The translations under genes and the position numbers were made by a program. From Escherichia coli (GTDB lineage: Bacteria; Pseudomonadota; Gammaproteobacteria; Enterobacterales; Enterobacteriaceae), in NCBI RefSeq assembly GCF_003019035.1, contig NZ_CP027447.1: a stretch of 64,000 nt of DNA; one strand, written 5' to 3'. Within the stretch, counting starts at the first letter, position 1. The number at the start of each line of letters is the position of its first letter. The notes under the pieces were generated by a model, which was not told the DNA's origin, searched no databases, and saw only the letters and a list, made by a program, of their open reading frames with translations. Of the stretch, positions 1-64,000 are shown one piece after another.

Positions 1-52
1 ACTGACGGTCAGCGATCCGTTCCTCGGTCAGTACCAACAACTGGTCCGCGAC

Positions 53-1951
53 GTGGTGATTCCTTATCAGTGGGATGCCTTGAACGATCGTATCCCAGAA
101 GCGGAACCCAGCCATGCGATTGAAAACTTTCGCATTGCCGCCGGACTTCAGGAGGGTGAATTTTACGGGATGGTGTTTCAGGACAGCGACGTCGCCAAAT
201 GGCTGGAAGCGGTAGCCTGGTCGCTGTGCCAGAAGCCGGACGCCGAACTGGAAAAAACCGCCGACGAGGTGATTGAACTGATCGCTTCCGCCCAGTGCGA
301 AGATGGCTATCTCAATACTTACTTTACGGTAAAAGCGCCCGAAGAACGCTGGAGCAATCTGGCGGAGTGCCATGAACTTTACTGCGCCGGTCATCTGATT
401 GAAGCCGGAGTCGCCTTCTTCCAGGCCACGGGCAAGCGGCGCTTGCTGGAAGTGGTTTGCCGTCTGACCGATCATATCGACAGCGTATTTGGTCCAGGTG
501 AAAGTAAGTTACACGGTTATCCTGGTCACCCGGAAATTGAACTGGCACTAATGCGCCTGTATGAAGTGACCGAAGAGCCGCGCTACCTGGCGCTGACGAA
601 CTATTTTGTCGAACAGCGTGGTGCGCAACCGCACTATTACGACCAGGAATATGAAAAGCGCGGGCAGACCTCGCACTGGCACACCTACGGCCCGGCGTGG
701 ATGGTGAAAGACAAAGCCTACAGCCAGGCACATTTGCCCATCGCACAGCAGCAAACCGCCATTGGTCACGCGGTACGTTTTGTCTACCTGATGACCGGCG
801 TCGCGCATCTCGCCCGTTTAAGTCACGATGAAAGCAAGCGTCAGGATTGCTTGCGGCTGTGGAACAATATGGCCCAGCGTCAGTTATATATTACCGGCGG
901 CATTGGCTCACAAAGCAGCGGCGAAGCGTTCAGCAGCGATTACGATCTGCCGAATGACACGGTTTACGCCGAAAGTTGTGCTTCCATCGGCCTGATGATG
1001 TTCGCCCGACGAATGCTGGAAATGGAAGGCGACAGTCAATATGCCGATGTGATGGAGCGCGCGCTGTACAACACTGTGCTCGGCGGCATGGCACTGGATG
1101 GCAAACATTTCTTCTATGTGAATCCGCTGGAAGTACATCCAAAATCGCTGAAATTCAACCATATCTACGATCACGTTAAGCCGATCCGCCAGCGTTGGTT
1201 TGGCTGCGCTTGTTGTCCGCCAAATATCGCCCGCGTACTGACCTCGATTGGTCATTATCTCTACACGCCGCGTGAAGATGCGTTGTATATCAACATATAC
1301 GCAGGAAACAGCATGGAAGTGCCGGTAGAAAATGGCACGTTGCGCCTGCGGGTTAGCGGGAACTATCCGTGGCAGGAACAGGTGACAATTGCGGTTGAAT
1401 CGCCCCAGCCGGTGCGTCATACGCTGGCTTTACGTCTGCCGGACTGGTGCACACAGCCGCAGATCATATTGAATGGGGAAGAGGTCGAGCAGGATATTCG
1501 TAAAGGGTATTTGCACATTACCCGCGAATGGCAGGAGGGCGACACGCTGAATCTAACTTTGCCAATGCCAGTACGTCGCGTTTACGGTAACCCGCTGGTG
1601 CGTCACGTCGCCGGAAAAGTGGCGATTCAGCGCGGCCCGCTGGTGTATTGCCTGGAACAGGCCGACAACGGCGAGTCACTGCATAACCTGTGGCTGCCCG
1701 CCGATGCGCCATTTACGACATTTGAAGGCAAGGGATTGTTCCGCCATAAGATCTTAATCCAGGCACCGGGTTACCGGTATGAACAGAGCAATCCAGAGCA
1801 GCAACCGCTGTGGCATTACGACAGTGCGCCAGCCAAACGCCAGCCGCAAACTCTGACGTTTATTCCGTGGTTTAGCTGGGCTAACCAGGGTGAAGGCGAA
1901 ATGCGGATCTGGGTGAATGAGGAAAAGCATTGCCATCCGGAGGTTGGATAA
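53..1951 (+). CDS. Glycoside hydrolase family 127-like (DUF1680, beta-L-arabinofuranosidase-type) protein; true N-terminus may lie upstream of the window
   Basis: 632-aa ORF; frame is open back to position 2 with no in-frame stop, and position 53 is a GTG, so the start is uncertain. Cys-rich segment FGCACCPPNIARV resembles the Cys-containing active-site region of GH127 enzymes. Family assignment is from memory. Confidence 0.65.
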   Translation: MVIPYQWDALNDRIPEAEPSHAIENFRIAAGLQEGEFYGMVFQDSDVAKWLEAVAWSLCQKPDAELEKTADEVIELIASAQCEDGYLNTYFTVKAPEERWSNLAECHELYCAGHLIEAGVAFFQATGKRRLLEVVCRLTDHIDSVFGPGESKLHGYPGHPEIELALMRLYEVTEEPRYLALTNYFVEQRGAQPHYYDQEYEKRGQTSHWHTYGPAWMVKDKAYSQAHLPIAQQQTAIGHAVRFVYLMTGVAHLARLSHDESKRQDCLRLWNNMAQRQLYITGGIGSQSSGEAFSSDYDLPNDTVYAESCASIGLMMFARRMLEMEGDSQYADVMERALYNTVLGGMALDGKHFFYVNPLEVHPKSLKFNHIYDHVKPIRQRWFGCACCPPNIARVLTSIGHYLYTPREDALYINIYAGNSMEVPVENGTLRLRVSGNYPWQEQVTIAVESPQPVRHTLALRLPDWCTQPQIILNGEEVEQDIRKGYLHITREWQEGDTLNLTLPMPVRRVYGNPLVRHVAGKVAIQRGPLVYCLEQADNGESLHNLWLPADAPFTTFEGKGLFRHKILIQAPGYRYEQSNPEQQPLWHYDSAPAKRQPQTLTFIPWFSWANQGEGEMRIWVNEEKHCHPEVG

Positions 1952-2062
1952 GGCGCTCGCGCCGCATCCAACGTAGGGAGCACATTGCCTGATGCGACGC
2001 TTAACGCGTCTTATCAGGCCCACGAGTCGGTGCAGTTGCCCGCTAACCATCGAAACGCGAGA

Positions 2063-2473
2063 TTAAACGCCCGGCAATACACGCCGGGCAGCTTCTGCCA
2101 GAAACGCACTTCTGTTGGCGTAGTCTGGGTTATTGCGCACGTAGGTATCAATCTTGTTCAGTAACCTTTTCGGCATCGTAATATTGATACGTTCAGCCCG
2201 ACCTTCGAACTGATTCATATTGATATCCACCAGCAACCATTGCCCGCCAATAAAGTCCTGCGCACGCTGGACCAGATGTGTTTCCACAGAGCCTGGAAGC
2301 GGCAACTCTTCATCCATCTCGCATAAGGTTTCGAAGTGCGCGACCAGTGCACTTCGCGCATCCTGGAAAGCGTTGTCCAGCGTATCACCAGCAAAATAAC
2401 AGCCTGGAACATCAGGGAAAAAACCGCTGGCGCTGCCGTCAGGATCACTGTGGATATAGGCGGGATAAAACAT
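2063..2473 (-). CDS. hicB: HicB-family antitoxin with C-terminal ribbon-helix-helix-like tail
   Basis: 136-aa ORF 16 bp downstream of hicA on the same strand; strong AGGAGG Shine-Dalgarno 5 nt before the ATG; C-terminal NRSAFLAEAARRVL resembles an RHH DNA-binding motif. Confidence 0.75.
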   Translation of the reverse strand: MFYPAYIHSDPDGSASGFFPDVPGCYFAGDTLDNAFQDARSALVAHFETLCEMDEELPLPGSVETHLVQRAQDFIGGQWLLVDINMNQFEGRAERINITMPKRLLNKIDTYVRNNPDYANRSAFLAEAARRVLPGV

Positions 2474-2489
2474 ATTGCCTCCTGAAATT

Positions 2490-2675
2490 TTAAAATGTTA
2501 AACCAGCCTGACGCCCAATTTGCGCCAGCGTACCGGGCTTAATATCTTTTTTAGGGTGCGGAACCGTCACCAGACCCGGATGAACAGGGTGGCGGAACTG
2601 ATGATGACTGCCACGGGTTCGAATATGTTCCCAGCCATGCTGCTTCAGGATGGCGATCACGTCTGCACTTTTCAC
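2490..2675 (-). CDS. hicA: HicA-family mRNA-interferase toxin
   Basis: 61-aa ORF with GTG start; MKSADVIAILKQHGWEHIRTRGSHHQF matches the HicA pattern (KxxELIKxLEKNGW...GSH with conserved His); toxin-first, antitoxin-second order typical of hicAB. Confidence 0.75.
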   Translation of the reverse strand: MKSADVIAILKQHGWEHIRTRGSHHQFRHPVHPGLVTVPHPKKDIKPGTLAQIGRQAGLTF

Positions 2676-2717
2676 ATCCCTGCCCTTCCATGATTATACA
2701 CACGATACACACAATTA

Positions 2718-2731
2718 GTGATAACAATCAC
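2718..2731. promoter_or_regulatory. Short palindrome GTGAT-AACA-ATCAC upstream of hicA (candidate HicB operator)
   Basis: 5-bp inverted arms about 43-56 nt upstream of the hicA start codon; position fits an autoregulatory operator, but the palindrome is short. Confidence 0.25.
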
Positions 2732-2950
2732 GATAGCGCGATTTATATGGGCCGTCAGGGGGATAAAGTTGACTCAGGAATGCCGCTCGGAAGAAGAATA
2801 ACGGTGTGCAGTAACTTGTTGAAAAGATGCGAGGAGACTCGTAATTAAGTTCAATCAATATTCAGTCATTCAAGACGTAGACATTTGAATTGGTAAAACG
2901 CGTAAGCGTCGCATCAGGCAATGAATACCCAATGCGACCAGCTTCTTATA

Positions 2951-4489
2951 TCAGAACAGCCCCAACGGTTTATCCGAGTAGCTCACCAGCAGGCACTTGG
3001 TTTGCTGGTAATGCTCAAGCATCATCTTATGGGTTTCGCGTCCGATGCCCGACTGTTTGTAGCCGCCAAACGCCGCATGTGCCGGGTAAGCGTGATAACA
3101 GTTGGTCCACACGCGCCCGGCCTGAATGCCGCGCCCCATCTTATAGGCCAGATTACCGTTGCGGCTCCAGACACCCGCGCCCAGGCCATATTGCGTGTCG
3201 TTCGCCAGCTCCAGCGCTTCTTCCATAGTTTTGAAGGTGGTCACCGCCAGCACCGGACCAAAAATTTCTTCCTGGAACACGCGCATATTATTCTGACCAA
3301 ACAGAATCGTCGGTTCGAGGTAGTAGCCGTCTTTCAGTTCGCCTTCCAGCAGCTTGCGCCGCCCGCCGGTGAGCACGTCTGCGCCCTCTTTTTTACCAAT
3401 ATCAATGTAGTTGAGGATGGTTTCCAATTGCCCGTGCGAAACCTGCGCCCCCATTTGCGTCACGCTGTCGAGCGGGTTACCGCTACGAATGCTTTCGACA
3501 CGGCGGATGGCGCGTTCCATAAAGCGTTCGTAGATAGACTCCTGCACTAAAGCACGGCTTGGACAGGTGCAAACTTCGCCCTGGTTAAAGGCAAACAGTG
3601 CAAAGCCTTCCAGCGCTTTATCGAAAAAGGCATCTTCTTCATCCATCACATCAGCAAAGAAGATATTTGGCGACTTGCCGCCCAGTTCCAGGGTTACCGG
3701 AATAATATTTTGCGTGGCGTACTGCATAATTTGTTGGCCCACTTCCGTTGATCCGGTAAACGCCACTTTGGCGATGCGTTTCGAGGTCGCCAGATATTCG
3801 CCAATTTCCCCACCAGCGCCGTTAACCACGTTCACCACGCCCGGCGGCAGTAAATCACCGACGATTTCCATTAGCAGCAGTACAGAAAGCGGGGTAAGAC
3901 GTGCGGGTTTCAGCACCACACAGTTGCCCGCCGCCAGCGCGGGAGCCATTTTCCAGCTCGCCATCAGCAGCGGGAAGTTCCACGGAATAATCTGCCCCAC
4001 CACGCCTAACGGTTCGTGGAAGTGATAAGCCACAGTTTCGCTATCCACTTCACTAATACCGCCTTCCTGTGCCCGGATACACGAGGCGAAATAGCGGAAA
4101 TGGTCAATCGCCAGCGGTACATCAGCAGCACTGGTTTCGCGAATGGGTTTGCCGTTATCCCAGGTTTCAGCCGTCGCTAACAGTTCAAGGTTTTGTTCCA
4201 TTCGATCGGCAATCTTAAACAGAATTGCCGCGCGATCCTGCACCGAGGTATGTGCCCATTTATCTTTCACTTTATGCGCGGCATCCAGCGCCAAATCGAT
4301 GTCTCGTTTGCCCGAAGACGCCACTTCGCACAGCAGCTGCCCGGTCACCGGCGTCAGGTTCTGGTAATACTCGCCGTCGGCAGGGGCTACCCACTCGCCG
4401 CCGATAAAGTTGTCATAACGGGCTTTTAACTTAAGAGGAAAACCATACTCGCCGGGCTTAATCTGTGCTGAAGGGGGATTATTGGTCAT
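2951..4489 (-). CDS. aldB: Aldehyde dehydrogenase B (NADP-dependent)
   Basis: Translation begins [34 protein letters not shown]... (512 aa), recognisable as AldB. The ORF-track start at 4579 is an upstream in-frame extension; ATG at 4489 confirmed in sequence. Confidence 0.93.
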
Positions 4490-4596
4490 GATCGTCTCCT
4501 TGCGGTGTGAGGTATAACAAGGGTAGACGTGACTGGCGAAATCTTCGCCAGTCGATAACAGCTTTACGACGGCTATCACGAATTTACGGGCAAGGG

Positions 4597-5892
4597 TTAC
4601 AGCGGATAATGCGCGAAGTACACGGCTTGCTGGTCATTAATTTTCTTCTCTTGCGCAAACCCTTCTTTAACAATTGTCCGTAAATCAGCTCGAGCCGTAT
4701 TATCAGAGACGCCCAGGCTCGCGCTAATTTCAGCAACTGTGTACTCTTTCCCCGGATTGGCGAGCATCACATTCAGGAGCGTTACCTGGCGCGGATTCAG
4801 GCGTTTAAGCACACCAGAGCTAAACAGCACACTATCGAGTTTTGCGCTTCGTTGTGTAATTTCATCGATATGCTGCTGCCAGTTTTGCAGAGCACGTTTA
4901 ATGACACCCGCCTGATATTCAAGGAAATAAGTCAGATCCATACCATCTGATTCAGTGTACTGGTAGCTGGCGGCATATTTGACCGGTGCAGCATGAAGCA
5001 AACGGCTGATGGAAATATATTTAAAGACATCGTAGCCCGATTTCAGCATATACCAGTAAAACAGCGCCCGACTGGTGCGCCCGTTGCCATCCCGAAACGG
5101 ATGTTCATGGGCCAGCATAAAATGCAGAATGCAGGCACGGACCAACGGATGAATATACCCTTCATGGCTGTTTAACCACTGGCAAACTTTTTCCAGCCGT
5201 TCCGGTAACAATGCCGCAGCGGGCGGTTGATGCACTATACTGCCATCATAGTCGGCGATCACAACATCATCTGTTTCACGAAATTCTCCCGGACGATATT
5301 TCGCGTCATTGATTCCACCCATACCAATGGCATGTAACTGGCGAATAAGCGCAGGTGTCAGCGGTTCTGCGAGTAAGTGCGGAATTTCCGCCATCAGCCG
5401 GGCATTTCCCGCAATCATATGCTCGTCTTCAGTGCGTGGCGACCGCCCTGTTTCCAGCATTTTTCTCGCCACCAGCGTTGTAGTATTCGCACCCTCCAGC
5501 TGGGAGCTGGTGATCGGCTCTTCCAGGCGTAACTGGCTTAACTCGGCTCCGGCCCCGCGTAACCGTTCAGTCTGATCTTTCAGCGCCAGCGCGGTAGCAC
5601 GTTTGTCGACAAGCTCGCACGCTTCTGCAATCACCGGGGTAATGTTGAATCCGGCCTGTTCACCCGCTTCATTGCAATAATTAATTCGTTGGATCGCCGC
5701 GTTGCGCGCCAGACGGGTAAGCGTCCACGCCACATCGACGTTTTCTCCTTTTTTGATGCGGTACTGCAACTCATCAAAAGGCAGATAACGTCCTTTTTCA
5801 TCGGTAACCCGGTTAAAGCGCAGGTGGGCCAGGAGTTCCTCACCCGATAAGTGTGATAAAGGAATAAGTCCGGGAGGTGATTTGATAGCCAT
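4597..5892 (-). CDS. Fic/Doc-family protein (putative AMP-transferase) with N-terminal inhibitory-helix motif and C-terminal winged-helix-like domain
   Basis: 431-aa ORF, ATG start. Fic motif [12 protein letters not shown] at residues 264-275 (nt 5068-5103); SSQLEG at residues 129-134 (nt 5491-5508) matches the (S/T)xxxE(G/N) auto-inhibition motif; C-terminal ~70 aa look like a wHTH. Confidence 0.85.
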
Positions 5893-5897
5893 GTGCT

Positions 5898-5978
5898 TAT
5901 CTCAAAAAAGCGCAATATTGAGATAGTGTATAGCAGGAAAGAGAAACTATCTCAAAAAAAGCAAGTTTTGAGATAGTT
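5898..5978. promoter_or_regulatory. Two related palindromes between yiaY stop and the fic start (candidate operator pair and/or yiaY terminator)
   Basis: Palindrome A 5898-5925: TATCTCAA / TTGAGATA arms with 12-nt spacer. Palindrome B 5945-5978: AACTATCTCAAAA / TTTTGAGATAGTT arms with 8-nt spacer. Both share the core CTATCTCAAAAAAGC...TTGAGATAG. Confidence 0.35.
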
Positions 5979-6021
5979 GAAAAAGCGGCTGACAACTCGC
6001 CAGCCGTTGTGGGAATGATGA

Positions 6022-7173
6022 TTACATTGCGGCGCGATAAATCGCCACAATTTCTTCGTGAGTTGCCTGGATCGGGTTAGTAAAGCCACAGGCATCTTTC
6101 AGGGCATTAGTCGCCAGTACCGTGAAATCTTCTTCTTTCACGTTCAGATCGCGTAGGCCTGCCGGGATATCCACTTTCTTCGCCAGTTCACGGATGGCGT
6201 TAATGCAGGCTTCAGCCCCTTCCGCGTCATTTTTGCCTGTCACGTTCACGCCCATAGCAGCAGCACAGTCACGCAGACGCGCAGCGGCGACTTTGCTGTT
6301 GAATACCTGAACATGCGGCAGCAGAACAGCATTACATACACCGTGTGGCAGGTTGTAGAAACCGCCCAGCTGGTGCGCCATCGCATGAACATAACCCAGA
6401 GAAGCATTATTGAACGCCATACCGGCGAGGAACTGGGCATAAGCCATTGCTTCACGCGCTTTAGCATTGCTGCCATCTTCAACGGCTAACGGCAGATTTT
6501 CGGCAATCATGGTCACCGCTTTCAGTGCGCAAGCGTCAGTGATCGGCGTGGCGGCAATAGAAACATACGCTTCGATAGCGTGCGTTAAGGCATCCATACC
6601 CGTTGCGGCGGTCAGTGACTTCGGCATACCGATCATCAGAGAGGAGTCATTGACAGAAAGCAACGGAGTTACATGTTTATCAACAATCGCCATTTTGATA
6701 TGACGCGCTTCGTCAGTGATGATGCAGAAACGGGTCATTTCAGAGGCCGTACCCGCCGTGGTATTGATGGCGATCATCGGCAGCTGCGGTTTTGCAGAGC
6801 GGTCAACGCCTTCGTAATCGCGAATATCGCCGCCATTGGCTGCCACCAGCGCAATACCTTTTGCGCAGTCGTGCGGAGAACCACCGCCTAAGGAGATCAC
6901 GCTATCGCAATTATTTTCTTTAAGTAATTTCAAACCTGCGGCGACGTTTTCCGTGGTGGGGTTAGGTTGGGTGCCATCATAAATAACGCTAAAAATATTG
7001 CGTTCTTCCAGTGCTTTTTGCACATCACCCGCCATACCCAATTTCGTTAACATATTGTCGGTGACAATTAAGGTACGGGTAAATCCATAATCTGCCATCA
7101 TATTCATTGCATCATTCAATGAATCAGCACCAATAACATTCACGGAAGGAATAAAAAAGGTTGAAGCTGCCAT
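6022..7173 (-). CDS. yiaY: Iron-containing (group III) alcohol dehydrogenase
   Basis: 383-aa [22 protein letters not shown]... with GGGSPHD and Fe-ADH signature regions; sits between aldB and selB as in E. coli. Confidence 0.9.
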
Positions 7174-7363
7174 AACACACTCCTGAAAGTGTAAAAAAGG
7201 GCGGGCAGCTTACTGAGGATTTTCATTTGAAAATATGATCAACATTACCGTTTATTAAAATATTTTTAATAAAAAGCACGTTACATTCATCAAATAACGT
7301 GCCTTCTTAACATTAATAAGAAATTTTGTATTAATTCATATTTATTATGAATTAATCATTTCC

Positions 7364-9208
7364 TTATTTTTCCGGAAATAATAATGCGTCGCGCAATAAA
7401 TGATCATTTCCACGACGACGCGTAAAGCCAATGCGGTCAAAATATTCCAGAATCTGAATTGCCAGCTTTCGGCCTACGCCTAAGCGATCGCGGAAATCCG
7501 CCGCGCAGGTTGAACCACACTCCTGATCGAGATCGCGGATCATATTGGCAAATTCGACAATCCGATCGTTACGGTAATAACGATCTTTAACGATCGCGGT
7601 AATTATCCCCTGCTGCGCCGCCTGGCGTAGAGTCAGGCGCATTGCCTGCTCGTCGGTTCCCGTCTCTTTTGCCAGATCACGCACCCACCACGGTTCGTCA
7701 CCAAACAGCGGCTCTGCTTTTTGCCAGATGGCCTGCTGCTCTTCGCTGAAGCCCGCTTTGTGATCCGGCAGATGCAGCCAGCCGTGATGACTGAGGATGT
7801 CGCCGCTTTCGCGCATCTTTTCAATCAGCAACAGTACCAGCGCTTCATCTTCCATTGGCAACGCCATACGTCGCAGACGTTCGCGCCCAGGACCAGGCTC
7901 ATCGCGATGTTGCTCATGATAAGTCGCTAATGTGTCGATAATTTTCCGCTGCCAGCGGGCGGCAACTGGCGCATTCAACAAGCTGTAACCAGCCTGAATA
8001 TAGCCAGGCTGTTGCAGCAGTTCGCGCATCCCTTCGCCGTTGAGCTGCCGTGCCCAGGCGAAATCCGCAAGGTTAACCGCGCCGCGTTCCAGATGAACAG
8101 ATAACGCATCGGCATCGCTCTGCGCCCGTGCAAGAGACGCCAGCCATTGCAGATATTCCGGCTTACGCTTACCGCGACGCGGCGGGTTAAGCATCACCAC
8201 ACGCGCCCCCGCCAGCGTGTTGCGGGCCGAGATATCGCGCAGCACTATGCGATCGTTATCCGCCAGCCACAGCGGCGTGTCGAACACCAGCTCGGCAAGG
8301 TTATCTTCCAGCAGCGAAACGCGTCCCGTAACGTGGCTGGCGGCGTGGTGAATATGCAGCGGCTGCCACTGGGTCAGCGGTGTATGGGTTTGAAGCTCAA
8401 CTATCACCCGCGTAAACGGCTCCGGCGGCGCATCGGCAAGCAACCAGTCGCCACGGTTAATCTGTTCTTTTTCCGCATCACCCGCGATGTTAAGCGCAAT
8501 ACGCTGCCCGGCATGAGCTGCATCTGTTGGCTGATTTTGCGCATGTAGCGCACGCACGCGCATCGGTTTATTTACACCAGTCAGCCAGATTGAATCGCCT
8601 ACCTTCACTTCCCCGCTTAACGCCGTACCGGTGACGACCAGCCCGGCACCTTTTACGGTAAATGCGCGGTCGATCGCGAGGCGGAAACTATGTTGGCTGG
8701 CGTGTTCGCGTTCTGGTAACTGAAGCAGATGCTCGCGCAGGGCATCAATTCCCCGACCTTCGGTTGCTGCGGTGATAAACAGTTTTGCCTCAGCAAAACC
8801 GTATTCCCGCAGCACCTCCTTTACCTGGCGTTCAACCTCATCAACACGCGCTTCGTCCACGCGATCGGCTTTGGTCAGCGCCACTGTCAGCATCGGATTA
8901 CCGGTCAGCTGCAAAATCGCCAGATGCTCACGGGTCTGTGCCATCACGCCGTCATCGCACGCCACCACCAACAGCGCGTGATCGATACCACCAACGCCCG
9001 CCAGCATGTTGGAAAGAAACTTTTCATGACCGGGTACGTCGATAAAACCAGGCACGCGACCATCCGGCTGCGGCCAGTAGGCATAGCCGAGATCGATGGT
9101 CATGCCGCGCTTTTTTTCTTCCGGCAGACGGTCGGCATTTACGCCAGTAATCGCCTGCAATAAGGTTGTTTTGCCGTGGTCAACGTGTCCGGCAGTCGCA
9201 ATAATCAT
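7364..9208 (-). CDS. selB: Selenocysteine-specific translation elongation factor
   Basis: 614-aa [25 protein letters not shown]... with GTP-binding motifs; overlaps selA stop by 4 nt (ATGA). Confidence 0.95.
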
Positions 9209-10596
9209 TTCAACAACATCTCCAAAAACCGTTGCTCATCTTCAAGGCAGCGTAAATCCAGCCACAATCGTCCGTCATAAATACGACCAATCACCGGCAC
9301 TGGCAATTCACGCCAGCGGGCGGCTAATGACTCAAGGTGGCTACCGCGTCCATCATGGGGTGTAAACGTTAATGCCGCGCTCGGCAGGCGATCAACCGGC
9401 AGCGAACCACTGCCAATCTGCGAAAGACATGGCATAACCTGTACCGCAAACTCCGCGCCGTAATGTGCGGCAAGGGGAGCCTGTAAACGTTGTGCCTGGA
9501 TTTGAATGACCTCTGCGCTGCGGGTAAGCAGGCGCAGGGTCGGTAATTTTTTACTCAGAGCTTCAGGGTGTAAATAAAGACGCAACGTGGCTTCCAGCGC
9601 CGCAAGGGTCATTTTATCCGCGCGTAATGCACGCTTCAGCGGGTGGCTTTGCAGGCGGGCGATCATCTCTTTTTTACCAACGATAATCCCTGCCTGCGGC
9701 CCGCCTAACAACTTGTCGCCGGAGAAACTCACCAGACTGACGCCCGCCGCAATCAACTCCTGCGGCATTGGCTCTTTCGGCAAACCGTACTGGCTAAGAT
9801 CGACCAGCGAGCCACTGCCTAAATCAGTCACCACGGGAATATCCAGTTCTTTGCCAAGCGCCACCAGTTCAGCTTCGTCTATCGCTTTGGTGAACCCCTG
9901 AATGCTGTAGTTACTGGTATGTACTTTCATCAACAGTGCGGTATTTTCATTCACCGCCTGACGATAATCATTCGCGTGCGTGCGGTTGGTGGTCCCTACT
10001 TCGTGTAGGGTGCAGCCTGCCTGACGCATAACATCGGGAATACGAAACGCGCCGCCAATCTCCACCAGTTCGCCGCGAGAAACCACCACCTCTTTCCCGC
10101 TGGCAGTGGCCGCCAACATCAATAACACCGCCGCCGCATTGTTATTAACGATACAGGCATCTTCCGCCCCCGTAATACGGCACAGCAGCTGCGCCAGCGC
10201 ACGATCGCGATGTCCGCGTCCGGCGTCGTCCAGATCGTACTCGAGGGTCACTGGCGAACGCATAGCCTTCGTAACGGCTTCCACCGCGGCTTCCGCCTGT
10301 AAAGCTCGCCCAAGGTTGGTATGCAGCACGGTTCCCGTCAGGTTGATCACCGGACGCAGCGCGCTTTGCGCCTCTTTCGTCAACCGGGCATCAACTTCTT
10401 GCGCCCAGTTTTCACACCATGCGGGCAGCGTCTGGCTGCCACGAATCACTTCTCGCGCTTCGTCGAGCATCTGACGCAACAATTCCACCACGCGGGTGTG
10501 ACCATAAGTATCACGCAAAGAAAGGAAGGAGCTATCGCGCAATAAGCGATCAATAGCCGGAAGTTGACTATAGAGGGAACGCGTTTCGGTTGTCAT
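9205..10596 (-). CDS. selA: L-seryl-tRNA(Sec) selenium transferase
   Basis: 463-aa [24 protein letters not shown]...; ATG confirmed at 10594-10596. Confidence 0.95.
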
Positions 10597-10693
10597 AGGA
10601 AACCTGGCTGATCAAGGCCCTCTCACACGGAGAAGGGCGTTTAACATAACCACGGATTGTAACGTGAGATGGGTCAGGAGGACATATCGCGCA

Positions 10694-11302
10694 TCAAGCC
10701 TTTGGCGGTTCGGTGCGAGCAAAACTTTCGCGGCTAAAGAGGTTTTCGACCAGTTTGACTAAGTGTGGGCGGTCGACACACCAGCCTGGCGCAACGCGGC
10801 GGAAATTGAGATATCCAACGGCACAGGCAATGGCGATAGTCGCCAGATTGACCGTATCGGTTTTGAGCGTGCCATCGACCAGATATCCTTCCAGCACATC
10901 CAGACTGCGGTTGATTTTCTCCCGCTGGCGTAACAATTCATCTTCAGACTGCTGCGCCGCCGGACGCGCCTGTTCACGCACCGATACCAGCCCGGCATCC
11001 ATAATGCCATCCGCCAGCGCCTCAATTTTGCGCACCCGCAACGACTCCAGCGGATCACGCGGCAACATCGCCGGAGCAACATTCATTAATTCAATATATT
11101 CGGCGATGATCGGCGAATCAAACCAGCATTCGCCCTCTTCGGTCACCAGCACCGGCACTTTTCCTAACGGGTTAAATTGCGCCACGCCGTTATCCGCGTT
11201 ATAGGGCAGTTCATTAATAAATTCGAAAGTTATGCCCTTTTCTAACAACAGAATAGAAAGTTTGCGTACAAACGGGCTGGTGTAGCTACCGACGAGTTTC
11301 AT
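10694..11302 (-). CDS. yibF: Glutathione S-transferase family protein
   Basis: 202-aa [31 protein letters not shown]...; GST N-terminal thioredoxin-like fold signature. Confidence 0.9.
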
Positions 11303-11530
11303 GCCGAGTCCTTTGTGCGAGGAAAAATATCAGTATGGCCTGGTGATGGGAAAAAGGGCAGAAAATGTTGATGGTTTGTTACTTCCCAATAAATCACATA
11401 TTTATCATGGTGATATAAATATTTTCCTAATTGTTCTTATCTGACAGATATCTCACTTAAGGCTTTCTTATAAATCTGTAGGGTTTCGCCTGTCAGCAGA
11501 CAAATAACCCGATAAAACAAGGATGAGCAG

Positions 11531-14500
11531 ATGAGCGGAAAACCGGCGGCGCGTCAGGGCGACATGACGCAGTATGGCGGTAGCATTGTTCAGGGTTCTG
11601 CCGGGGTGCGTATTGGTGCCCCCACCGGTGTGGCCTGTTCGGTGTGCCCCGGCGGGGTGACGTCCGGCCATCCGGTCAATCCGCTGCTGGGTGCAAAGGT
11701 CCTTCCCGGCGAAACCGACCTTGCCCTGCCCGCCCCGCTGCCGTTCATTCTCTCCCGCACCTACAGCAGTTACCGGACAAAAACGCCCGCGCCGGTGGGG
11801 AGCCTCGGCCCCGGCTGGAAAATGCCTGCGGATATCCGCTTACAGCTGCGCGATAACACTCTGATACTCAGTGATAACGGCGGCAGAAGCCTGTATTTTG
11901 AGCACCTGTTTCCCGGTGAGGACGGTTACAGCCGCAGCGAGTCACTCTGGCTGGTGCGCGGCGGCGTGGCGAAACTGGATGAAGGTCACCGGCTGGCCGC
12001 ACTCTGGCAGGCGCTGCCGGAAGAGCTTCGCCTGAGTCCGCATCGTTATCTGGCGACGAACAGTCCACAGGGGCCGTGGTGGGTACTCGGCTGGTGTGAG
12101 CGGGTGCCGGAGGCGGAGAAGGCCACTTCCGGCGGGACGGAACCGTCCGCTTTTCCTGATACCCTGCCGGGTTACACCGAATATGGCCGGGACAACGGCA
12201 TCCGTCTGTCTGCCGTGTGGCTGACGCACGACCCGGAATACCCGGAGAATTTACCTGCCGCGCCGCTGGTGCGCTATGGCTGGACGCCACGCGGCGAACT
12301 GGCGGTGGTGTATGACCGCAGCAATACACAGGTGCGCAGCTTTACTTACGATGATAAATACCGGGGCCGGATGGTGGCGCACCGCCGCGCGGGCCGGCCG
12401 GAAATCCGTTACCGTTACGACAGCGACGGGCGGGTGACAGAACAGCTAAACCCGGCAGGCTTAAGCTACACGTATCAGTATGAGAAAGACCGCATCACCA
12501 TCACCGACAGCCTGGACCGCCGTGAAGTGCTGCACACGCAGGGCGAAGGCGGGCTGAAGCGGGTGGTGAAAAAGGAACACGCGGACGGCAGCGTCACGCA
12601 GAGTCAGTTTGACGCGGTGGGCAGGCTTAAGGCACAGACGGATGCCGCAGGCCGGACGACTGAGTACAGCCCGGATGTGGTGACGGGACTCATCACGCGC
12701 ATCACCACGCCGGATGGCAGGGCATCGGCGTTTTACTATAACCACCACAACCAGTTAACGTCAGCCACCTGGCCTGACGGGCTGGAAATACGCCGGGAAT
12801 ATGATGAATCCGGCCGTCTGATTCAGGAAACCGCACACAACGGCGATATCACCCGCTACCGTTATGATAATCCACACAGTGACTTCCCCTGCGCAACGGA
12901 CGATGCCACCGGCAGCCGGAAAACCATGACGTGGAGCCGTTACGGTCAGTTGCTGACCGTCACTGACTGTTCCGGTTATGTAACCCGTTATGACCATGAC
13001 CGCTTCGGGCAGATGACGGCGGTGCACCGCGAGGAAGGCCTGAGCCAGTACCGCGCATACGACAGCCGTGGACAGTTAATTGCGGTGAAAGACACGCAGG
13101 GCCATGAAACGCGGTATGAATACAACGCCGCCGGTGACCTGACCGCCGTCATTGCCCCGGACGGCAGCAGAAACGGGACACAGTACGATGCGTGGGGAAA
13201 GGCCGTCCGTACCACGCAGGGCGGGCTGACCCGCAGTATGGAATACGATGCTGCAGGACGGGTCATCCGCCTGACAAACGAAAATGGCAGCCACACCACC
13301 TTCCGTTACGATGTACTCGACCGGCTGATACAGGAAACCGGCTTTGACGGCCGCGCACAGCGTTATCACCACGACCTGACCGGCAAACTTATCCGCAGCG
13401 AGGATGAGGGGCTGGTCACCCACTGGCACTATGACGAAGCAGACCGCCTCACGCAGCGCACCGTGAATGGCGAAACCGCAGAGCGGTGGCAGTATGACGA
13501 ACGCGGCTGGCTGACAGGCATCAGCCATCTCAGCGAAGGGCACCGGGTGACGGTGCATTACAGGTATGATGAGAAAGGCCGCCTGACCGGTGAGCGCCAG
13601 ACGGTGCATCACCCGCAGACGGAAGCACTGCTCTGGCAGCATGAAACCAGACATGCGTACAACGCGCAGGGGCTGGCGAACCGCTGTATACCGGACAGCC
13701 TGCCCGCCGTGGAATGGCTGACTTATGGCAGTGGTTACCTGGCAGGGATGAAGCTGGGTGACTCGCCCCTGGTGGAGTACACCCGCGACCGCCTGCACCG
13801 GGAAACGCTGCGCAGCTTCGGCCGTTATGAACTCACCACCGCTTATACCCCTGCCGGGCAGTTACAGAGCCAGCACCTGAACAGCCTGCAGTATGACCGC
13901 GATTACACCTGGAACGACAACGGCGAACTCATTCGCATCAGCAGCCCGCGCCAGACCCGGAGTTACAGCTACAGCGACTCCGGCAGGCTGACCGGCGTTC
14001 ACACCACCGCAGCGAACCTGGATATCCGCATCCCGTATGCCACGGACCCGGCAGGTAACCGCCTGCCCGACCCGGAGCTGCACCCGGACAGCACCCTCAG
14101 CATGTGGCCGGATAACCGTATCGCCCGTGACGCGCACTATCTTTACCGGTATGACCGTCACGGCAGGCTGACGGAGAAAACCGACCTCATCCCGGAAGGG
14201 GTTATCCGCACGGATGATGAGCGGACTCACCGGTACCATTACGACAGCCGGCACCGGCTGGTGCACTACACGCGGACACAATATGCAGAGCCGCTGGTCG
14301 AAAGTCGCTATCTTTACGACCCGCTGGGCCGCAGGGTGGCAAAACGGGTATGGCGACGTGAACGGGACCTGACGGGCTGGATGTCGCTGTCACGGAAACC
14401 GGAAGTGACCTGGTACGGCTGGGACGGCGACCGGCTGACCACGATACAGAACGACAGAACCCGCATCCAGACGATTTATCAGCCGGGGAGCTTCACGCCA

Positions 14501-15571
14501 CTCATCAGGGTCGAAACCGCCACCGGTGAGCTGGCGAAAACGCAGCGCCGCAGCCTGGCGGATGCGCTTCAGCAGTCCGGCGGCGAAGACGGTGGTGATG
14601 TGGTGTTCCCGCCGGTGCTGGTGCAGATGCTCGACCGGCTGGAAAGTGAAATCCTGGCTGACCGGGTGAGTGAGGAAAGCCGCCGCTGGCTGGCATCGTG
14701 CGACCTGACGGTGGCGCAGATGCAAAACCAGATGGAACCGGTGTACACGCCGGCGCGAAAAATTCACCTGTACCACTGCGACCATCGCGGCCTGCCGCTG
14801 GCGCTTGTCAGCACGGAAGGGGCAACAGCGTGGTACGCAGAATACGATGAATGGGGCAACCTGCTGAATGAAGAGAACCCGCACCAGCTGCAGCAGCTCA
14901 TCCGCCTGCCGGGTCAGCAGTATGATGAGGAGTCCGGCCTGTATTACAACCGCCACCGCTATTATGACCCGCTGCAGGGGCGGTATATCACTCAGGATCC
15001 GATTGGGCTGAAGGGGGGATGGAACCTGTATGGATATCAATTGAATCCGATATCAGACATCGACCCCCTGGGTTTATCTATGTGGGAGGATGCAAAATCG
15101 GGGGCATGTACTAATGGTCTTTGCGGCACACTATCCGCTATGATAGGTCCAGATAAGTTTGATTCTATAGATAGCACCGCATATGACGCCTTAAATAAAA
15201 TAAATAGCCAATCTATTTGCGAAGATAAAGAGTTCGCTGGTTTAATATGTAAGGATAATAGTGGCAGATATTTCTCAACAGCACCTAACCGAGGGGAAAG
15301 AAAAGGATCATATCCATTCAATAGCCCTTGCCCTAATGGTACTGAGAAAGTATCAGCTTATCATACTCATGGTGCAGATAGTCATGGAGAATATTGGGAC
15401 GAAATATTTTCAGGCAAAGATGAGAAAATAGTTAAAAGTAAAGATAACAATATCAAGTCATTTTATTTGGGCACGCCCAGTGGTAATTTTAAAGCAATAG
15501 ATAACCACGGGAAGGAAATAACAAACGGAAAAGGATTACCTAATGTCTGCAGAGTTCATGGTAATATGTAA
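11531..15571 (+). CDS. rhsA: Rhs-family polymorphic toxin (PAAR-like N-terminus, YD-repeat core, variable C-terminal toxin tip)
   Basis: 1346-aa ORF; N-terminal [17 protein letters not shown]...; many YD/RYxYD repeats; core ends at DPxGL (DPLGL, nt 15062-15076) followed by an AT-rich ~164-aa C-terminal domain with several Cys; located between yibF and yibA. Confidence 0.9.
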
Positions 15572-15926
15572 AAAAATATTGTTTAGGAACTGTGTCATTG
15601 TATCTTTGTTTGTTTTTACATACAACACATGGGCGCAGTGTAATAATAATATTAAAATAATGCGCAAGTATGAAAGTGAGGGTAAATATACCGTTAGAAA
15701 TTTGGTTAAAAATAAAGCTATAGCATTGGAATTAGCTGAGATATATGTTAAGAATCGTTATGGGCAGGATGCCGCAGAAGAAGAAAAACCATATAAAATC
15801 ACTGAGTTAACAACAAGTTGGGTTGTTGAAGGCACCATTCACTCAGACCAAATTGCTGGTGGGGTTTTTATTATAGAAATAGGCAAAAATGATGGGGGAA
15901 TTCTGAATTTTGGCCACGGAAAATAA
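15543..15926 (+). CDS. Candidate Rhs immunity protein (hypothetical)
   Basis: 127-aa ORF overlapping the last 29 nt of the rhs gene; AAGGA Shine-Dalgarno about 7 nt before the ATG; hydrophobic N-terminus; AT-rich like the toxin tip. Assigned by position only. Confidence 0.45.
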
Positions 15927-16030
15927 GTATGTAAGGATAATCAAACATCGTGTGCGCTGATGGCAGAGTAGGTGGAGGACTCCAGACAGTCAAACGATAA
16001 AAAAAGATAGCCTTTATGGAGGTTCCTGCA

Positions 16031-16873
16031 ATGTCAAATACATACCAGAAAAGAAAGGCAAGTAAAGAGTATGGTTTATATAATCAATGTAAGAAACTAA
16101 ATGATGATGAATTATTTCGCTTACTTGATGATCACAATTCCTTGAAAAGGATTTCATCTGCCAGAGTATTACAGTTAAGAGGTGGGCAAGACGCTGTTAG
16201 ATTGGTAATTGAGTTCTGCTCTGATAAAAATTATATCCGTAGAGATATCGGAGCATTTATACTCGGGCAAATAAAAATTTTCAAAAAATGCGAAGATAAT
16301 GTGTTTAATATTTTGAACAATATGGCATTGAATGATAAGAGCGCTTGCGTTCGAGCTACGGCAATCGAGTCAACGGCTCAGCGATGCAAGAAAAACCCAA
16401 TTTATTCACCTAAAATAGTAGAACAATCTCAAATTACTGCTTTTGATAAATCGACTAATGTCAGACGTGCTACAGCATTTGCTATTTCTGTTATCAATGA
16501 TAAAGCAACAATTCCACTATTGATTAATCTGTTAAAAGATCCAAATGGAGATGTCAGAAACTGGGCCGCATTTGCAATAAATATCAATAAATATGATAAT
16601 AGTGATATTAGGGATTGTTTTGTGGAGATGCTTCAGGATAAAAATGAGGAAGTCCGTATTGAAGCAATAATCGGACTTTCCTACAGAAAAGATAAAAGGG
16701 TTTTATCTGTTTTATGCGATGAGTTAAAAAAAAATACTGTTTATGATGATATCATTGAAGCTGCGGGTGAATTAGGTGATAAAACGCTACTTCCTGTTTT
16801 AGATACTATGTTGTACAAGTTTGATGACAATGAAATTATAACTTCCGCTATTGATAAGCTGAAGCGTTCATAG
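16031..16873 (+). CDS. yibA: HEAT/armadillo-like repeat protein
   Basis: 280-aa product from ATG 16031 (MSNTYQKRKASKEYGLYNQ...), GGAGG Shine-Dalgarno 8 nt upstream; ORF-track start 16016 is 5 codons further up. Matches my recollection of E. coli YibA. Confidence 0.8.
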   Translation: MSNTYQKRKASKEYGLYNQCKKLNDDELFRLLDDHNSLKRISSARVLQLRGGQDAVRLVIEFCSDKNYIRRDIGAFILGQIKIFKKCEDNVFNILNNMALNDKSACVRATAIESTAQRCKKNPIYSPKIVEQSQITAFDKSTNVRRATAFAISVINDKATIPLLINLLKDPNGDVRNWAAFAININKYDNSDIRDCFVEMLQDKNEEVRIEAIIGLSYRKDKRVLSVLCDELKKNTVYDDIIEAAGELGDKTLLPVLDTMLYKFDDNEIITSAIDKLKRS

Positions 16874-16920
16874 CGTGAGTTGCCTATGCACAGTGGGGTA
16901 TTCCCGCCGGCACGGTGCAG

Positions 16921-17040
16921 ATGCTCGATCGGCTGGAAAGTGAAATCCTGGCTGACCGGGTGAGTGAGGAAAGCCGCCGCTGGCTGGCATCGTGCGGCCT
17001 GACGGTGGCGCAGATGAAAAAACAGATGGAACCGGTGTAC
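16921..17040 (+). pseudogene. 5' portion of an orphan rhs core-end ORF, separated from its 3' part by an ISAs1-family insertion
   Basis: nt ~16901-17040 nearly duplicate rhsA nt ~14618-14746 (encoding [40 protein letters not shown]); reading frame runs into the IS left end and stops there. Confidence 0.7.
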
Positions 17041-18331
17041 CAGGGAAAGATCACGTAACGCTGCTTTTTTGTACTAAACAATTCGCATTTTATGTTTAAA
17101 AATTGAGATATTCCTCATTACCTGAAGCTGTTTTTTATTGCTTATACATGATCAAATACTCCTTACATAATTAAGGAGAACAAAATGGTACTTAAAAAAT
17201 TGATGGAACATATTTCTATTATCCCCGATTACAGACAAGCCTGGAAAGTGGAACATAAATTATCGGATATTCTACTGTTGACTATTTGCGCCGTTATTTC
17301 GGGTGCAGAAGGTTGGGAAGATATAGAGGATTTTGGGGAAACACATCTCGATTTTTTGAAGCAATATGGTGATTTTGAAAATGGTATTCCTGTTCACGAT
17401 ACCATTGCCAGAGTTGTATCCTGTATCAGTCCTGCAAAATTTCACGAGTGCTTTATTAACTGGATGCGTGACTGCCATTCTTCAGATGATAAAGGCGTCA
17501 TTGCAATTGATGGAAAAACGCTCCGGCACTCTTATGACAAGAGTCGCCGCAGGGGAGCGATTCATGTCATTAGTGCGTTCTCAACAATGCACAGTCTGGT
17601 CATCGGACAGATCAAGACGGATGAGAAATCCAATGAGATTACAGCTATCCCGGAACTTCTTAACATGCTGGATATTAAAGGAAAAATCATCACAACTGAT
17701 GCGATGGGTTGCCAGAAAGATATTGCAGAGAAGATACAAAAACAGGGAGGTGATTATTTATTCGCTGTAAAAGGAAACCAGGGGCGGCTAAATAAAGCCT
17801 TCGAGGAAAAATTTCCGCTGAAAGAATTAAATAATCCAGAGCATGACAGTTACGCAATTAGTGAAAAGAGTCACGGCAGAGAAGAAATCCGTCTTCACAT
17901 TGTCTGCGATGTCCCTGATGAACTTATTGATTTCACGTTTGAATGGAAAGGTCTGAAGAAATTATGCGTGGCAGTCTCCTTTCGGTCAATAATAGCAGAA
18001 CAAAAGAAAGAGCCCGAAATGACGGTCAGATATTATATCAGTTCTGCTGATTTAACCGCAGAGAAGTTCGCCACAGCAATCCGAAACCACTGGCACGTGG
18101 AGAATAAGCTGCACTGGCGTCTGGACGTGGTAATGAATGAAGACGACTGCAAAATAAGAAGAGGAAATGCAGCAGAATTATTTTCAGGGATACGGCACAT
18201 CGCTATTAATATTTTGACGAATGATAAGGTATTCAAGGCAGGGTTAAGACGTAAGATGCGAAAAGCAGCCATGGACAGAAAGTATCTGGCGTCAGTCCTT
18301 GCGGGGAGCGGGCTTTCGTAATCTTTCCCTG
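17041..18331 (+). mobile_element. ISAs1-family insertion sequence (H-repeat element), apparently intact
   Basis: Imperfect terminal inverted repeats CAGGGAAAGATCACG... (left) and ...CGTAATCTTTCCCTG (right; first 11 nt identical); flanked by 9-bp direct repeat CCGGTGTAC (17032-17040 and 18333-18341); carries a full-length transposase ORF. Confidence 0.85.
17185..18321 (+). CDS. ISAs1-family transposase (H-repeat-associated protein)
   Basis: 378-aa [54 protein letters not shown]..., recognisable as the H-repeat (YhhI/YdcC-type) transposase found in E. coli Rhs elements. Confidence 0.9.
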
Positions 18332-18335
18332 CCCG

Positions 18336-19109
18336 GTGTACACGCCGGCGCGAAAAATCCACCTGTACCACTGCGACCATCGCGGCCTGCCGCTGGTGCT
18401 TATCAGCACGGAAGGGGCAACAGCGTGGTACGCAGAATATGATGAATGGGGCAACCTGCTGAATGAAGAGAACCCGCACCAGCTGCAGCAGCTCATCCGC
18501 CTGCCGGGTCAGCAGTATGATGAGGAGTCCGGCCTGTATTACAACCGCCACCGCTATTATGACCCGCTGCAGGGGCGGTATATCACTCAGGATCCAATTG
18601 GGCTGAAGGGGGGATGGAATTTTTATCAGTATCCGTTGAATCCGATAACTGATATTGACCCGTTGGGATTAGCGACCTGTTTATACAGCATAACTTTAGG
18701 TATGCTTTCATGCGTTTCAGATACGCCAAGTGATGATAATTCTTATGGTGTGCTTACTATTTCAGTCGCCTCTGATAATAATGGTAATAATATGCAATGT
18801 AAAAATAATCCTGGTTGTACACACTTACAAAATAGAGGCCCAATACCTCAAGGGGTATGGAGCTGGAATGTTAATGGTCCTGGAGCAACCAATAGAAAAC
18901 CTAATGGTATACGTTTAGTACCGTCAGCAAATACAGAAACGTATAATCGTGATGGATTTTTAACACATAGTTGTTTAAACGCTTTTGGTCCATCTTTAGG
19001 ACCTCGATTCTGTTCCGAGGGTTGTATAACTGGTTCATCTAATGACATGCAAAAATTAAATGAGCTAATATTTTCAGAGCCAGATAGCACATTAACAGTG
19101 ACGGACTAG
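18336..19109 (+). CDS. Orphan Rhs C-terminal fragment: core end plus a distinct toxin tip (3' part of the disrupted orphan)
   Basis: 257-aa ORF, GTG first codon; N-terminal 105 aa nearly identical to the rhsA core end (…[19 protein letters not shown]…[10 protein letters not shown]…), DPLGL at 18657-18671, then an unrelated AT-rich tip ([17 protein letters not shown]...). Confidence 0.8.
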
Positions 19110-19113
19110 AAAT

Positions 19114-19635
19114 ATGGCAAGGTTATTAACAATTGTGCTTTTTTTCTCTATTTCTGCGAATGCAGTTACTGTAAACCAATTTCAGAGAGAGTTGGATTTG
19201 GCAGACAAGGCAATATTATGGGCACTAATATCAGCCAGTACCCAAGAGGGACGAAAAGCGTGTTCACTTAGCTATTTTTCATGTAAAGCCGCAGAGGCTG
19301 AACTCGGACTGGCATATATGGCTGCTAATGATAACAAGGCATTTCTCACATCCTTATCTAGAATAATGATGTACAAAATAGATGCTGGACTTTCCGAATC
19401 CTATACATGCTATTTATTAAGCAAGGGAAAGATCATAAGACCATATCTGAAGAATCTAAATCCACACCAACTTGTCGCTGATTGCATTGAAACTGTAAAT
19501 AAAATAAAAGATAAAAATAAAAAAATCATTGATATAGATTCAGTTAATATTTGCAATGATAATAAAAATATAAATTGGAGAGTTAATAGTACTATTGTAG
19601 CCATTGATGATTCTATAAAATGCATCGATGAATAA
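19114..19635 (+). CDS. Candidate immunity protein for the orphan Rhs toxin tip (hypothetical)
   Basis: 173-aa ORF starting 5 nt after the orphan stop; very AT-rich; signal-peptide-like N-terminus MARLLTIVLFFSISANA. Assigned by position only. Confidence 0.45.
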   Translation: MARLLTIVLFFSISANAVTVNQFQRELDLADKAILWALISASTQEGRKACSLSYFSCKAAEAELGLAYMAANDNKAFLTSLSRIMMYKIDAGLSESYTCYLLSKGKIIRPYLKNLNPHQLVADCIETVNKIKDKNKKIIDIDSVNICNDNKNINWRVNSTIVAIDDSIKCIDE

Positions 19636-19796
19636 TAACTTAATTATATTTAAAAATATATTAATAACTCACTCTCCAGGAGTTTTTTTAACTTAGTGTT
19701 ATAATGAATACGATAATTAAAAGTGAAGAGAAAAATAGTTGTATACATATATTCCATGAACCTACATTGTGATCTATAAATTATATATTTTTAAAT

Positions 19797-20081
19797 GTGA
19801 CTGTCATCCTTCAGATAATAAAGCCATCATCGCAATAGATGGAAAAGCACTCCTGCTCTTTTTTGATTAGAGCCGTGGCAGAGGAACAACTCATATCATC
19901 ATTGCGATCTCGACAATGTATAGTCTGATCCTTCGGCAGATCAAGACGGATAAAAATCCAATGAGTTCACACTCATCCCGAACTTCTTAACATAATGGAT
20001 ATTAACGAAAAATCATCACAGCCGATGAAATAATATGCAAAAATAATTAGTCCTTGCAGGGAGCAAAGTTCCATAATCTCC
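19797..20081 (+). pseudogene. Degenerate, internally deleted ISAs1-family (H-repeat) remnant
   Basis: nt 19797-~20027 align with indels to the central part of the intact transposase gene (e.g. TCATCCTTCAGATAATAAAGCCATCATCGCAATAGATGGAAAAG versus CCATTCTTCAGATGATAAAGGCGTCATTGCAATTGATGGAAAAACG); ~20045-20081 resemble the IS right end; no intact ORF. Confidence 0.6.
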
Positions 20082-20091
20082 CCCGCCCCCC

Positions 20092-21228
20092 TCAATGATC
20101 CAAATAAAGATAATGCATCCAGCTGGTCATTCTTAGCAGCACTTTCCGCATCACCGAAACATGGCTGAAATGGTCGGAGTAAACTGCCACCTGGGCGTAG
20201 ATGCCGTCGGGTAAAGCATCGATATCATCGTTAGGGTCCAGTTCAATGGTTCCCAGCACACCGTCCGTGCCGGGCACGACCGTTAATGATTGCAATACCC
20301 CTTGCGCCTGATACGAACCGCCTGGCACGACAGGTAAAATACTAGTCAGTTTGCCGTGGAACACCTGCCCAGGTAGCGCGTTAAACACCACTTCCGCATC
20401 ATCGCCGGGTTTCAGACGTAACAGCGAGTTCTGCCGAAATTGGGCGACAATTTGCCGTTTTTGCTCGGGGATGAAAACCATCACCGGACGTAGCGGCAAG
20501 GCAGCTGCGTATGTACCTGGGCGGATCAGTACCTGAGTGACGTAGCCATTGCTCGGTGCGCGAATGACAGTCTGCTCAAGGTTATATTTTGCTTCAGTAA
20601 GTTGCGCTCTTAAGCTCACAATCTGCGACTGCTCGCCGTTAACCATACTGTCGAGCTGGCTCTGGATCTGCGCCTGCTCCGCCACCGAGCCTTTCACCAG
20701 CGCGTCCTGCGCGAGGAAGTTTTGCCGCGCATCGTCGATGTCACGTTCCGAGAACGGATTCACTGCCGCCTGGCTGCCTATCAGGTAACGTTGATAATTT
20801 TTAAACAGACGGTCGCGCTCCGCTGAAACCTGGGTGGTGTTGGCCTGCGCTTCAGTGAGCTGCGCGCGCAGCGTCTTTATATTATGCGTCGCCGTCATCA
20901 GGTCAGCCTGAAGTCTGTCAACTCGCGCCTGGTAACGAACCGGGTCGAGCTTAAAAAGCACCTCGCCCTTCTGAATAAGCTGATTATTTTTGTCGGTGAC
21001 TTCAGTAACAATTCCCGTCACCTGTGGCGTGATGGGGATCGCTATCACTGCCTTTTGCGCGGTAAAAGTGTAAGGGTGGTTGTAGTTCATCAACAAAATC
21101 AAACCACTCACCAGAAACACGCCTCCCAGCGCCGCCGTCGCCAGCGTCCACTGATTTACCGGAATGCGGAAGATTTTAAAGACCGCCCACGCCAGCGCCA
21201 CGTAAGTTAAAACAATCAATAGATCCAT
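20092..21228 (-). CDS. yibH: HlyD-family membrane-fusion / secretion protein
   Basis: 378-aa ORF with N-terminal transmembrane helix and long coiled-coil region ([29 protein letters not shown]...); ATG confirmed at 21226-21228. Confidence 0.85.
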
Positions 21229-21230
21229 AT

Positions 21231-21593
21231 TTAGATCTCCGGGAACGTGGAATAGTCAGTCTTTTTCTCGGCGGCGAGTTGATGCTCCAGCCGGGAAATT
21301 CGGTCAGAAAGTGCGGCGATTTCCGGGTCAGTCGCTTTCTCCTGCGACGCAACATGTGACTGCATGCCCCAGCCGCGCTCCGGTTGGTAGAGCGTCGCCC
21401 AAATCCACAGGAACGGCCAAATTACATGGAGGGTAAAAAGGCTCACCCAGCCCGCAGTATGGATCGCATCGGCATGGGGATGATTACGCTTTTTGGCAAT
21501 CAGATAAGGGATGTCATGTATCGCGATGATTCCATAAAAAATCACCAGAAAGACGAAGATCAGCACTCCCAACGCGAAGTAGTTTAGAAACAT
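21231..21593 (-). CDS. yibI: Small inner-membrane protein (DUF3302-like)
   Basis: 120-aa product from ATG 21593 ([24 protein letters not shown]...), GAGG Shine-Dalgarno upstream; ORF-track start at 21695 is an upstream extension; 3 bp from the yibH start. Confidence 0.8.
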
Positions 21594-21808
21594 ATCTGCC
21601 TCGGATTCACGTTTATCAGTGTTGTTTTTGGCTGGCAGCCAGATGGGAGTCGGGCTGATATTTTGACAATAATCCGGGTTGGCGATTCTCGCCATAACAC
21701 CGAAGAATAATTTTTAGAGGTGATGAGTTGCTTAGTTACATAACGATTTTATGACGAAGGCATAACATGCTGCAGATCACATCAGGTGAACGCCGTAAGA
21801 AAATATCT

Positions 21809-33178: not shown

Positions 33179-33195
33179 AATTGGCAGTGCCACTT
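33179..33195. promoter_or_regulatory. Second LldR operator-like site (O2 candidate)
   Basis: AATTGGCAgTGCCActt with central palindrome TGGCA-G-TGCCA, about 75 nt upstream of the lldP ATG. Confidence 0.35.
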
Positions 33196-33267
33196 TTACA
33201 CAACGTGTGACAAGGAGATGAGCAACAGACTCATTACACGGCGTGTGTGGACTGCAGGAGACCTGCA

Positions 33268-34923
33268 ATGAATCTCTGGCAACAAAACTACGATCCCGCC
33301 GGGAATATCTGGCTTTCCAGCCTGATAGCATCGCTTCCCATCCTGTTTTTCTTCTTTGCGCTGATTAAGCTCAAACTGAAAGGATACGTCGCCGCCTCAT
33401 GGACGGTGGCAATCGCCCTTGCCGTGGCTTTGCTGTTCTATAAAATGCCGGTCGCTAACGCGCTGGCCTCGGTGGTTTATGGCTTCTTCTACGGGTTGTG
33501 GCCCATCGCGTGGATCATTATTGCAGCGGTGTTCGTCTATAAGATCTCGGTGAAAACCGGGCAGTTTGACATCATTCGCTCGTCTATTCTTTCGATAACC
33601 CCTGACCAGCGCCTGCAAATGCTGATCGTCGGTTTCTGTTTCGGCGCTTTCCTTGAAGGAGCCGCAGGCTTTGGCGCACCGGTAGCAATTACCGCCGCAT
33701 TGCTGGTCGGTCTGGGCTTTAAACCTCTCTACGCCGCCGGACTGTGCCTGATTGTTAACACCGCACCAGTGGCATTTGGCGCGATGGGTATTCCGATTCT
33801 GGTCGCCGGGCAGGTAACAGGCATCGACAGCTTTGAGATTGGTCAGATGGTGGGGCGTCAGCTGCCGTTTATGACCATTATCGTGCTGTTCTGGATCATG
33901 GCGATTATGGACGGTTGGCGCGGTATCAAAGAGACGTGGCCTGCGGTCGTGGTTGCAGGTGGTTCGTTTGCCATTGCTCAATACCTCAGCTCTAACTTCA
34001 TTGGGCCGGAACTGCCAGACATTATCTCTTCGCTGGTATCACTGCTCTGCCTGACGCTGTTCCTCAAACGCTGGCAACCAGTGCGCGTATTCCGCTTCGG
34101 TGACTTAGGGGCGTCACAGGTTGATATGACGCTGGCTCACACAGGTTACACGGCAGGTCAGGTGCTGCGCGCCTGGACACCGTTCCTGTTCCTGACCGCC
34201 ACCGTAACGCTGTGGAGTATCCCGCCGTTTAAAGCCCTGTTCGCTTCAGGCGGTGCGCTGTATGAGTGGGTGATCAACATTCCGGTGCCGTACCTCGATA
34301 AACTGGTTGCCCGTATGCCGCCAGTGGTCAGCGAAGCGACAGCGTATGCCGCCGTGTTTAAGTTTGACTGGTTCTCTGCCACCGGTACCGCCATTCTGTT
34401 TGCTGCCCTGCTCTCGATTGTCTGGCTGAAGATGAAACCATCTGACGCTATCAGCACCTTCGGCAGCACGCTGAAAGAACTGGCTCTGCCTATCTACTCC
34501 ATCGGTATGGTGCTGGCGTTCGCCTTTATCTCGAACTATTCCGGACTATCATCAACGCTGGCGCTGGCACTGGCGCACACCGGCCATGCATTCACCTTCT
34601 TCTCGCCGTTCCTCGGCTGGCTGGGGGTATTCCTGACCGGGTCGGATACCTCATCTAACGCCCTGTTCGCCGCCCTGCAAGCCACTGCAGCACAACAAAT
34701 TGGCGTTTCTGACCTGTTGTTGGTTGCCGCCAACACCACAGGTGGTGTCACCGGTAAGATGATCTCTCCGCAATCTATCGCTATCGCCTGTGCGGCGGTA
34801 GGCCTGGTAGGCAAAGAGTCAGATCTGTTCCGCTTTACCGTCAAACACAGCCTGATCTTCACCTGTATGGTGGGCGTGATCACCACGCTTCAGGCTTATG
34901 TCTTAACGTGGATGATTCCTTAA
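33268..34923 (+). CDS. lldP: L-lactate permease
   Basis: 551-aa product from ATG 33268 ([29 protein letters not shown]...); ORF-track start 33247 is a GTG extension. Confidence 0.95.
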
Positions 34924-35699
34924 TGATTGTTTTACCCAGACGCCTGTCAGACGAGGTTGCCGATCGTGTGCGGGCGCTGATTGATGAAAAAAACCTGGAG
35001 GCGGGCATGAAGTTGCCCGCTGAACGTCAACTGGCGATGCAACTCGGCGTATCGCGTAATTCACTGCGCGAGGCGCTGGCAAAACTGGTGAGCGAAGGCG
35101 TGCTACTTAGTCGACGCGGCGGCGGGACGTTTATTCGCTGGCGTCATGACACATGGTCGGAGCAAAACATCGTCCAGCCGCTGAAAACGCTGATGGCCGA
35201 TGATCCGGATTACAGTTTCGATATTCTGGAAGCCCGCTACGCCATTGAAGCCAGCACCGCGTGGCATGCGGCAATGCGCGCCACACCTGGCGAAAAAGAA
35301 AAGATTCAGCTTTGCTTTGAAGCAACGCTAAGTGAAGACCCGGATCTCGCCTCACAAGCGGACGTTCGTTTTCATCTGGCGATTGCCGAAGCCTCACATA
35401 ACATCGTGCTGCTGCAAACCATGCGCGGTTTCTTCGATGTCCTGCAATCCTCCGTGAAGCATAGCCGCCAGCGGATGTATCTGGTACCCCCGGTTTTTTC
35501 ACAGCTGACCGAACAACATCAGGCAGTCATTGACGCCATTTTTGCCGGTGATGCTGACGGGGCGCGTAAAGCAATGATGGCGCACCTTAGCTTTGTTCAC
35601 ACCACCATGAAACGATTCGATGAAGATCAAGCTCGCCATGCACGCATTACCCGCCTGCCTGGTGACCATAATGAGCATTCGAGGGAGAAAAACGCATGA
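34923..35699 (+). CDS. lldR: GntR-family L-lactate operon regulator
   Basis: 258-aa product from ATG 34923 ([28 protein letters not shown]...), overlapping the lldP stop; ORF-track start 34908 adds 5 codons. Confidence 0.9.
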
Positions 35700-36886
35700 T
35701 TATTTCCGCAGCCAGCGATTATCGCGCCGCAGCACAACGCATTCTGCCGCCGTTCCTGTTCCACTATATGGATGGGGGTGCATATTCTGAATACACACTG
35801 CGCCGCAACGTGGAAGATTTGTCAGAAGTGGCGCTGCGCCAGCGTATTCTGAAAAACATGTCTGACTTAAGCCTGGAAACGACGCTGTTTAATGAGAAAT
35901 TGTCGATGCCGGTGGCGCTGGCTCCGGTGGGTTTGTGTGGCATGTATGCGCGTCGTGGCGAAGTTCAGGCTGCCAAAGCGGCGGATGCGCATGGCATTCC
36001 GTTTACTCTCTCGACGGTTTCCGTTTGCCCGATTGAAGAAGTCGCTCCAGCCATTAAACGTCCGATGTGGTTCCAGCTTTATGTGCTGCGCGATCGCGGC
36101 TTTATGCGTAACGCGCTGGAGCGAGCAAAAGCGGCAGGCTGCTCGACGCTGGTTTTCACCGTGGATATGCCGACACCGGGCGCGCGTTACCGTGATGCAC
36201 ACTCGGGTATGAGCGGCCCAAATGCGGCAATGCGCCGTTACTTGCAGGCGGTGACGCATCCGCAATGGGCGTGGGATGTGGGCCTGAACGGTCGTCCACA
36301 TGATTTAGGTAATATCTCGGCTTACCTCGGCAAACCGACCGGACTGGAAGATTACATCGGCTGGTTGGGGAATAACTTCGATCCGTCCATCTCATGGAAA
36401 GACCTTGAGTGGATCCGCGATTTCTGGGATGGTCCGATGGTGATCAAAGGGATCCTCGATCCGGAAGATGCGCGCGATGCAGTACGTTTTGGTGCTGATG
36501 GGATTGTGGTTTCTAACCACGGTGGCCGCCAGCTGGACGGTGTACTCTCTTCCGCTCGTGCATTGCCCGCTATTGCGGATGCGGTGAAAGGTGATATTGC
36601 CATTCTGGCAGATAGCGGGATTCGTAACGGGCTTGATGTCGTGCGTATGATTGCGCTCGGTGCCGACACCGTACTGCTGGGTCGTGCTTTCCTGTATGCG
36701 CTGGCAACAGCGGGCCAGGCGGGTGTAGCTAACCTGCTGAATCTGATCGAAAAAGAGATGAAAGTGGCAATGACGCTGACTGGCGCGAAATCGATTAGCG
36801 AAATTACGCAAGATTCGCTGGTGCAGGGGCTGGGTAAAGAATTGCCTGCGGCACTAGCTCCGATGGCGAAAGGGAATGCGGCATAG
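35696..36886 (+). CDS. lldD: FMN-dependent L-lactate dehydrogenase
   Basis: 396-aa [41 protein letters not shown]...; start overlaps the lldR stop (ATGA). Confidence 0.95.
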
Positions 36887-36958
36887 TTGGGGGTGAGGGG
36901 AAAAGGCCGTACCAATCACCAATTTTCTGCTATCCTGCCCCCGCACTAAGGGGGCAGT

Positions 36959-37432
36959 ATGCTAAACATCGTACTTTACGAACCAGAAATTCCGCCAAAT
37001 ACTGGCAACATCATCCGTCTTTGCGCTAATACCGGCTTTCGTCTGCATATCATCGAACCGATGGGATTTGCCTGGGACGATAAGCGCCTGCGCCGCGCGG
37101 GGCTGGACTATCACGAGTTTACCGCCGTTACGCGTCATCATGACTATCGCGCGTTCCTCGAAGCAGAAAATCCCCAGCGCCTGTTTGCCCTCACCACGAA
37201 AGGTACGCCTGCTCACAGCGCCGTAAGCTATCAGGATGGCGATTATCTGATGTTCGGCCCGGAAACACGCGGCCTGCCAGCAAGCATTCTTGATGCCCTG
37301 CCCGCTGAACAAAAAATTCGCATTCCAATGGTGCCGGACAGCCGCAGCATGAACCTGTCCAATGCGGTGTCGGTCGTGGTGTATGAAGCCTGGCGGCAGC
37401 TGGGATATCCGGGAGCGGTGTTGAGAGATTAG
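36959..37432 (+). CDS. trmL: tRNA (cytidine/uridine-2'-O)-methyltransferase (SpoU family)
   Basis: 157-aa [44 protein letters not shown]... Confidence 0.92.
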
Positions 37433-37440
37433 TTACTGTA

Positions 37441-37471
37441 TGCCGGATAGATGATTACATCGCATCCGGCA
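37441..37471. terminator. Candidate bidirectional terminator / REP-like hairpin between convergent trmL and cysE
   Basis: TGCCGGAT-(15 nt)-ATCCGGCA inverted repeat, 9 nt after the trmL stop and 14 nt after the cysE stop. Confidence 0.45.
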
Positions 37472-37484
37472 CAATCACAGGACG

Positions 37485-38306
37485 TCAGATCCCATCCCCA
37501 TATTCAAACGTATGGTTAATACCGTTGAAATGCTGATCCATATCCATTGACGGTTTATCGCTATCCGGCTTGCCGACAATGCGTGCCGGAACGCCAGCGG
37601 CGGTGGTATGCGGCGGCACCGGTTGCAGCACCACGGAACCTGCGCCAATCTTCGCGCCGCGCCCAACTTCAATATTGCCGAGAATTTTCGCGCCCGCGCC
37701 AATCATCACACCTTCACGAATTTTCGGATGACGGTCGCCACCAGATTTACCCGTACCGCCAAGCGTCACAGATTGCAGAATCGACACGTCGTTTTCAATC
37801 ACCGCCGTTTCACCCACAACGATGCCCGTGGCGTGGTCGAGCATAATGCCACGGCCAATTTTTGCTGCCGGGTGAATATCAACCTGGAACGTTACAGAAA
37901 CCTGGTTTTGCAGAAATATTGCCAGTGCGCGGCGGCCCTGATTCCACAGCCAGTGACCGATACGATAGGCCTGCAAGGCATGAAAACCTTTCAGATATAA
38001 CAATGGAGTCGAGTATTTATCCACCGCCGGGTCGCGGGTACGCACTGCCTGAATATCACAGGCCGCAGAGGCGATCATTTCCGGGTCGGCGGCGTAGGCT
38101 TCTTCGACCACTTCACGGATAGCAATAGCAGGCATAATGGGCGATGACAGCTTGTTCGCCAGCATGTAGCTCAGTGCACTGCCAAGGTTTTCGTGCTTGA
38201 GTAGCGTCGCGTGGTAAAAACTGGCCAGCATTGGCTCACAATCCGCCAGCGTTCTGGCTTCGGCTTTAATATTGTTCCAGACAATTTCCAGTTCTTCACA
38301 CGACAT
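37485..38306 (-). CDS. cysE: Serine O-acetyltransferase
   Basis: 273-aa ORF MSCEELEIVWNNIKAEARTLADCEPMLASFYHATLLKHENLG... with hexapeptide-repeat region. Confidence 0.95.
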   Translation of the reverse strand: MSCEELEIVWNNIKAEARTLADCEPMLASFYHATLLKHENLGSALSYMLANKLSSPIMPAIAIREVVEEAYAADPEMIASAACDIQAVRTRDPAVDKYSTPLLYLKGFHALQAYRIGHWLWNQGRRALAIFLQNQVSVTFQVDIHPAAKIGRGIMLDHATGIVVGETAVIENDVSILQSVTLGGTGKSGGDRHPKIREGVMIGAGAKILGNIEVGRGAKIGAGSVVLQPVPPHTTAAGVPARIVGKPDSDKPSMDMDQHFNGINHTFEYGDGI

Positions 38307-38385
38307 TGCTTACTCCACACGATGAGATAATGACCGGCCCGTTCTGCGCGGGCCGGGTCATAGTGGTAACAAAGGTTCCCTGGTT

Positions 38386-39405
38386 TTAGTGGCTACTGCG
38401 CTCGTCCTTGCGTGCACGACCTAGTAAAGTCAATGCTGCCTCGCGCGCGTTTTTTCCGCAATATAATACTTGATAAATTTCCTCGGTTATTGGCATTTCA
38501 ACGCCGAAGCGATGCGCCAGTTCGCGGACTTCTTTCGTATTGCGGTAGCCTTCCACCACCTGACCAATCTTCTCCTGCGCGCTTTGTACATCCATGCCCT
38601 GACCGAGCATCATGCCAAAACGGCGGTTACGCGACTGGTTGTCGGTACAGGTAAGCACCAGATCGCCCAGCCCCGCCATGCCCATAAAGGTGGCAGGATC
38701 GGCACCCAGCGCAGCGCCAAGACGCGACATTTCAGCCAGCCCACGGGTGATCAGTGCCGTACGCGCATTCGCACCAAAACCGATACCGTCGGACATCCCC
38801 GCGCCAATGGCAATGACGTTTTTCACCGCGCCGCCAAGCTGCACACCGATGAAATCCGGGTTGCTGTAAACGCGGAAACTTTTGCCACAGTGCAGCAATT
38901 GCTGGAGATCATCGGCAAAGGTCTGGTCGGTCGAGGCCAGCGAAATGGCCGTCGGTAAACCTGCCGCCAGTTCTTTCGCAAACGTTGGGCCAGAGATAAC
39001 CGCCAGCGGAATTTGATCGCCTAACGCCTCACGCGCCACGTCCTGCAACAGACGCCCGGTTTCCGCTTCCAGCCCTTTGGTCGCCCACACCAGACGCGCA
39101 TCAGGACGCATCAGCGGTTTAATCTGACGCAGCACTTCACCAAAGACATGGCTGGGTACGACGACGAGAATATTACGGCTGGCTGCCAGCGCAGTGGCGA
39201 GATCGCTTTCAAGATGGAGCGTATCGGGAAAAGGCACATCGGGGAGAAACGCGGCGTTACAGCGGTCGCGTTCAAGCGTTGCGATATGTTCAGGGTCATG
39301 GCCCCAGAGGACAACCTCGTGGCCATTTCTTGCCAGGGTGATGGCAAGAGCGGTGCCGTACGAGCCGGCACCGATCACAGTCATTGAAGCATTACGTTGG
39401 TTCAT
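38386..39405 (-). CDS. gpsA: NAD(P)H-dependent glycerol-3-phosphate dehydrogenase
   Basis: 339-aa [40 protein letters not shown]... Confidence 0.95.
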
Positions 39406-39872
39406 CAGGCATCCTGATGTTCTTCAGTACCTTCGCCAGCCTGCTGCTGCAAATAGTTCATGAACAGCGCATCGAAGTTAACCGGCGCAAGGTTCAGTTG
39501 CGGGAATGTACCGCGGGATACCATGCTGGTGATGCACTCACGAGCATACGGGAACAGAATGTTCGGGCAGTATGCGCCCAGGCAATGTGCCATCTGGGTG
39601 CCTTCGATACCCGCGATGGAGAAAATACCGCCCTGCTGAACTTCACACAGGAACGCGGTTTCTTCGCCCAGGGAGGCCGTTACGGTAACACGCAGTACCA
39701 CTTCGTAAACGTCATCTGCCAGTTGAGAAGATGCCGTATCCAGATCAAGTTTAACTTCTGGCTGCCAATCTTTCTGGAAAACGTGCGGCGCGTTCGGCGC
39801 TTCGAAAGAAATATCCTTGGTATAAATACGTTGGATCTGGAAAGTCATTTCGGTGTTGTTTTGTTCTGACAT
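39405..39872 (-). CDS. secB: Protein-export chaperone SecB
   Basis: 155-aa [42 protein letters not shown]...; 1-nt overlap with gpsA. Confidence 0.95.
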
Positions 39873-39934
39873 GTGTAGAAAACCCTTAAGTGTTGTCCTT
39901 AAATACTGCGCAATGTAATGCCAACGCTCACACG

Positions 39935-40186
39935 TTATTTCAGCAGGGGATCCAGTCCACCACGTGCATCCAATGCATACAAGTCATCACAGCCGCCAAT
40001 GTGCTGTGCGTCAATAAAAATCTGGGGAACCGTGGTGCGACCGCTGCGTTTGATCATCTCTTCACGCTTAGCGGCGTTGCCATCGATCGGCAACTCCTGA
40101 AAACTCACGCCCTTGCTGCTCAGCAGTGCTTTCGCACGATGGCAATACGGGCAGGTTTCTTTGGTATAGATTTCAACATTGGCCAT
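39935..40186 (-). CDS. grxC: Glutaredoxin 3
   Basis: 83-aa [25 protein letters not shown]... with CPYC active site. Confidence 0.95.
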
Positions 40187-40327
40187 AACTTAGCTCCTGT
40201 TTTTTTACCCTGAAATTTCTTGTTGCAGGGCGGCTGCAAAATGGAGTGTCCCCAGAAGCTTATAACAATAAGTCGCTGGGGGCCTAATTGCAGCTAACGG
40301 CCTGCATCATGAAAGACGACAGGTAAA

Positions 40328-40759
40328 TTATTTGCCGCGCACCAGAGGTAAGTTTTCGCCAGCCCAGCCAGCAACGCCCTCTTTCAGCACGAATACTTGC
40401 GCAAAACCAGCTTTCGTCAGCGCGTTTGCAGGCTCCTGGCACTGCATGCCAGAACCGTCTACCACGATAACCGGTTTGTCTTTGTGCTTCTCAAGCTCAC
40501 CAACATTGTTGGCTTTGATTTCGCTCGGCAACAGGTTGATAGAACCTGCGATATGGCCTTTACGGAAGTCATCACGCTGACGTAAATCCACAACCACAGC
40601 GTCTTCTTTGTTGATCAGACGCGTAGCTTCACCACGAGTAATCACCTTCACTTTCGAGGTCAGGCTCTTAAACGTAGTCACAAGAACCGCCACCAGTAAC
40701 GCGATCCAGGCGATACTCAGTATGGGATGACGGCCAACAAATTGCATAATTTCTTGCAT
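40328..40759 (-). CDS. yibN: Rhodanese-domain membrane-anchored protein
   Basis: 143-aa product from ATG 40759 ([27 protein letters not shown]...); ORF-track start 40771 adds 4 codons. Confidence 0.85.
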
Positions 40760-41003
40760 GGGGGGTAACAACTCCCGACGTAGTGATTAAAAAAACCAGG
40801 AAAGGAGTATACCTGCGCAGTGCGGCAAATACAGCCAGCGCGTTAACTGGAATGCAATTTTGCGGGGCGCGACGAAAAAAAAGCGTAAATCTGGCATCGG
40901 CTTGCCGCGAGCGGTCGTATATTTTGATCTTCAGAGGCTATTTTATCGATTCAGCTGTAGTAAAATTACGCAAATTTTGACTCTTGAGTATGAGGTTGTC
41001 GCA

Positions 41004-42548
41004 ATGTCGGTTTCTAAAAAACCTATGGTACTGGTGATTCTGGATGGCTATGGCTATCGCGAAGAACAGCAGGATAACGCCATTTTTAGTGCTAAAACCC
41101 CGGTAATGGATGCACTGTGGGCCAATCGTCCGCATACCCTGATCGACGCTTCCGGTTTGGAAGTCGGTCTGCCTGACCGTCAGATGGGTAACTCCGAAGT
41201 AGGCCACGTTAACCTGGGTGCCGGCCGCATCGTGTATCAGGACCTGACTCGTCTGGACGTTGAAATCAAAGATCGCACTTTCTTTGCTAATCCGGTGCTG
41301 ACTGGTGCGGTAGATAAAGCGAAAAACGCAGGCAAAGCAGTACACATTATGGGTCTGCTCTCCGCAGGCGGCGTACACAGCCACGAAGATCACATCATGG
41401 CGATGGTAGAACTGGCAGCTGAACGCGGCGCAGAAAAAATTTACCTGCACGCATTCCTTGACGGTCGCGACACTCCGCCGCGCAGTGCTGAATCCTCGCT
41501 GAAAAAATTCGAAGAGAAATTTGCCGCGCTGGGTAAAGGCCGCGTAGCGTCTATCATTGGTCGTTACTACGCCATGGATCGCGATAACCGTTGGGATCGC
41601 GTTGAAAAAGCTTATGACCTGCTGACTCTGGCGCAGGGTGAGTTCCAGGCCGATACCGCCGTTGCTGGTTTGCAGGCAGCTTATGCTCGCGACGAAAACG
41701 ACGAGTTCGTGAAAGCGACCGTTATTCGTGCAGAAGGTCAGCCAGACGCGGCAATGGAAGACGGCGATGCGCTGATTTTCATGAACTTCCGTGCTGACCG
41801 CGCGCGTGAAATCACTCGTGCATTCGTGAACGCTGATTTCGATGGCTTCGCGCGTAAAAAAGTGGTTAACGTCGATTTCGTGATGCTGACCGAATACGCC
41901 GCTGACATCAAAACTGCGGTTGCTTACCCACCAGCTTCCCTGGTTAACACCTTCGGCGAGTGGATGGCGAAAAACGACAAAACTCAGTTGCGTATTTCCG
42001 AAACCGAAAAATATGCCCACGTCACTTTCTTCTTTAACGGTGGCGTAGAAGAGTCGTTCAAAGGCGAAGATCGCATTCTGATCAACTCACCGAAAGTGGC
42101 TACCTACGATCTGCAACCGGAAATGAGCTCCGCAGAGCTGACCGAAAAACTGGTTGCGGCAATCAAGAGCGGCAAATACGACACCATTATCTGTAACTAT
42201 CCGAACGGCGACATGGTAGGTCACACCGGGGTGATGGAAGCGGCGGTTAAAGCGGTTGAAGCGCTGGATCACTGCGTGGAAGAAGTCGCGAAAGCGGTTG
42301 AGTCCGTGGGTGGACAACTGCTGATCACCGCTGACCACGGTAACGCTGAACAGATGCGCGATCCGGCAACGGGTCAGGCACACACAGCACACACCAACCT
42401 GCCAGTTCCGCTGATTTACGTTGGTGATAAGAACGTGAAAGCGGTTGAAGGCGGCAAACTTTCTGACATCGCGCCGACCATGTTGTCGCTGATGGGTATG
42501 GAAATCCCGCAAGAGATGACTGGTAAGCCGCTGTTCATCGTGGAATAA
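41004..42548 (+). CDS. gpmM: 2,3-bisphosphoglycerate-independent phosphoglycerate mutase
   Basis: 514-aa product from ATG 41004 ([28 protein letters not shown]...); ORF-track start 40860 is an upstream extension. Confidence 0.93.
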
Positions 42549-42581
42549 TCCCTCCCCATGAGGGGAAAGGCGATTAATACC

Positions 42582-43841
42582 ATGACACGGGCCGTGAAAC
42601 CGCGCAGGTTTGCAATCAGGCCCATCATCTACGCCAGCGTTCTGAGCGCTGGCGTATTGTTGTGCGCCTTTTCCGCCCACGCGGATGAGCGTGACCAACT
42701 CAAATCCATTCAGGCTGACATCGCCGCGAAAGAGCGCGCGGTACGCCAAAAGCAACAACAACGCGCAAGCCTGCTCGCACAATTGAAAAAGCAGGAAGAA
42801 GCGATCTCGGAAGCCACCCGTAAGCTGCGTGAAACGCAAAACACCCTCAATCAACTGAATCAACAGATTGATGAGATGAACGCGTCGATTGCGAAGCTGG
42901 AGCAGCAAAAAGCCGCCCAGGAACGCAGCCTCGCCGCACAACTGGATGCCGCATTCCGTCAGGGCGAGCATACTGGTATTCAGCTGATTCTTAGCGGTGA
43001 AGAAAGCCAGCGCGGTCAGCGCTTACAGGCTTATTTCGGCTATCTCAACCAGGCGCGACAAGAAACCATTGCTCAGTTGAAGCAAACGCGTGAAGAAGTC
43101 GCTATGCAGCGTGCCGAACTGGAAGAGAAACAGAGCGAGCAACAAACGCTTTTATATGAGCAGCGCGCCCAACAAGCGAAGCTAACCCAGGCGCTGAGCG
43201 AGCGTAAAAAGACGCTGGCAGGGCTGGAGTCTTCCATCCAGCAAGGTCAGCAACAGTTGAGCGAGCTGCGCGCCAACGAATCCCGCCTGCGTAACAGCAT
43301 TGCCCGTGCGGAAGCTGCGGCGAAAGCGCGTGCTGAACGTGAAGCGCGCGAAGCCCAGGCGGTTCGCGACCGCCAGAAAGAAGCGACGCGCAAAGGCACC
43401 ACCTACAAACCGACCGAAAGCGAAAAATCGCTGATGTCCCGAACTGGTGGCCTGGGTGCGCCGCGTGGTCAGGCATTCTGGCCGGTTCGCGGGCCGACGC
43501 TGCATCGCTATGGTGAACAGCTACAGGGCGAACTACGCTGGAAAGGAATGGTTATCGGTGCCTCTGAAGGTACTGAAGTTAAAGCGATTGCCGACGGCCG
43601 GGTGATTCTGGCTGACTGGCTGCAAGGCTACGGTCTGGTGGTGGTGGTTGAGCACGGTAAAGGCGACATGAGTCTTTACGGCTATAATCAGAGCGCACTG
43701 GTGAGCGTTGGTTCGCAGGTTCGCGCGGGCCAGCCAATTGCACTGGTGGGCAGCAGTGGCGGTCAGGGTCGGCCTTCACTCTATTTCGAAATTCGCCGCC
43801 AGGGTCAGGCGGTCAATCCACAGCCGTGGTTGGGAAGATAA
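42582..43841 (+). CDS. envC: Murein hydrolase activator EnvC (coiled-coil plus LytM domain)
   Basis: 419-aa product from ATG 42582 (MTRAVKPRRFAIRPIIYASVLSAGVLLCAFSAHA...); long coiled coil then C-terminal LytM-like domain. Confidence 0.92.
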   Translation: MTRAVKPRRFAIRPIIYASVLSAGVLLCAFSAHADERDQLKSIQADIAAKERAVRQKQQQRASLLAQLKKQEEAISEATRKLRETQNTLNQLNQQIDEMNASIAKLEQQKAAQERSLAAQLDAAFRQGEHTGIQLILSGEESQRGQRLQAYFGYLNQARQETIAQLKQTREEVAMQRAELEEKQSEQQTLLYEQRAQQAKLTQALSERKKTLAGLESSIQQGQQQLSELRANESRLRNSIARAEAAAKARAEREAREAQAVRDRQKEATRKGTTYKPTESEKSLMSRTGGLGAPRGQAFWPVRGPTLHRYGEQLQGELRWKGMVIGASEGTEVKAIADGRVILADWLQGYGLVVVVEHGKGDMSLYGYNQSALVSVGSQVRAGQPIALVGSSGGQGRPSLYFEIRRQGQAVNPQPWLGR

Positions 43842-43844
43842 GTT

Positions 43845-44804
43845 TTGTTTCCATTTCGTCGTAACGTTCTTGCATTTGCCGCTCTGTTGGCGCTCTCCTC
43901 CCCCGTAATTGCTGGCAAACTTGCCATCGTCATTGATGATTTTGGGTATCGCCCGCACAACGAAAACCAGGTGCTGGCGATGCCTTCCGCTATCTCCGTC
44001 GCTGTATTACCCGATTCACCGCACGCCAGAGAGATGGCGACCAAAGCGCATAACAGCGGTCACGAAGTGTTGATTCATCTCCCGATGGCACCGTTGAGTA
44101 AACAGCCGCTGGAGAAAAATACGCTGCGCCCGGAGATGAGCAGCGACGAAATTGAGCGCATTATTCGTAGTGCGGTCAATAACGTGCCCTATGCCGTGGG
44201 GATCAATAACCACATGGGCAGCAAGATGACCTCTAACCTGTTTGGTATGCAGAAAGTGATGCAGGCGCTGGAGCGTTACAATCTTTACTTCCTCGACAGC
44301 GTAACCATCGGTAATACCCAGGCGATGCGCGCCGCGCAAGGCACTGGCGTGAAGGTGATCAAACGGAAGGTGTTCCTCGACGATTCGCAGAACGAAGCGG
44401 ACATCCGTGTACAGTTTAATCGCGCAATTGACCTGGCGCGTCGCAACGGATCAACCATTGCCATTGGGCATCCTCACCCTTCAACGGTACGCGTGCTACA
44501 ACAGATGGTTTATAACCTGCCGCCAGACATTACGCTGGTGAAAGCCAGCAGCTTGCTGAATGAACCGCAGGTTGATACGTCTACACCGCCGAAAAACACT
44601 GTGCCCGACGCACCGCGTAATCCGTTCCGTGGCGTGAAGCTCTGCAAACCGAAGAAACCGCTGGAACCTGTTTATGCTAATCGCTTCTTTGAAGTATTAA
44701 GCGAAAGCATCAGCCAGAGCACGCTGATCGTTTACTTCCAGCATCAGTGGCAAGGCTGGGGCAAACAGCCTGAAGCGGCGAAGCTTAACGCTAGCGCAAA
44801 TTAA
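43845..44804 (+). CDS. yibQ: Divergent polysaccharide deacetylase family protein
   Basis: 319-aa ORF with TTG start 4 nt after envC; signal peptide MFPFRRNVLAFAALLALSSPVIAG. Confidence 0.8.
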   Translation: MFPFRRNVLAFAALLALSSPVIAGKLAIVIDDFGYRPHNENQVLAMPSAISVAVLPDSPHAREMATKAHNSGHEVLIHLPMAPLSKQPLEKNTLRPEMSSDEIERIIRSAVNNVPYAVGINNHMGSKMTSNLFGMQKVMQALERYNLYFLDSVTIGNTQAMRAAQGTGVKVIKRKVFLDDSQNEADIRVQFNRAIDLARRNGSTIAIGHPHPSTVRVLQQMVYNLPPDITLVKASSLLNEPQVDTSTPPKNTVPDAPRNPFRGVKLCKPKKPLEPVYANRFFEVLSESISQSTLIVYFQHQWQGWGKQPEAAKLNASAN

Positions 44805-45825
44805 AGGCGCTACGCGTAATGCGATGGTGCGACCGCGTTTTGTCGCGCCATTGCCATAAGCGAAAAGACCACAGTAACGCCTGATAACCCACCTTCACGC
44901 TGCGCACATTGGTAATCAGGCGCTTATACATACCGGAAGTAAATATCTCGGCAATCATCCGTTGGCGGGTAAGAATATCCGGCTCTTTGCGCACCGCATG
45001 GCAAACACGCAATGCTTCGTAAGTTATTTGCTGATGAAATTCCGGATAAATCGTAATTTTGTCAGCATAATTTCGATTTAATTTCTCCAGCAGGCGGGTA
45101 ATCTTAATATAGTGACGTTGATAATTAAGGTTTTTGTTCCCTTGTCTGTTCAACCGACTCACTGACGTATTATGCAGATAATATTTATATAATGATTGCT
45201 CGGTATATCGCGCACGCAGCGCGTTAAACATAAATTCTGTTGTCCAGACAATATCCTGATGATGTAATCCGGCAATAAATTTAATGTTATTTTTAACAAT
45301 AACATCGCGGCGATAAACCCCCATCCAGACCACGTGTGTCCAACGGCGGGAAGAAAGCCCCATCCGCAGCCAGTCCGGACCGGTTAATACACCGGTTGAG
45401 CGAAGGCGATCGGTAGGGATGGATTGCCAGGTTTCACCCGTTTCACGAAAACACCAATCAGCGTTGCACTGCGCCACGTCGAGGTCGTCCTCTAACGCCA
45501 TGGTCATCAGCGTTTCGTACATGGTGGGATACACCTCATCGTCAGCATCGACAAAAGCGACATATTTTCCCGTTGCCACCTCGATCCCACGATTACGCGC
45601 CACCGATGCGCCAGCATTCGCCTGATGCAACAAACGAACGTGCGGATAGTTTTCTGCGTAATGCTTTGCTATTTCAACAGAATTATCCGTTGAACCATCG
45701 TTAATAATAATGATTTCCAGAGCAGTCCATGTTTGCGCAATTAAAGATTCCATACAAGTGCGGAAATCATTGCCCGCATTATATAACGGAATAATAACAC
45801 TAAGTTTATTGGTGCTGTTCATCAT
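44791..45825 (-). CDS. waaH: Family-2 glycosyltransferase (LPS core modification)
   Basis: 344-aa ORF MMNSTNKLSVIIPLYNAGNDFRTCMESLIAQT... with DxD (FVDADD); convergent with yibQ, overlapping its 3' end by 14 nt. Confidence 0.85.
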   Translation of the reverse strand: MMNSTNKLSVIIPLYNAGNDFRTCMESLIAQTWTALEIIIINDGSTDNSVEIAKHYAENYPHVRLLHQANAGASVARNRGIEVATGKYVAFVDADDEVYPTMYETLMTMALEDDLDVAQCNADWCFRETGETWQSIPTDRLRSTGVLTGPDWLRMGLSSRRWTHVVWMGVYRRDVIVKNNIKFIAGLHHQDIVWTTEFMFNALRARYTEQSLYKYYLHNTSVSRLNRQGNKNLNYQRHYIKITRLLEKLNRNYADKITIYPEFHQQITYEALRVCHAVRKEPDILTRQRMIAEIFTSGMYKRLITNVRSVKVGYQALLWSFRLWQWRDKTRSHHRITRSAFNLR

Positions 45826-46031
45826 AAATTACCGACGACCTCTGAAGTTATCCTGACGTTTTACAGGCTTTGTATTAAGAAACTATTAAGCCTGTGAGAT
45901 ATTATTTTTACCGGTGAGAGAGTCACGTCAGGGTAGAGAGATAATGAGAGCAGCTATATAAGAGATCAGCGCAATTACGATATCTTGATTACACTGACAG
46001 GATTTTACATATTTAACGGATTATCCTCAGG

Positions 46032-46054
46032 CAAAAGGGCTGGAATACCAGCCC
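46032..46054 (-). terminator. Rho-independent terminator after tdh
   Basis: GGGCTGG-aatacc-CCAGCCC hairpin 10 nt beyond the tdh stop, followed on the transcribed strand by UUUUG. Confidence 0.55.
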
Positions 46055-46063
46055 TTGTTCGTG

Positions 46064-47089
46064 TTAATCCCAGCTCAGAATAACTTTCCCGGACTGGCCC
46101 GAACGCATAGCGTCAAAGCCCTTCTGGAAATCATCGATAGAGAAACGATGGGTAATGATCGGCGAGAGATCGAGGCCAGACTGAATCAGCGCCGCCATCT
46201 TGTACCAGGTTTCAAACATCTCACGACCGTAAATACCTTTAATGAACAAGCCTTTAAAGATTACTTTGGTCCAGTCGATAGACATATCGGACGGTGGAAT
46301 ACCCAGCATCGCAATACGACCGCCGTGGTTCATGGTGTCGAGCATGGTACGAAACGCTGGCGGCGCACCGGACATTTCCAGACCGACATCAAAGCCTTCG
46401 GTCATGCCCAGTTCTGTCATCACATCATTAAGGTTTTCTTTCGCGACGTTAACCGCACGGGTGATACCCATTTTACGCGCCAGCTCAAGGCGGTATTCGT
46501 TAACATCAGTAATCACCACGTTACGTGCACCAACGTGTTTCGCCACCGCCGCCGCCATAATACCAATCGGGCCTGCACCAGAGACCAGCACATCCTCGCC
46601 CACCAGATCAAACGACAGCGCGGTATGCACGGCGTTACCGAAGGGATCAAAAATGGAAGCCAGATCATCGGAGATATTGTCGGGGATTTTGAAAGCGTTG
46701 AACGCCGGAATCACCAGATACTCGGCGAAGCAGCCCGGACGGTTAACGCCGACGCCGATCGTGTTGCGGCACAGATGGGTACGACCGCCACGACAATTGC
46801 GACAGTGACCGCAGGTGATATGGCCTTCGCCAGAAACGCGATCGCCAATCTTGAAGCCTTTCACTTCCTGACCAATACCTACCACTTCACCGACATATTC
46901 ATGGCCCACGACCATCGGCACCGGGATGGTTTTTTGCGACCACTCATCCCAGTTATAGATGTGAACGTCAGTCCCGCAGATGGCTGTTTTACGGATTTTA
47001 ATCAGCAGATCGTTATGCCCGAGTTCCGGTACAGGAACGTCGGTCATCCAGATGCCCTCTTCCGCTTTCAGTTTGGATAACGCTTTCAT
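46064..47089 (-). CDS. tdh: L-threonine 3-dehydrogenase
   Basis: 341-aa [48 protein letters not shown]...; Zn-ADH signatures. Confidence 0.95.
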
Positions 47090-47098
47090 CTCACATCC

Positions 47099-48295
47099 TC
47101 AGGCGATAACGCCCAGTTGTTTACCAATACGCGTGAATGCTTCTACTGCACGCGTAATTTGCTCAGGGGTATGCGCCGCAGACATCTGGGTACGAATACG
47201 CGCCTGACCTTTCGGAACGACCGGATAGAAGAAACCGGTGACGTAAATGCCCTCTTTTTGCAGCTCACGGGCAAATTTCTGCGCCACTACCGCATCGCCA
47301 AGCATGACCGGAATAATGGCGTGATCGGCTCCCGACAGGGTAAAGCCCGCCGCCGACATTTGCTCACGGAACTGACGCGCGTTCGCCCACAGACGGTCAC
47401 GCAGCTCGCTACCCGCTTCAACCATCTCCAGCACTTTGATGGAAGCGGCAACAATGGCCGGTGCCAGCGAGTTGGAGAACAGGTACGGACGAGAACGCTG
47501 GCGCAGCCACTCAACCACTTCTTTGCGCGCCGCGGTATAACCACCAGAAGCCCCGCCCAATGCTTTACCCAACGTACCGGTAATGATGTCTACACGCCCC
47601 ATCACATCGCAGTATTCATGGGAACCACGACCATTTTCACCGACAAAACCGACCGCGTGGGAGTCGTCTACCATCACCAGGGCATCGTATTTATCTGCCA
47701 GATCGCAAACGCCCTTCAGGTTGGCAATCACGCCGTCCATCGAGAACACACCATCGGTGGCAATCAGCACATGACGCGCACCGGCTTCACGCGCTTCTTT
47801 CAGACGTGCTTCCAGCTCCTGCATATCGTTGTTGGCATAGCGATAGCGTTTAGCTTTACACAGACGCACACCATCAATAATAGACGCGTGGTTCAGTGCG
47901 TCGGAGATAATGGCGTCTTCCGCGCCCAACAGCGTTTCAAACAGGCCACCGTTAGCATCAAAGCAGGAAGAGTAGAGAATCGCATCTTCCATCCCCAGGA
48001 ATGCCGCCAGTTTCTGTTCAAGCTCTTTATGGCTGTCCTGAGTGCCGCAAATAAAACGCACCGAAGCCATGCCGAAACCGTGAGAATCCATTCCCGCCTT
48101 TGCCGCCGCAATCAGATCCGGATGATTCGCCAGCCCGAGATAGTTGTTGGCACAAAAGTTAATGACGTGGCTTCCATCAGCCACAGTGATATCTGCTTGC
48201 TGCGCAGACGTAATAATGCGCTCTTCTTTAAACAACCCTTCCGCCCGTGCGGTTTCCAGATCGTTGGTTAACTGCTGATAAAATTCTCCACGCAT
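47099..48295 (-). CDS. kbl: 2-amino-3-ketobutyrate CoA ligase (glycine C-acetyltransferase)
   Basis: 398-aa [41 protein letters not shown]...; 9 nt upstream of tdh. Confidence 0.95.
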
Positions 48296-48508
48296 TGCGA
48301 TTCTCCAGACAGGGCAAATTCCAGCACATATTACCCAAACTTATAGGTCGCGACGAGATGACGCATTAACACTTCTGCAAAATTCAGGATAAATAACGTC
48401 CATCAATCTCACTTTTGGCGAATGGCTGAAGCCAACGCCGTGTAGTGATATGATAGAAGTATTCGTGTCTGAGATTGTCTCTGACTCCATAATTCGAAGG
48501 TTACAGTT

Positions 48509-49441
48509 ATGATCATCGTTACCGGCGGCGCGGGCTTTATCGGCAGCAACATCGTTAAGGCCCTGAATGATAAAGGCATCACCGATATTCTGGTGGTGGA
48601 CAACCTGAAAGACGGCACCAAGTTTGTGAACCTGGTGGATCTGGATATCGCGGACTATATGGATAAGGAAGACTTCCTGATCCAGATTATGGCTGGCGAA
48701 GAGTTCGGCGATGTCGAAGCGATTTTCCACGAAGGCGCGTGCTCTTCCACCACCGAGTGGGACGGCAAGTATATGATGGATAACAACTATCAATACTCCA
48801 AAGAGCTGCTGCACTACTGCCTGGAGCGCGAAATCCCGTTCCTGTACGCCTCTTCTGCAGCCACTTACGGCGGTCGCACCTCCGACTTTATTGAATCCCG
48901 CGAATATGAAAAACCGTTGAATGTCTACGGTTACTCAAAATTCCTGTTTGATGAATATGTTCGCCAAATCCTGCCGGAAGCCAACTCGCAGATTGTTGGC
49001 TTCCGCTATTTCAACGTTTATGGACCGCGTGAAGGCCATAAAGGCAGCATGGCGAGCGTCGCTTTCCATCTCAACACTCAGCTTAACAACGGTGAATCGC
49101 CGAAGCTGTTCGAAGGTAGCGAGAACTTCAAACGCGACTTCGTTTACGTAGGCGACGTGGCAGATGTAAACCTGTGGTTCCTGGAAAATGGCGTTTCCGG
49201 TATCTTCAACCTCGGTACTGGTCGTGCGGAATCCTTCCAGGCGGTAGCCGATGCAACGCTTGCTTATCACAAGAAAGGCCAGATCGAATACATTCCGTTC
49301 CCGGATAAACTGAAAGGCCGCTATCAGGCGTTCACTCAGGCAGATCTGACAAATCTGCGCGCGGCGGGTTACGACAAACCGTTCAAAACCGTTGCTGAAG
49401 GTGTAACGGAATACATGGCCTGGCTGAATCGCGACGCATAA
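48509..49441 (+). CDS. hldD: ADP-L-glycero-D-manno-heptose 6-epimerase
   Basis: 310-aa [36 protein letters not shown]...; Rossmann GxGxxG. Confidence 0.95.
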
Positions 49442-49450
49442 GAGCTCTGC

Positions 49451-50497
49451 ATGAAAATACTGGTGATCGGCCCGTCTTGGGTTGGCGACATGATGATGTC
49501 GCAAAGTCTCTATCGCACGCTCCAGGCGCGCTATCCCCAGGCGATAATCGACGTGATGGCACCGGCATGGTGCCGTCCATTATTATCGCGGATGCCGGAA
49601 GTTAACGAAGCGATCCCTATGCCTCTCGGTCACGGAGCGCTGGAAATCGGCGAACGCCGCAAACTGGGTCATAGTCTGCGTGAAAAGCGCTACGACCGCG
49701 CCTACGTCTTACCTAACTCCTTCAAATCCGCATTAGTGCCTTTCTTCGCAGGTATTCCTCATCGCACCGGCTGGCGCGGCGAGATGCGCTACGGTTTACT
49801 CAACGATGTACGCGTGCTCGATAAAGAAGCCTGGCCGCTAATGGTGGAACGCTATGTCGCGCTGGCCTATGACAAAGGCATTATGCGTACAGCACAAGAT
49901 CTGCCGCAGCCATTGTTATGGCCGCAGTTGCAGGTGAGCGAAGGTGAAAAATCATATACCTGTAATCAGTTTTCGCTCTCATCAGAACGTCCGATGATTG
50001 GCTTTTGCCCCGGAGCGGAGTTTGGTCCGGCAAAACGCTGGCCACACTACCACTATGCGGAGCTGGCAAAGCAGCTGATTGATGAAGGTTATCAGGTGGT
50101 TCTGTTTGGCTCGGCGAAAGATCATGAAGCGGGCAATGAGATTCTTGCCGCTTTGAATACCGAGCAGCAGGCATGGTGTCGGAATCTGGCGGGAGAAACA
50201 CAGCTCGATCAAGCGGTTATCCTGATTGCAGCCTGTAAGGCCATTGTCACTAACGATTCTGGTCTGATGCACGTTGCGGCGGCGCTCAATCGTCCGCTGG
50301 TTGCCTTGTATGGTCCGAGTAGCCCGGACTTCACACCGCCGCTATCCCATAAAGCACGCGTGATCCGCCTGATTACCGGCTATCACAAAGTGCGTAAAGG
50401 TGACGCAGCGGAGGGTTATCACCAGAGCTTAATCGACATTACTCCCCAGCGCGTACTGGAAGAACTCAACGCGCTATTGTTACAAGAGGAAGCCTGA
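49451..50497 (+). CDS. waaF: LPS heptosyltransferase II
   Basis: 348-aa ORF MKILVIGPSWVGDMMMSQSLYRTLQARYPQAIIDVMAP... Confidence 0.93.
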   Translation: MKILVIGPSWVGDMMMSQSLYRTLQARYPQAIIDVMAPAWCRPLLSRMPEVNEAIPMPLGHGALEIGERRKLGHSLREKRYDRAYVLPNSFKSALVPFFAGIPHRTGWRGEMRYGLLNDVRVLDKEAWPLMVERYVALAYDKGIMRTAQDLPQPLLWPQLQVSEGEKSYTCNQFSLSSERPMIGFCPGAEFGPAKRWPHYHYAELAKQLIDEGYQVVLFGSAKDHEAGNEILAALNTEQQAWCRNLAGETQLDQAVILIAACKAIVTNDSGLMHVAAALNRPLVALYGPSSPDFTPPLSHKARVIRLITGYHKVRKGDAAEGYHQSLIDITPQRVLEELNALLLQEEA

Positions 50498-50500
50498 CGG

Positions 50501-51460
50501 ATGCGGGTTCTGATCGTTAAAACATCGTCGATGGGCGATGTTCTCCACACGCTGCCCGCACTCACTGATGCCCAGCAGGCAATCCCAGGGATTAAGTTTG
50601 ACTGGGTGGTGGAAGAAGGGTTCGCACAGATTCCTTCCTGGCACGCCGCCGTTGAGCGAGTTATTCCTGTGGCAATACGTCGCTGGCGTAAAGCCTGGTT
50701 CTCGGCCCCCATAAAAGCTGAACGCAAAGCGTTTCGTGAAGCGCTACAAGTAGAGAACTATGACGCAGTTATCGATGCTCAGGGGCTGGTAAAAAGCGCG
50801 GCGCTGGTGACGCGTCTGGCGCATGGCGTAAAGCATGGAATGGACTGGCAAACCGCTCGCGAACCACTGGCAAGCTTGTTTTACAATCGTAAGCATCATA
50901 TTGCAAAACAGCAGCACGCCGTAGAACGCACCCGCGAACTGTTTGCCAAAAGTCTGGGCTATAGCAAACCACAAACCCAGGGCGATTATGCTATCGCACA
51001 GCATTTCCTGACGAACCTGCCTACAGATGCTGGCGAATATGCCGTATTTCTTCATGCAACAACCCGAGATGATAAACACTGGCCGGAAGAACACTGGCGA
51101 GAATTGATTGGTTTACTGGCTGATTCAGGAATACGGATTAAACTTCCGTGGGGCGCGCCGCATGAGGAAGAACGGGCGAAACGACTGGCGGAAGGATTTG
51201 CTTATGTTGAAGTATTGCCGAAGATGAGTCTGGAAGGCGTTGCCCGCGTACTGGCTGGGGCTAAATTTGTAGTGTCGGTGGATACGGGGTTAAGCCATTT
51301 AACGGCTGCACTGGATAGACCCAATATCACGGTTTATGGACCTACCGATCCGGGACTAATTGGTGGGTATGGGAAGAATCAGATGGTTTGTAGGGCTCCG
51401 GGGAAAAGTTTAAATAATCTCAACGGTCAAGCAGTTTTGGAAAAGTTATCATCATTATAA
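50501..51460 (+). CDS. waaC: LPS heptosyltransferase I
   Basis: 319-aa ORF MRVLIVKTSSMGDVLHTLPALTDAQQAIPGIKFDWVVEEGF... Confidence 0.93.
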   Translation: MRVLIVKTSSMGDVLHTLPALTDAQQAIPGIKFDWVVEEGFAQIPSWHAAVERVIPVAIRRWRKAWFSAPIKAERKAFREALQVENYDAVIDAQGLVKSAALVTRLAHGVKHGMDWQTAREPLASLFYNRKHHIAKQQHAVERTRELFAKSLGYSKPQTQGDYAIAQHFLTNLPTDAGEYAVFLHATTRDDKHWPEEHWRELIGLLADSGIRIKLPWGAPHEEERAKRLAEGFAYVEVLPKMSLEGVARVLAGAKFVVSVDTGLSHLTAALDRPNITVYGPTDPGLIGGYGKNQMVCRAPGKSLNNLNGQAVLEKLSSL

Positions 51461-51469
51461 AGGTAAAAC

Positions 51470-52735
51470 ATGCCAACCTTCATTAAACTTCATTCATGGA
51501 AACCTTACACTCTGAAATCATCTATGATTTTAGAGATAATAACTTATATATTATGTTTTTTTTCATTAATAATTGCATTCGTCGATAACACATTCAGCAT
51601 AAAGATGTATAACATCACTGCTATAACTTGCTTATTGGCGCTAATTTTACGTGGCAGACAAAAAAATTACAATATAAAAAATCTTATTCTGCCCCTTTCT
51701 ATAATTATTATAGGCTTGCTTGATTTAATTTGGTATTCTATATTTAAAGTAGATAACTCGCCATTTCGTGCTACTTACCATAGTTATTTAAATACTGCCA
51801 AAATATTTATATTTGGTTCTTTTATTGTTTTTTTAGCACTAACTAGTCAGCTAAAATATAAAAAAGAGAGTGTATTATACATTTTATATTCTCTGTCATT
51901 TATAATTGCTGGATATGCAATGTATATTAATAGCATTCATGAATATGACCGTATTTTTTTTGGTGTAGGAACGGCAACAGGAGCGGCATATTCAACAATG
52001 CTAATAGGGATAGTTAGTGGTGTTGCGATTCTTTATACTAAGAAAAACCATCCTTTTTTATTTTTATTAAATAGTTGCGCGGTACTTTATATTCTGGCGC
52101 TGACACAAACCAGAGCAACACTACTCCTGTTTCCTGTAATTTGTGCTGTTACATTAATAGCTTATTATAATAAATCACCTAAGAAATATACTTCCGCTAT
52201 TGTTCTTCTAATTGCTATATTGGCTAGTATTGTAATTATATTTAATAAACCAATACAGAATCGCTATAATGAAGCATTAAATGATTTAAACAGTTATACC
52301 AATGCTAATAGCGTGACTTCCTTAGGTGCAAGGCTGGCAATGTACGAAATTGGTTTGGATATATTCAAAAAGTCACCTTTTTCATTTAGATCTGCAGAGT
52401 CGCGCGCTGAAAGTATGAATTTGTTAGTTGCAGAACACAACAGGCTAAGAGGGGCATTGGAGTTTTCTAACGTACACCTACATAATGAGATAATTGAAGC
52501 AGCGTCACTAAAAGGTCTGATGGGGATTTTTTCCACCATTTTCCTCTATTTTTCACTATTTTATACAGCATATAAAAAACGCGCATTGGGTTTGTTGATA
52601 TTAACGCTTGGCATAGTGGGGATTGGACTCAGTGATGTAATCATATGGGCACGCAGCATTCCAATTATCGTTATATCCGCTATAGTCCTCTTGCTTGTTA
52701 TTAATAACCGCAACAATACTATTAATCAAGAATAG
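51470..52735 (+). CDS. waaL: O-antigen ligase
   Basis: 421-aa polytopic membrane protein, very AT-rich; position after waaC; sequence resembles the K-12-type WaaL as I recall it. Confidence 0.85.
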   Translation: MPTFIKLHSWKPYTLKSSMILEIITYILCFFSLIIAFVDNTFSIKMYNITAITCLLALILRGRQKNYNIKNLILPLSIIIIGLLDLIWYSIFKVDNSPFRATYHSYLNTAKIFIFGSFIVFLALTSQLKYKKESVLYILYSLSFIIAGYAMYINSIHEYDRIFFGVGTATGAAYSTMLIGIVSGVAILYTKKNHPFLFLLNSCAVLYILALTQTRATLLLFPVICAVTLIAYYNKSPKKYTSAIVLLIAILASIVIIFNKPIQNRYNEALNDLNSYTNANSVTSLGARLAMYEIGLDIFKKSPFSFRSAESRAESMNLLVAEHNRLRGALEFSNVHLHNEIIEAASLKGLMGIFSTIFLYFSLFYTAYKKRALGLLILTLGIVGIGLSDVIIWARSIPIIVISAIVLLLVINNRNNTINQE

Positions 52736-52760
52736 ACAAGTTTAAGAAGTGAGTTTTAAC

Positions 52761-53834
52761 TCACTTCTTATCTATACAAATTAATCTCTTTACTGAATCA
52801 GTTAAAATTTCAGTATCGATATCTTTTATCGTAAATGTTGGAGATACTATTTGTATAGATTGATGATTATTCGGGGCCCAAATTAAATGTGAGGGATATT
52901 CTGGTGTACGTGAATTAGGATAAAATGCAAGAGTTGGTTTATGATAAGCAGTAGCGATATGAACAAGAGCAGTATCAACAGAAATGACAAAATCACTATA
53001 CTTAGTCAACGCAACAGTATAAATAAACTCGTCAAATGGTAGTGTTTCAATTTCAGGTATTGGTATTGTCAATAAATCTTGCGGTAACCCAGTAAATATC
53101 ACTCGATAATTCTCAAACTGGACTTTCACTTCTTGATATATAACTTTTATTTGCTCAAACGTAAGTCGGCATATTTTTTTTGCACCTAATGGATTAATGA
53201 TGACTATCCTTGTATTTCCAATAAAATCTATTATTTTATTTTCAACATCTACAGGCAAATGCAAGTCGTAGTCGGTGGAAAATTCACCCTCACCATAAAT
53301 ATGCTTCAGTATTTCTATTGCTCGTGTACTCATATGTTCTTTTAAACATTCATCATGGGGATGGTAAAATGAATAGTAACGCTTATACCATTGATCAAAA
53401 CCCAGAATGTAAGAATATTTTAAACTTGATAATATTAAACTATGCTTAAATGAGGGCATAGTTTCAAAGGGGTCTAATACAATATCGAACTGTAAATCCC
53501 GCAGATGCTTACATAGAGTAAGCATTTTAAGGGAACCTGTTGATTCTTTAATACAGAATCCAAATATATTTTTATTGTTAGAGAGAAACTCCCCACCCTT
53601 TCTATTTGTGAGAATAGTTATTTTAACTCCTTTACTGTAAAGCTCACGATAAATCGAACTTAATACAATTAAATCACCGAGTTTATTATTATCATGAATG
53701 ATAAGGCATGATTTAACTTGTGCGAGATCTGTAACTTGGTTATTGATTTTTTTACGAAATAAAAAAGAAAGAAAATTAATCTTGATTTTGTTTATATAAA
53801 ATCTTTTCTTTTTGTGAAAAGTTCCTAAACGCAT
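52761..53834 (-). CDS. waaU: LPS core heptosyltransferase IV (GT9 family)
   Basis: 357-aa ORF with heptosyltransferase-like C-terminal region (…ISVDTALVHIATA…); last gene of the waaQ operon in the K-12-type arrangement. Confidence 0.75.
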   Translation of the reverse strand: MRLGTFHKKKRFYINKIKINFLSFLFRKKINNQVTDLAQVKSCLIIHDNNKLGDLIVLSSIYRELYSKGVKITILTNRKGGEFLSNNKNIFGFCIKESTGSLKMLTLCKHLRDLQFDIVLDPFETMPSFKHSLILSSLKYSYILGFDQWYKRYYSFYHPHDECLKEHMSTRAIEILKHIYGEGEFSTDYDLHLPVDVENKIIDFIGNTRIVIINPLGAKKICRLTFEQIKVIYQEVKVQFENYRVIFTGLPQDLLTIPIPEIETLPFDEFIYTVALTKYSDFVISVDTALVHIATAYHKPTLAFYPNSRTPEYPSHLIWAPNNHQSIQIVSPTFTIKDIDTEILTDSVKRLICIDKK

Positions 53835-53866
53835 TTTTATACCATAATATTTTAGTTACAGGATGA

Positions 53867-54724
53867 TTAATTAGCATAAGAATCAGTTGAAGCTTTATAT
53901 TCCATTTTTTTCCTTATCTTATCCTGTGACTTTGACTCTTCTGAACTGATATCGAGAGGCTTAATAAATGGAATTACATCGTAAGAAATAGCCGTATCAT
54001 CTGACAAATTATAAATATTAATATCTTCTACATTATCACGCATAAAACGGAAAAATGGTAAGATTTTAAACAAATCCCTACTCAATTCCGAGGGCATAGG
54101 ATTGTTACTTTCGTCATAGAAACGAGTACAACTACCAGTTAAATCAAGACCAGAACAAATAATCCGCGCATACTTCAGCGAATAGGCTATTTGGATTGCA
54201 GCAAAGGCAACGGTATGGCATGAACAATAACCGAGATTAATATCCTTGCAAAAGCCAACCAGACGACCTTTTTTAGAAAAAGGTACAGAAATCAGGAGCT
54301 CTTTATGAATTCGGCTCAAAATATTAAACTTAATCTTCTTAATCAATCCACCTTTTTCTCTGCGGTAAAATGAACGTAGTACCAGGCAGTTTTGAAGGAT
54401 GTACCGTTTATCTTCTTCAGAAGCATGTTCATAAACATCAACATTTACGATGGTATAACGACTTCTCTGGCTAAATTTATAAAAATCATCACGTCGTTGA
54501 TGTAAAAAGCGAACATCAGTAAGTACATAAATATACGGAATAATATTATGACTTAATAGATATTGCGCAGAACCATTGACAGCAATAACATCCCTTGTCT
54601 GCAGCACTGACAATGGTGTTTTTTGCGATGTGGGGCCGGAAAGAAAAATAATAACATCATCAGACGTTTTACTTTCTATCAGGTTCTCAACATCTTTTTT
54701 GCCAATGTATCTAATATTCTTCAT
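53867..54724 (-). CDS. waaZ: LPS core biosynthesis protein WaaZ
   Basis: 285-aa ORF MKNIRYIGKKDVENLIESKTSDDVIIFLSG...; position between waaY and waaU. Confidence 0.8.
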   Translation of the reverse strand: MKNIRYIGKKDVENLIESKTSDDVIIFLSGPTSQKTPLSVLQTRDVIAVNGSAQYLLSHNIIPYIYVLTDVRFLHQRRDDFYKFSQRSRYTIVNVDVYEHASEEDKRYILQNCLVLRSFYRREKGGLIKKIKFNILSRIHKELLISVPFSKKGRLVGFCKDINLGYCSCHTVAFAAIQIAYSLKYARIICSGLDLTGSCTRFYDESNNPMPSELSRDLFKILPFFRFMRDNVEDINIYNLSDDTAISYDVIPFIKPLDISSEESKSQDKIRKKMEYKASTDSYAN

Positions 54725-54795
54725 GATAAACCTGTGAAATAAGAACTCCGCATAGAAATGTCCTGATGAAGACGTTTAAACGTAAGACGTTTACA

Positions 54796-55494
54796 TTATC
54801 GTGCTGGCTTCCCTTTCAAACGCCGCATAAGATTACGTATTTTTTTACGATAAACTAAAATATAATAACCGAGATCTTTAATCTCATTCTTAATACCATA
54901 ATGTCGCTCTAAATCAATACGATCTTTCGCTTTACGTTGTGCAGATGCCCGTTTTCCTGAAAGATCAATAATACGTACTTCACCATTTTCAATAATAAAA
55001 TTACCGCGGTGAGGATCACCAGATACCATACCATGTTTGTGCAATGAACGGATTGATTGTTGAATTTTATTTTTTAACGTTTCATCAATGTCGGGGATAT
55101 CACACAACTCTACGCCATCGATATATTCGATAAGCATGATATAAGTATGGACAAAACGTAATGTTTTCCGTTCTGCCAATAAATAAAAATCATTGAGTGT
55201 ATTTAACCCTTCATTTCTTACTTTTTGGGTTTGCTCAAAAAGGCGTTCGTAATAATCACCTTTTAACAGAGACTTAAAGAAACGTTCGTTACGCTTAACT
55301 TTCGGAGAAAAAACCTTAAGAATCAATTTGCCGTAATCGGTATCAATAAGCATAACTTTTGTATCATCAATAGAACGAAAAACCTTGATGATATTTATAT
55401 TATAAGACAAGAAGTCATTTAATACATTGAGATACTTTGAATTGTTTTCATCGGTAAAAACAACCAAGTCTTTGATCTTGCTCTTCTGAATCAT
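54796..55494 (-). CDS. waaY: LPS core heptose(II) kinase
   Basis: 232-aa ORF with kinase-like motifs (HGMVSGDPHRGNFI). Confidence 0.85.
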   Translation of the reverse strand: MIQKSKIKDLVVFTDENNSKYLNVLNDFLSYNINIIKVFRSIDDTKVMLIDTDYGKLILKVFSPKVKRNERFFKSLLKGDYYERLFEQTQKVRNEGLNTLNDFYLLAERKTLRFVHTYIMLIEYIDGVELCDIPDIDETLKNKIQQSIRSLHKHGMVSGDPHRGNFIIENGEVRIIDLSGKRASAQRKAKDRIDLERHYGIKNEIKDLGYYILVYRKKIRNLMRRLKGKPAR

Positions 55495-55511
55495 AATAAA
55501 CCAGTTAAGTG

Positions 55512-56528
55512 TTATTTACGGTAATACTTTCGGCAAAGATAACAGACTCCTGCTATAATTCCTGAGATATAGTTATGCTGCACTAAAAGGTGTTTATATC
55601 TTTTTTTAAATTCAATAATTGATTTTGCATCTCGTGGAGAGTCATCTTTCCATGGTGAATTTTCTAAAGCTATTTTATAGTATTTTACCGATGGATAAAT
55701 TGCCCATTTGTGCCACGGTTTAGTTGCACCTGTATAATGAATAAGCAGAGTACTTTCTGTAATCAGTTTTTTATAGTTTTGATGTGTTTTGTCTTTTAAT
55801 TCACTTTTAATTGTATAAATTGTATTGTACTCACGAGGCAAAAATATTGTCATCCCTTTCAGTAAGACATTCATAACATCCTGATCAGGGTATTTATAAA
55901 CATTATCTTTACTCATAAGAATAGACAACGCTTTTTCGGTTAGTTTTGCGTTAGCCCATTTTTTTAAATCTAAATAAACGACACCGGAATTAAAGTACTG
56001 CCCAAGTAATTCAGGATCAGACAACCTGGATGCCGCCTTTTCCTGCATTGGGTCAACATCTTTAACAACAGCAGCAACCGCTCCGTTTAAATCCAGATAC
56101 AATAGTTGGCTAATATCGCCTTTACAAACAACATCTGCATCAAGATAAAGCAAACGATCAAGCGTTAAACCCAATAATTGAAATGCAAATAAACGGAAGT
56201 ACATTGCTCTTGACCAGACTTGTGTACAAGGCAAGCACTGAAGATTATCAGTATTTATTCTATAAAGTGTGATTCTTAATTGGTATTGCTCAGCAAGTTT
56301 TGCGACTTTTTGAAAGAAATCGTCGCTATAAACATCAGCAATAATATAAAAATCAAGATTAACATGTCGATTATTGATGACAATTGAAGTAATGGATACA
56401 CCTACAGCATCAAGATAATTTGCATCGACACCATAGGCAACATTTAAACTTTCAGCAGTATTTTCATCAATAAGCCTAAAATCCCAAGCTTTAACTTTAT
56501 CTATCTCTATGGCAGGAAATGAGTCCAC
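55512..56528 (-). CDS. waaJ: LPS outer-core alpha-1,2-glucosyltransferase (GT8)
   Basis: 338-aa ORF with GT8 features (DADVV DxD-type motif, YFNSGV); paralogous to the adjacent waaO; also called waaR in K-12-type clusters. Confidence 0.8.
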   Translation of the reverse strand: MDSFPAIEIDKVKAWDFRLIDENTAESLNVAYGVDANYLDAVGVSITSIVINNRHVNLDFYIIADVYSDDFFQKVAKLAEQYQLRITLYRINTDNLQCLPCTQVWSRAMYFRLFAFQLLGLTLDRLLYLDADVVCKGDISQLLYLDLNGAVAAVVKDVDPMQEKAASRLSDPELLGQYFNSGVVYLDLKKWANAKLTEKALSILMSKDNVYKYPDQDVMNVLLKGMTIFLPREYNTIYTIKSELKDKTHQNYKKLITESTLLIHYTGATKPWHKWAIYPSVKYYKIALENSPWKDDSPRDAKSIIEFKKRYKHLLVQHNYISGIIAGVCYLCRKYYRK

Positions 56529-56567
56529 AAGGCTACCCTTATATCATTACTTTATAGTTTCCCAGTT

Positions 56568-57587
56568 TTAATTCTTTATCTTTTCAATAAAATAAAAAAG
56601 ATAGTTGCTAAATCCTTTTAGATATCTATGCTTTTTAAGCATATGTTTTGCGCTATATCTTAATTGATTGCTATTATTCGGTTTCAGCAACGCCGTACTC
56701 TTCCATGGCGAAGCATTTTTTGCCTCCACAAAGGCTTGTGATACAGGATAATCCCAAGCCCAATCATGCCAGGGCTTGGTTGGACCGATATAGTGGATAA
56801 AAATAGTATCGTTGGTTACTGGGTTTGTAAAACTTTCTTTGAGTTGATAGTTTAAGCTAAACTGGGTGTTATATTTAATATCAGCAAAAATAAGTCTGTC
56901 TGCCAGCAACATATTTAATACATCCTGATCAGGATGTGTTATTTTTTTGACTATTTCCGGATCATTTAGCATTGCAATGGCTCGTGCAGAAACCTGCTGA
57001 GCCGCCCATTGGTCAGTATTAATCAATAAAAAACCGGAGTTAAAGTAACCTTTAGCAATTCCCGCAACACCTAACGAATGTGCGCGTTTTTCCCACCAGT
57101 CAGCTTGCCCTTCTGTAACAACCATTGCGACTTTATCGTCAGGAAATGAGAATTTAATTAGGGGCTCAATAGTCCCCTGACAAATGATATCTGCATCCAG
57201 ATAAAGGACTTTAGCCGCCTTATTAATAAAGTAATCTGCAATAACAAAACGAAAATATATTGCATGAGTCCAGTTCTTTGTGCTAGGCAATGAGCGCAGT
57301 CGATCACCATTAATCAGATATATTTTAATTCTGGTTTTATACTGCAACGCCAGTGCATCAAAATATTTACGATCATCATCACCAAAATAATCAGTAAAAA
57401 TATGGAAACACAATCGACTTCCTTCATTATACTTTAATATTGAAGCAATCGAAATTCCGCAACCAAATAGAAAATTTTTGTCAGTTCCATAAGCGATGTC
57501 CAGACAAAGATTTTCTGTTTCTACTTTATGATTATAATCAATAACTGAATTAAGAAACTCAGTCTCCTGGAAAAACACCTGCTGCAT
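56568..57587 (-). CDS. waaO: LPS outer-core alpha-1,3-glucosyltransferase (GT8)
   Basis: 339-aa ORF with GT8 motifs (LDADIICQG, YFNSGFLLIN); formerly rfaI. Confidence 0.85.
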   Translation of the reverse strand: MQQVFFQETEFLNSVIDYNHKVETENLCLDIAYGTDKNFLFGCGISIASILKYNEGSRLCFHIFTDYFGDDDRKYFDALALQYKTRIKIYLINGDRLRSLPSTKNWTHAIYFRFVIADYFINKAAKVLYLDADIICQGTIEPLIKFSFPDDKVAMVVTEGQADWWEKRAHSLGVAGIAKGYFNSGFLLINTDQWAAQQVSARAIAMLNDPEIVKKITHPDQDVLNMLLADRLIFADIKYNTQFSLNYQLKESFTNPVTNDTIFIHYIGPTKPWHDWAWDYPVSQAFVEAKNASPWKSTALLKPNNSNQLRYSAKHMLKKHRYLKGFSNYLFYFIEKIKN

Positions 57588-58666
57588 TATTTCCTCCGGG
57601 AAATAGCAGAAATAATTATCTTATGTAATCTATCGTAATACTTCGATTTATAAAACTTATCGATCGACTCAGGAATTTTTTCATGTTCGATATGAATTTC
57701 ACCTGCTATATATTTATTGAGAAGAGTTACAAAACCAGCAATATCTCCCGGTTGATACAGATGACCATTAACATCAGGTTGAATAATGTCAGCAGGCCCG
57801 GAGACACAATCGGCGCTGATGCAAGGAATTCCCCATGACAAGGCTTCAAGTAGGGTCATTGGGAAACCTTCAAAAGATGACGTGAGCAATAACGCACTCA
57901 CTTTTTTAATATCTTGCTGGACCAATTCCCAGGGATGTTGTTGCCAACCATACCAGACAACTCGATCATCAATATTTAATTCTCTACCATAAGCCTGGCA
58001 TTTTTCGAAATCGGAGCCATCTCCCAATACATGAAGTTTCCAGTCACCTTGCACTTGTGATAAGCCATCAAGGAGGTCTTTAACCCGCTTCTGGCCCTCG
58101 AATTTCATACGCCCAACATAAATGAACGTTGCCGTTTCGCCTTCCTCAGGCCCAGGAATAACTGTGTCTTTAGCTTCGACTGGATTAAAAATAACATTTA
58201 TCGTCGATTCTGGTACACCCCGATTAATCATTTGCTGTTTAATGCCAGAGCTGATGGCTAAATGATAATCGGCACAGGTGATATATTCATCATGTTTTTT
58301 GTGATCTAAAGAAAAATGCGGCCATGAAAATACAGGTACATCAATTCCCGATTTTTTACGAGCTTTGGCCGCATACAAACACGAGATCACGTCAATACAA
58401 ATAACAACATCTGGCTGATAATCCTGAAGCCATTTGCTTAAAGCATGAATATGTTTCGCCCGACGCAAACAACCTAAGCGAATATTGGAAAATGAACACG
58501 AGTACTTAATACCGTCCAGCCATCCCTTATCCATTTTGTCATTACGACAAAAGAAAAACATTTCACTATGGATATGTTGTTGCCTGAAGGTAGTAATAAC
58601 ATCACGAATGACTGTTTCCATGCCGCCAAATCCAGAAACAGCTTCGCCGATAAATGCTATTTTCAT
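57587..58666 (-). CDS. waaB: LPS core alpha-1,6-galactosyltransferase (GT4)
   Basis: 359-aa product from ATG 58666 (MKIAFIGEAVSGFGGMETVIRDVITTFRQ...); ORF-track start 58696 adds 10 codons. Confidence 0.88.
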   Translation of the reverse strand: MKIAFIGEAVSGFGGMETVIRDVITTFRQQHIHSEMFFFCRNDKMDKGWLDGIKYSCSFSNIRLGCLRRAKHIHALSKWLQDYQPDVVICIDVISCLYAAKARKKSGIDVPVFSWPHFSLDHKKHDEYITCADYHLAISSGIKQQMINRGVPESTINVIFNPVEAKDTVIPGPEEGETATFIYVGRMKFEGQKRVKDLLDGLSQVQGDWKLHVLGDGSDFEKCQAYGRELNIDDRVVWYGWQQHPWELVQQDIKKVSALLLTSSFEGFPMTLLEALSWGIPCISADCVSGPADIIQPDVNGHLYQPGDIAGFVTLLNKYIAGEIHIEHEKIPESIDKFYKSKYYDRLHKIIISAISRRK

Positions 58667-58709
58667 TGAAACTCTCATTAATTGAGTAAAACTCACTGTT
58701 TTAATGGTT

Positions 58710-59645
58710 TTATTTTTCTATAAAATCAGAAACAATTGTTGACATCATTTTATCAGGGCTGAATTTATATAAACTATCATAATCCATTGGTTTAACAGAT
58801 GAATTAATAAAATACTCTAACTTATCCCAATCATCATGCCCCATTATAAAAAAGCGAGATTCACTATAGATTTCTGAACCAAGGATATTTATATTATTAG
58901 TAATTAATTTTTTATTGAAAAATAGTGCCTCAAGTATACGAAGAGTCCAGCCAGATTGGTTTTCTTTAGTTATATCAATAATTATATTAGCATTTAATGT
59001 TCTGTTAATATTCTCTTCATAAGGTAATTGCTTTTCAATCAAATACTTTGAAGTCGGAGATGATGTCTTATCTTTGACAACATTAAAATCTAGCTTACAT
59101 CCTAGTGCTGTTAATCTATCGGCTAATTCATTAATTATTTGAAGACGTCCTTTATCACGACCAAGAAAAAAACATATTGGCTGACTGTTATTTTTGTCAG
59201 ATAAACTATAATTTATAACTTCATCCATTCCTATAGGAAAAAATTGTTTTATTGCCTTGGTCTTTTCATTCCCTATAAATCTATGCTCAAAATCATAGAT
59301 AATATCAAAATAATTAGAGTTATCAAAAATAAAATCTTCGCTGACAGTATTCCTTAGAAGTAATACTTTACGACAATTAATATTTCTTAATATTTGCTTG
59401 TTAATACCTTTATTAATGACACTGTCATTAAAGATAATTATATCATCCTTTTTTACAGCATTTAGGTGATGTTTGATAAATAATCGCCCCAACCATGCAT
59501 TATCCATCCCTAATTTCGAAATTTTCTTATTAACCCAGTTGTATTTGTTTGGTGTTGTTATATTTTTTATCTTGTACTTTTTTTTCAGGTACTGGATCAT
59601 CTTTAATTCATAATCTGCAACCCAGTTTATAAAATAAATAGTCAT
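58710..59645 (-). CDS. waaS: LPS core biosynthesis protein WaaS
   Basis: 311-aa [35 protein letters not shown]...; very AT-rich. Confidence 0.8.
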
Positions 59646-59681
59646 AATGAAGTTAATTCCAGTACATACTGATAAATATTT

Positions 59682-60479
59682 TTATAATCCTTTGCGTTGT
59701 GTTCGCTCTTTAATATGCTCGGCCTTAACACTTGCCATGTTCAATAAATTCCGTTCAAGAGATAATATCTTACGTAAAGGTATCCCAAAATAAACCTTCA
59801 TAAATCGCCAGATATCTCTCTGTGTTAGACCAATATTCATTGATGAGAAATATAAACCAATCAAATCTTTATCCCGCCAACGACGTGGTACTTTTGCCCG
59901 TATCTGCGCGCGATGCAGGTCTATTACCGAAATTTTTAACCCATCTTCCCGGCCAGTAAATGGCAAATGGAGCAAAAAGTGGCAAATATAACAGTCGCGG
60001 TGATTTATCCCTGCGGCGTGCATTTTGTGCACCATGGTTGCCACACGCGCGATCAGCATACGCTTAATATGTACATCAGGCGGGTTGACCGCCCAATCTG
60101 CACAATAATCTTCAAGGCTAATCGTGGGAGTGAGATCTTCGGTAATAATAAATGATGTGCGAGTTAATGGATTTAACCCTTTTTCACCAAACCCTATTCC
60201 GTGCATCGTATCAACACCGACATCATGCAGTCGATGAATAGCGTGCCACTCTCTGTCTGCGCCTAAAACGGGCATCCGCAATGAGAGCAGGTTTTTTATA
60301 ATTTCTTTTAAAGTCGTCCCTTTGTGCCACTTGAGGAAATAGCTTTTCCCGGCCAGTTCAAAGCGTAATGTGCGACGCGTCTCGAGTTCACGAAAGACCT
60401 CGCCATTCAGTTTTTTAACTTCTGCAAAGGCATCTTTACCACGCCAGAGTGTGGCAAGTGGCTCTTTTAATTCAACCAT
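59682..60479 (-). CDS. waaP: LPS core heptose(I) kinase
   Basis: 265-aa [40 protein letters not shown]...; kinase catalytic region [11 protein letters not shown]. Confidence 0.93.
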
Positions 60480-61596
60480 CTAAACCACCTGTAATGATAT
60501 CTGCCGCTTTCTCCGGCAAGCTATACAAATCCTGAGTATCGGCGTAATACCGAGCATTCTCCGCCCAAGCCATGCGCAATGGAGATTGAGTTAACGCTTT
60601 ACGTAAAACGTCATTTAATTGTTCCTGGGAGAAAGGTTCAGCGATGACCGTTCCACAATTAGCATCCGCAATATAATGCGCGTACCCACATACCGCTGTT
60701 GTTAAAACAGGTAATCCAGCAGTGATCGCTTCAAGAAGAACGATACCCGCGGCTTCCTGATAAGCGGGATGCAGTAATAAATCAGCGGCTGCCATTAATT
60801 CTGACACATCATTGCGACCGGAGAAGAAATGCACATTGCTCCGCACGCCGAGTTTTTCTGCCAGCGCTTCAAACTTTCGCGGTTTATCCTGCCCAACAAC
60901 AAATAACAGCGTATTGTGACGTAATGATTCCGGTAACGATGCCAAAGCTTCAATTGAGCGATCCACACCCTTACGGCCAAAATCTGATCCAACCTGCAGT
61001 AATAAGTTTTGTTGTTCAGTGATGCCATTTTTCTGGCGATAAATTTCACGACTGTTTGGGATTTGCGCGCTGTATTTTCTGTCCGGGTAGATACCAGGAG
61101 GAAGAATTTGAAAACGTTCTGGTTCAGTTTGGTAATGCTTCTGGAAATCGGCGATTTGCTTATCCGTCAGCATCATGAGTTTCGTCGGTTTACCATGCTC
61201 GAAAGTCGCTCGCTCAAATGCAGCATAATGGCGATAGCGTGATGTTAAACGATAGAACAAGCCCTTTTCTTGCGCCACTTTCTCGGCATAACAGACATCA
61301 GCGGCAAAATAAACATCCAGCCCTGGCATCTTATTAAAGCCAACAACCCGATCAGCGGGATGTGCCTTCAGATGGTTTTGAACCCAGGCATAATATTCTG
61401 CATTACGTCCATGGTTAGTATGGGATTTAACCGGTACGCGAATAAGCTCAAATGCATCCGGGCAATCGCCTTCCCACGACTGTGTATATACCCGAACATG
61501 GTGGCCCCGTGTGGCAACTGTTGAGGCTATACGCATAAAGTCACGCTGTAGCCCACCAAATGGAAAATATTTATATAAGCAAAACGCCACGATCAT
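60472..61596 (-). CDS. waaG: LPS core alpha-1,3-glucosyltransferase I (GT4)
   Basis: 374-aa [44 protein letters not shown]...; overlaps waaP by 8 nt. Confidence 0.95.
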
Positions 61597-62627
61597 AATT
61601 GTGCATTCCTGTCAGCTGAAGGGGCATCTTCTGGCAACAGCTTTTCCGTAGCGGCAATGACATCTTCCGCTGGAATAACAGAAAGATATTTTTTGTTGCG
61701 GTCAAGTTCGTGCCGGGTAGGCATTTTTTGATAATTCCCCGCCCAGAACTGAATAATATTCTCGGTCCATGGACGCCAGAATACATGATCAGTAGCCCCA
61801 AACAGGCTAATAACTGGCGTCTTCACCGCCGCCGCAATATGCCCCGGCGCAGAATCCACACCAATAAAGAGCACGGCATGATCAATTAATGCGCCCAGTT
61901 CAGGAAAACGTGTTTTACCGGCAAGGCCGGTAATAGGTTTTATTTGGCAGCCTCGTGCAATTTCATCTACGCAAGCGAGATCATCTGCCGAAGGGCCACA
62001 AGTCAGCACAACCTGATAACCACGATGTTGCAACGCATCGATAACCATAGAAAATTTATCGTTGTCCCAGCACTTAAATAGCTGTCGGGCTGTCGGCTGG
62101 ATAACGACATAATGATCTTTCACGCCCAGTGCATCTAATTCCTGGCGCATTTTCTTCCAGCAATCATCAGCATAACTCATTGTTGTTTCAGTATAAAAAT
62201 CGGTAATACCTAATGGCTCAAGGACCGACAAATTACGCTCAACAATATGTGTACCGTGTATAGGCGCTAAGTGTGTAAAGCTTTTTTTCCAAATGCCATG
62301 CTGCCGATGACCATAAAGCTGCGATATTTTCATCCGTGCAGGTAAACAACGTACCAGCAGGGCCACCATCCACTGATCCGTAAGATTAATGACTAGGTCG
62401 TAATCATTCGCACGCAGAGTTTTTATCAGTGAAAGTGCATTTTTAATTTTATCGAATGTTCCCGCACCTTTATTGCTTATACCATAGAGTGCATTAATTT
62501 CTGGGTTTTCAGATAAAATCGGAATTGTATCCTGGTAAAGCAGCATATCGATTTTAGCGTCGGGATAATTCTGCTTGAGTGTACTGATTACAGGAGTAGT
62601 TAATAACATATCTCCGTGATATCGCAT
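61593..62627 (-). CDS. waaQ: LPS heptosyltransferase III
   Basis: 344-aa product from ATG 62627 (MRYHGDMLLTTPVISTLKQNYPDAKIDMLLYQD...); ORF-track start 62663 is a GTG 12 codons upstream; true start not resolved. Confidence 0.88.
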   Translation of the reverse strand: MRYHGDMLLTTPVISTLKQNYPDAKIDMLLYQDTIPILSENPEINALYGISNKGAGTFDKIKNALSLIKTLRANDYDLVINLTDQWMVALLVRCLPARMKISQLYGHRQHGIWKKSFTHLAPIHGTHIVERNLSVLEPLGITDFYTETTMSYADDCWKKMRQELDALGVKDHYVVIQPTARQLFKCWDNDKFSMVIDALQHRGYQVVLTCGPSADDLACVDEIARGCQIKPITGLAGKTRFPELGALIDHAVLFIGVDSAPGHIAAAVKTPVISLFGATDHVFWRPWTENIIQFWAGNYQKMPTRHELDRNKKYLSVIPAEDVIAATEKLLPEDAPSADRNAQL

Positions 62628-62710
62628 CTTTATGACCAGGATTTTTCGAAATGGCTTTTCCACTAGCGACTCTTTTGTGTGATTGTCTGGTTAAGTTAAG
62701 CAGAAAAAAG

Positions 62711-62722
62711 CACGCTACCGCC
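62711..62722 (-). promoter_or_regulatory. ops element (RfaH recruitment site) within the JUMPStart sequence in the waaQ 5' leader
   Basis: Plus strand reads CACGCTACCGCC, i.e. GGCGGTAGCGTG on the transcribed (minus) strand; lies 85-95 nt upstream of the waaQ start. Confidence 0.85.
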
Positions 62723-63067
62723 CCAGGCTCAACAGCTACCCGAATACTGATAACGCACTTACTTTGACGCGCTAGTGTATCATTTCTTTCGCAGCAATCC
62801 GACCCGAATGATTTTTATACACAAAATATGATTTAATTATAAAAATCATATAGATAAAATTTTGTATACAGAGAATCCAGATATTGTCTATGTAAAGTTG
62901 CAATCCTGGCTGAAATTCAATGAATCGCATAAAAATACAAAAAAATGAAGATCTAGCAGCAGATCAGCTCAAACAGAGACTATTTAAGTCAAAAACGGGA
63001 AAAGTAATGGTAAAGCCACAGCTAAATACATAGAATCCCCAGCACATCCATAAGTCAGCTATTTACT

Positions 63068-64000
63068 ATGCTCGAATTGCTTTACACCGCCCTTCTCTAC
63101 CTTATTCAGCCGCTGATCTGGATACGGCTCTGGGTGCGCGGACGTAAGGCTCCGGCCTATCGAAAACGCTGGGGTGAACGTTACGGTTTTTACCGCCATC
63201 CGCTAAAACCAGGCGGCATTATGCTGCACTCCGTCTCCGTCGGTGAAACTCTGGCGGCGATCCCGTTGGTGCGCGCGCTGCGTCATCGTTATCCTGATTT
63301 ACCGATTACCGTTACAACCATGACGCCAACCGGTTCGGAGCGCGTACAATCGGCTTTCGGGAAGGATGTTCAGCACGTTTATCTGCCGTATGACCTGCCC
63401 GATGCACTTAATCGTTTCCTGAATAAAGTCGACCCTAAACTGGTGTTGATTATGGAAACCGAACTATGGCCTAACCTGATTGCGGCGCTACATAAACGTA
63501 AAATTCCGCTGGTGATCGCTAACGCGCGACTCTCTGCCCGCTCGGCCGCAGGTTATGCCAAACTGGGTAAATTCGTCCGTCGCTTGCTGCGTCGTATTAC
63601 GCTGATTGCTGCGCAAAATGAAGAAGATGGTGCACGTTTTGTATCACTGGGCGCAAAAAATAATCAGGTGACCGTTACCGGTAGCCTGAAATTCGATATT
63701 TCTGTAACGCCGCAACTGGCTGCTAAAGCAGTGACGCTGCGCCGCCAGTGGGCACCACACCGCCCGGTATGGATTGCCACCAGCACTCACGAAGGCGAAG
63801 AGAGTGTGGTGATCGCCGCACATCAGGCATTGTTACAGCAATTCCCGAATTTATTGCTCATCCTGGTACCCCGTCATCCGGAACGCTTCCCGGATGCGAT
63901 TAACCTTGTCCGCCAGGCTGGACTAAGCTATATCACACGCTCTTCAGGGGAAGTCCCCTCCACCAGCACGCAGGTTGTGGTTGGCGATACGATGGGCGAG
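63068..64000 (+). CDS. waaA: Kdo transferase (3-deoxy-D-manno-octulosonic acid transferase), 3'-truncated by the window edge
   Basis: Open frame from ATG 63068 to the window end; translation MLELLYTALLYLIQPLIWIRLWVRGRKAPAYRKRWGERYGF...; absent from the ORF track because no stop is in the window. Confidence 0.9.
   Translation, partial: MLELLYTALLYLIQPLIWIRLWVRGRKAPAYRKRWGERYGFYRHPLKPGGIMLHSVSVGETLAAIPLVRALRHRYPDLPITVTTMTPTGSERVQSAFGKDVQHVYLPYDLPDALNRFLNKVDPKLVLIMETELWPNLIAALHKRKIPLVIANARLSARSAAGYAKLGKFVRRLLRRITLIAAQNEEDGARFVSLGAKNNQVTVTGSLKFDISVTPQLAAKAVTLRRQWAPHRPVWIATSTHEGEESVVIAAHQALLQQFPNLLLILVPRHPERFPDAINLVRQAGLSYITRSSGEVPSTSTQVVVGDTMGE

Follow-up and report, generated by a model that had tools for sequence, protein, structure and literature searches.

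The yibI-yibH operon of Escherichia coli: a gene for a DUF3302 membrane protein obligately paired with that of an EmrA-class periplasmic adaptor

The yibI-yibH gene pair of Escherichia coli, an annotated and uncharacterised operon of the ordinary core genome, vertically inherited, associates a small membrane protein of the DUF3302 family with an EmrA/AaeA/MdtN-class periplasmic adaptor (membrane fusion protein, TC 8.A.1). In the loci examined, the gene of a YibH-type adaptor invariably comes after that of the DUF3302 protein, an association which is new here, and the pair occurs in some distant relatives within the same operon as a gene of the TolC family. The reading that we prefer, and to which we give about an even chance, is that YibI would act as the dedicated inner-membrane partner of YibH, a TolC-docking adaptor. 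Along with the paralogous pair yiaW-yiaV, yibIH is one of the last membrane-fusion systems of E. coli still to be characterised, and both belong to its so-called "y-ome". If the DUF3302 pairing and the operon link with the TolC family hold, tripartite conduits would be possible without any RND, ABC, MFS or PET transporter, which would enlarge both the catalogue of TolC clients and the possible efflux routes. The operon is also switched on in urine and when carbon runs out. A more modest and practical result is that yibIH belongs to the core genome, that its adjacency to an rhs island is an insertion artefact, and that the neighbouring cluster of CRP sites belongs to mtlA.

The yibI and yibH genes and their products

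All positions refer to the window, i.e., the whole 64-kb stretch of E. coli DNA that was analysed. The features of the operon are the following:

20092..21228, minus strand: yibH (RefSeq name), ORF call, protein of 378 aa
21229..21245, minus strand: yibI-yibH junction, with the Shine-Dalgarno sequence GGAG of yibH inside the 3' end of yibI
21231..21593, minus strand: yibI, ORF call, 120-aa DUF3302 protein (Pfam PF11742, 2.7e-41)
21594..22128, no strand: divergent yibI/mtlA spacer of 535 bp, containing the mtlA control region and the (unmapped) yibIH promoter
20052..20068, minus strand: weak terminator-like hairpin, 24-40 nt past the yibH stop codon and inside the rhs-island sequence, from a consensus scan only

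The stop codon of yibI (21231-21233) and the ATG of yibH (21226-21228) are separated by a gap of 2 nt, and the GGAG motif lies 8 nt upstream of this ATG. The short gap and the location of the ribosome-binding motif within the 3' end of yibI indicate that the two genes are translationally coupled and co-transcribed. On the opposite strand, mtlA starts at 22129. The first-pass annotation had described a membrane-fusion-type protein and a small membrane protein encoded by a single, tightly coupled operon divergent from mtlA, and the gene coordinates and the 2-nt gap bear this out; "polytopic", the term it used for YibI, is loose wording for the two membrane helices predicted by AF2. In the near-identical genome SCU-301, the two genes are annotated as "DUF3302 domain-containing protein" (yibI) and "HlyD family secretion protein" (yibH). 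The only known RNA families found in the window are naRNA4 (1942-2020) and JUMPstart (62711-62749), none occurring in or near yibIH itself.

The yibI gene is contained in an ORF extending from 21231 to 21695 on the minus strand and starts at the ATG located at 21593, which is preceded at 5 nt by a GAGG Shine-Dalgarno sequence. This start, giving a protein of 120 aa, is the correct one since the orthologues measure 118-123 aa and residue 3 is where the DUF3302 profile starts to match; on the same grounds an upstream start giving a 154-aa protein was ruled out. YibI matches DUF3302 (PF11742) with 140 bits, for a cutoff of 32, over profile positions 1-76 of 77. This family consists of 819 clusters at 50% identity (roughly 8000 proteins in all), with no informative domain fusions among the matches listed. 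The AF2 model (pLDDT 87) consists of helices 2-26, 28-35, 41-68 and 90-113, the first and third being predicted to span the membrane and the last one forming a C-terminal helix; both termini of YibI are predicted to face outwards (N-out/C-out). A highly conserved His-rich loop, HDIPY..KKRNHPHxDAIH, joins the two membrane helices, and the invariant residues P29, P39, A43, S51, W59, P60 and W65 are located in this inter-helix loop and in helix 2. Searches for relatives of YibI returned none among solved structures by sequence (the best match is a spurious rhodopsin helix, E 0.012) and none by fold (the best matches are PorL/GldL at E 3). The possibility that DUF3302 is a divergent DUF1656 (AaeX/YdhI) was rejected on hhalign probabilities of 0.1-0.6%.

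The YibH protein exhibits Pfam matches to CusB_dom_1, HlyD_D23, HlyD_3 and Biotin_lipoyl_2. Its AF2 model (pLDDT 82; helices 2-19, 26-50, 97-152, 161-218 and 355-375) comprises, from the N- to the C-terminus, two membrane helices, a lipoyl domain, a long α-hairpin, a β-barrel and a C-terminal helix. The lipoyl (barrel-sandwich) domain split by an α-helical hairpin and followed by a β-barrel, which defines the periplasmic adaptors, is thus recovered by Pfam, AF2 and Foldseek alike. Helices 2-19 and 26-50 are predicted to form the N-terminal inner-membrane anchor, counted as a variant because it is made of two helices, compared to a single one in EmrA, and the N-terminus itself is predicted to be periplasmic. 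The best NCBIfam matches are EmrA/EmrK, MdtN and AaeA, all below the corresponding equivalog cutoffs (57 vs. 563 bits for EmrA, 110 vs. 376 for MdtN and 75 vs. 400 for AaeA), and the generic RND_mfp subfamily cutoff is the only one that is passed (100.3 vs. 94.9).

The conservation of YibH is distributed very unevenly. Compared to seven distant partners, identity reaches 53% in the membrane hairpin (residues 1-53) and 43% in the C-terminal helix, but only 14% in the α-hairpin, with 31-41% in the lipoyl and barrel parts. The invariant residues are accordingly concentrated in the membrane hairpin (F17, N25, W27, L34, G36, M47 and P52) and in the C-terminal helix (R361, L364, R366, M367 and W370). 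The tip of the α-hairpin is also conserved, with R147, G151, S152 and V156 occurring in at least 90% of the sequences. The canonical TolC-contacting motif at the hairpin tip of adaptors is RxxxLxxxxxxS ("RLS"), from which the spacing in YibH differs. Two other assignments were discarded, namely that the N-terminal hairpin is an AaeX-like module fused to YibH (Pfam gives no DUF1656 match at E up to 10; hhalign 0.6%), and membership of a known anti-phage defence system (the sole PADLOC match, to PbeC, is a marginal coiled-coil one, E 0.0076).

A paralogous pair, YiaW-YiaV (TC 8.A.1.1.4), likewise uncharacterised, occurs in K-12, where the first-pass annotation placed it beside aldB. The pair is indeed present there, with 77% identity between YibH and YiaV and 75% between YibI and YiaW, the same protein lengths and the same gene order, and both pairs are induced at entry into stationary phase. 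It differs by its location at another locus, beside aldB, yiaU and yiaT, which has been reported to be bound by H-NS in vitro. As also anticipated, yiaW-yiaV is absent from the strain type of the window, AraC/MFS/GH127/hicBA genes being found in its place.

Gene pairing, the TolC-family link and known tripartite pumps

The genomic contexts of the pair were collected from a scan of a genome collection, whose best 80 loci all belong to the Enterobacterales, and, for the deeper contexts, from look-ups of 11 individual proteins, several of which lie on uninformatively short contigs. The 73 loci listed represent different Enterobacterales species, and in all of them a YibH/YiaV homologue comes directly after each DUF3302 gene. 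DUF3302 relatives of 45-50% identity, from metagenomes and MAGs, likewise have the adaptor gene next to them (gaps of -1 to 12 nt), the same immediate order being repeated in all related loci examined.

An adjacent gene for a cognate inner-membrane transporter (MFS, PET/FUSC, ABC or RND) is absent from the window, from the 73 Enterobacterales loci and from the distant loci, whose operons contain no RND, ABC, MFS or FUSC gene. No conserved transporter gene accompanies the DUF3302-adaptor pair in ~28 independent contexts, ranging from the Enterobacterales to a Bacteroidota MAG, and among the 51 neighbour proteins of 19 non-syntenic contexts each transporter family appears at most twice, the recurring neighbours there being LysR regulators (5) and DUF3313 proteins (4). 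Genes for DUF3313 lipoproteins adjoin some of the pairs. The earlier statement that the window lacks a gene for a partner transporter or channel agrees with its annotated part, where no RND, ABC, EmrB-type MFS, FUSC or TolC-family gene was found.

In E. coli the TolC gene is unlinked to the pair. In distant relatives, by contrast, a TolC-family gene (OEP, PF02321) belongs to the operon, in the order OEP-DUF3302-adaptor in L081, L087, L088 and L089, the latter a Bacteroidota MAG (Reichenbachiella), and in the order DUF3302-adaptor-OEP in L090, with intergenic gaps of 2-14 nt. This OEP-linked clade is represented by ~6 loci only, from related metagenomic lineages, and its adaptors possess hairpins which are ~60 residues shorter. 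In addition, L090 contains a complete FUSC-OEP-DUF1656-MFP cluster 3 kb from its DUF3302 operon.

Among the characterised systems, EmrA from EmrAB-TolC (PDB codes 8zal and 8zar, TC 8.A.1) is the best match of YibH both in structure (Foldseek E 1.6e-21, TM ~0.6) and in sequence within the PDB (E 1.8e-11). Both proteins share the same order of anchor, lipoyl domain, long α-hairpin, β-barrel with a long membrane-facing loop, and C-terminal helix, and both are devoid of a membrane-proximal domain. They differ by a sequence identity of only ~20%, by the number of N-terminal membrane helices, and by their genes, since yibH has no emrB-like neighbour and is preceded by a DUF3302 gene instead. With respect to gene order, the closest resemblance is to the PET/ArAE systems AaeX-AaeA-AaeB and YdhI-YdhJ-YdhK, in which a small two-helix membrane protein is encoded directly upstream of an EmrA-class adaptor, often with a LysR regulator close by. 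However, the yibIH operon contains no FUSC/ArAE transporter gene, and its small protein belongs to DUF3302, in contrast to the DUF1656 of the PET pumps (AaeXAB, YdhIJK, MdtNOP; hhalign 0.1-0.6%). The hexameric TolC-docking adaptors MacA and AcrA, from ABC and RND pumps, respectively, share the lipoyl, hairpin and β-barrel core, but possess a membrane-proximal domain, shorter hairpins and an always adjacent transporter gene; their matches to YibH are weaker (Foldseek E 1e-17 to 1e-11, TM ~0.4).

Possible functions of the YibI-YibH pair

According to the preferred reading, yibI-yibH would be a self-standing two-gene operon encoding half of an envelope conduit of the EmrA type that docks onto TolC, namely its inner-membrane and periplasmic portion. 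YibH would be the periplasmic adaptor, anchored through its N-terminal two-helix hairpin, and its α-hairpin, with ~56 residues per helix, is predicted to be long enough for a tip-to-tip contact with TolC, like that of EmrA. YibI would be its obligatory inner-membrane partner, probably binding the unusually conserved membrane hairpin and the C-terminal helix of YibH, and would stand in place of the AaeX/YdhI-type small subunit of the PET pumps and possibly of the transporter itself. The complex would most likely export some small endogenous or stress-related compound, and would be switched on at glucose exhaustion and in urine. It is at this point that we infer a physical YibI-YibH-TolC assembly, an export activity and, with them, a substrate and an energy source. 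Several observations count against such a conduit: a two-helix protein corresponds to no known type of transporter, nor is an energy-coupling module apparent; the hairpin tip reads R147...G151-S152...V156 and not the exact RLS motif; YibH falls far under the EmrA, MdtN and AaeA equivalog cutoffs; the OEP-linked clade is small, made of related loci and short in its hairpins; and the yibH locus serves as a neutral integration site whose deletion is well tolerated (PMC5852967). A bolder version, which we consider unlikely, is that DUF3302, a YibH-type adaptor and TolC or an operon-encoded channel make up a complete export machine without a canonical transporter. The inner-membrane unit would then be built from 12 or more membrane hairpins, contributed by a YibH hexamer and its YibI partners, and gating or proton coupling would depend on the conserved His/Asp loop and the helix-2 His of YibI (candidate residues H38, H40, D42, H45 and H56). 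Such a machine, if real, would give the tripartite systems an inner-membrane component of a new class.

It is somewhat more conceivable, although still less than probable, that YibH and YibI are the adaptor and an accessory subunit of a canonical transporter (MFS, PET/FUSC or ABC) encoded elsewhere, YibI playing a modulatory, AaeX/YdhI- or AcrZ-like role and the operon being the orphan half of an ordinary tripartite pump. All characterised adaptors with the YibH fold work with a transporter, and partners encoded apart are normal in E. coli, as TolC shows. To our knowledge, however, every characterised E. coli system has its adaptor gene beside that of the transporter, so that an unlinked dedicated transporter would be unusual. 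EmrA requires EmrB, around one monomer of which it forms a hexamer (PMC13139468), DUF1656 small proteins cofit with MFP and FUSC pumps (Price et al., preprint), and the FUSC-containing cluster of L090 lies close to its DUF3302 operon. Against this, the transporter gene is missing from the ~28 independent contexts, several of which nonetheless have the channel gene in the operon, and DUF3302 shows no homology to DUF1656 (hhalign probability <1%). Rather improbable is a third possibility, that yibIH is not an exporter but an envelope-spanning tether, gate or sensor affecting outer-membrane or TolC properties, e.g., permeability or receptor availability. The phenotypes reported so far are of the envelope type and not of the efflux type: deletion of yiaW increases the efficiency of Ca2+ transformation (as cited in PMC12844161), evolved phages form plaques less well on Klebsiella lacking yibH (PMC11796411), and deletion of yibI reduces the adhesion of UTI89 (PMC5404293); the lack of an energy module and the DUF3313 lipoprotein genes beside some pairs point in the same direction. 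These phenotypes are nevertheless indirect and come from single studies without follow-up, and this possibility is opposed by the full EmrA-like channel-forming architecture, including the conserved hairpin tip, and by the operon linkage specifically to a TolC-family channel.

The CRP cluster, expression and the rhs island

As had been proposed, a cluster of CRP sites is present in the spacer upstream of yibIH; with at most one mismatch allowed, the 64-kb window contains four CRP matches, all of them within 21809-21985:

21809..21824, no strand: CRP consensus site 1, TGTGATTCAGATCACA, centre 223.5 bp upstream of the yibI ATG
21853..21868, no strand: CRP consensus site 2, TGTGACATTACTCACA, centre 267.5 bp from the yibI ATG and 268.5 bp from the mtlA ATG
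21926..21941, no strand: CRP site 3, TGTGATGCACATCACG, 9/10 consensus positions
21970..21985, no strand: CRP consensus site 4, TGTGATTCATATCACA, centre 151.5 bp upstream of the mtlA ATG

All four were already known as sites of mtlA, and the cluster tracks mtlA and not the yibI-yibH pair: CRP sites are found in all 37 loci in which the pair is linked to mtlA, vs. a single site in one of the 38 unlinked loci, a set which includes Kluyvera with its yibI-yibH-yibF synteny. The idea that cAMP-CRP activates yibIH at the shared mtlA sites, making it a catabolite-controlled operon, is regarded as tentative and falls short of an even chance. In its favour, four strong sites are located 216-392 bp upstream of the yibI ATG, and CRP SELEX recovered the yibI/mtlA spacer in 38 clones, which ranks it second in abundance (PMC3105977). 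At glucose exhaustion, yibH, mtlA, yiaW and aldB rise together, yibH by 3.78 log2 and mtlA by 2.84 in O157 (PMC2241611). In UTI89, promoter-trap fragments of yibI, which map to 21442-21922 of the window, are induced 5.6-fold in urine, where a yibI deletion gives a competitive index of 0.33 (PMC5404293), and one of these fragments contains sites 1 and 2. In contrast, the second trapped fragment (-144 to +90) is devoid of any CRP site (PMC5404293), and yiaW is co-induced although its 545-bp upstream region contains none either, so that control by RpoS or by stationary phase explains the data equally well. In addition, the spacer showed no sigma-70 promoter for yibI whose distance from one of the CRP sites would fit class I or class II activation, a result which is provisional as regards the geometry. 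A class II promoter combining the half-site TGTGATCTGCAGCATG with a TAAAAT -10 element was worked out by hand and discarded, its spacing being 7 nt too short. A SELEX site of the RpoD holoenzyme in the yibI/mtlA spacer has been assigned to both yibIH and mtlADR (PMC3946193); the promoter "TATACA-18-TATAAT" listed for yibIH in the same work was not located in the present 535-bp spacer.

On its other side, the operon borders an island:

11340..20091, no strand: rhs/IS island between yibF and yibH, a boundary marker outside the yibIH system

The first-pass annotation was right that yibH abuts this rhs/IS region, the variable region extending exactly to the yibH stop codon: similarity to UTI89, which is devoid of the rhs genes, stops on one side at this codon and on the other 37 bp before the yibF ATG. 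The tie between yibIH and the toxin locus that the annotation implied did not survive the co-occurrence analysis. The physical adjacency of the genes in the window and in K-12, and the termination of the island at the yibH stop codon, would favour a functional association with the rhs toxin/immunity module, e.g., in export or delivery, but this reading is effectively refuted by the counts. The pair is present in 5406 of the 5426 complete E. coli genomes, compared to 3691 for the rhs-side junction downstream of yibH, about one third of the genomes lacking the latter, and among the species loci (73) an rhs gene occurs within 9 kb of only 2 of the 76 DUF3302-adaptor pairs. Moreover, the rhs genes lie on the strand opposite to yibIH, and the paralogous pair yiaWV has no rhs neighbour. 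The adjacency to the rhs toxin island is incidental, an artefact of insertion, and the ancestral enterobacterial order is mtlRDA<>yibI-yibH-yibF-selAB, without rhs. Correspondingly, yibF directly follows yibH in UTI89, at a distance of 70 bp, and in two other Escherichia genomes.

The yibI-yibH pair and the neighbouring rhs island

The window is a piece of E. coli chromosome. Its segment 19600-22200 is 99.9% identical to that of SCU-301, a near-identical annotated E. coli, and 5406 of the 5426 complete E. coli genomes contain it. The segment carries two minus-strand genes, yibH and yibI, which correspond to the membrane-fusion-type protein and the small membrane protein correctly described in the first-pass annotation, and mtlA starts 535 bp from yibI on the other strand.

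Genes of the pair and features of the rhs island
20092-21228, minus strand, yibH, 378 aa
21231-21593, minus strand, yibI, 120 aa
11531-15571, intact Rhs core, 1346 aa (frameshifted in SCU-301)
16016-16873, yibA
17185-18321, intact ISAs1 transposase (frameshifted in SCU-301)
18336-19109, orphan Rhs C-terminal fragment
19114-19635, Imm57 immunity gene

A GAGG motif just 5' of the ATG at 21593 fits the 120-aa yibI; a 154-aa start was rejected because the match to the DUF3302 profile already begins at residue 3 of the 120-aa protein and the orthologues measure 118-123 aa. Owing to the gap of only 2 nt and to the yibH ribosome-binding site located inside yibI, the two genes are very likely co-transcribed. 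The pair is a core operon that has already been annotated but not characterised. No functional study of yibIH or yiaWV was found in searchable papers, the deletion of yibH is well tolerated (PMC5852967), and YiaV is catalogued as an uncharacterised MFP (TC 8.A.1.1.4).

Comparison with the rhs-less strain UTI89 delimits the rhs island to 11340-20091, one end falling exactly at the yibH stop codon and the other 37 bp before the start codon of yibF. In rhs-less strains such as UTI89, yibF occurs 70 bp past yibH in the same orientation, which would allow co-transcription of the two genes. The usual order in 73 Enterobacterales species loci (from the best 80 loci of a genome-collection scan) is mtlR-mtlD-mtlA, divergent from yibI-yibH-yibF-selA-selB, without rhs, and an rhs-like ORF lies within 9 kb in only 2 of 76 pairs. 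The rhs-side junction of the window is shared by 3691 of the 5426 E. coli genomes, and about 1700 match the yibH part only. The suspected association of the pair with rhs modules is thus wrong, and the adjacency reflects an insertion hot spot devoid of any functional link.

In K-12, the paralogous pair yiaW-yiaV adjoins aldB (YibH/YiaV 77% and YibI/YiaW 75% identity). In SCU-301, AraC, MFS, GH127 and hicBA genes stand in place of yiaT-yiaU-yiaV-yiaW, and therefore also in the strain type of the window, in agreement with the replacement by GH127/hicAB stated in the first-pass annotation. The gene for the GH127 glycoside hydrolase and the toxin-antitoxin pair hicB/hicA stand at this K-12 site (1-2700), the MFS and AraC genes being upstream of the window start, and an Rfam naRNA4 (REP-type) match occurs at 1942-2020, just after GH127. 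A Fic-family protein gene (4597-5892, 431 aa) separates aldB from yiaY, where K-12 has only a 165-bp gap. Between yibL and lldP are found a DUF3251 protein gene (27297-27980) and a gene for a YadA-like trimeric autotransporter adhesin (28024-32970, 1648 aa). A JUMPstart RNA element (62711-62749, minus strand, Rfam 53 bits) is found upstream of the waa block at the window end.

CRP sites and expression of the pair

All four CRP consensus matches of the 64-kb window fall within 21809-21985, 216-392 bp upstream of yibI, where the mtl CRP-site cluster had indeed been placed; these are the well-known mtlA sites. Across species, CRP sites follow mtlA: at least two occur in 37/37 mtlA-linked loci, and any site in only 1/38 unlinked loci, a set including Kluyvera, which keeps yibI-yibH-yibF without mtl. 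No promoter at canonical CRP distance was found in the yibI/mtlA spacer, which was the second most abundant clone in CRP SELEX (PMC3105977). Upon glucose exhaustion in O157:H7, log2 rises of 3.78 for yibH, 2.84 for mtlA, 2.75 for yiaW and 3.02 for aldB were reported (PMC2241611). No CRP site occurs in the 545 bp upstream of yiaW, which is induced all the same, so that RpoS or growth-phase control explains the induction of yibIH equally well. In UTI89, promoter-trap fragments spanning -329 to +151 gave a 5.6-fold induction in urine (PMC5404293); mapped here to 21442-21922, they contain CRP sites 1-2, and a second fragment from the same study (-144 to +90; PMC5404293) contains none. CRP control of yibIH is unproven.

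Structural features of YibH and YibI

YibH matches the HlyD/CusB adaptor families of Pfam, and its nearest NCBIfam models are EmrA/EmrK, MdtN and AaeA, with scores far below every equivalog cutoff. The AlphaFold2 model (34-sequence alignment, pLDDT 82) also comprises a lipoyl domain and a β-barrel.

Elements of the YibH AlphaFold2 model
2-19 and 26-50, N-terminal membrane helices
97-152 and 161-218, α-hairpin (56 and 58 residues)
303-320, β-barrel loop, low confidence
355-375, C-terminal helix

In structure searches, the YibH model comes closest to EmrA as resolved by cryo-EM in EmrAB-TolC (E 1.6e-21, TM ~0.6, 20% identity), followed by MacA and AcrA; among solved proteins, sequence searches likewise rank EmrA first. 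In the EmrAB-TolC complex, an EmrA hexamer surrounds a single EmrB monomer and meets TolC tip-to-tip (PMC13139468).

YibI belongs to the DUF3302 family (Pfam, 140 bits) and was modelled with a pLDDT of 87 as helices 2-26, 28-35, 41-68 and 90-113; neither sequence nor fold search retrieved a solved relative. DUF3302 conservation peaks in the loop and second helix (HDIPY..RNHPHxDAIH..[19 protein letters not shown]), and P29, P39, A43, S51, W59, P60 and W65 are invariant. The charge distribution, together with relatives carrying an extra N-terminal helix, suggests an N-out, loop-in, C-out topology.

DUF3302-adaptor pairs and their possible function

The YibH-type adaptor gene directly follows the DUF3302 gene in 73/73 Enterobacterales loci, and, wherever sequence suffices, also in relatives whose identity to YibI is only 45-50%. 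No transporter family recurs beside the pair among 51 neighbours in 19 non-syntenic contexts; LysR regulators (5) and DUF3313 (4) recur, and MFS, LysE and lactate permease are each limited to one or two occurrences. In a distant clade including a Reichenbachiella MAG, the pair belongs to a three-gene operon with a TolC-family outer-membrane channel (OEP) gene, ordered OEP-DUF3302-adaptor in loci L081, L087, L088 and L089 and DUF3302-adaptor-OEP in L090. The intergenic gaps measure 2-14 nt, and none of the five operons includes a transporter gene. L090 also possesses a classical FUSC-OEP-DUF1656-adaptor (AaeA-like) cluster (1-4851), 3 kb upstream, so that both layouts coexist in one genome.

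Compared with YibH, the adaptors encoded in these distant operons are 53% identical in the N-terminal membrane hairpin and 43% in the C-terminal helix, versus 14% in the α-hairpin, and the invariant residues concentrate in the first two. Since the anchors of ordinary adaptors are poorly conserved, this pattern points to a specific intramembrane partner, the obvious candidate being YibI, whose gene is always adjacent. In the best-supported reading, YibH would form an EmrA-like periplasmic conduit docking on TolC, YibI would serve as its dedicated inner-membrane partner, and the pair would export a small compound when carbon runs out or in urine. The two folds, the gene pairing, the lack of a linked transporter gene and the OEP linkage are observed; assembly, transport, substrate and energy source are inferred. 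The one point of wider interest, based on a limited number of distant loci, is that DUF3302 together with a YibH-type adaptor looks like a transporter-less variant of tripartite efflux. It seems rather unlikely that the system needs no canonical transporter at all. The main rival assumes that the pump also contains a canonical transporter whose gene lies elsewhere in the genome, and that YibI plays the part taken by DUF1656 subunits in PET pumps. Neither DUF3302 nor the YibH N-terminus is homologous to DUF1656. A weaker alternative is an envelope role other than export, suggested by scattered phenotypes in transformation efficiency (yiaW; cited in PMC12844161), phage plaquing (Klebsiella yibH; PMC11796411) and adhesion (yibI; PMC5404293).

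Other neighbours accompany the pair in some lineages. A DUF3313 gene of ~222 aa (L063:9193-9858, L069:9254-9919, L075:9289-9957, L050:11626-12291) is co-oriented with the pair and 41-140 bp upstream of it in three genera, and adjoins it on the opposite strand in a fourth; for certain lineages, its product is a possible third component. In L078, a DUF4136 protein gene occurs upstream. Aldehyde/electrophile-handling genes also recur, in small numbers compatible with chance, e.g., the GST-like yibF downstream of the pair in Enterobacteriaceae (window 10694-11302), aldB next to yiaWV (L003), an ALDH gene adjoining the Buttiauxella pairs (L045-L051), a Na+/H+-exchanger-family gene after the OEP gene in L090 (9716-10933), and, in two distant loci (a JGI contig and L086:3292-3801), a glyoxalase-family gene downstream of the adaptor.

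Follow-up and report, generated by a model that had tools for sequence, protein, structure and literature searches.

A hairpin interleaved with the promoter and ribosome-binding site of Escherichia coli trmL as a probable insulator against read-through

The trmL gene of Escherichia coli is preceded by a compact module in which promoter, hairpin and ribosome-binding site are interleaved, and this module probably acts as a fold-back read-through insulator similar to that of IS10. Its central element is an inverted repeat beside the trmL start codon, one arm of which carries the Shine-Dalgarno (SD) sequence. Because transcription from the trmL promoter starts at position 36943 and leaves out the 5′ arm, the gene's own mRNA cannot form the hairpin, which most likely silences only RNA reading in from the upstream gene. 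TrmL acts on the wobble base of tRNA-Leu and affects RpoS translation, and a recent review lists as unknown whether TrmL itself is regulated (PMC10948607). No description of this compact and strongly conserved control module was found in the literature searched.

The window, a 64,000-nucleotide stretch of E. coli DNA analysed here, contains the lldPRD-trmL locus. The region matches E. coli SCU-301 at 100%, and lldD and trmL are annotated there. On the plus strand, the open reading frame at 35696..36886 is lldD, ending in a TAG stop codon (36884..36886), and the trmL coding sequence (36959..37432) encodes the tRNA Um34/Cm34 2′-O-methyltransferase. Both assignments rest on the open reading frame list and the SCU-301 annotation, and they agree with the gene calls of a preliminary description of this DNA. 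The two genes run in the same direction and are separated by 72 nt. Part of this spacer is a G-rich repeat remnant, GGGGGTGAGGGGAAAAGGCCG...CACCAA (36888..36923, plus strand), which aligns to the distal copy of the GC-rich repeats of K-12. Repeats catalogued between lldD and trmL in K-12 are termed ‘HPGQ’ elements (PMC5100583). The remnant belongs to the variable intergenic part, outside the conserved module, and its predicted fold is no more stable than those of shuffled sequences (z = 0.2).

The hairpin lies on the plus strand and consists of a 5′ arm, CTGCCCCC (36935..36942), a loop, GCACTAA (36943..36949), and a 3′ arm, GGGGGCAG (36950..36957). Its stem has 8 bp, seven of them G-C pairs, and appears in both the minimum free energy (MFE) and the centroid fold; covariation between the arms further supports the pairing. 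The preliminary description had thus correctly placed an inverted repeat beside the trmL ATG, although its coordinates were off by one. The 5′ arm that it gave as 10 nt has 8 paired nucleotides, the ‘GC’ falling in the loop, and the gap of 2 nt that it reported between stem and start codon is in fact the single nucleotide T36958, followed by the ATG at 36959-36961. Its statement that the only SD-like purine run, AAGGGGG (36948..36954, plus strand), sits inside the hairpin holds. This run spans the loop and the 3′ arm, with its five G in the arm, and ends 4 nt from the ATG; the G-run is near-invariant across Enterobacterales. The isolated hairpin has a predicted stability of −18.2 kcal/mol (z = −4.0), which none of 200 dinucleotide shuffles equalled. 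Perfect 8-bp GC-rich hairpins number 13 in the window, compared with a mean of 1.0 in Markov simulations, an approximately 13-fold excess.

The 5′ arm is also part of a promoter. Directly upstream of the trmL start lies an extended −10 element, TGcTATCCT (36928-36936, plus strand). Its TG (36928..36929) occupies positions −15/−14 counted from the start at 36943, and conservation of each of these two bases reaches at least 90% among 55 Enterobacterales sequences; within its −10 hexamer TATCCT (36931..36936, −12 to −7) the bases T−12, A−11 and T−7 are invariant in the same set. The 5′ arm shares the last two nucleotides of the hexamer, and the remainder of the arm (36937-36942) forms the G+C-rich discriminator. 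Our scan found no two-hexamer consensus promoter with a −35 hexamer, and the −35 region differs among E. coli genomes. Both are expected for an extended −10 promoter.

Transcription starts at G36943 on the plus strand (3781199 in K-12), the first nucleotide of the loop and thus inside the inverted repeat, an arrangement characteristic of IS10. For E. coli this position is inferred from a cloning primer for the ‘entire 5′ UTR + ORF’ of trmL, citing data of Thomason et al. 2015, rather than from a start-site table; the genomic part of the primer begins GCACTAAGGGGGCAG (Adams et al. 2021, PMC7815308). In Salmonella SL1344, differential RNA sequencing placed the primary trmL start 17 nt before the open reading frame, at the G after TATTCTGCCCCC, in the context ...TATTCTGCCCCCG. 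This is the G equivalent to the E. coli start, which lies 7 nt downstream of the −10 hexamer. Starts within the C-run would sit 2-6 nt past the hexamer, which is too close. In the published calls, one start, a G, is reported for each of the two species.

The position of the start divides transcripts of trmL into two forms that differ in their predicted accessibility to ribosomes. The mRNA from the trmL promoter has a 16-nt leader without the 5′ arm, and the folding energy calculated for the leader from 36943 (−5.9 kcal/mol, z = 0.04) is that of an ordinary sequence. Opening the ribosome footprint (36946-36971) would cost 6.7-10.8 kcal/mol in this mRNA and 16.5-22.4 kcal/mol in read-through RNA, so that the presence of the 5′ arm adds about 10-15 kcal/mol. 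Across 53 distinct Enterobacterales sequences, the mean predicted costs are 6.4 kcal/mol (own mRNA) and 16.7 kcal/mol (read-through), with a gap of more than 5 kcal/mol in 49 of the 53. Longer predicted folds suggest that the SD of the mRNA from 36943 may pair weakly with the coding sequence. In the folding models, the SD of RNA containing both arms is paired in a stable local stem beside the start codon, as expected of an SD-sequestering element, and the occlusion of the trmL SD proposed in the preliminary description is thereby supported as far as stem composition and predicted stability can indicate.

The hairpin is maintained across Enterobacterales with compensatory changes, and this holds regardless of the upstream gene. 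The neighbour may be lldD, a gene for a 446-aa protein or a CpxA-like kinase gene (the last in Yersinia, Serratia and Erwinia, among others), while the hairpin stays with trmL. Within E. coli, 5343 of 5420 genomes share a 52-bp core at 99% identity or more, although the rest of the intergenic region comes in five or more length alleles. The geometry is likewise constant among genera: the 5′ arm separates the −10 element from the start, and the 3′ arm carries the SD. The loop varies from 3 to 9 nt and its sequence is not conserved. Outer stem pairs alternate among U-A, G-C and C-G.

Several comparisons indicate that the two arms have changed together. Native arm pairs are more stable than cross-species chimeras (−15.9 versus −13.1 kcal/mol), a value reached in none of 10,000 permutations. 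In an arms-only alignment, 81.4% of cells pair, compared with 71.6% in shuffles (0/500) and at most 58% in slid controls, and the covariation score is 0.280, compared with 0.144 in shuffles (0/500); this alignment was anchored on sequence runs, and the permutation and shuffle controls leave some phylogenetic relatedness in. RNAalifold recovered no consensus structure from a plain MAFFT alignment, because the register of the arms and the length of the loop shift between lineages. A covariance model of seven pairs was too weak to be of use: it missed the hairpin of the window at E ≤ 1 and matched the palindrome on the minus strand, and its alignment was not used. The sequence comparisons thus point to compensatory change that preserves the structure of the hairpin.

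Published K-12 data connect the hairpin to the ends of upstream transcripts. The preliminary description had suggested Term-seq at the lldD 3′ end as a check, and such data show a Rho-dependent end 5 nt past the stem, at 3781218 (Adams et al. 2021, supplementary files 1 and 3). The trmL ATG of K-12 is at 3781215, so this end is the fourth nucleotide of trmL, equivalent to position 36962 on the plus strand of the window. Its Rho score of 3.68 is significant, and its intrinsic-terminator score, 1.92, stays below the threshold of 3.0. Without BCM, coverage drops from 425 in the 800-nt window upstream of the end to 96 in the one downstream; with BCM the two values are 942 and 784 (Adams et al. 2021, PMC7815308). 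A 3′ end at this distance past the stem requires RNA initiated upstream, and RNAs carrying both arms therefore exist in vivo. A Rho-termination call at 3781497 lies inside trmL (equivalent to 37241, plus strand; supplementary file 2), with upstream and downstream reads of 379 and 33 without BCM and 961 and 705 with BCM, and a score of 8.4 (Adams et al. 2021, PMC7815308). The ‘primary’ lldD 3′ end in K-12 maps to 3781065 (Adams et al. 2021, PMC7815308), where a repeat further upstream forms a hairpin; the strain studied here lacks this repeat.

The trmL site was listed in that study without explanation, and a lacZ fusion starting at the trmL start showed no Rho effect, a result that its authors describe as unexplained (Adams et al. 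2021, PMC7815308). This fusion has no 5′ arm, and the insulator model therefore predicts the observed outcome. The module would account for an apparent anomaly, the Rho signals seen at trmL in vivo and their absence from a reporter with its 5′ end at the trmL start, and if the model is true it explains the trmL result of that study. Of the first 60 nt of trmL, 17 are C and 8 are G, and this C-rich, G-poor segment is a possible Rho loading site judging from its composition.

In the mechanism that we propose, an extended −10 sigma-70 promoter would start trmL at the first loop nucleotide and yield an essentially unstructured 16-nt leader with a free SD. RNA reading through from upstream, which in E. 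coli means from lldD, would contain both arms and fold into the 8-bp hairpin that masks the SD and, depending on the genus, also the AUG. On such RNA the trmL frame would be poorly translated, become exposed to Rho and be terminated inside trmL, and the RNA would be left with, or trimmed to, a stable 3′ end shortly beyond the stem. In this way the hairpin would set the 3′ end of upstream transcripts and keep TrmL synthesis independent of the induction of the upstream operon. We infer that occlusion lowers the translation of read-through RNA, that the RNA becomes open to Rho for this reason, and that selection has acted on insulation. The 3′ end could also stem from exonuclease trimming or from Rho termination unrelated to translation, and the hairpin-containing RNAs may represent a second, regulated isoform of trmL mRNA instead of mere read-through. 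A further-reaching version holds that the module is an ancient, dedicated insulator, by which only promoter-initiated mRNA can be translated and RNA from any upstream operon (lldPRD, cpxRA or others) is silenced, handed to Rho and capped at its 3′ end; we consider the chances of this version to be evenly balanced.

If correct, the model provides a chromosomal example of a gene that follows an inducible operon and is insulated from it without a canonical terminator, the upstream operon responding to lactate in E. coli and to Cpx envelope stress in most relatives. One hairpin would serve as discriminator, SD mask and 3′-end marker. Such an arrangement could offer a reusable design rule for the independent expression of tightly packed tandem genes, and a module of about 35 nt would be portable and potentially useful as an insulator in synthetic biology.

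Parts of this arrangement are familiar from other systems. In IS10/Tn10 and IS50, fold-back inhibition reportedly shields the transposase gene from external promoters. The likeness to IS10 is close: entering transcripts hold both halves of the repeat and form a hairpin that sequesters the ribosome-binding site, whereas the element's own promoter starts inside the repeat and its mRNA, lacking the 5′ half, is translated, as is predicted for trmL. However, trmL is a conserved housekeeping gene for tRNA modification and not a mobile element, its 5′ arm doubles as the discriminator, and its 3′ arm is the SD itself. Published data also associate the trmL site with a defined 3′ end and with termination by Rho, and no antisense RNA layer is known for it. 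If the model is true, trmL would be the housekeeping-gene counterpart of the IS10 fold-back mechanism.

The pyrC and pyrD genes of E. coli and Salmonella are reportedly controlled at the level of translation by start-site switching. Here too a hairpin near the 5′ end overlaps the SD, and its formation depends on where transcription starts relative to the 5′ arm. At pyrC/pyrD, CTP/GTP pools select among starts spaced a few nucleotides apart within a single promoter, whereas the alternatives at trmL are its own promoter and upstream read-through. The left end of IS200 combines a terminator against impinging transcription with an SD-sequestering stem-loop (PMC4513863). It resembles trmL in joining a shield from outside transcription to SD sequestration by mRNA structure, but in IS200 the two tasks fall to two distinct inverted repeats, and the SD hairpin forms part of the element's own mRNA (PMC4513863); at trmL a single hairpin would do both jobs and is missing from the gene's own mRNA. 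Rho-dependent transcripts whose ends are processed to stem-loops or stabilised by them, and Rho polarity on RNA that is not translated, are known as well (Dar & Sorek 2018; Adams et al. 2021, PMC7815308); there too the 3′ end lies a few nucleotides past a stem without a U-tract. They share with trmL the rise in read-through upon bicyclomycin treatment and termination in a frame that, in trmL, is predicted to be poorly translated, but the trmL stem would also mask the SD of the gene that follows and is intertwined with that gene's promoter. Finally, a G+C-rich 8-bp stem-loop at a gene end recalls a canonical intrinsic terminator, but the U-tract is absent in E. coli and most genera, a T-run occurring in a minority such as Serratia.

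Other identities for the hairpin were considered and rejected. In E. coli it is not an intrinsic terminator: the tail TATGCTAA has three T in 8 nt, a consensus scan found none, the published score lies below threshold and the end depends on Rho. A terminator of an antisense transcript is also rejected, the minus strand after the stem reading GATAGCAGAAAATTGG, with no U-run. Each E. coli genome with the 52-bp core carries one copy of it, and the repeats at this locus are the upstream HPGQ elements, so the hairpin is not a REP/BIME or other repeat. A mimic of a tRNA anticodon arm for TrmL autoregulation, similar to the thrS operator, is not supported, since the length and sequence of the loop are not conserved. 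The E. coli loop GCACUAA shares two of seven positions with UUUAAAA/UUCAAAA, which we take to be the anticodon loop sequences of tRNA-Leu.

The preliminary description had proposed that the hairpin is the lldD terminator and that occlusion of the SD makes trmL depend on read-through from lldD. The SD does lie within the stem, lldD and trmL are co-directional and closely spaced, and RNA from the lldD side ends just past the hairpin in K-12, so the terminator part stands to this extent; intrinsic termination does not, given the missing U-tract, the low score and the Rho dependence. The coupling part is contradicted by the conserved independent promoter, which starts inside the hairpin in both E. 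coli and Salmonella. The description itself regarded an independent promoter downstream of the hairpin as evidence against coupling, and in both species the mapped start lies downstream of the 5′ arm, so that the hairpin would uncouple trmL from lldD. The SD is predicted to be blocked precisely in the read-through form, which therefore should not drive trmL translation, and the hairpin is kept in genera where lldD is not the neighbour. Dependence on lldD read-through is thus very unlikely. It is less improbable, though still unlikely, that the hairpin was selected mainly for forming and stabilising the 3′ end of the upstream gene. In some genera it would then work as an intrinsic terminator, in others as a barrier to exonucleases once Rho has ended transcription, and its overlap with SD and promoter would be a by-product of a very short spacer. 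An end is mapped at the hairpin, and at least five T in the 8 nt after the stem occur in 6 of 53 orthologous sequences (e.g. Serratia and some Pantoea), where the stem may be an ordinary intrinsic terminator. Moreover, the upstream stop codon of Erwinia, Pantoea and Hafnia lies 35-42 nt from the ATG, with no space for a separate terminator. However, the geometry has stayed the same while the sequence turned over, and it is kept even in E. coli, where spacers of up to 197 nt leave ample room elsewhere; the element goes with trmL rather than with the upstream gene, and most lineages lack the U-tract.

A controlled switch, responding to temperature, a protein or an sRNA, could act on a longer trmL isoform from an upstream promoter, for example at the lldD 3′ end or in the intergenic region. 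A filtering rule in Adams et al. 2021 (PMC7815308) implies that a start lies in the 3′ part of lldD, no more than 200 bp upstream of 3781065; in genomic SELEX, RNA polymerase holoenzyme bound in the lldD-yibK spacer; and the covariation reflects selection on RNA structure. A search with the covariance models of Rfam 15 gave no match to the hairpin at E-values up to 10, however, and a loop that is conserved neither in length (3-9 nt) nor in sequence gives no clear indication of a site for a ligand or protein. Upstream of the −10 element, the DNA is unconserved even within E. coli, which argues against a conserved upstream promoter, and we regard a switch of this kind as distinctly unlikely. Chance is the least credible account: the C-rich, G+C-rich discriminator of a stringently controlled promoter would merely happen to complement a G-rich SD, and the pairing would have no function. 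The observed pairing values exceed those of all shuffles and slid controls, native arms outperform chimeras, and pairing is kept by two-sided changes outside the C-run and G-run. In favour of such an account, the trmL promoter resembles rRNA/tRNA-type promoters, in which a −10 element is followed by GC(G)CCCC (compare rrnB P1), and in a microarray study yibK mRNA dropped along with ribosomal-protein mRNAs in a 6S RNA mutant. As a side hypothesis, the likeness of the discriminator to those of rrn promoters and this one microarray hint suggest that the trmL promoter could be under ppGpp/stringent control.

The region around the hairpin (36500-37500) is 100% identical to that of E. coli SCU-301, in which the annotated order is lldP-lldR-lldD, trmL and then a convergent cysE. 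lldD ends at 36886, trmL occupies 36959-37432, and the 72-nt spacer between them ends in ...TTTTCTGCTATCCTGCCCCCGCACTAAGGGGGCAGTATG. An inverted repeat in this spacer comprises a 5′ arm at 36935-36942 (CTGCCCCC), a loop at 36943-36949 (GCACTAA) and a 3′ arm at 36950-36957 (GGGGGCAG), with the single nucleotide T36958 separating it from the trmL ATG. The preliminary description correctly identified a repeat overlapping the trmL Shine-Dalgarno (SD) sequence, with coordinates 1 nt off; its 10-nt paired arm is in fact 8 nt, and one nucleotide, not two, lies between stem and ATG. It also rightly placed the sole SD-like run, AAGGGGG (36948-36954), within the hairpin, where it spans the loop and the 3′ arm. 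The hairpin is seen in both MFE and centroid folds, and alone reaches −18.2 kcal/mol (z = −4.0), a stability equalled by 0 of 200 shuffles.

A MAFFT alignment of 55 distinct sequences reveals an invariant T, A and T at positions 1, 2 and 6 of a hexamer, one invariant G of the SD, and a TG two bases 5′ of the hexamer that is at least 90% conserved. These columns are the signature of an extended −10 sigma-70 promoter (−15TG−14, −12T, −11A, −7T); a consensus scan of 36000-38000 returned no two-hexamer sigma-70 promoter at the hairpin. The genomic part of the trmL forward primer used by Adams et al., for a construct with the complete 5′ UTR based on the start-site data of Thomason et al. 2015, is GCACTAAGGGGGCAG (PMC7815308). 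This places the E. coli trmL start at the G located 16 nt 5′ of the ATG, corresponding to K-12 3781199 (ATG at 3781215) and to 36943 in the window. This is the first loop nucleotide, 7 nt past TATCCT. Independently of E. coli, dRNA-seq of Salmonella SL1344 assigns to yibK (trmL), whose ORF is at 3910906, a primary start at 3910889, and the promoter string ends ...TTTCTGCTATTCTGCCCCCG, the equivalent G (Ramachandran et al. 2014, PMC3963941). Because transcription begins at the first loop nucleotide, trmL's own mRNA lacks the hairpin 5′ arm, and the leader from 36943 is unstructured (−5.9 kcal/mol, z = 0.04). The suggestion that trmL expression is coupled to read-through from lldD is thus contradicted, on the ground its own proposer had named, by a promoter start downstream of the 5′ arm. 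The discriminator of this promoter (36931-36943 region) is G+C-rich and resembles those of stringent rRNA/tRNA promoters; E. coli has GCCCCC, most genera have GCGCCCC(C), and Hafnia has TATAATGCGCCCCC. In a mutant for 6S RNA, yibK mRNA decreases along with the mRNAs of ribosomal proteins (PMC2848244). trmL may be under growth-rate or ppGpp control.

A scan of TrmL relatives yielded 80 loci (L008-L087), of which 56, all from Enterobacterales, share one plan within the 45 nt before the ATG: TTTnTGnTAYnCT leads into a C-rich run, which a variable loop separates from a G-rich run and the ATG. Among the 80, this plan is absent from Xenorhabdus, Moellerella and Pasteurellaceae. The Pasteurellaceae loci L063-L068, L073 and L079 have neither the hairpin nor the −10 motif, and at several of the family's loci an upstream 193-aa ORF stops 8-9 nt before the trmL ATG, an arrangement that suggests an operonic or coupled trmL rather than an insulated promoter module. 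Every module sequence forms a hairpin containing the G-run (−9 to −24.5 kcal/mol), and its stem extends to the A of the AUG in Rahnella, Budvicia and Photorhabdus. Mimicry of a tRNA anticodon arm for TrmL autoregulation is rejected, since loop length varies between 3 and 9 nt.

The 5′ and 3′ arms are CUGCCCCC and GGGGGCAG in E. coli, GCGCCCCC and GGGGGCGC in Edwardsiella, CUUCGGCCCUC and GAGGGCUGAAG in Pantoea, GGCUCUCG and CGGGAGCC in Tatumella, and UGCGUCCCUCU and AGGGGGACGCA in Rahnella. When a 5′ half is combined with a 3′ half from a different species, the chimeras fold less stably than native sequences (mean −13.1 versus −15.9 kcal/mol), and the native mean was reached in 0 of 10,000 permutations. 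Plain RNAalifold failed on the sequences across genera because register and loop length shift among lineages. An arms-only alignment, anchored on the C-run and G-run rather than on folding, has 81.4% of cells paired versus 71.6% in shuffles (0/500) and a covariation score of 0.280 versus 0.144 (0/500), with two-sided changes in 38 cells where 19 are expected. Partner-slid controls are all far lower (at most 58% paired), and two positions outside the C-run the pair is variously U-A, G-C or C-G. These comparisons support co-evolution of the arms, with a consistent signal outside the SD, under controls that remove shared ancestry only partly.

E. coli and some Enterobacter have lldD as the nearest upstream ORF, and Citrobacter and Lelliottia have a gene for a 446-aa protein. 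Most other genera carry at this place a gene for a 457-aa protein ending ...GGLRLxLWLPLY, which, from its length and C-terminal motif, we take to be the sensor kinase CpxA (same-strand gene at L019, L023, L026 and L033-L061). Between its stop codon and the trmL ATG there are 35-90 nt, and the trmL promoter overlaps the end of its coding region. Its prevalence upstream of trmL in most Enterobacterales indicates that the E. coli lldD-trmL adjacency is derived. The same module stands beside all upstream-gene types; judged from this genomic context, the hairpin belongs to trmL and not to its neighbour.

Within E. coli, the spacer has at least five length alleles (the window versus L002-L007): 72 nt in the window, 197 nt in K-12/DH1 (where two additional G+C-rich repeats are present), roughly 153 and roughly 185 nt in further strains, and 47 nt in B2-type strains, whose lldD C-terminus also differs. 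All are identical from TCTGCTATCC... through the ATG, and a 52-bp core query occurs once, with an identity of 99% or more, in 5343 of 5420 genomes. The K-12 repeats are 'HPGQ' elements in the catalogue of Kaplan et al. (PMC5100583). Gain and loss of these G+C-rich repeats (GGGGTGAGGGG / CCCTCTCCCTCAGGGAGAGGG) underlie the length differences, and 36888-36923 is a remnant of one element.

The hairpin is not a canonical terminator. The sequence after its stem is TATGCTAA, no terminator was found there by the consensus scan of 36000-38000, and the hairpin has no Rfam match. K-12 Term-seq places two 3′ ends in the spacer: 3781065, directly past the first HPGQ repeat and classed as the primary lldD end, and 3781218, which is trmL nt 4, 5 nt beyond the hairpin (Adams et al., PMC7815308). 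At 3781218, coverage in 800-nt windows falls from 425 upstream to 96 downstream without bicyclomycin (BCM) and from 942 to 784 with it; the Rho score is significant (3.68), and the intrinsic-terminator score is 1.92 against a threshold of 3.0 (PMC7815308). A separate Rho-termination call lies within trmL at 3781497 (379/33 without BCM, 961/705 with BCM; PMC7815308). Since an RNA of 20 nt beginning at the trmL start would escape capture, these 3′ ends come from upstream-initiated RNAs carrying the whole hairpin. The hairpin had been proposed as the lldD terminator; a 3′ end does form here, but it is Rho-dependent rather than intrinsic, and the repeat carrying the primary K-12 lldD end is absent from the window strain. 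A lacZ fusion from the trmL start showed no Rho effect (1.0- to 1.4-fold), for which the authors called the reason unclear (PMC7815308); as it begins at that start, the fusion lacks the 5′ arm. The same study reports a Rho-termination region antisense to trmL (K-12 3781526; 37241 region, minus strand), which presumably ends cysE read-through into the trmL antisense strand.

For RNA from 36943, the energy needed to open the ribosome footprint (36946-36971) is 6.7-10.8 kcal/mol; for RNA with the 5′ arm it is 16.5-22.4 kcal/mol. Across 53 distinct orthologous sequences the means are 6.4 and 16.7 kcal/mol, and the gap exceeds 5 kcal/mol in 49. This contrast leads us to propose a mechanism in which promoter-initiated trmL mRNA would be translated, and in read-through RNA the SD would be masked and translation prevented. 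The beginning of trmL, rich in C and poor in G (its first 60 nt contain 17 C and 8 G), would then be open to Rho, with termination within trmL, and the stable hairpin would mark the 3′ end that survives. The mechanism accounts for the conserved geometry, for an element that travels with trmL, and for a Rho signal in vivo alongside a Rho-insensitive reporter. We infer that translation is affected, that this effect is causally linked to Rho, and that insulation is the function under selection. It is more likely that the hairpin uncouples lldD and trmL.

The hairpin might instead serve as a 3′-end stabilizer or terminator of the upstream gene, with an incidental SD overlap. T-runs in 6 of 53 sequences make this partly plausible, but it leaves unexplained both the fixed interleaving with promoter and SD and a geometry that persists in long spacers. 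Control of a regulated, longer trmL mRNA isoform seems improbable: genomic SELEX detects RNA polymerase binding in the spacer, and the filtering rule of Adams et al. implies a start at most 200 bp upstream of 3781065, yet the loop is not conserved and there is no conserved upstream promoter. Coincidental complementarity between a G+C-rich discriminator and a G-rich SD is disfavoured by the covariation.

The insulating module proposed for trmL is a further case of an already known mechanism type, closest to the fold-back inhibition of IS10/IS50. As Davis, Simons and Kleckner are said to have described in 1985, the latter shields transposase genes against transcription that begins at outside promoters. 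In IS200, a terminator that stops impinging transcription is found together with a stem that sequesters the SD (PMC4513863). In pyrC and pyrD, as in trmL, formation of an SD hairpin depends on the start site, although those genes switch among starts a few nucleotides apart. The 3′-end behaviour matches that of Rho-dependent ends stabilized by stem-loops. We found no published description of the trmL module, and a 2024 review states that whether TrmL is regulated is unknown (PMC10948607).

Perfect 8-bp G+C-rich hairpins number 13 in the window against about 1 expected, a count that includes some overlapping registers of one stem. The others, with 3-9 nt loops, lie at 4531-4553, 24053-24097, 25296-25315, 25714-25738, 26783-26806, 38334-38356, 39351-39373, 42631-42655 and 46036-46055; each is likely a terminator or a REP element, and two of them flank cysE/gpsA. 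The convergent trmL-cysE spacer holds a REP-like hairpin at 37441-37476 (TGCCGGATAGATGATTACATCGCATCCGGCA; 66-nt fold −21 kcal/mol, z = −3.9) that is probably a REP element or a bidirectional terminator; its match to Rfam naRNA4 is weak and sub-threshold (23.8 bits, E = 0.085; gathering score 59.5).

Follow-up and report, generated by a model that had tools for sequence, protein, structure and literature searches.

The compact kbl-hldD junction of an htrL-less Escherichia coli strain is very probably ancestral and carries a predicted hldD promoter followed by a conserved leader hairpin

In Escherichia coli K-12 the gene htrL (yibB) is located between kbl and rfaD (hldD), at the border of the waa cluster. 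In other Enterobacterales, including Salmonella LT2, kbl and hldD are adjacent and divergent. The K-12 spacer between kbl and rfaD has a length of 1,435 bp (genes b3617-b3619), and the HtrL protein encoded in it has 285 aa and matches the family PF09612 with 436 bits. The variability of htrL is already known, and the gene was listed among the differentially present genes of the waa region when UTI isolates were compared (PMC8303582). Several observations on the regulation of the heptose genes have also been published. Transcription of gmhD/htrM-waaFC rises at high temperature (PMC8745692, citing Raina & Georgopoulos 1991), a constitutive hldD promoter with the sequence TTAATA-17-CATAAA was proposed from genomic SELEX (PMC3946193), and the AT-rich spacer between htrL and hldD of K-12 was listed as H-NS-bound, again by genomic SELEX (PMC3946193).

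The DNA analyzed here, called the window in the following, is a stretch of 64,000 nucleotides from E. coli (contig NZ_CP027447.1). The RefSeq strain SCU-301 (NZ_CP051751.1) is 99.9% identical to it over the 11 kb that were compared. In the window kbl and hldD are also divergent, and according to the ORF coordinates the spacer between them (48296-48508) comprises exactly 213 bp. The features of the junction are summarized in Table 1. On the kbl side, the blocks TATTACCCAAA, ACGAGAT, and CAGNATAAATNACG were conserved in an alignment of 17 Enterobacteriaceae sequences. A preliminary description of the sequence had noted the distance of 213 bp and the apparent lack of htrL, had named the gene order of K-12, and had proposed a tBLASTN search with HtrL and a synteny comparison, both of which were performed. 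tBLASTN with K-12 HtrL against all 64 kb revealed no remnant of the gene, and the best match (E = 0.62) comprised 27 aa inside kbl. A blastn search of the whole window with the DNA that carries htrL in K-12 yielded only chance matches (E of at least 0.83). In addition, the only ORF of the spacer region had no Pfam match, compared to the 436 bits of K-12 YibB with the HtrL_YibB family (PF09612/TIGR02192). Because no remnant was present and the K-12 order kbl-htrL/yibB-rfaD had been given correctly, the observation stands. The absence of htrL is real, but it is ordinary, and the htrL-less form is the norm.

Table 1. Coordinates of the features at the kbl-hldD junction (positions in the window, unless the K-12 locus L001 is indicated)
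Feature	Position	Strand	Characteristics and basis
kbl (glycine C-acetyltransferase)	47099-48295	minus	398 aa; ORF list and kbl annotation in the near-identical SCU-301
kbl start codon	48293-48295		CAT on the plus strand
kbl-proximal half of the spacer, control side of kbl-tdh	48296-48399	minus	99% identity with K-12 as far as the breakpoint at 48399
Antisense "shadow" ORF	48341-48814	minus	157 aa, GTG start; ORF list; not considered a gene
Variable hinge of the spacer	48400-48420		Least conserved columns of the multi-genus alignment; site of the htrL cassette in K-12
Predicted hldD core promoter	48424-48454	plus	-35-like GGCTGAAG (48424-48431); 17-nt spacer; TG (48446-48447); -10 TATGAT (48449-48454)
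Leader stem-loop GUC.GAGA-UUG-UCUC.GAC	48467-48485	plus	Starts 13 nt after TATGAT; minimum-free-energy fold and RNAalifold consensus
hldD Shine-Dalgarno GAAGG	48496-48500	plus	AAGG nearly invariant in the alignment; 8 nt before ATG
hldD/rfaD	48509-49441	plus	ATG 48509-48511; ORF list and RefSeq annotation of SCU-301 and CFT073
Hairpin 3' of htrL in K-12	L001 3696-3727		14-bp arms; probably the htrL terminator

The alignment with the K-12 locus (L001) defined the two breakpoints precisely. The left flank, window positions 48196-48399, corresponded to L001 3397-3600 with 202 identities in 204 positions, and the right flank, 48461-48608, corresponded to L001 4884-5031 with 147 identities in 148 positions, i.e., both flanks were 99% identical. 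Between the flanks the window contains 61 bp (48400-48460), versus 1,283 bp in K-12 (L001 3601-4883). This K-12 segment, termed the cassette in the following, has a GC content of 36%, versus 51-54% for kbl and rfaD. It forms a self-contained unit with the probable terminator, htrL, the AT-rich promoter region of this gene, and a copy of the hldD core promoter that has diverged. Neither terminal inverted repeats nor a target-site duplication were found at L001 3601 and 4883. The ends thus show no signature of a transposon or an IS element, and internally only the terminator hairpin and chance-level matches were present. One block on the kbl side, GATAAATAACG, has a perfect inverted copy of 11 nt within the cassette, 158 bp from its right end (L001 3589-3599 and 4715-4725), which may be due to chance (BLAST E = 0.28). 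The leader of htrL in K-12 was also inspected for the RfaH ops element, and none was found there. The only exact ops in the window, GGCGGTAGCGTG, is located at 62711-62722 on the minus strand upstream of waaQ (61593-62663), and it represents the JUMPStart/ops site that the waaQ operon is expected to have.

The synteny comparison of the kbl-hldD region included 5,426 complete E. coli genomes. The contiguous htrL-less junction was present in 3,465 of them (64%), among them CFT073 and a BL21(DE3) derivative, and the cassette was present in 1,959, including K-12, O157:H7, and O104:H4. The two forms together accounted for 5,424 of the genomes. The preliminary description had been right in proposing that strains differ at this border of the LPS core genes. 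The junction was also followed beyond E. coli with HldD as a query and one genome per species, which returned 80 loci of Enterobacterales and related bacteria. In about 60 of the 80 loci kbl is the divergent upstream neighbor of hldD, and in nearly all of these cases the gap is 212-260 bp. The gap has a length of 213 bp in E. albertii, 214 bp in Citrobacter, 215 bp in Enterobacter, 240 bp in Serratia, 244-258 bp in Yersinia, and 232-233 bp in Photorhabdus, and about 50 Enterobacterales species in addition to the first five of these taxa fall into the range of 212-260 bp. A spacer of exactly 213 bp is present not only in E. albertii, but also in CFT073, AR435, and SCPM-O-B-8794. The E. albertii spacer could be aligned to that of the window without a gap and with 14 mismatches in the 213 positions, and the CFT073 spacer showed 8 differences. 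The spacer of the window could also be aligned to those of Citrobacter and Enterobacter, and it is orthologous over its full length and contains no scar. A special case is E. coli AR435, the junction of which (L086 497-709, corresponding to window 48296-48508) is 93% identical. Its spacer differs at 33 of the 213 positions, mostly on the kbl side, and, thus, more than that of E. albertii, which suggests that it is an imported allele. The identity band of 90-95%, to which this junction belongs, comprises 482 genomes.

As the outgroups and the majority of E. coli share the 213-bp type, the window very probably carries the ancestral compact kbl/hldD region, from which nothing has been deleted, and K-12 has gained a cassette of 1,283 bp, most likely via recombination. 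The word "absent", which the preliminary description had used for htrL, is therefore correct as far as the absence itself is concerned, but the loss that it implied did not hold, since the 213-bp form is ancestral as well as the majority form. The polymorphism is a routine one of an accessory gene, K-12 is the atypical strain, and differences from K-12 should not be read as losses.

The outer-core gene set of the window is of the K-12 type, and all of its genes are intact. This includes rfaJ, rfaY, and waaZ (window 53867-56528; 338, 232, and 285 aa), for which RefSeq marks frameshifts in SCU-301. Frameshifts of these three genes in the window were rejected, because intact ORFs were seen. Over 11 kb, only 3 mismatches and 6 gaps separate the window from SCU-301, and the frameshifts in SCU-301 are thus probably indel errors of the assembly. 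The idea that htrL goes together with the K-12 core type was rejected by the counts. Among the 1,032 genomes with a K-12-type waaL, htrL was present in 451 and lacking in about 581, and the resulting share of 44% is inflated by laboratory derivatives of K-12. Among the roughly 4,392 genomes with other core types, about 1,508 had htrL and about 2,884 did not (34% with htrL). Carriage of htrL is thus nearly independent of the core type, and the gene is not a marker for it. In sampled rows, the identity of hldD-waaFC to K-12 was about 99.1% for htrL-positive genomes versus 96-99% for htrL-less genomes, which suggests that the cassette travels together with a haplotype block; one gain and a subsequent spread of this haplotype would be predicted. 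The divergence between the window and K-12 over 44800-64000 was patchy. The arm from hldD to waaA was 93.8% identical and the arm on the kbl side 96.8%, and 15-20 mismatches per 200 bp were found in tdh (46400-46800).

The origin of the cassette was approached via its copy of the hldD promoter. A segment of 40 bp of the K-12 copy had an identity of 0.80 to Pseudocitrobacter, Kluyvera, and Pseudescherichia, and of 0.61-0.63 to Escherichia. The respective segment of the window had identities of 0.93-0.97 to Escherichia and 0.85-0.88 to Citrobacter, and it follows the species tree. This points to a foreign origin of the promoter copy in K-12, with a signal that comes from only about 40 bp. HtrL orthologues with 76-81% identity are encoded in the same slot and in the same orientation in "Enterobacter sp. 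Ag1", Citrobacter amalonaticus, and Atlantibacter hermannii. The hldD leader that adjoins the cassette in Ag1 is nearly identical to that of Escherichia and does not resemble the leaders of two relatives of Ag1, Cedecea neteri and Enterobacter sp. R1. The affinity of the promoter copy, the orthologues in the same slot, the Ag1 leader, and the lack of transposon ends together argue for recombinational transfer, and homologous recombination via the conserved flanks would most likely have been the route by which the cassette arrived and was disseminated. More distant HtrL_YibB homologues (53-61% identity) are encoded outside of the waa region in Citrobacter freundii (L090 3501-4358) and Salmonella enterica (L092 3501-4355). 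The C. freundii homologue adjoins dinI and Peptidase_S24-like genes, indicating that the HtrL family is mobile beyond the kbl/hldD slot.

Several other explanations of the short junction and of the patchy occurrence of htrL were weighed against this gain by K-12. A missing gene could be an artefact of sequencing or assembly, e.g., a collapsed region. The identical 213-bp junction is, however, common to 3,465 complete genomes, BL21 derivatives and CFT073 among them, and it recurs in outgroup species, so that the absence of htrL is not an assembly artefact and the probability of this explanation is practically nil. A secondary loss, i.e., that the lineage of the strain once had htrL and lost it by a deletion or by replacement with an htrL-less allele, would fit to the K-12 outer-core gene set of the strain (rfaS, waaB, waaO, rfaJ, rfaY, waaZ, waaU, and the K-12-type waaL), because htrL accompanies this type of waaL in 44% of the genomes. 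However, the combination of a K-12-type waaL with an htrL-less junction is common, as the about 581 genomes mentioned above show, and the waa region of the window, with its 93.8% identity, does not characterize the strain as a recent relative of K-12. Furthermore, the site has no scar, and its 61 bp are orthologous to those of E. albertii and Citrobacter, which excludes a simple deletion. An allelic replacement, if it happened, would still have left the ancestral allele. A secondary loss is therefore improbable.

A further alternative concerns the antisense ORF at the junction, which might be a real gene that stands in for htrL. It has 157 open codons and is located on the same strand as htrL. 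However, it has no match in Pfam, and PGAP/RefSeq does not annotate it in the near-identical SCU-301. It also lies opposite the 5' end of hldD, which is highly conserved, and crosses the predicted hldD promoter and the leader. ORFs of this kind are likewise found on the antisense strand at the start of hldD in Citrobacter and Plesiomonas loci, and their presence in unrelated genera is explained as a by-product of the hldD frame, the antisense frame of which is poor in stop codons. A gene at this position is thus extremely improbable, and the ORF is very likely spurious, as had been presumed from the sequence at the outset. Lastly, the patchy presence of htrL in a single slot across genera could also stem from an old insertion that was followed by many losses. 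For the junction studied here, an ancestral spacer and a gain of the cassette in K-12 remain the preferred reading.

The protein encoded by the cassette was characterized by structure prediction. The AlphaFold model of HtrL had a pLDDT of 91 and a pTM of 0.90, and its best matches in the PDB were GT-A enzymes, namely GT6 blood-group transferases and a fungal galactofuranosyltransferase, with E values of about 2e-5 and TM-scores of only 0.41-0.45. A search of the PDB with the HtrL sequence yielded no match. Of the residues considered for an acidic metal-binding motif, invariance was seen for D231, D232, and Q234, and near-invariance for D233. The source databases designate relatives of HtrL as "WlaTC/HtrL family glycosyltransferase". 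Taken together, HtrL is probably an accessory sugar transferase with a putative GT-A fold. Two further genes were found between kbl and hldD in other genera. In Citrobacter youngae CCUG 30791 (L073 2552-3703) it is a gene for a GT4 glycosyltransferase of 383 aa, which scored 383 bits versus the equivalog of WaaB, the LPS 1,6-galactosyltransferase (cutoff 385). In a Plesiomonas MAG (L072 3227-3919) it is a gene for a TetR-family regulator of 230 aa, which is located in a gap of 1,013 bp. In several genera, the spacer between kbl and hldD is a slot in which single LPS-related genes have repeatedly landed.

The hldD-proximal part of the spacer was analyzed for regulatory elements. A simple promoter and terminator scan of 48100-48700 reported nothing at its stringency, and the hldD promoter was detected only via phylogenetic footprinting. 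All 17 aligned Enterobacteriaceae spacers share, without any change, the heptamer TATGATA (48449-48455), which is preceded by TGn and thus forms an extended -10 box, and most of them also have GGCTGAAG. Related TGnTAT(G/T)AT boxes were found upstream of hldD in Erwinia, Pantoea, Serratia, Yersinia, Dickeya, and Rahnella. The cassette form of K-12 has also kept GGCTGAAG and TGnTATGAT, in register and with the spacing of 17 nt, within a segment that is about 40% diverged. This conservation points to a core promoter function of the element, and hldD-waaFCL would be driven by this conserved extended -10 promoter.

The preliminary description had also proposed that the short spacer shortens the heat-shock control region of hldD. 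Consensus scans, which covered sigma-32, sigma-E, and sigma-70, revealed no good sigma-32 site in the spacer of the window. Its best match to the sigma-32 consensus CTTGAAA-N(11-16)-CCCCATNT had 9 of 14 positions, and the K-12 cassette contains two candidates with 10 of 14 positions (L001 4780-4806 and 4812-4841). The proposed constitutive promoter TTAATA-17-CATAAA was localized inside the K-12 cassette, at L001 4643-4671, and K-12-type strains may, thus, have extra upstream hldD promoters that are missing here. The claim of a shortened control region was only half correct. The AT-rich, H-NS-bound 255 bp upstream of hldD in K-12 are missing, but the conserved core promoter, the leader hairpin, and the Shine-Dalgarno sequence have all been kept. 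Judged by its conserved elements, the predicted hldD control module has lost no part in either of the two E. coli haplotypes.

The hairpin in the hldD leader was analyzed by comparative approaches. Its stems vary between genera with the pairing being kept, e.g., CTGAGA/TCTCAG, CCGGGA/TCCCGG, and CCTGGA/TCCAGG, and the hairpins of Erwinia, Dickeya, Serratia, and Rahnella have quite different GC-rich stems. The structure, but not the sequence, is conserved across Enterobacteriaceae and Erwiniaceae, and Serratia, Yersinia, Dickeya, Pectobacterium, and Rahnella likewise have a hairpin at this place. In Escherichia and Citrobacter the hairpin contains a U-U mismatch, and most genera have a stronger one. 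In a MAFFT alignment of 30 sequences, 87.5% of the hairpin cells were paired, versus 27-56% in slid controls, and changes on both sides were found in five of the six pairs (26 cells). A covariance model was built from this alignment and was searched over 772 kb from 84 sources. It yielded 46 matches, one per locus and always immediately 5' of hldD, including Erwiniaceae that had been absent from model building. In the alignment of the 46 sequences, which was fitted to the model, 85.8% of the hairpin cells were paired, versus 32-57% in slid controls, and both sides had changed in seven of the eight pairs (57 cells). The fold of the single E. coli leader was not exceptional (z = -0.07), and, thus, it is covariation and not folding energy that supports the hairpin.

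No family of Rfam 15 corresponded to the hairpin. The two matches obtained were chance matches (E = 0.11 and 7.7), and neither overlapped it. This hairpin, together with the promoter in front of it, is the one mildly new item at the junction. A function as a terminator or attenuator was rejected, because no U-run follows the hairpin, and a function as a classical RNA thermometer was rejected, because the Shine-Dalgarno site is uncovered. From these two properties we infer that the hairpin is a 5'-proximal stabilizing or factor-binding element, and the hldD transcript would begin with it.

These elements may form a common unit. It is conceivable, although somewhat doubtful at present, that the hldD side of the spacer is an undescribed control module of Enterobacterales, which sets the expression of hldD-waaFCL and thereby of the heptose and inner-core genes, and that the haplotypes regulate it differently. 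Such a module would consist of the invariant extended -10 box followed by the structurally selected stem-loop, and it would act, e.g., via stabilization of the mRNA at its 5' end or via the binding of a further factor. If this is true, the htrL cassette replaces the promoter by a foreign copy and brings H-NS-bound DNA along, and the two E. coli haplotypes would regulate inner-core synthesis differently. The conserved promoter and the covarying hairpin offer a testable handle on the expression of the heptose operon.

The junction of the window can be compared to several known arrangements. It resembles that of K-12 in its 99% identical flanks, the gene orientation, the hldD leader, the Shine-Dalgarno sequence, and the -35 and -10 elements with their spacing of 17 nt. 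It differs in that K-12 has the 1,283-bp segment with 36% GC where the window has 61 bp, so that the spacers are 1,435 and 213 bp long, respectively. In the other Enterobacterales (E. albertii, Citrobacter, Enterobacter, Kluyvera, Serratia, Yersinia, Pectobacterium, and Photorhabdus) kbl and hldD are likewise adjacent and divergent at a distance of 212-260 bp, an extended -10 box, a leader hairpin, and a Shine-Dalgarno sequence are present as well, and the differences are confined to sequence drift. The slots of C. youngae and Plesiomonas each hold a single gene on the kbl strand, and again the hldD promoter and leader have been kept. In contrast to the window, the slot of which has no cargo, these two carry a GT4 and a TetR gene, respectively, that are unrelated to HtrL. 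Stem-loops close to the 5' end of an mRNA, e.g., in the ompA leader, stabilize transcripts. The ompA-type stem-loops resemble the hldD hairpin in being short, in being located a few nucleotides from the 5' end, which is a predicted one for hldD, and in that the structure is conserved over the sequence. The hldD hairpin may work like an ompA-type stem-loop, and the likeness extends to the mode of action only.

Follow-up and report, generated by a model that had tools for sequence, protein, structure and literature searches.

A rare sequence variant of the K-12 type in the AT-rich middle of the Escherichia coli waa locus

The core oligosaccharide of E. coli K-12 consists of Glc3-Gal with HepIV on GlcIII. 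Its Glc-Glc-Glc backbone is assembled by WaaG, WaaO, and WaaJ(R), WaaB adds the Gal branch, WaaU the fourth heptose, and WaaQ HepIII, while WaaP and WaaY phosphorylate heptoses I and II. WaaZ and WaaS are responsible for the non-stoichiometric KdoIII and rhamnose glycoforms, and WaaL ligates the O-antigen. A JUMPstart/ops element is known from the K-12 waaQ leader. The O-antigen rfb and group 2 capsule kps clusters are AT-rich and RfaH-dependent, and their alternative cassettes are swapped by recombination in conserved flanks. Since the outer core decides which O-antigens get ligated and serves many phages and some colicins as receptor, the core type is useful for phage-therapy matching and for typing.

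We analysed a 64,000-nucleotide stretch of E. coli SCU-301 (contig NZ_CP027447.1; hereafter the window), in which the block at 51470-59645 is very probably the variable central part of the waa (rfa) locus, encoding a K-12-type LPS outer core. From hldD to waaA, gene content, order, and orientation are identical to the waa/rfa locus of K-12 MG1655, whose annotation likewise shows waaQ-G-P-S-B-O-J(R)-Y-Z-U convergent with hldD-waaF-C-L. Upstream of hldD, K-12 carries yibB/htrL, which is absent in the window. The features, with predicted functions, are:

48509-49441, + strand: hldD, conserved inner-core gene (ORF map and SCU-301 record annotation)
49451-50497, + strand: waaF, conserved inner-core gene (ORF map and SCU-301 record annotation)
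50501-51460, + strand: waaC, conserved inner-core gene (ORF map and SCU-301 record annotation)
51357-51470, no strand: left boundary of the haplotype and drop in G+C, from the waaC 3' end to the waaL start
51470-52735, + strand: waaL, K-12-type O-antigen ligase of 421 aa (92.6% aa identity to K-12 WaaL)
52743-52770, no strand: perfect inverted repeat of 13 bp at the convergence of waaL and waaU; it overlaps the stop codon of waaU
52761-53834, - strand: waaU (rfaK of K-12), GT9 heptosyltransferase IV, K-12-specific marker (weak GT9 match)
53867-54724, - strand: waaZ, KdoIII transferase of 285 aa (NCBIfam NF007333, 539 bits, cut-off 473)
54796-55494, - strand: waaY, core heptose(II) kinase (NF007684, 397 bits, cut-off 248)
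55512-56528, - strand: waaJ (waaR in K-12 nomenclature), GT8 alpha-1,2-glucosyltransferase (94.1% aa identity to K-12)
56568-57587, - strand: waaO (waaI), GT8 alpha-1,3-glycosyltransferase (NF011718, 579 bits, cut-off 461)
57587-58666, - strand: waaB, GT4 alpha-1,6-galactosyltransferase (NF007396, 603 bits, cut-off 385)
58710-59645, - strand: waaS, WaaS/CpsH-family glycosyltransferase (NF053598, 179 bits, cut-off 60)
59682-60479, - strand: waaP, in the promoter-proximal part of the predicted long operon
60472-61596, - strand: waaG, in the promoter-proximal part of the predicted long operon
61593-62663, - strand: waaQ, in the promoter-proximal part of the predicted long operon
62711-62749, - strand: JUMPstart element (Rfam RF01707, 53.1 bits, gathering score 35, E = 8e-10)

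All eight ORFs from waaL to waaS are full length. An earlier sequence-only reading had named the genes of the block rightly (waaU, waaZ, waaY, two GT8 paralogues, waaB, and waaS, to which waaL belongs as well) and had set its bounds exactly, 51470 being the start of waaL and 59645 that of waaS on the minus strand. The GT8 paralogues waaJ and waaO share ~34-36% aa identity. WaaL and WaaZ have 421 and 285 aa in the window, compared to 419 and 283 in K-12; waaL matched no NCBIfam model, and PGAP labels its product only as 'O-antigen ligase family protein'. Translation of waaB from the ATG at 58666 gives 359 aa; the open frame reaches a GTG at 58696, and the NF007396 profile begins at residue 10 of this long ORF.

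The description of waaL-waaS as strikingly AT-rich was borne out by a sliding-window G+C plot: the block has a G+C content of 0.335, whereas the remainder of the window has 0.510, and it is the window's lowest-G+C stretch of 8.2 kb. Plotted per 500 bp, G+C is 0.52-0.55 at 49000-51250 and 0.28-0.35 at 51250-52000, a sharp drop placed at the waaC/waaL junction, and it stays at 0.28-0.44 up to ~59750, beyond which it reaches only 0.44-0.49. The individual genes range from waaS, the lowest (0.27), through waaU (0.31), waaL (0.32), waaY (0.33), waaJ (0.34), waaZ (0.35), and waaO (0.36) to waaB (0.40). Their codons are AT-biased, as had also been claimed, with a GC3 of 0.23-0.34 in the eight block genes versus 0.47-0.63 in hldD, waaF, and waaC. 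Both flanks had been described as close to genome-typical. This applies to the left flank, hldD-waaF-waaC (48509-51460; G+C 0.51-0.54), which heads the operon running on into waaL, but not to waaP, waaG, and waaQ, whose G+C (0.436, 0.461, and 0.439) and GC3 (0.39-0.41) are intermediate. The variable blocks of the reference types have similarly low values (K-12 0.333, R2 0.355, R3 0.332, R1 0.352, R4 0.347), and a low-G+C cassette lies at the same site in every E. coli genome. Leclercq et al. (2021) have already published this composition pattern and its interpretation, and PMC8715443 describes the same G+C profile, finds no mobile-element remnants, and reads it as homologous recombination. Because both the low G+C and the strain-to-strain exchange are in the literature, the finding is correct but ordinary: the variable middle of the waa locus is well known, and the block is a rare sequence variant of its K-12 type.

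BLASTP against the core-type references gave K-12 as the best match of WaaL (92.6% aa over 419 residues; R4 32%, R1 30%, no match to the R2 or R3 ligases) and as the only match of WaaU (92.2% aa) and WaaS (91.0% aa), neither of which has a homologue in the R1-R4 variable blocks. Within the window, waaU adjoins waaL, and waaS sits between waaB and waaP, where R2 has wabA. The sequence-only reading had allowed for R2 beside K-12. The R2 locus (e.g., of strain LR-03) indeed has waaZ, waaY, waaJ, waaO, waaB, and waaPGQ in common with the window at 87-98% nt identity, and an R2 cassette or a K-12/R2 hybrid would explain why waaQ (98.1% nt to R2, 91.7% to K-12), WaaZ (92.2% and 88.8% aa), and WaaY (96.6% and 94.4% aa) are nearer R2; moreover, such hybrids exist (PMC13293308). 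However, all three type-distinguishing positions are of the K-12 type, and gene content refutes this alternative. R2 carries waaK, wabA, and an unrelated waaL in place of the window's waaU, waaS, and K-12-type waaL; in global alignment these R2 proteins are 16%, 19%, and 21% aa identical to their window counterparts, and they have no BLASTP match among the window proteins. As WaaL, WaaU, and WaaS are orthologous to K-12 only and the R2 genes at these places are unrelated, R2 is excluded; we give it practically no credence, and the K-12 half of the earlier assignment stands, no result speaking against it.

The R1, R3, and R4 loci occupy the same chromosomal site between conserved flanks, with a G+C of 0.33-0.35, and have the GT8 paralogues and the WaaY kinase (53-59% aa) as families in common with the window. 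Their gene sets differ: R1/R4 contain waaT and waaW with waaV (R1) or waaX (R4) and an inverted waaL, R3 a waaK-like GlcNAc transferase gene (waaD in PMC13293308) and its own waaJ, and their waaQGP are merely 70-81% nt identical to those of the window. Instead of waaT, waaW, and waaV/waaX, the window shows only paralogue-level GT8 similarity (39-44% aa); it has no GT2 or GT25 gene, and its waaL lies on the opposite strand to the operon. R3 WaaL has no match in the window, which possesses waaB, waaZ, and waaS, three genes that the R3 type lacks.

The typing oligos K12-F and K12-R both match exactly, the former at 53488-53508 (+ strand) in waaU and the latter at 54914-54936 (- strand) in waaY, giving an amplicon of 1449 bp compared to the published 1442 bp (PMC13293308, Table 2), and R2-F, directed at waaK, has no match within 3 mismatches. 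Escape of the diverged allele from in-silico typing had been suspected, since PMC13293308 lists one carrier, O158:H23 (GCA_018986795.1), among the untyped strains; the exact matches of both K-12 oligos reject this for the window. In the O158:H23 carrier, waaL and waaS are both frameshifted. In the supplement of PMC13293308, considering SCU-301 and three other carriers, there is a typing entry for O158:H23 only.

The haplotype occurs at ≥99% identity in 9 of 5,426 complete genomes, while other K-12-type genomes stand at ~93%. From waaL to waaQ it diverges from K-12 by ~7% at the nt level, whereas the flanks diverge by ~3% (hldD-waaF-waaC are 97.0% nt identical over the segment and 96.6-97.5% per gene). 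The eight outer-core proteins are 88.8-96.8% aa identical to K-12, with WaaO at 96.8% and WaaB at 93.9%; the most diverged gene is waaZ (88.8% aa, dS 0.59, dN/dS 0.08). Values of dN/dS are 0.06-0.18 in the eight block genes and 0.01-0.06 in hldD/waaF/waaC. The dS of waaL, U, J, O, B, and S (0.11-0.26) overlaps that of the flanks (0.10-0.22), and only waaZ, waaY, and waaPGQ lie clearly above (0.28-0.59; waaPGQ 0.28-0.43), with a synonymous divergence 2-4 times that of the flanks. The allele is intact, and these values indicate that it evolves under purifying selection and that its lower nt identity to K-12 is partly due to weaker protein constraint, not to greater age. The idea of a uniformly 'ancient' haplotype is thus tempered, dS exceeding flank level only in waaZ, waaY, and waaPGQ. 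Judged by its sequence, this copy is a rare intact K-12 sub-allele, mosaic relative to the mainstream K-12 and R2 alleles.

We consider it unlikely that the SCU-301-like waaL-waaQ haplotype, whose carriers represent unlike backgrounds, is an old, separately kept K-12 sub-lineage that could yield a subtly different core. If it were, the diverged WaaL, WaaU, WaaS, and WaaZ might alter ligation acceptor preference or the KdoIII/Rha glycoforms, and recognition by phages, colicins, or DC-SIGN could shift; on this reading its most diverged segments, waaZ-waaY and waaPGQ (dS 0.3-0.6), could have originated in an unsampled Escherichia lineage. It is quite unlikely that the sub-allele makes a chemically distinct core, i.e., a sixth type or sub-type, despite its K-12 gene content. 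The 8-11% aa divergence of the same four proteins, the small number of carriers, and the mere family-level name given to WaaL by PGAP would agree with such a core, but the eight genes show one-to-one orthology with no gain or loss, they are under purifying selection, and glycosyltransferase orthologues with this degree of divergence usually keep their specificity.

That the block is a horizontally exchanged cassette, as proposed earlier, was corroborated by five other genomes in which this haplotype is flanked by unlike sequence and by a K-12 cassette in another species. Over 42700-51356, the five other E. coli carriers are 2.55-2.82% different from the window, but over 51357-62700 only 0.42-0.61% (Fisher p ≤ 1e-30). 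In all five, dense SNPs stop at 51356 and are followed by 0-5 differences per 500 bp; this left breakpoint is common, and the right breakpoints vary. The waaP-waaG-waaQ genes are 99-99.7% nt identical to the five carriers, 91-93% to K-12, and 70-81% to R1/R3-class alleles. These comparisons indicate that the co-inherited unit is waaL through waaQ, from ~51357 to at least 62740 (~11.4 kb), and not waaL-waaS. In general, waaPGQ belongs to a polymorphic block linked to core type, with ~76% nt identity in ~4,470 of 5,422 genomes, and AVS0754 has a K-12 outer core joined to R1/R3-class waaQGP. Escherichia sp. E1V33 carries a waaZ-waaS segment 99.6-100% identical to K-12 MG1655 between flanks that are ~90-92% identical to the window.

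Vertical inheritance without any exchange between lineages, the block having evolved fast in a locally relaxed or diversifying manner, could account for the higher dN/dS of the block and for a dS not above the flanks in six of its eight genes. It is nevertheless very unlikely, given near-identical haplotypes between flanks that are 4- to 7-fold more divergent, a virtually unchanged K-12 cassette in a species with flanks ~8-10% diverged from the window, and hybrid junctions at waaS/waaP; furthermore, point mutation cannot produce the alternative, non-homologous gene sets that the core types hold at the same site between conserved flanks. The abrupt G+C boundary at 51250-51500 would suit a recent strain-specific genomic island brought by a mobile element. 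Yet the gene maps show no integrase, transposase, tRNA, or direct-repeat boundary in or beside the block, the presence of a low-G+C cassette at this site in every E. coli genome argues against a strain-specific origin, and PMC8715443 likewise reports no phage, IS, or Tn remnants, making such an island extremely unlikely.

We therefore favour exchange of a long-resident cassette. Its low G+C, common to all five E. coli core-type cassettes, very probably marks an old acquisition from an AT-rich source. Alternative cassettes have since been swapped among strains, and even among Escherichia species, very probably through homologous recombination within conserved flanking sequence (the waaC 3' end on one side, the waaQ-waaA spacer or waaA on the other) and without mobile-element genes. 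Neither the age nor the donor of the acquisition can be read from composition alone. A scan of species-representative genomes with WaaU gave two matches, neither of which is a source of the sub-allele: one is a contig of contaminating E. coli K-12 sequence within a 'Bacilli' MAG, and the second comes from Escherichia sp. E1V33, whose allele is the mainstream K-12 one and not that of the window. The scan returned no donor outside Escherichia/Shigella, and none is known (PMC8715443). The modest additions made by this locus, which otherwise only confirms textbook knowledge, are that the travelling unit here extends beyond the AT-rich part, that K-12-type cassettes pass between species within Escherichia, and that the K-12 type includes a rare and deeply diverged sub-allele, which current typing does not tell apart from K-12.

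Judging from the gene arrangement, transcription would proceed in two convergent units meeting at the 52743-52770 hairpin, namely hldD-waaF-waaC-waaL on the + strand and the ten-gene operon waaQ-G-P-S-B-O-J-Y-Z-U on the - strand. Across 48200-63300, neither promoter-like sites (49 versus 46.9 in shuffled sequence) nor terminator-like sites (12 versus 13.2) were in excess, so that the proposed operons are based on how the genes are arranged and on previous knowledge. The inverted repeat folds as RNA at -16.6 kcal/mol (z = -4.9), and its sequence is identical in 9/9 K-12-type E. coli loci fetched, MG1655 having the same waaL/waaU hairpin, and in a MAG contig bearing E. coli K-12 sequence. It is likely a shared 3'-end hairpin for waaL and waaU; as no T-run follows it on either strand, we only infer a terminator role.

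Like K-12, the window has its own JUMPstart/ops upstream of waaQ, and a similar leader precedes the rfb and kps clusters. Unlike these, of which there are >180 alleles, the core locus has five main alleles only, and it includes outer-membrane stability genes (waaP, waaG). An Rfam scan of 44000-64000 found nothing besides JUMPstart. Within this element, at 62711-62722 and thus 48 nt ahead of the waaQ start, lies the ops site GGCGGTAGCGTG; the window has no other ops match. Together, the ops sequence GGCGGTAGnnTG and JUMPstart in the predicted waaQ leader are characteristic of an RfaH-type operon. On the long AT-rich operon they would serve as recruitment site for the antiterminator RfaH, which normally enables RNA polymerase to transcribe AT-rich polysaccharide operons of this kind to their end; their position upstream of waaQ fits RfaH-dependent expression.

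The waaL-to-waaS block (window positions 51470-59645) has a G+C content of 0.335, compared with 0.510 in the other 55.8 kb of the window, and is the lowest-G+C 8.2-kb stretch anywhere in it, confirming the AT-rich outer-core block described in the sequence-only reading. In 500-bp windows, G+C is 0.52-0.55 across hldD-waaF-waaC, falls within 51250-52000 (0.35, then 0.28), and remains at 0.28-0.44 up to about 59750. Likewise, GC3 is 0.23-0.34 in the eight block genes versus 0.47-0.63 in hldD, waaF, and waaC. The genes waaP, waaG, and waaQ, which had been taken as close to genome-typical, are in fact intermediate (G+C 0.44-0.46, GC3 0.39-0.41). This is the same picture as in the waa loci analyzed by Leclercq et al. 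(2021; PMC8715443), in which waaDFC and waaA have core-genome G+C, waaQGP is slightly reduced, and the central variable genes are markedly reduced. Since the variable blocks of all five core types (K-12 and R1-R4) have a G+C content of 0.33-0.36 in the loci we fetched, low G+C goes with the locus and not with the K-12 type.

A second low-G+C patch in the window, at 11531-19635, corresponds to the distal part of an Rhs element, with G+C down to 0.29 at 19251-19750.

Features of the distal end of the Rhs element
11531-15571, Rhs core ORF, 1346 aa; intact in the window, called frameshifted in the record of E. coli SCU-301
15543-15926, yhhH-like ORF
16016-16873, yibA
17185-18321, ISAs1-family transposase
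18336-19109, orphan RHS C-terminal fragment
19114-19635, Imm57 immunity gene

The ORF map gives the following gene order, which is the same as in MG1655.

Genes of the waa locus
plus strand, waaL
minus strand, in order after waaL: waaU, waaZ, waaY, waaJ (waaR in K-12 naming), waaO, waaB, waaS
after waaS: waaP, waaG, waaQ

All eight block ORFs are full length compared with K-12. WaaZ, WaaY, WaaO, and WaaB each score above the cut-off of NCBIfam equivalog models, and WaaS above that of the NCBIfam WaaS/CpsH family model. The RefSeq record of SCU-301 (NZ_CP051751.1) is nearly identical to the window, and its PGAP annotation yields the same gene names.

To assign the core type, we compared the window proteins by BLASTP with every protein of the variable blocks of the five types, each represented by one or more loci: K-12 by MG1655; R1 by KO11FL (E. 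coli W) and N44, which carry a GT2 WaaV-like gene; R2 by LR-03, which carries waaK and wabA; R3 by O157:H7; and R4 by strain 201609, which carries a GT25 WaaX-like gene. WaaL matched K-12 at 92.6%, R4 at 32%, and R1 at 30%, with no match in the R2 or R3 blocks, while WaaU (92.2%) and WaaS (91.0%) matched K-12 only. The products of the R2-shared genes waaZ, waaY, waaJ, waaO, and waaB matched both K-12 and R2 at 88-97%. Of the typing oligos published by Trofimova et al. (2025; PMC13293308, Table 2), K12-F and K12-R have exact matches in the window, giving an in-silico product of 1449 bp, and none at ≤3 mismatches was found there for the R2-specific oligo in waaK. Judged by its sequence, the cassette is of K-12 type, in line with the gene content read earlier; the R2 type, which had been considered possible, is ruled out. 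K-12/R2 hybrids and K-12-order loci in E. marmotae have been reported (Trofimova et al., 2025; PMC13293308).

Among complete E. coli genomes (n = 5,426), 1,031 contain the full K-12-type block, and only 9 carry the window allele at ≥99%. Two K-12-type genomes reach 94.8% identity to the window block, and the other matches listed are at about 93%. About 500 further genomes match the waaZ-waaB part only and are R2-like. The tdh-to-waaC flanks show 95-99% identity in essentially all genomes. Compared with MG1655, the identity profile of the window is a mosaic.

Nucleotide identity of the window to MG1655
hldD-waaC, ~97%
waaL-waaU, 91-95%
waaZ-waaY, 84-90%
waaJ and waaO (two islands), ~97%
waaS through waaQ, 90-96%
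waaA (from ~63150), 98%

Nei-Gojobori dN/dS relative to MG1655 is 0.06-0.18 in the block versus 0.01-0.06 in the flanks, which indicates purifying selection with weaker constraint than in the flanks. The dS values, which are rough given the strongly skewed base composition, are 0.11-0.26 for waaL, waaU, waaJ, waaO, waaB, and waaS, overlapping those of the flanks (0.10-0.22); the contrast between 93% and 97% identity thus partly reflects more amino-acid change. Among the genes compared, only waaZ, waaY, waaP, waaG, and waaQ (dS 0.28-0.59) appear genuinely older or foreign. The rare sub-allele is little more than a curiosity, and the chance that it differs functionally is small.

Exchange between strains is seen directly in five other carriers of the window allele: 19KM1831, DETEC-S792, MEW, O158:H23, and 06-00048. 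Their waaL-through-waaQ region is 99-99.9% identical to the window, whereas envC-waaC is only 96-98% identical. They differ from the window by 2.55-2.82% over 42700-51356 but 4- to 7-fold less, by 0.42-0.61%, over 51357-62700 (Fisher p 1e-30 to 1e-46). Dense SNPs end at 51356, about 100 bp short of the waaC end, in all five, and the right ends of the shared haplotype vary (62741 in one, ~63220-63400 in two, past the window in two). The shared left end and the few differences through waaQ therefore define a co-inherited haplotype of about 11.4 kb, from waaL to waaQ. Polymorphism extends beyond the AT-rich block: in 4,468 genomes (R1, R3, and R4 classes), waaQ-G-P has only ~76% identity to the window, compared with 95.8% in R2-like genomes and 92.4% in K-12. 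The proposed horizontal exchange of the outer-core block is supported by these carriers and by the Escherichia sp. E1V33 cassette described below, but waaPGQ, previously placed outside the unit, was transferred together with waaL-waaS. Strain AVS0754 (NZ_CP124320.1) has a joint at waaS/waaP, its outer core being of K-12 type and its waaQGP of the R1/R3 class (waaQ 69% nucleotide identity to the window); several hundred K-12-type genomes, a number obtained by subtracting counts, seem to share such an arrangement. For waa loci, Leclercq et al. (2021; PMC8715443) described transfer by homologous recombination, with no phage, IS or Tn remnants, and found no homologue outside Escherichia and Shigella. 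With the refinements for waaPGQ and R2, the earlier reading is correct and its interpretation supported; the biology is already known and the sequence already annotated. The gene yibB (htrL), which K-12 and O157:H7 carry between kbl and hldD, is missing at window positions 48296-48508 and likewise from most other loci fetched.

Using WaaU as a query against species-representative genomes returned two loci, neither with the window sub-allele. One, a 4.8-kb contig of an 'uncultured Bacilli' MAG (CALVRS010000082.1), matches E. coli K-12 at 99.9-100% over waaL-waaJ, so the MAG is almost certainly contaminated. In the other, from Escherichia sp. E1V33 (NZ_RHJI01000002.1), a species distinct from E. 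coli, identity to the window is 90-92% in hldD-waaC and in waaA, but waaZ-waaS (positions 4197-9968 of that locus) is 99.6-100% identical to MG1655. This contrast provides direct evidence of a recent crossing of a species boundary by the mainstream K-12 cassette. E1V33 has a third waaL allele, 91% identical to K-12 and 93% to the window.

Over 42600-64000, the window and the SCU-301 record show 15 differences, all within 1.9 kb (53905-55767); upstream, they differ by ~0.4%. Twelve of the 15 are positions where the record lacks one base, most of them within A/T homopolymers, and as a result of these deletions PGAP called waaZ, rfaY, and rfaJ frameshifted. Since the window ORFs are intact, the differences probably arose from errors in assembling the record. 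Two of the carriers have broken genes: O158:H23, an untyped K-12-like locus in Trofimova et al. (2025; PMC13293308), has stops in waaL (codon 37) and waaS (codon 66), and 06-00048 has truncated waaZ (at 271) and waaS (at 133). The breaks may reflect sequencing errors or genuine variants with a rough or altered core. In DETEC-S792 and 06-00048, the waaL frame is intact (421 codons) although their records lack a waaL annotation.

The single Rfam element in 44000-64000 is a JUMPstart at 62711-62749 on the minus strand, 48 nt upstream of waaQ, which includes the ops sequence GGCGGTAGCGTG. The ops element, at which RfaH loads, keeps transcription of long polysaccharide operons from terminating prematurely. 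Scanning for consensus promoters and terminators yielded nothing informative. A perfect inverted repeat of 13 bp (52743-52770; -16.6 kcal/mol, z = -4.9) lies where the convergent genes waaL and waaU meet and is exactly conserved in every K-12-type E. coli locus examined. It is probably a shared 3'-end hairpin of the two genes, a role that we can only infer because the repeat has no T-run.

Near the window start lie a HicA/HicB toxin-antitoxin pair (~2314-2926) and a Fic-family protein gene (4848-6143), both at approximate coordinates transferred from the annotation of SCU-301, the offset being uncertain by 251 bp. An ORF at 28024-32970 encodes a YadA-like trimeric autotransporter adhesin of 1648 aa, compared with a 4713-bp gene in SCU-301; a length difference of 251 bp lies in internal repeats.

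Follow-up and report, generated by a model that had tools for sequence, protein, structure and literature searches.

Background

JUMPstart is a 39-bp element that is located upstream of polysaccharide gene clusters. Other operons that are controlled by RfaH and possess ops sites are hly, kps and tra. The pause of RNA polymerase at ops is set mainly by the sequence of the DNA and of the hybrid and is prone to backtracking.

The 12-nt consensus sequence of ops is GGCGGTAGnnTG (PMC12791035). For the waaQ operon, control by RfaH through ops has been described (PMC6358824, PMC8745692, PMC5449661), PMC9765446 likewise states that the waa operon is controlled by RfaH, and a dependence of the distal genes on RfaH and ops was reported for the waa/rfa operon of E. 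coli K-12 and Salmonella (PMC5449661, PMC6358824). The leader of this operon contains in addition the rirA gene (b4760), which is annotated in K-12 as a 73-nt noncoding RNA at 3808166-3808238. According to reviews from the discovering laboratory, the RNA binds RfaH together with RNA polymerase in an ops-dependent manner and lowers RfaH-dependent expression (PMC6358824, PMC5736990, PMC8745692); the effects of RirA were described for overexpression (same three references). RNA 3' ends of K-12, determined by Term-seq under three conditions, have been tabulated by Adams et al. 2021 (PMC7815308).

The region analyzed in this study is very probably the RfaH-controlled JUMPstart/ops leader of the waaQ operon and at the same time the rirA gene. 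No feature of the sequence was at odds with this reading. The presence, integrity, position and conservation of the elements were determined here, whereas the transcription start site, the RfaH dependence, the activity of RirA and the RNA 3' ends are taken from the literature on K-12, and the same behaviour would be expected in the present strain by analogy.

The waaA-waaQ divergent control region

The window, i.e. the whole stretch of 64 kb that was analyzed, contains waaQ and waaA as a divergent gene pair, with waaQ starting on the minus strand at the GTG codon at 62663 and waaA on the plus strand at the ATG codon at 63068.

61593-62663, minus strand: waaQ, from the list of open reading frames, encoding heptosyltransferase III of the GT9 type (Pfam PF01075, E = 3.6e-80)

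The ORF coordinates confirmed that the interval 62664-63067, to which the preliminary description had assigned the element, is exactly the 404-bp intergenic gap between these genes. According to the ORF list and the annotation of the best-matching genome, waaQ opens the waaQGPSBOJYZU operon, which comprises ten genes and reaches down to about 52761. The segment showed 100% identity to that of E. coli SCU-301, the best-matching complete genome. Of 5426 complete E. coli genomes, 5424 contained a match to the region, which was always flanked by rfaQ and waaA among the matches listed. Alignment with K-12 MG1655 revealed 95% identity over the region, the differences being clustered in the AT-rich middle of the gap. 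The locus thus represents the control region between the divergent waaA and waaQ genes of E. coli, in a K-12-like allele and linked to a waa core cluster of the K-12 type. The GC content of the waaQ operon amounts to 0.37 versus 0.49 for the window, as expected for targets of RfaH and H-NS. An intact rfaH gene of 489 nt is present in SCU-301; rfaH lies outside the 64-kb window.

Two observations were made elsewhere in the window. The genes waaJ, waaY and waaZ are intact ORFs (53867-56528, minus strand), whereas rfaJ, rfaY and waaZ are annotated as frameshifted in SCU-301, which means either that the window originates from a different strain or that the SCU-301 assembly contains indel errors. 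Moreover, an Rfam match to naRNA4 (RF02564, nucleoid-associated noncoding RNA 4) was detected at 1942-2020 on the plus strand with 71.6 bits at a cut-off of 59.5.

The JUMPstart and ops element of the waaQ leader

The waaQ leader carries the following elements, which are given in window coordinates.

62711-62749, minus strand: JUMPstart element of 39 nt (Rfam RF01707), with ops as its 3' end
62711-62722, minus strand: ops element GGCGGTAGCGTG, an exact match; its non-template DNA would be the RfaH loading site by analogy with the K-12 literature
62713, minus strand: G10 of ops
62712, minus strand: U11 of ops, the pause position

The 12-mer GGCGGTAGCGTG was found exactly as previously described, at 62711-62722 on the minus strand, and is the sole exact copy in the 64-kb window. 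It matches the published consensus at every position, lies on the coding (non-template) strand of waaQ and is situated 45 nt downstream of the 5' end shared by RirA and waaQ. By chance, about 0.008 exact 12-mers are expected in the window by arithmetic, and 0.28 were obtained from shuffles when one mismatch was allowed. The RF01707 model was matched over its full length (1-38 of 38) with 53.1 bits versus a gathering score of 35, corresponding to E-values of 1e-10 locally and 2.6e-9 across the whole window, and this match is the only JUMPstart in the 64 kb. The element is part of the 5' UTR of an LPS operon; it follows the annotated start site and precedes waaQ by 47 nt. Within the element, an inner hairpin with a 5-bp stem (CGGGU/GCCUG) is predicted at 62723-62743, directly 5' of ops. 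A second candidate, GGCGATAGCGTG at 61230-61241 on the plus strand, was rejected as an ops site; it has a mismatch at position 5, is located antisense inside waaG and is of a kind of which chance alone provides 0.28 copies.

To assess the conservation of the leader, 43 loci from Enterobacterales were collected by a tblastn search with WaaQ, and the whole waaA-waaQ gap was aligned for 25 species of Enterobacteriaceae. The sequence GGCGGTAG was found 53-78 nt ahead of the waaQ start in most of the 43 loci, and of the 25 aligned leaders, 23 contain this 8-nt ops core, whereas those of two Siccibacter species lack it. All pairs of the inner stem are retained in every aligned sequence that possesses the element, with an exchange between A-U and G-U at 62741. 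Among E. coli, JUMPstart and ops are identical in all five aligned strains, which were drawn from both classes of leader alleles that are described below. The two Siccibacter leaders have kept the promoter, AAGAG and GTG and are devoid of both JUMPstart and ops. In two Superficieibacter genomes and one unclassified Enterobacteriaceae MAG, about 1.6 kb is inserted between waaA and waaQ, with no ops near the gene.

The identification of a JUMPstart/ops element put forward in the preliminary description is accordingly borne out by the RF01707 match above the cut-off, by the 95% identity to K-12 and by the published control of waaQ by RfaH through ops. The element is an intact and ordinary JUMPstart/ops in the waaQ leader, of a well-characterised and already known kind.

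Predicted promoter, leader and start codon of waaQ

The remaining parts of the waaQ leader and the sequences preceding it were delimited by means of the same alignment.

62774-62782, minus strand: candidate extended -10 region TGaTACACT of waaQ and rirA, with TG at 62781-62782 and the hexamer at 62774-62779; it precedes 62767 by 6 nt
62797-62802, minus strand: TCGGAT at the -35 position, separated by a 17-nt spacer; invariant alignment columns
62664-62710, minus strand: distal leader of 47 nt between ops and the start codon, including the Shine-Dalgarno-like AAGAG at 62670-62674, 6 nt before GTG

The pattern TG.TACA.T is invariant in all 25 species, and its position fits the annotated 5' end of RirA, which suggests that TGaTACACT is the promoter of waaQ and rirA. 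TCGG (62799-62802) is likewise invariant across genera; TCGGAT as a whole is a poor match to TTGACA and may represent a weak -35 region or a factor site. A consensus scan for promoters and terminators in the interval 62500-63200 yielded one promoter-like site, which lies inside waaQ, and no terminator. The scan misses the candidate promoter, an extended -10 region that lacks a good -35 region, and likewise a branched helix. From the start site to the GTG codon the waaQ leader comprises 104 nt (62664-62767). The distance between ops and the start of waaQ, which had been estimated at about 90 nt, has to be corrected to 47 nt with respect to GTG 62663, the start implied by the coordinates of the preliminary description, and to 83 nt with respect to the ATG annotated in K-12.

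The K-12 record places the start of waaQ at this ATG (62627 in the window), 12 codons downstream of GTG 62663. Several lines of evidence argue for GTG 62663 as the real start of waaQ: AAGAG and GTG are invariant in 25 of 25 species; the K-12 ATG position reads CTG in Serratia, Pectobacterium and Brenneria; the tblastn matches of WaaQ begin at residue 1 in most genera; and residues 7-12 of WaaQ (KILVIK) align with the N-terminal strand of WaaF (residues 2-7 of 1psw) and also with 3tov, a strand that would be removed by the K-12 start. The K-12 waaQ gene is therefore probably misannotated and 12 codons too short.

The waaA side and sequence variation in the gap

Two further conserved stretches were recognized between the waaQ promoter region and waaA.

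63000-63047, plus strand: conserved block adjoining waaA, with TGGTAA (63008-63013), 17 nt and TAGAAT (63031-63036); candidate waaA promoter
62917-62945, no strand assigned: conserved island TTTTTTTGTATTTTTATGCGATTCATTGA of 29 nt, identical in both classes of E. coli leader alleles

The block at 63000-63047 is near-invariant across 16-25 species, apart from a variable 6-7 nt within the spacer. The 92 bp adjoining waaA are identical in five E. coli strains from both allele classes, and about 75 bp are nearly invariant across genera. Since the sole variable stretch falls into the spacer, as would be seen with promoters, TGGTAA and TAGAAT with their 17-nt spacer are predicted to form the waaA promoter. 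The earlier suggestion that the same gap also holds this promoter appears reasonable. A literature search found no mapped waaA promoter, and the supplements of PMC7815308 contain no entry for waaA. A conserved RNA structure in the waaA leader was considered and discarded; the RNAalifold consensus reached -0.15 kcal/mol with 8 weak pairs, and the conservation is one of primary sequence.

The island TTTTTTTGTATTTTTATGCGATTCATTGA is largely conserved in Salmonella and Citrobacter, whereas its flanks are divergent, AT-rich and variable; no convincing promoter match was obtained for it on either strand. An ORF of 52 amino acids at 62772-62930 (minus strand) was rejected as a gene, as it is located upstream of the start site in the variable middle of the gap with 29% GC and is not conserved between the E. 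coli alleles.

The waaQ promoter-leader region of E. coli, at 62664-62782 in the window, occurs in two classes, with 953 genomes at least 95% identical to the window (K-12-like) and 4467 genomes in a band of 80-90% identity. The latter band, about 88% in the sampled rows, comprises the allele of O157, SE11 and Nissle. The divergence begins about 92 bp from waaA (about 62979), which implies that the variable waa segment extends into the gap and leaves JUMPstart and ops untouched.

The RirA RNA and the predicted folding of the leader

The rirA gene and the structural elements predicted for its transcript are located as follows.

62695-62767, minus strand: rirA counterpart of 73 nt, from the K-12 alignment; its 5' end is the waaQ transcription start
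62746-62760, minus strand: 5' arm of an outer helix, pairing with the ops RNA; predicted for the 73-nt RNA in both the minimum-energy and the centroid fold
62708-62721, minus strand: 3' arm of this helix, formed by ops positions 2-12 together with CUU
62704-62709, minus strand: U6 run directly past ops, from the sequence

The rirA counterpart is identical to that of K-12 in 72 of 73 bases and has the same placement relative to waaQ and waaA. The single difference is located at 62741 within the JUMPstart stem, where A in K-12 is replaced by G in the window and an A-U pair becomes a G-U pair, so that pairing is retained. RirA begins 45 nt upstream of ops, spans JUMPstart and ops, and has its annotated end 16 nt past ops; this 3' end of the 73-nt RNA rests on the K-12 annotation and the reviews. 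The preliminary description had mentioned a small RNA from the waaQ 5' UTR and had assigned its origin to the segment that separates ops from the waaQ start. Such an RNA does exist (rirA, b4760; PMC5736990), but it originates from the 5' end of the waaQ mRNA.

In the fold of the 73-nt RNA, the outer helix encloses the JUMPstart hairpin, giving a branched, G-U-rich helix of 20 pairs that is followed by the U6 run. When the alignment of 25 species was evaluated, the 20 pairs were formed in 90.6% of cases versus 33-52% in slid controls, and the 14 outer pairs in 88.1% versus 25-60%, values that were reached by at most 1 of 500 shuffles. Compensatory changes from G-C to A-U were detected in Cedecea and Enterobacter sp. 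Ag1. The U-run is retained in most genera and absent in Kosakonia, Buttiauxella and Escherichia sp. ESNIH1. The support for a conserved outer helix is nevertheless moderate, not strong, because other causes account for the invariance of the ops arm, the G-U richness tolerates transitions, the structure was derived from the same sequence, and the z-score of the fold is -1.64. Within these bounds, the predicted helix together with the U6 run resembles an intrinsic terminator.

In the predicted fold of RirA the ops RNA is hidden in a helix, which is not easily reconciled with reports that RirA binds RfaH in an ops-dependent manner. A conserved helix that holds the ops RNA bears on the question of how RirA could bind RfaH.

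In vivo 3' ends of the leader RNA and their interpretation

The Term-seq tables list a 3' end in the waaQ leader of K-12 at 3808184 during growth in LB to an OD of 0.4 (62,669 reads), at 3808183 in LB at an OD of 2.0 (116,952 reads) and again at 3808183 under the third condition (75,075 reads) (PMC7815308). The entry for an OD of 0.4 has a Rho score of 1.04, i.e. it is not Rho-dependent, and an intrinsic-terminator score of 6.28, values of at least 3 being suggestive; the authors do not discuss this site (PMC7815308). The two positions correspond to G10 and U11 of ops in the K-12 sequence, with 62713 and 62712 as equivalents in the window. They are the only ends called in the leader under the three conditions, and no 3' end is listed at the annotated end of RirA (3808166). 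An RNA that extends from the waaQ start to 3808183 or 3808184 is 55-56 nt long, and the abundant leader species in vivo may accordingly be this RNA rather than one of 73 nt. The published maps thus put the dominant end of the leader RNA at the ops pause site and not at the annotated end of RirA.

Rather than falling within or just after the waaQ U-run, the ends lie upstream of it. At the ops site of the K-12 rfb leader, a 3' end is likewise recorded at G10 (2113139), with 27,479 reads and a terminator score of 2.83, and no 3' end is present in the same tables at the ops site of wza. Since the rfb site lacks a U-run and has the same G10 end, the 3' end is regarded as a general signature of ops and not of the waaQ U-run. 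The rfb control and the positions of the 3' ends together favour pausing, backtracking or release at ops over a terminator that is specific for waaQ.

These data bear on several alternative views of the leader RNA. The most probable of them holds that the short RNA arises mainly as a by-product of pausing at ops, generated by a paused, backtracked or released polymerase or by trimming back to the pause site, and is not a dedicated trans-acting small RNA; the phenotypes of overexpression would then reflect artificial titration. We consider this possible but less likely than not. It agrees with the restriction of the called ends to G10 and U11 under all three conditions, none being found at the annotated RirA end, with the same signature at the rfb ops, with the fact that the effects of RirA were described for overexpression, and with the predicted base-pairing of the ops RNA. 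On the other hand, 63,000-117,000 reads are of the order seen for stable small RNAs in the same tables and exceed what would be expected for nascent RNA from one paused polymerase, RirA binds RfaH with RNA polymerase directly and in an ops-dependent manner according to the reviews (PMC6358824, PMC5736990), and the leader's 5' arm is more strongly conserved than the function of ops would require.

An unlikely alternative is that the leader acts as an attenuator gated by RfaH, in which the outer helix and the U6 run terminate most transcripts just past ops unless RfaH has been loaded; the terminated RNA would then be RirA, whose abundance relative to waaQ mRNA would report free RfaH. The occurrence of the helix in both the minimum-energy and the centroid fold, its pairing of 88-91% over 25 species versus 25-60% in slid controls with the compensatory changes in Cedecea and Enterobacter sp. 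Ag1, and the U-run in most genera are in line with this proposal, as are the score of 6.28 of the K-12 end as an intrinsic terminator without Rho dependence (PMC7815308) and the restriction of the U-run to waaQ among the three K-12 chromosomal ops sites examined. However, the mapped ends at G10 and U11 are located inside the 3' arm and before the U-run, not 7-9 nt past the stem, and the rfb ops has the same G10 end with no U-run and a score of 2.83. Furthermore, the z-score of the fold is only -1.64, the lack of variation in the ops arm has other causes and a G-U-rich helix keeps its pairing through transitions by default, the U-run is missing in Kosakonia, Buttiauxella and Escherichia sp. ESNIH1, and the simple terminator scan gave no match.

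Somewhat more doubtful still is a switch specific for waaQ, in which the first 20 nt of the transcript would pair with the ops RNA, a pairing that is conserved across Enterobacteriaceae, and the helix and the U-run would let the loading of RfaH choose between the 55-56-nt RNA that contains ops and ends at the pause site and the full operon mRNA. The abundant RNA in vivo would then be this short species instead of the annotated 73-nt RirA. If this were true, the leader would be a self-titrating feedback device for RfaH. Finally, the view that the ops match arose by chance or has decayed and lacks a function in this strain has a vanishingly small probability and is effectively refuted, because the exact 12-mer is embedded in a full 39-nt JUMPstart match (E = 1e-10) at a conserved position within the transcribed leader, with the ops core present in 23 of 25 species and JUMPstart and ops identical in five E. 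coli strains across the alleles.

Proposed mechanism of waaQ operon expression

In an RfaH-controlled JUMPstart/ops leader that also contains rirA, which is the reading preferred here, transcription would start at about 62767 from the extended -10 promoter, and the JUMPstart hairpin would form in the nascent RNA. RNA polymerase would then pause at U11 of ops (62712) with the hairpin 12-13 nt behind the 3' end of the RNA, a spacing from which the hairpin may be presumed to assist the pause. The exposed non-template DNA of ops would recruit RfaH, which would render the polymerase resistant to pausing and Rho and couple a ribosome to it. Translation would be initiated at the weak AAGAG/GTG signal 47 nt past ops, and the roughly 10-kb waaQGPSBOJYZU operon with 37% GC would be transcribed in full. 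In addition, short leader RNAs that carry ops may feed back on RfaH and thereby dampen RfaH-dependent expression, as reported in the literature.

The element explains the full expression of a long, AT-rich and horizontally acquired operon for the LPS core and represents textbook RfaH control. The finding that it is intact says only that the strain possesses the standard arrangement.

Comparison with known systems

The waaQ leader of K-12 is the orthologous locus and shares with the window the gene order, the 404-bp gap and the waaQGPSBOJYZU core cluster. In the stretch from the promoter to the start codon, only two bases differ, namely 62741 within the JUMPstart stem and 62770, where the window has G and K-12 has A, 3 nt ahead of the start site; many substitutions distinguish the window from K-12 in the AT-rich middle of the gap at about 62830-62980. 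With respect to the RF01707 family, the full-length match, the 5-bp stem, the 3' tail that contains ops and the placement within the 5' UTR of an operon for LPS synthesis are in agreement, and no difference was apparent in the modelled part. The waaQ copy adds the outer helix and the U-run, both of which lie outside the family model.

The rfb and wza leaders of K-12 display the same GGCGGTAGCGTG 12-mer after the JUMPstart hairpin as waaQ. In the rfb leader, upstream sequence can also form base pairs with the 3' half of ops, whereas a U-run directly after ops is confined to waaQ among the three K-12 chromosomal ops sites examined and is absent from rfb and wza. As in pauses of the his-leader type, which are assisted by a hairpin, the end of an RNA hairpin precedes the paused 3' end by 12-13 nt; the ops pause differs in being set mainly by the sequence of the DNA and of the hybrid and in its tendency to backtrack. 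Intrinsic terminators likewise combine a helix with a U-run, a combination that in the waaQ leader is recognizable from the sequence and the predicted fold and is positioned just downstream of the paused 3' end.
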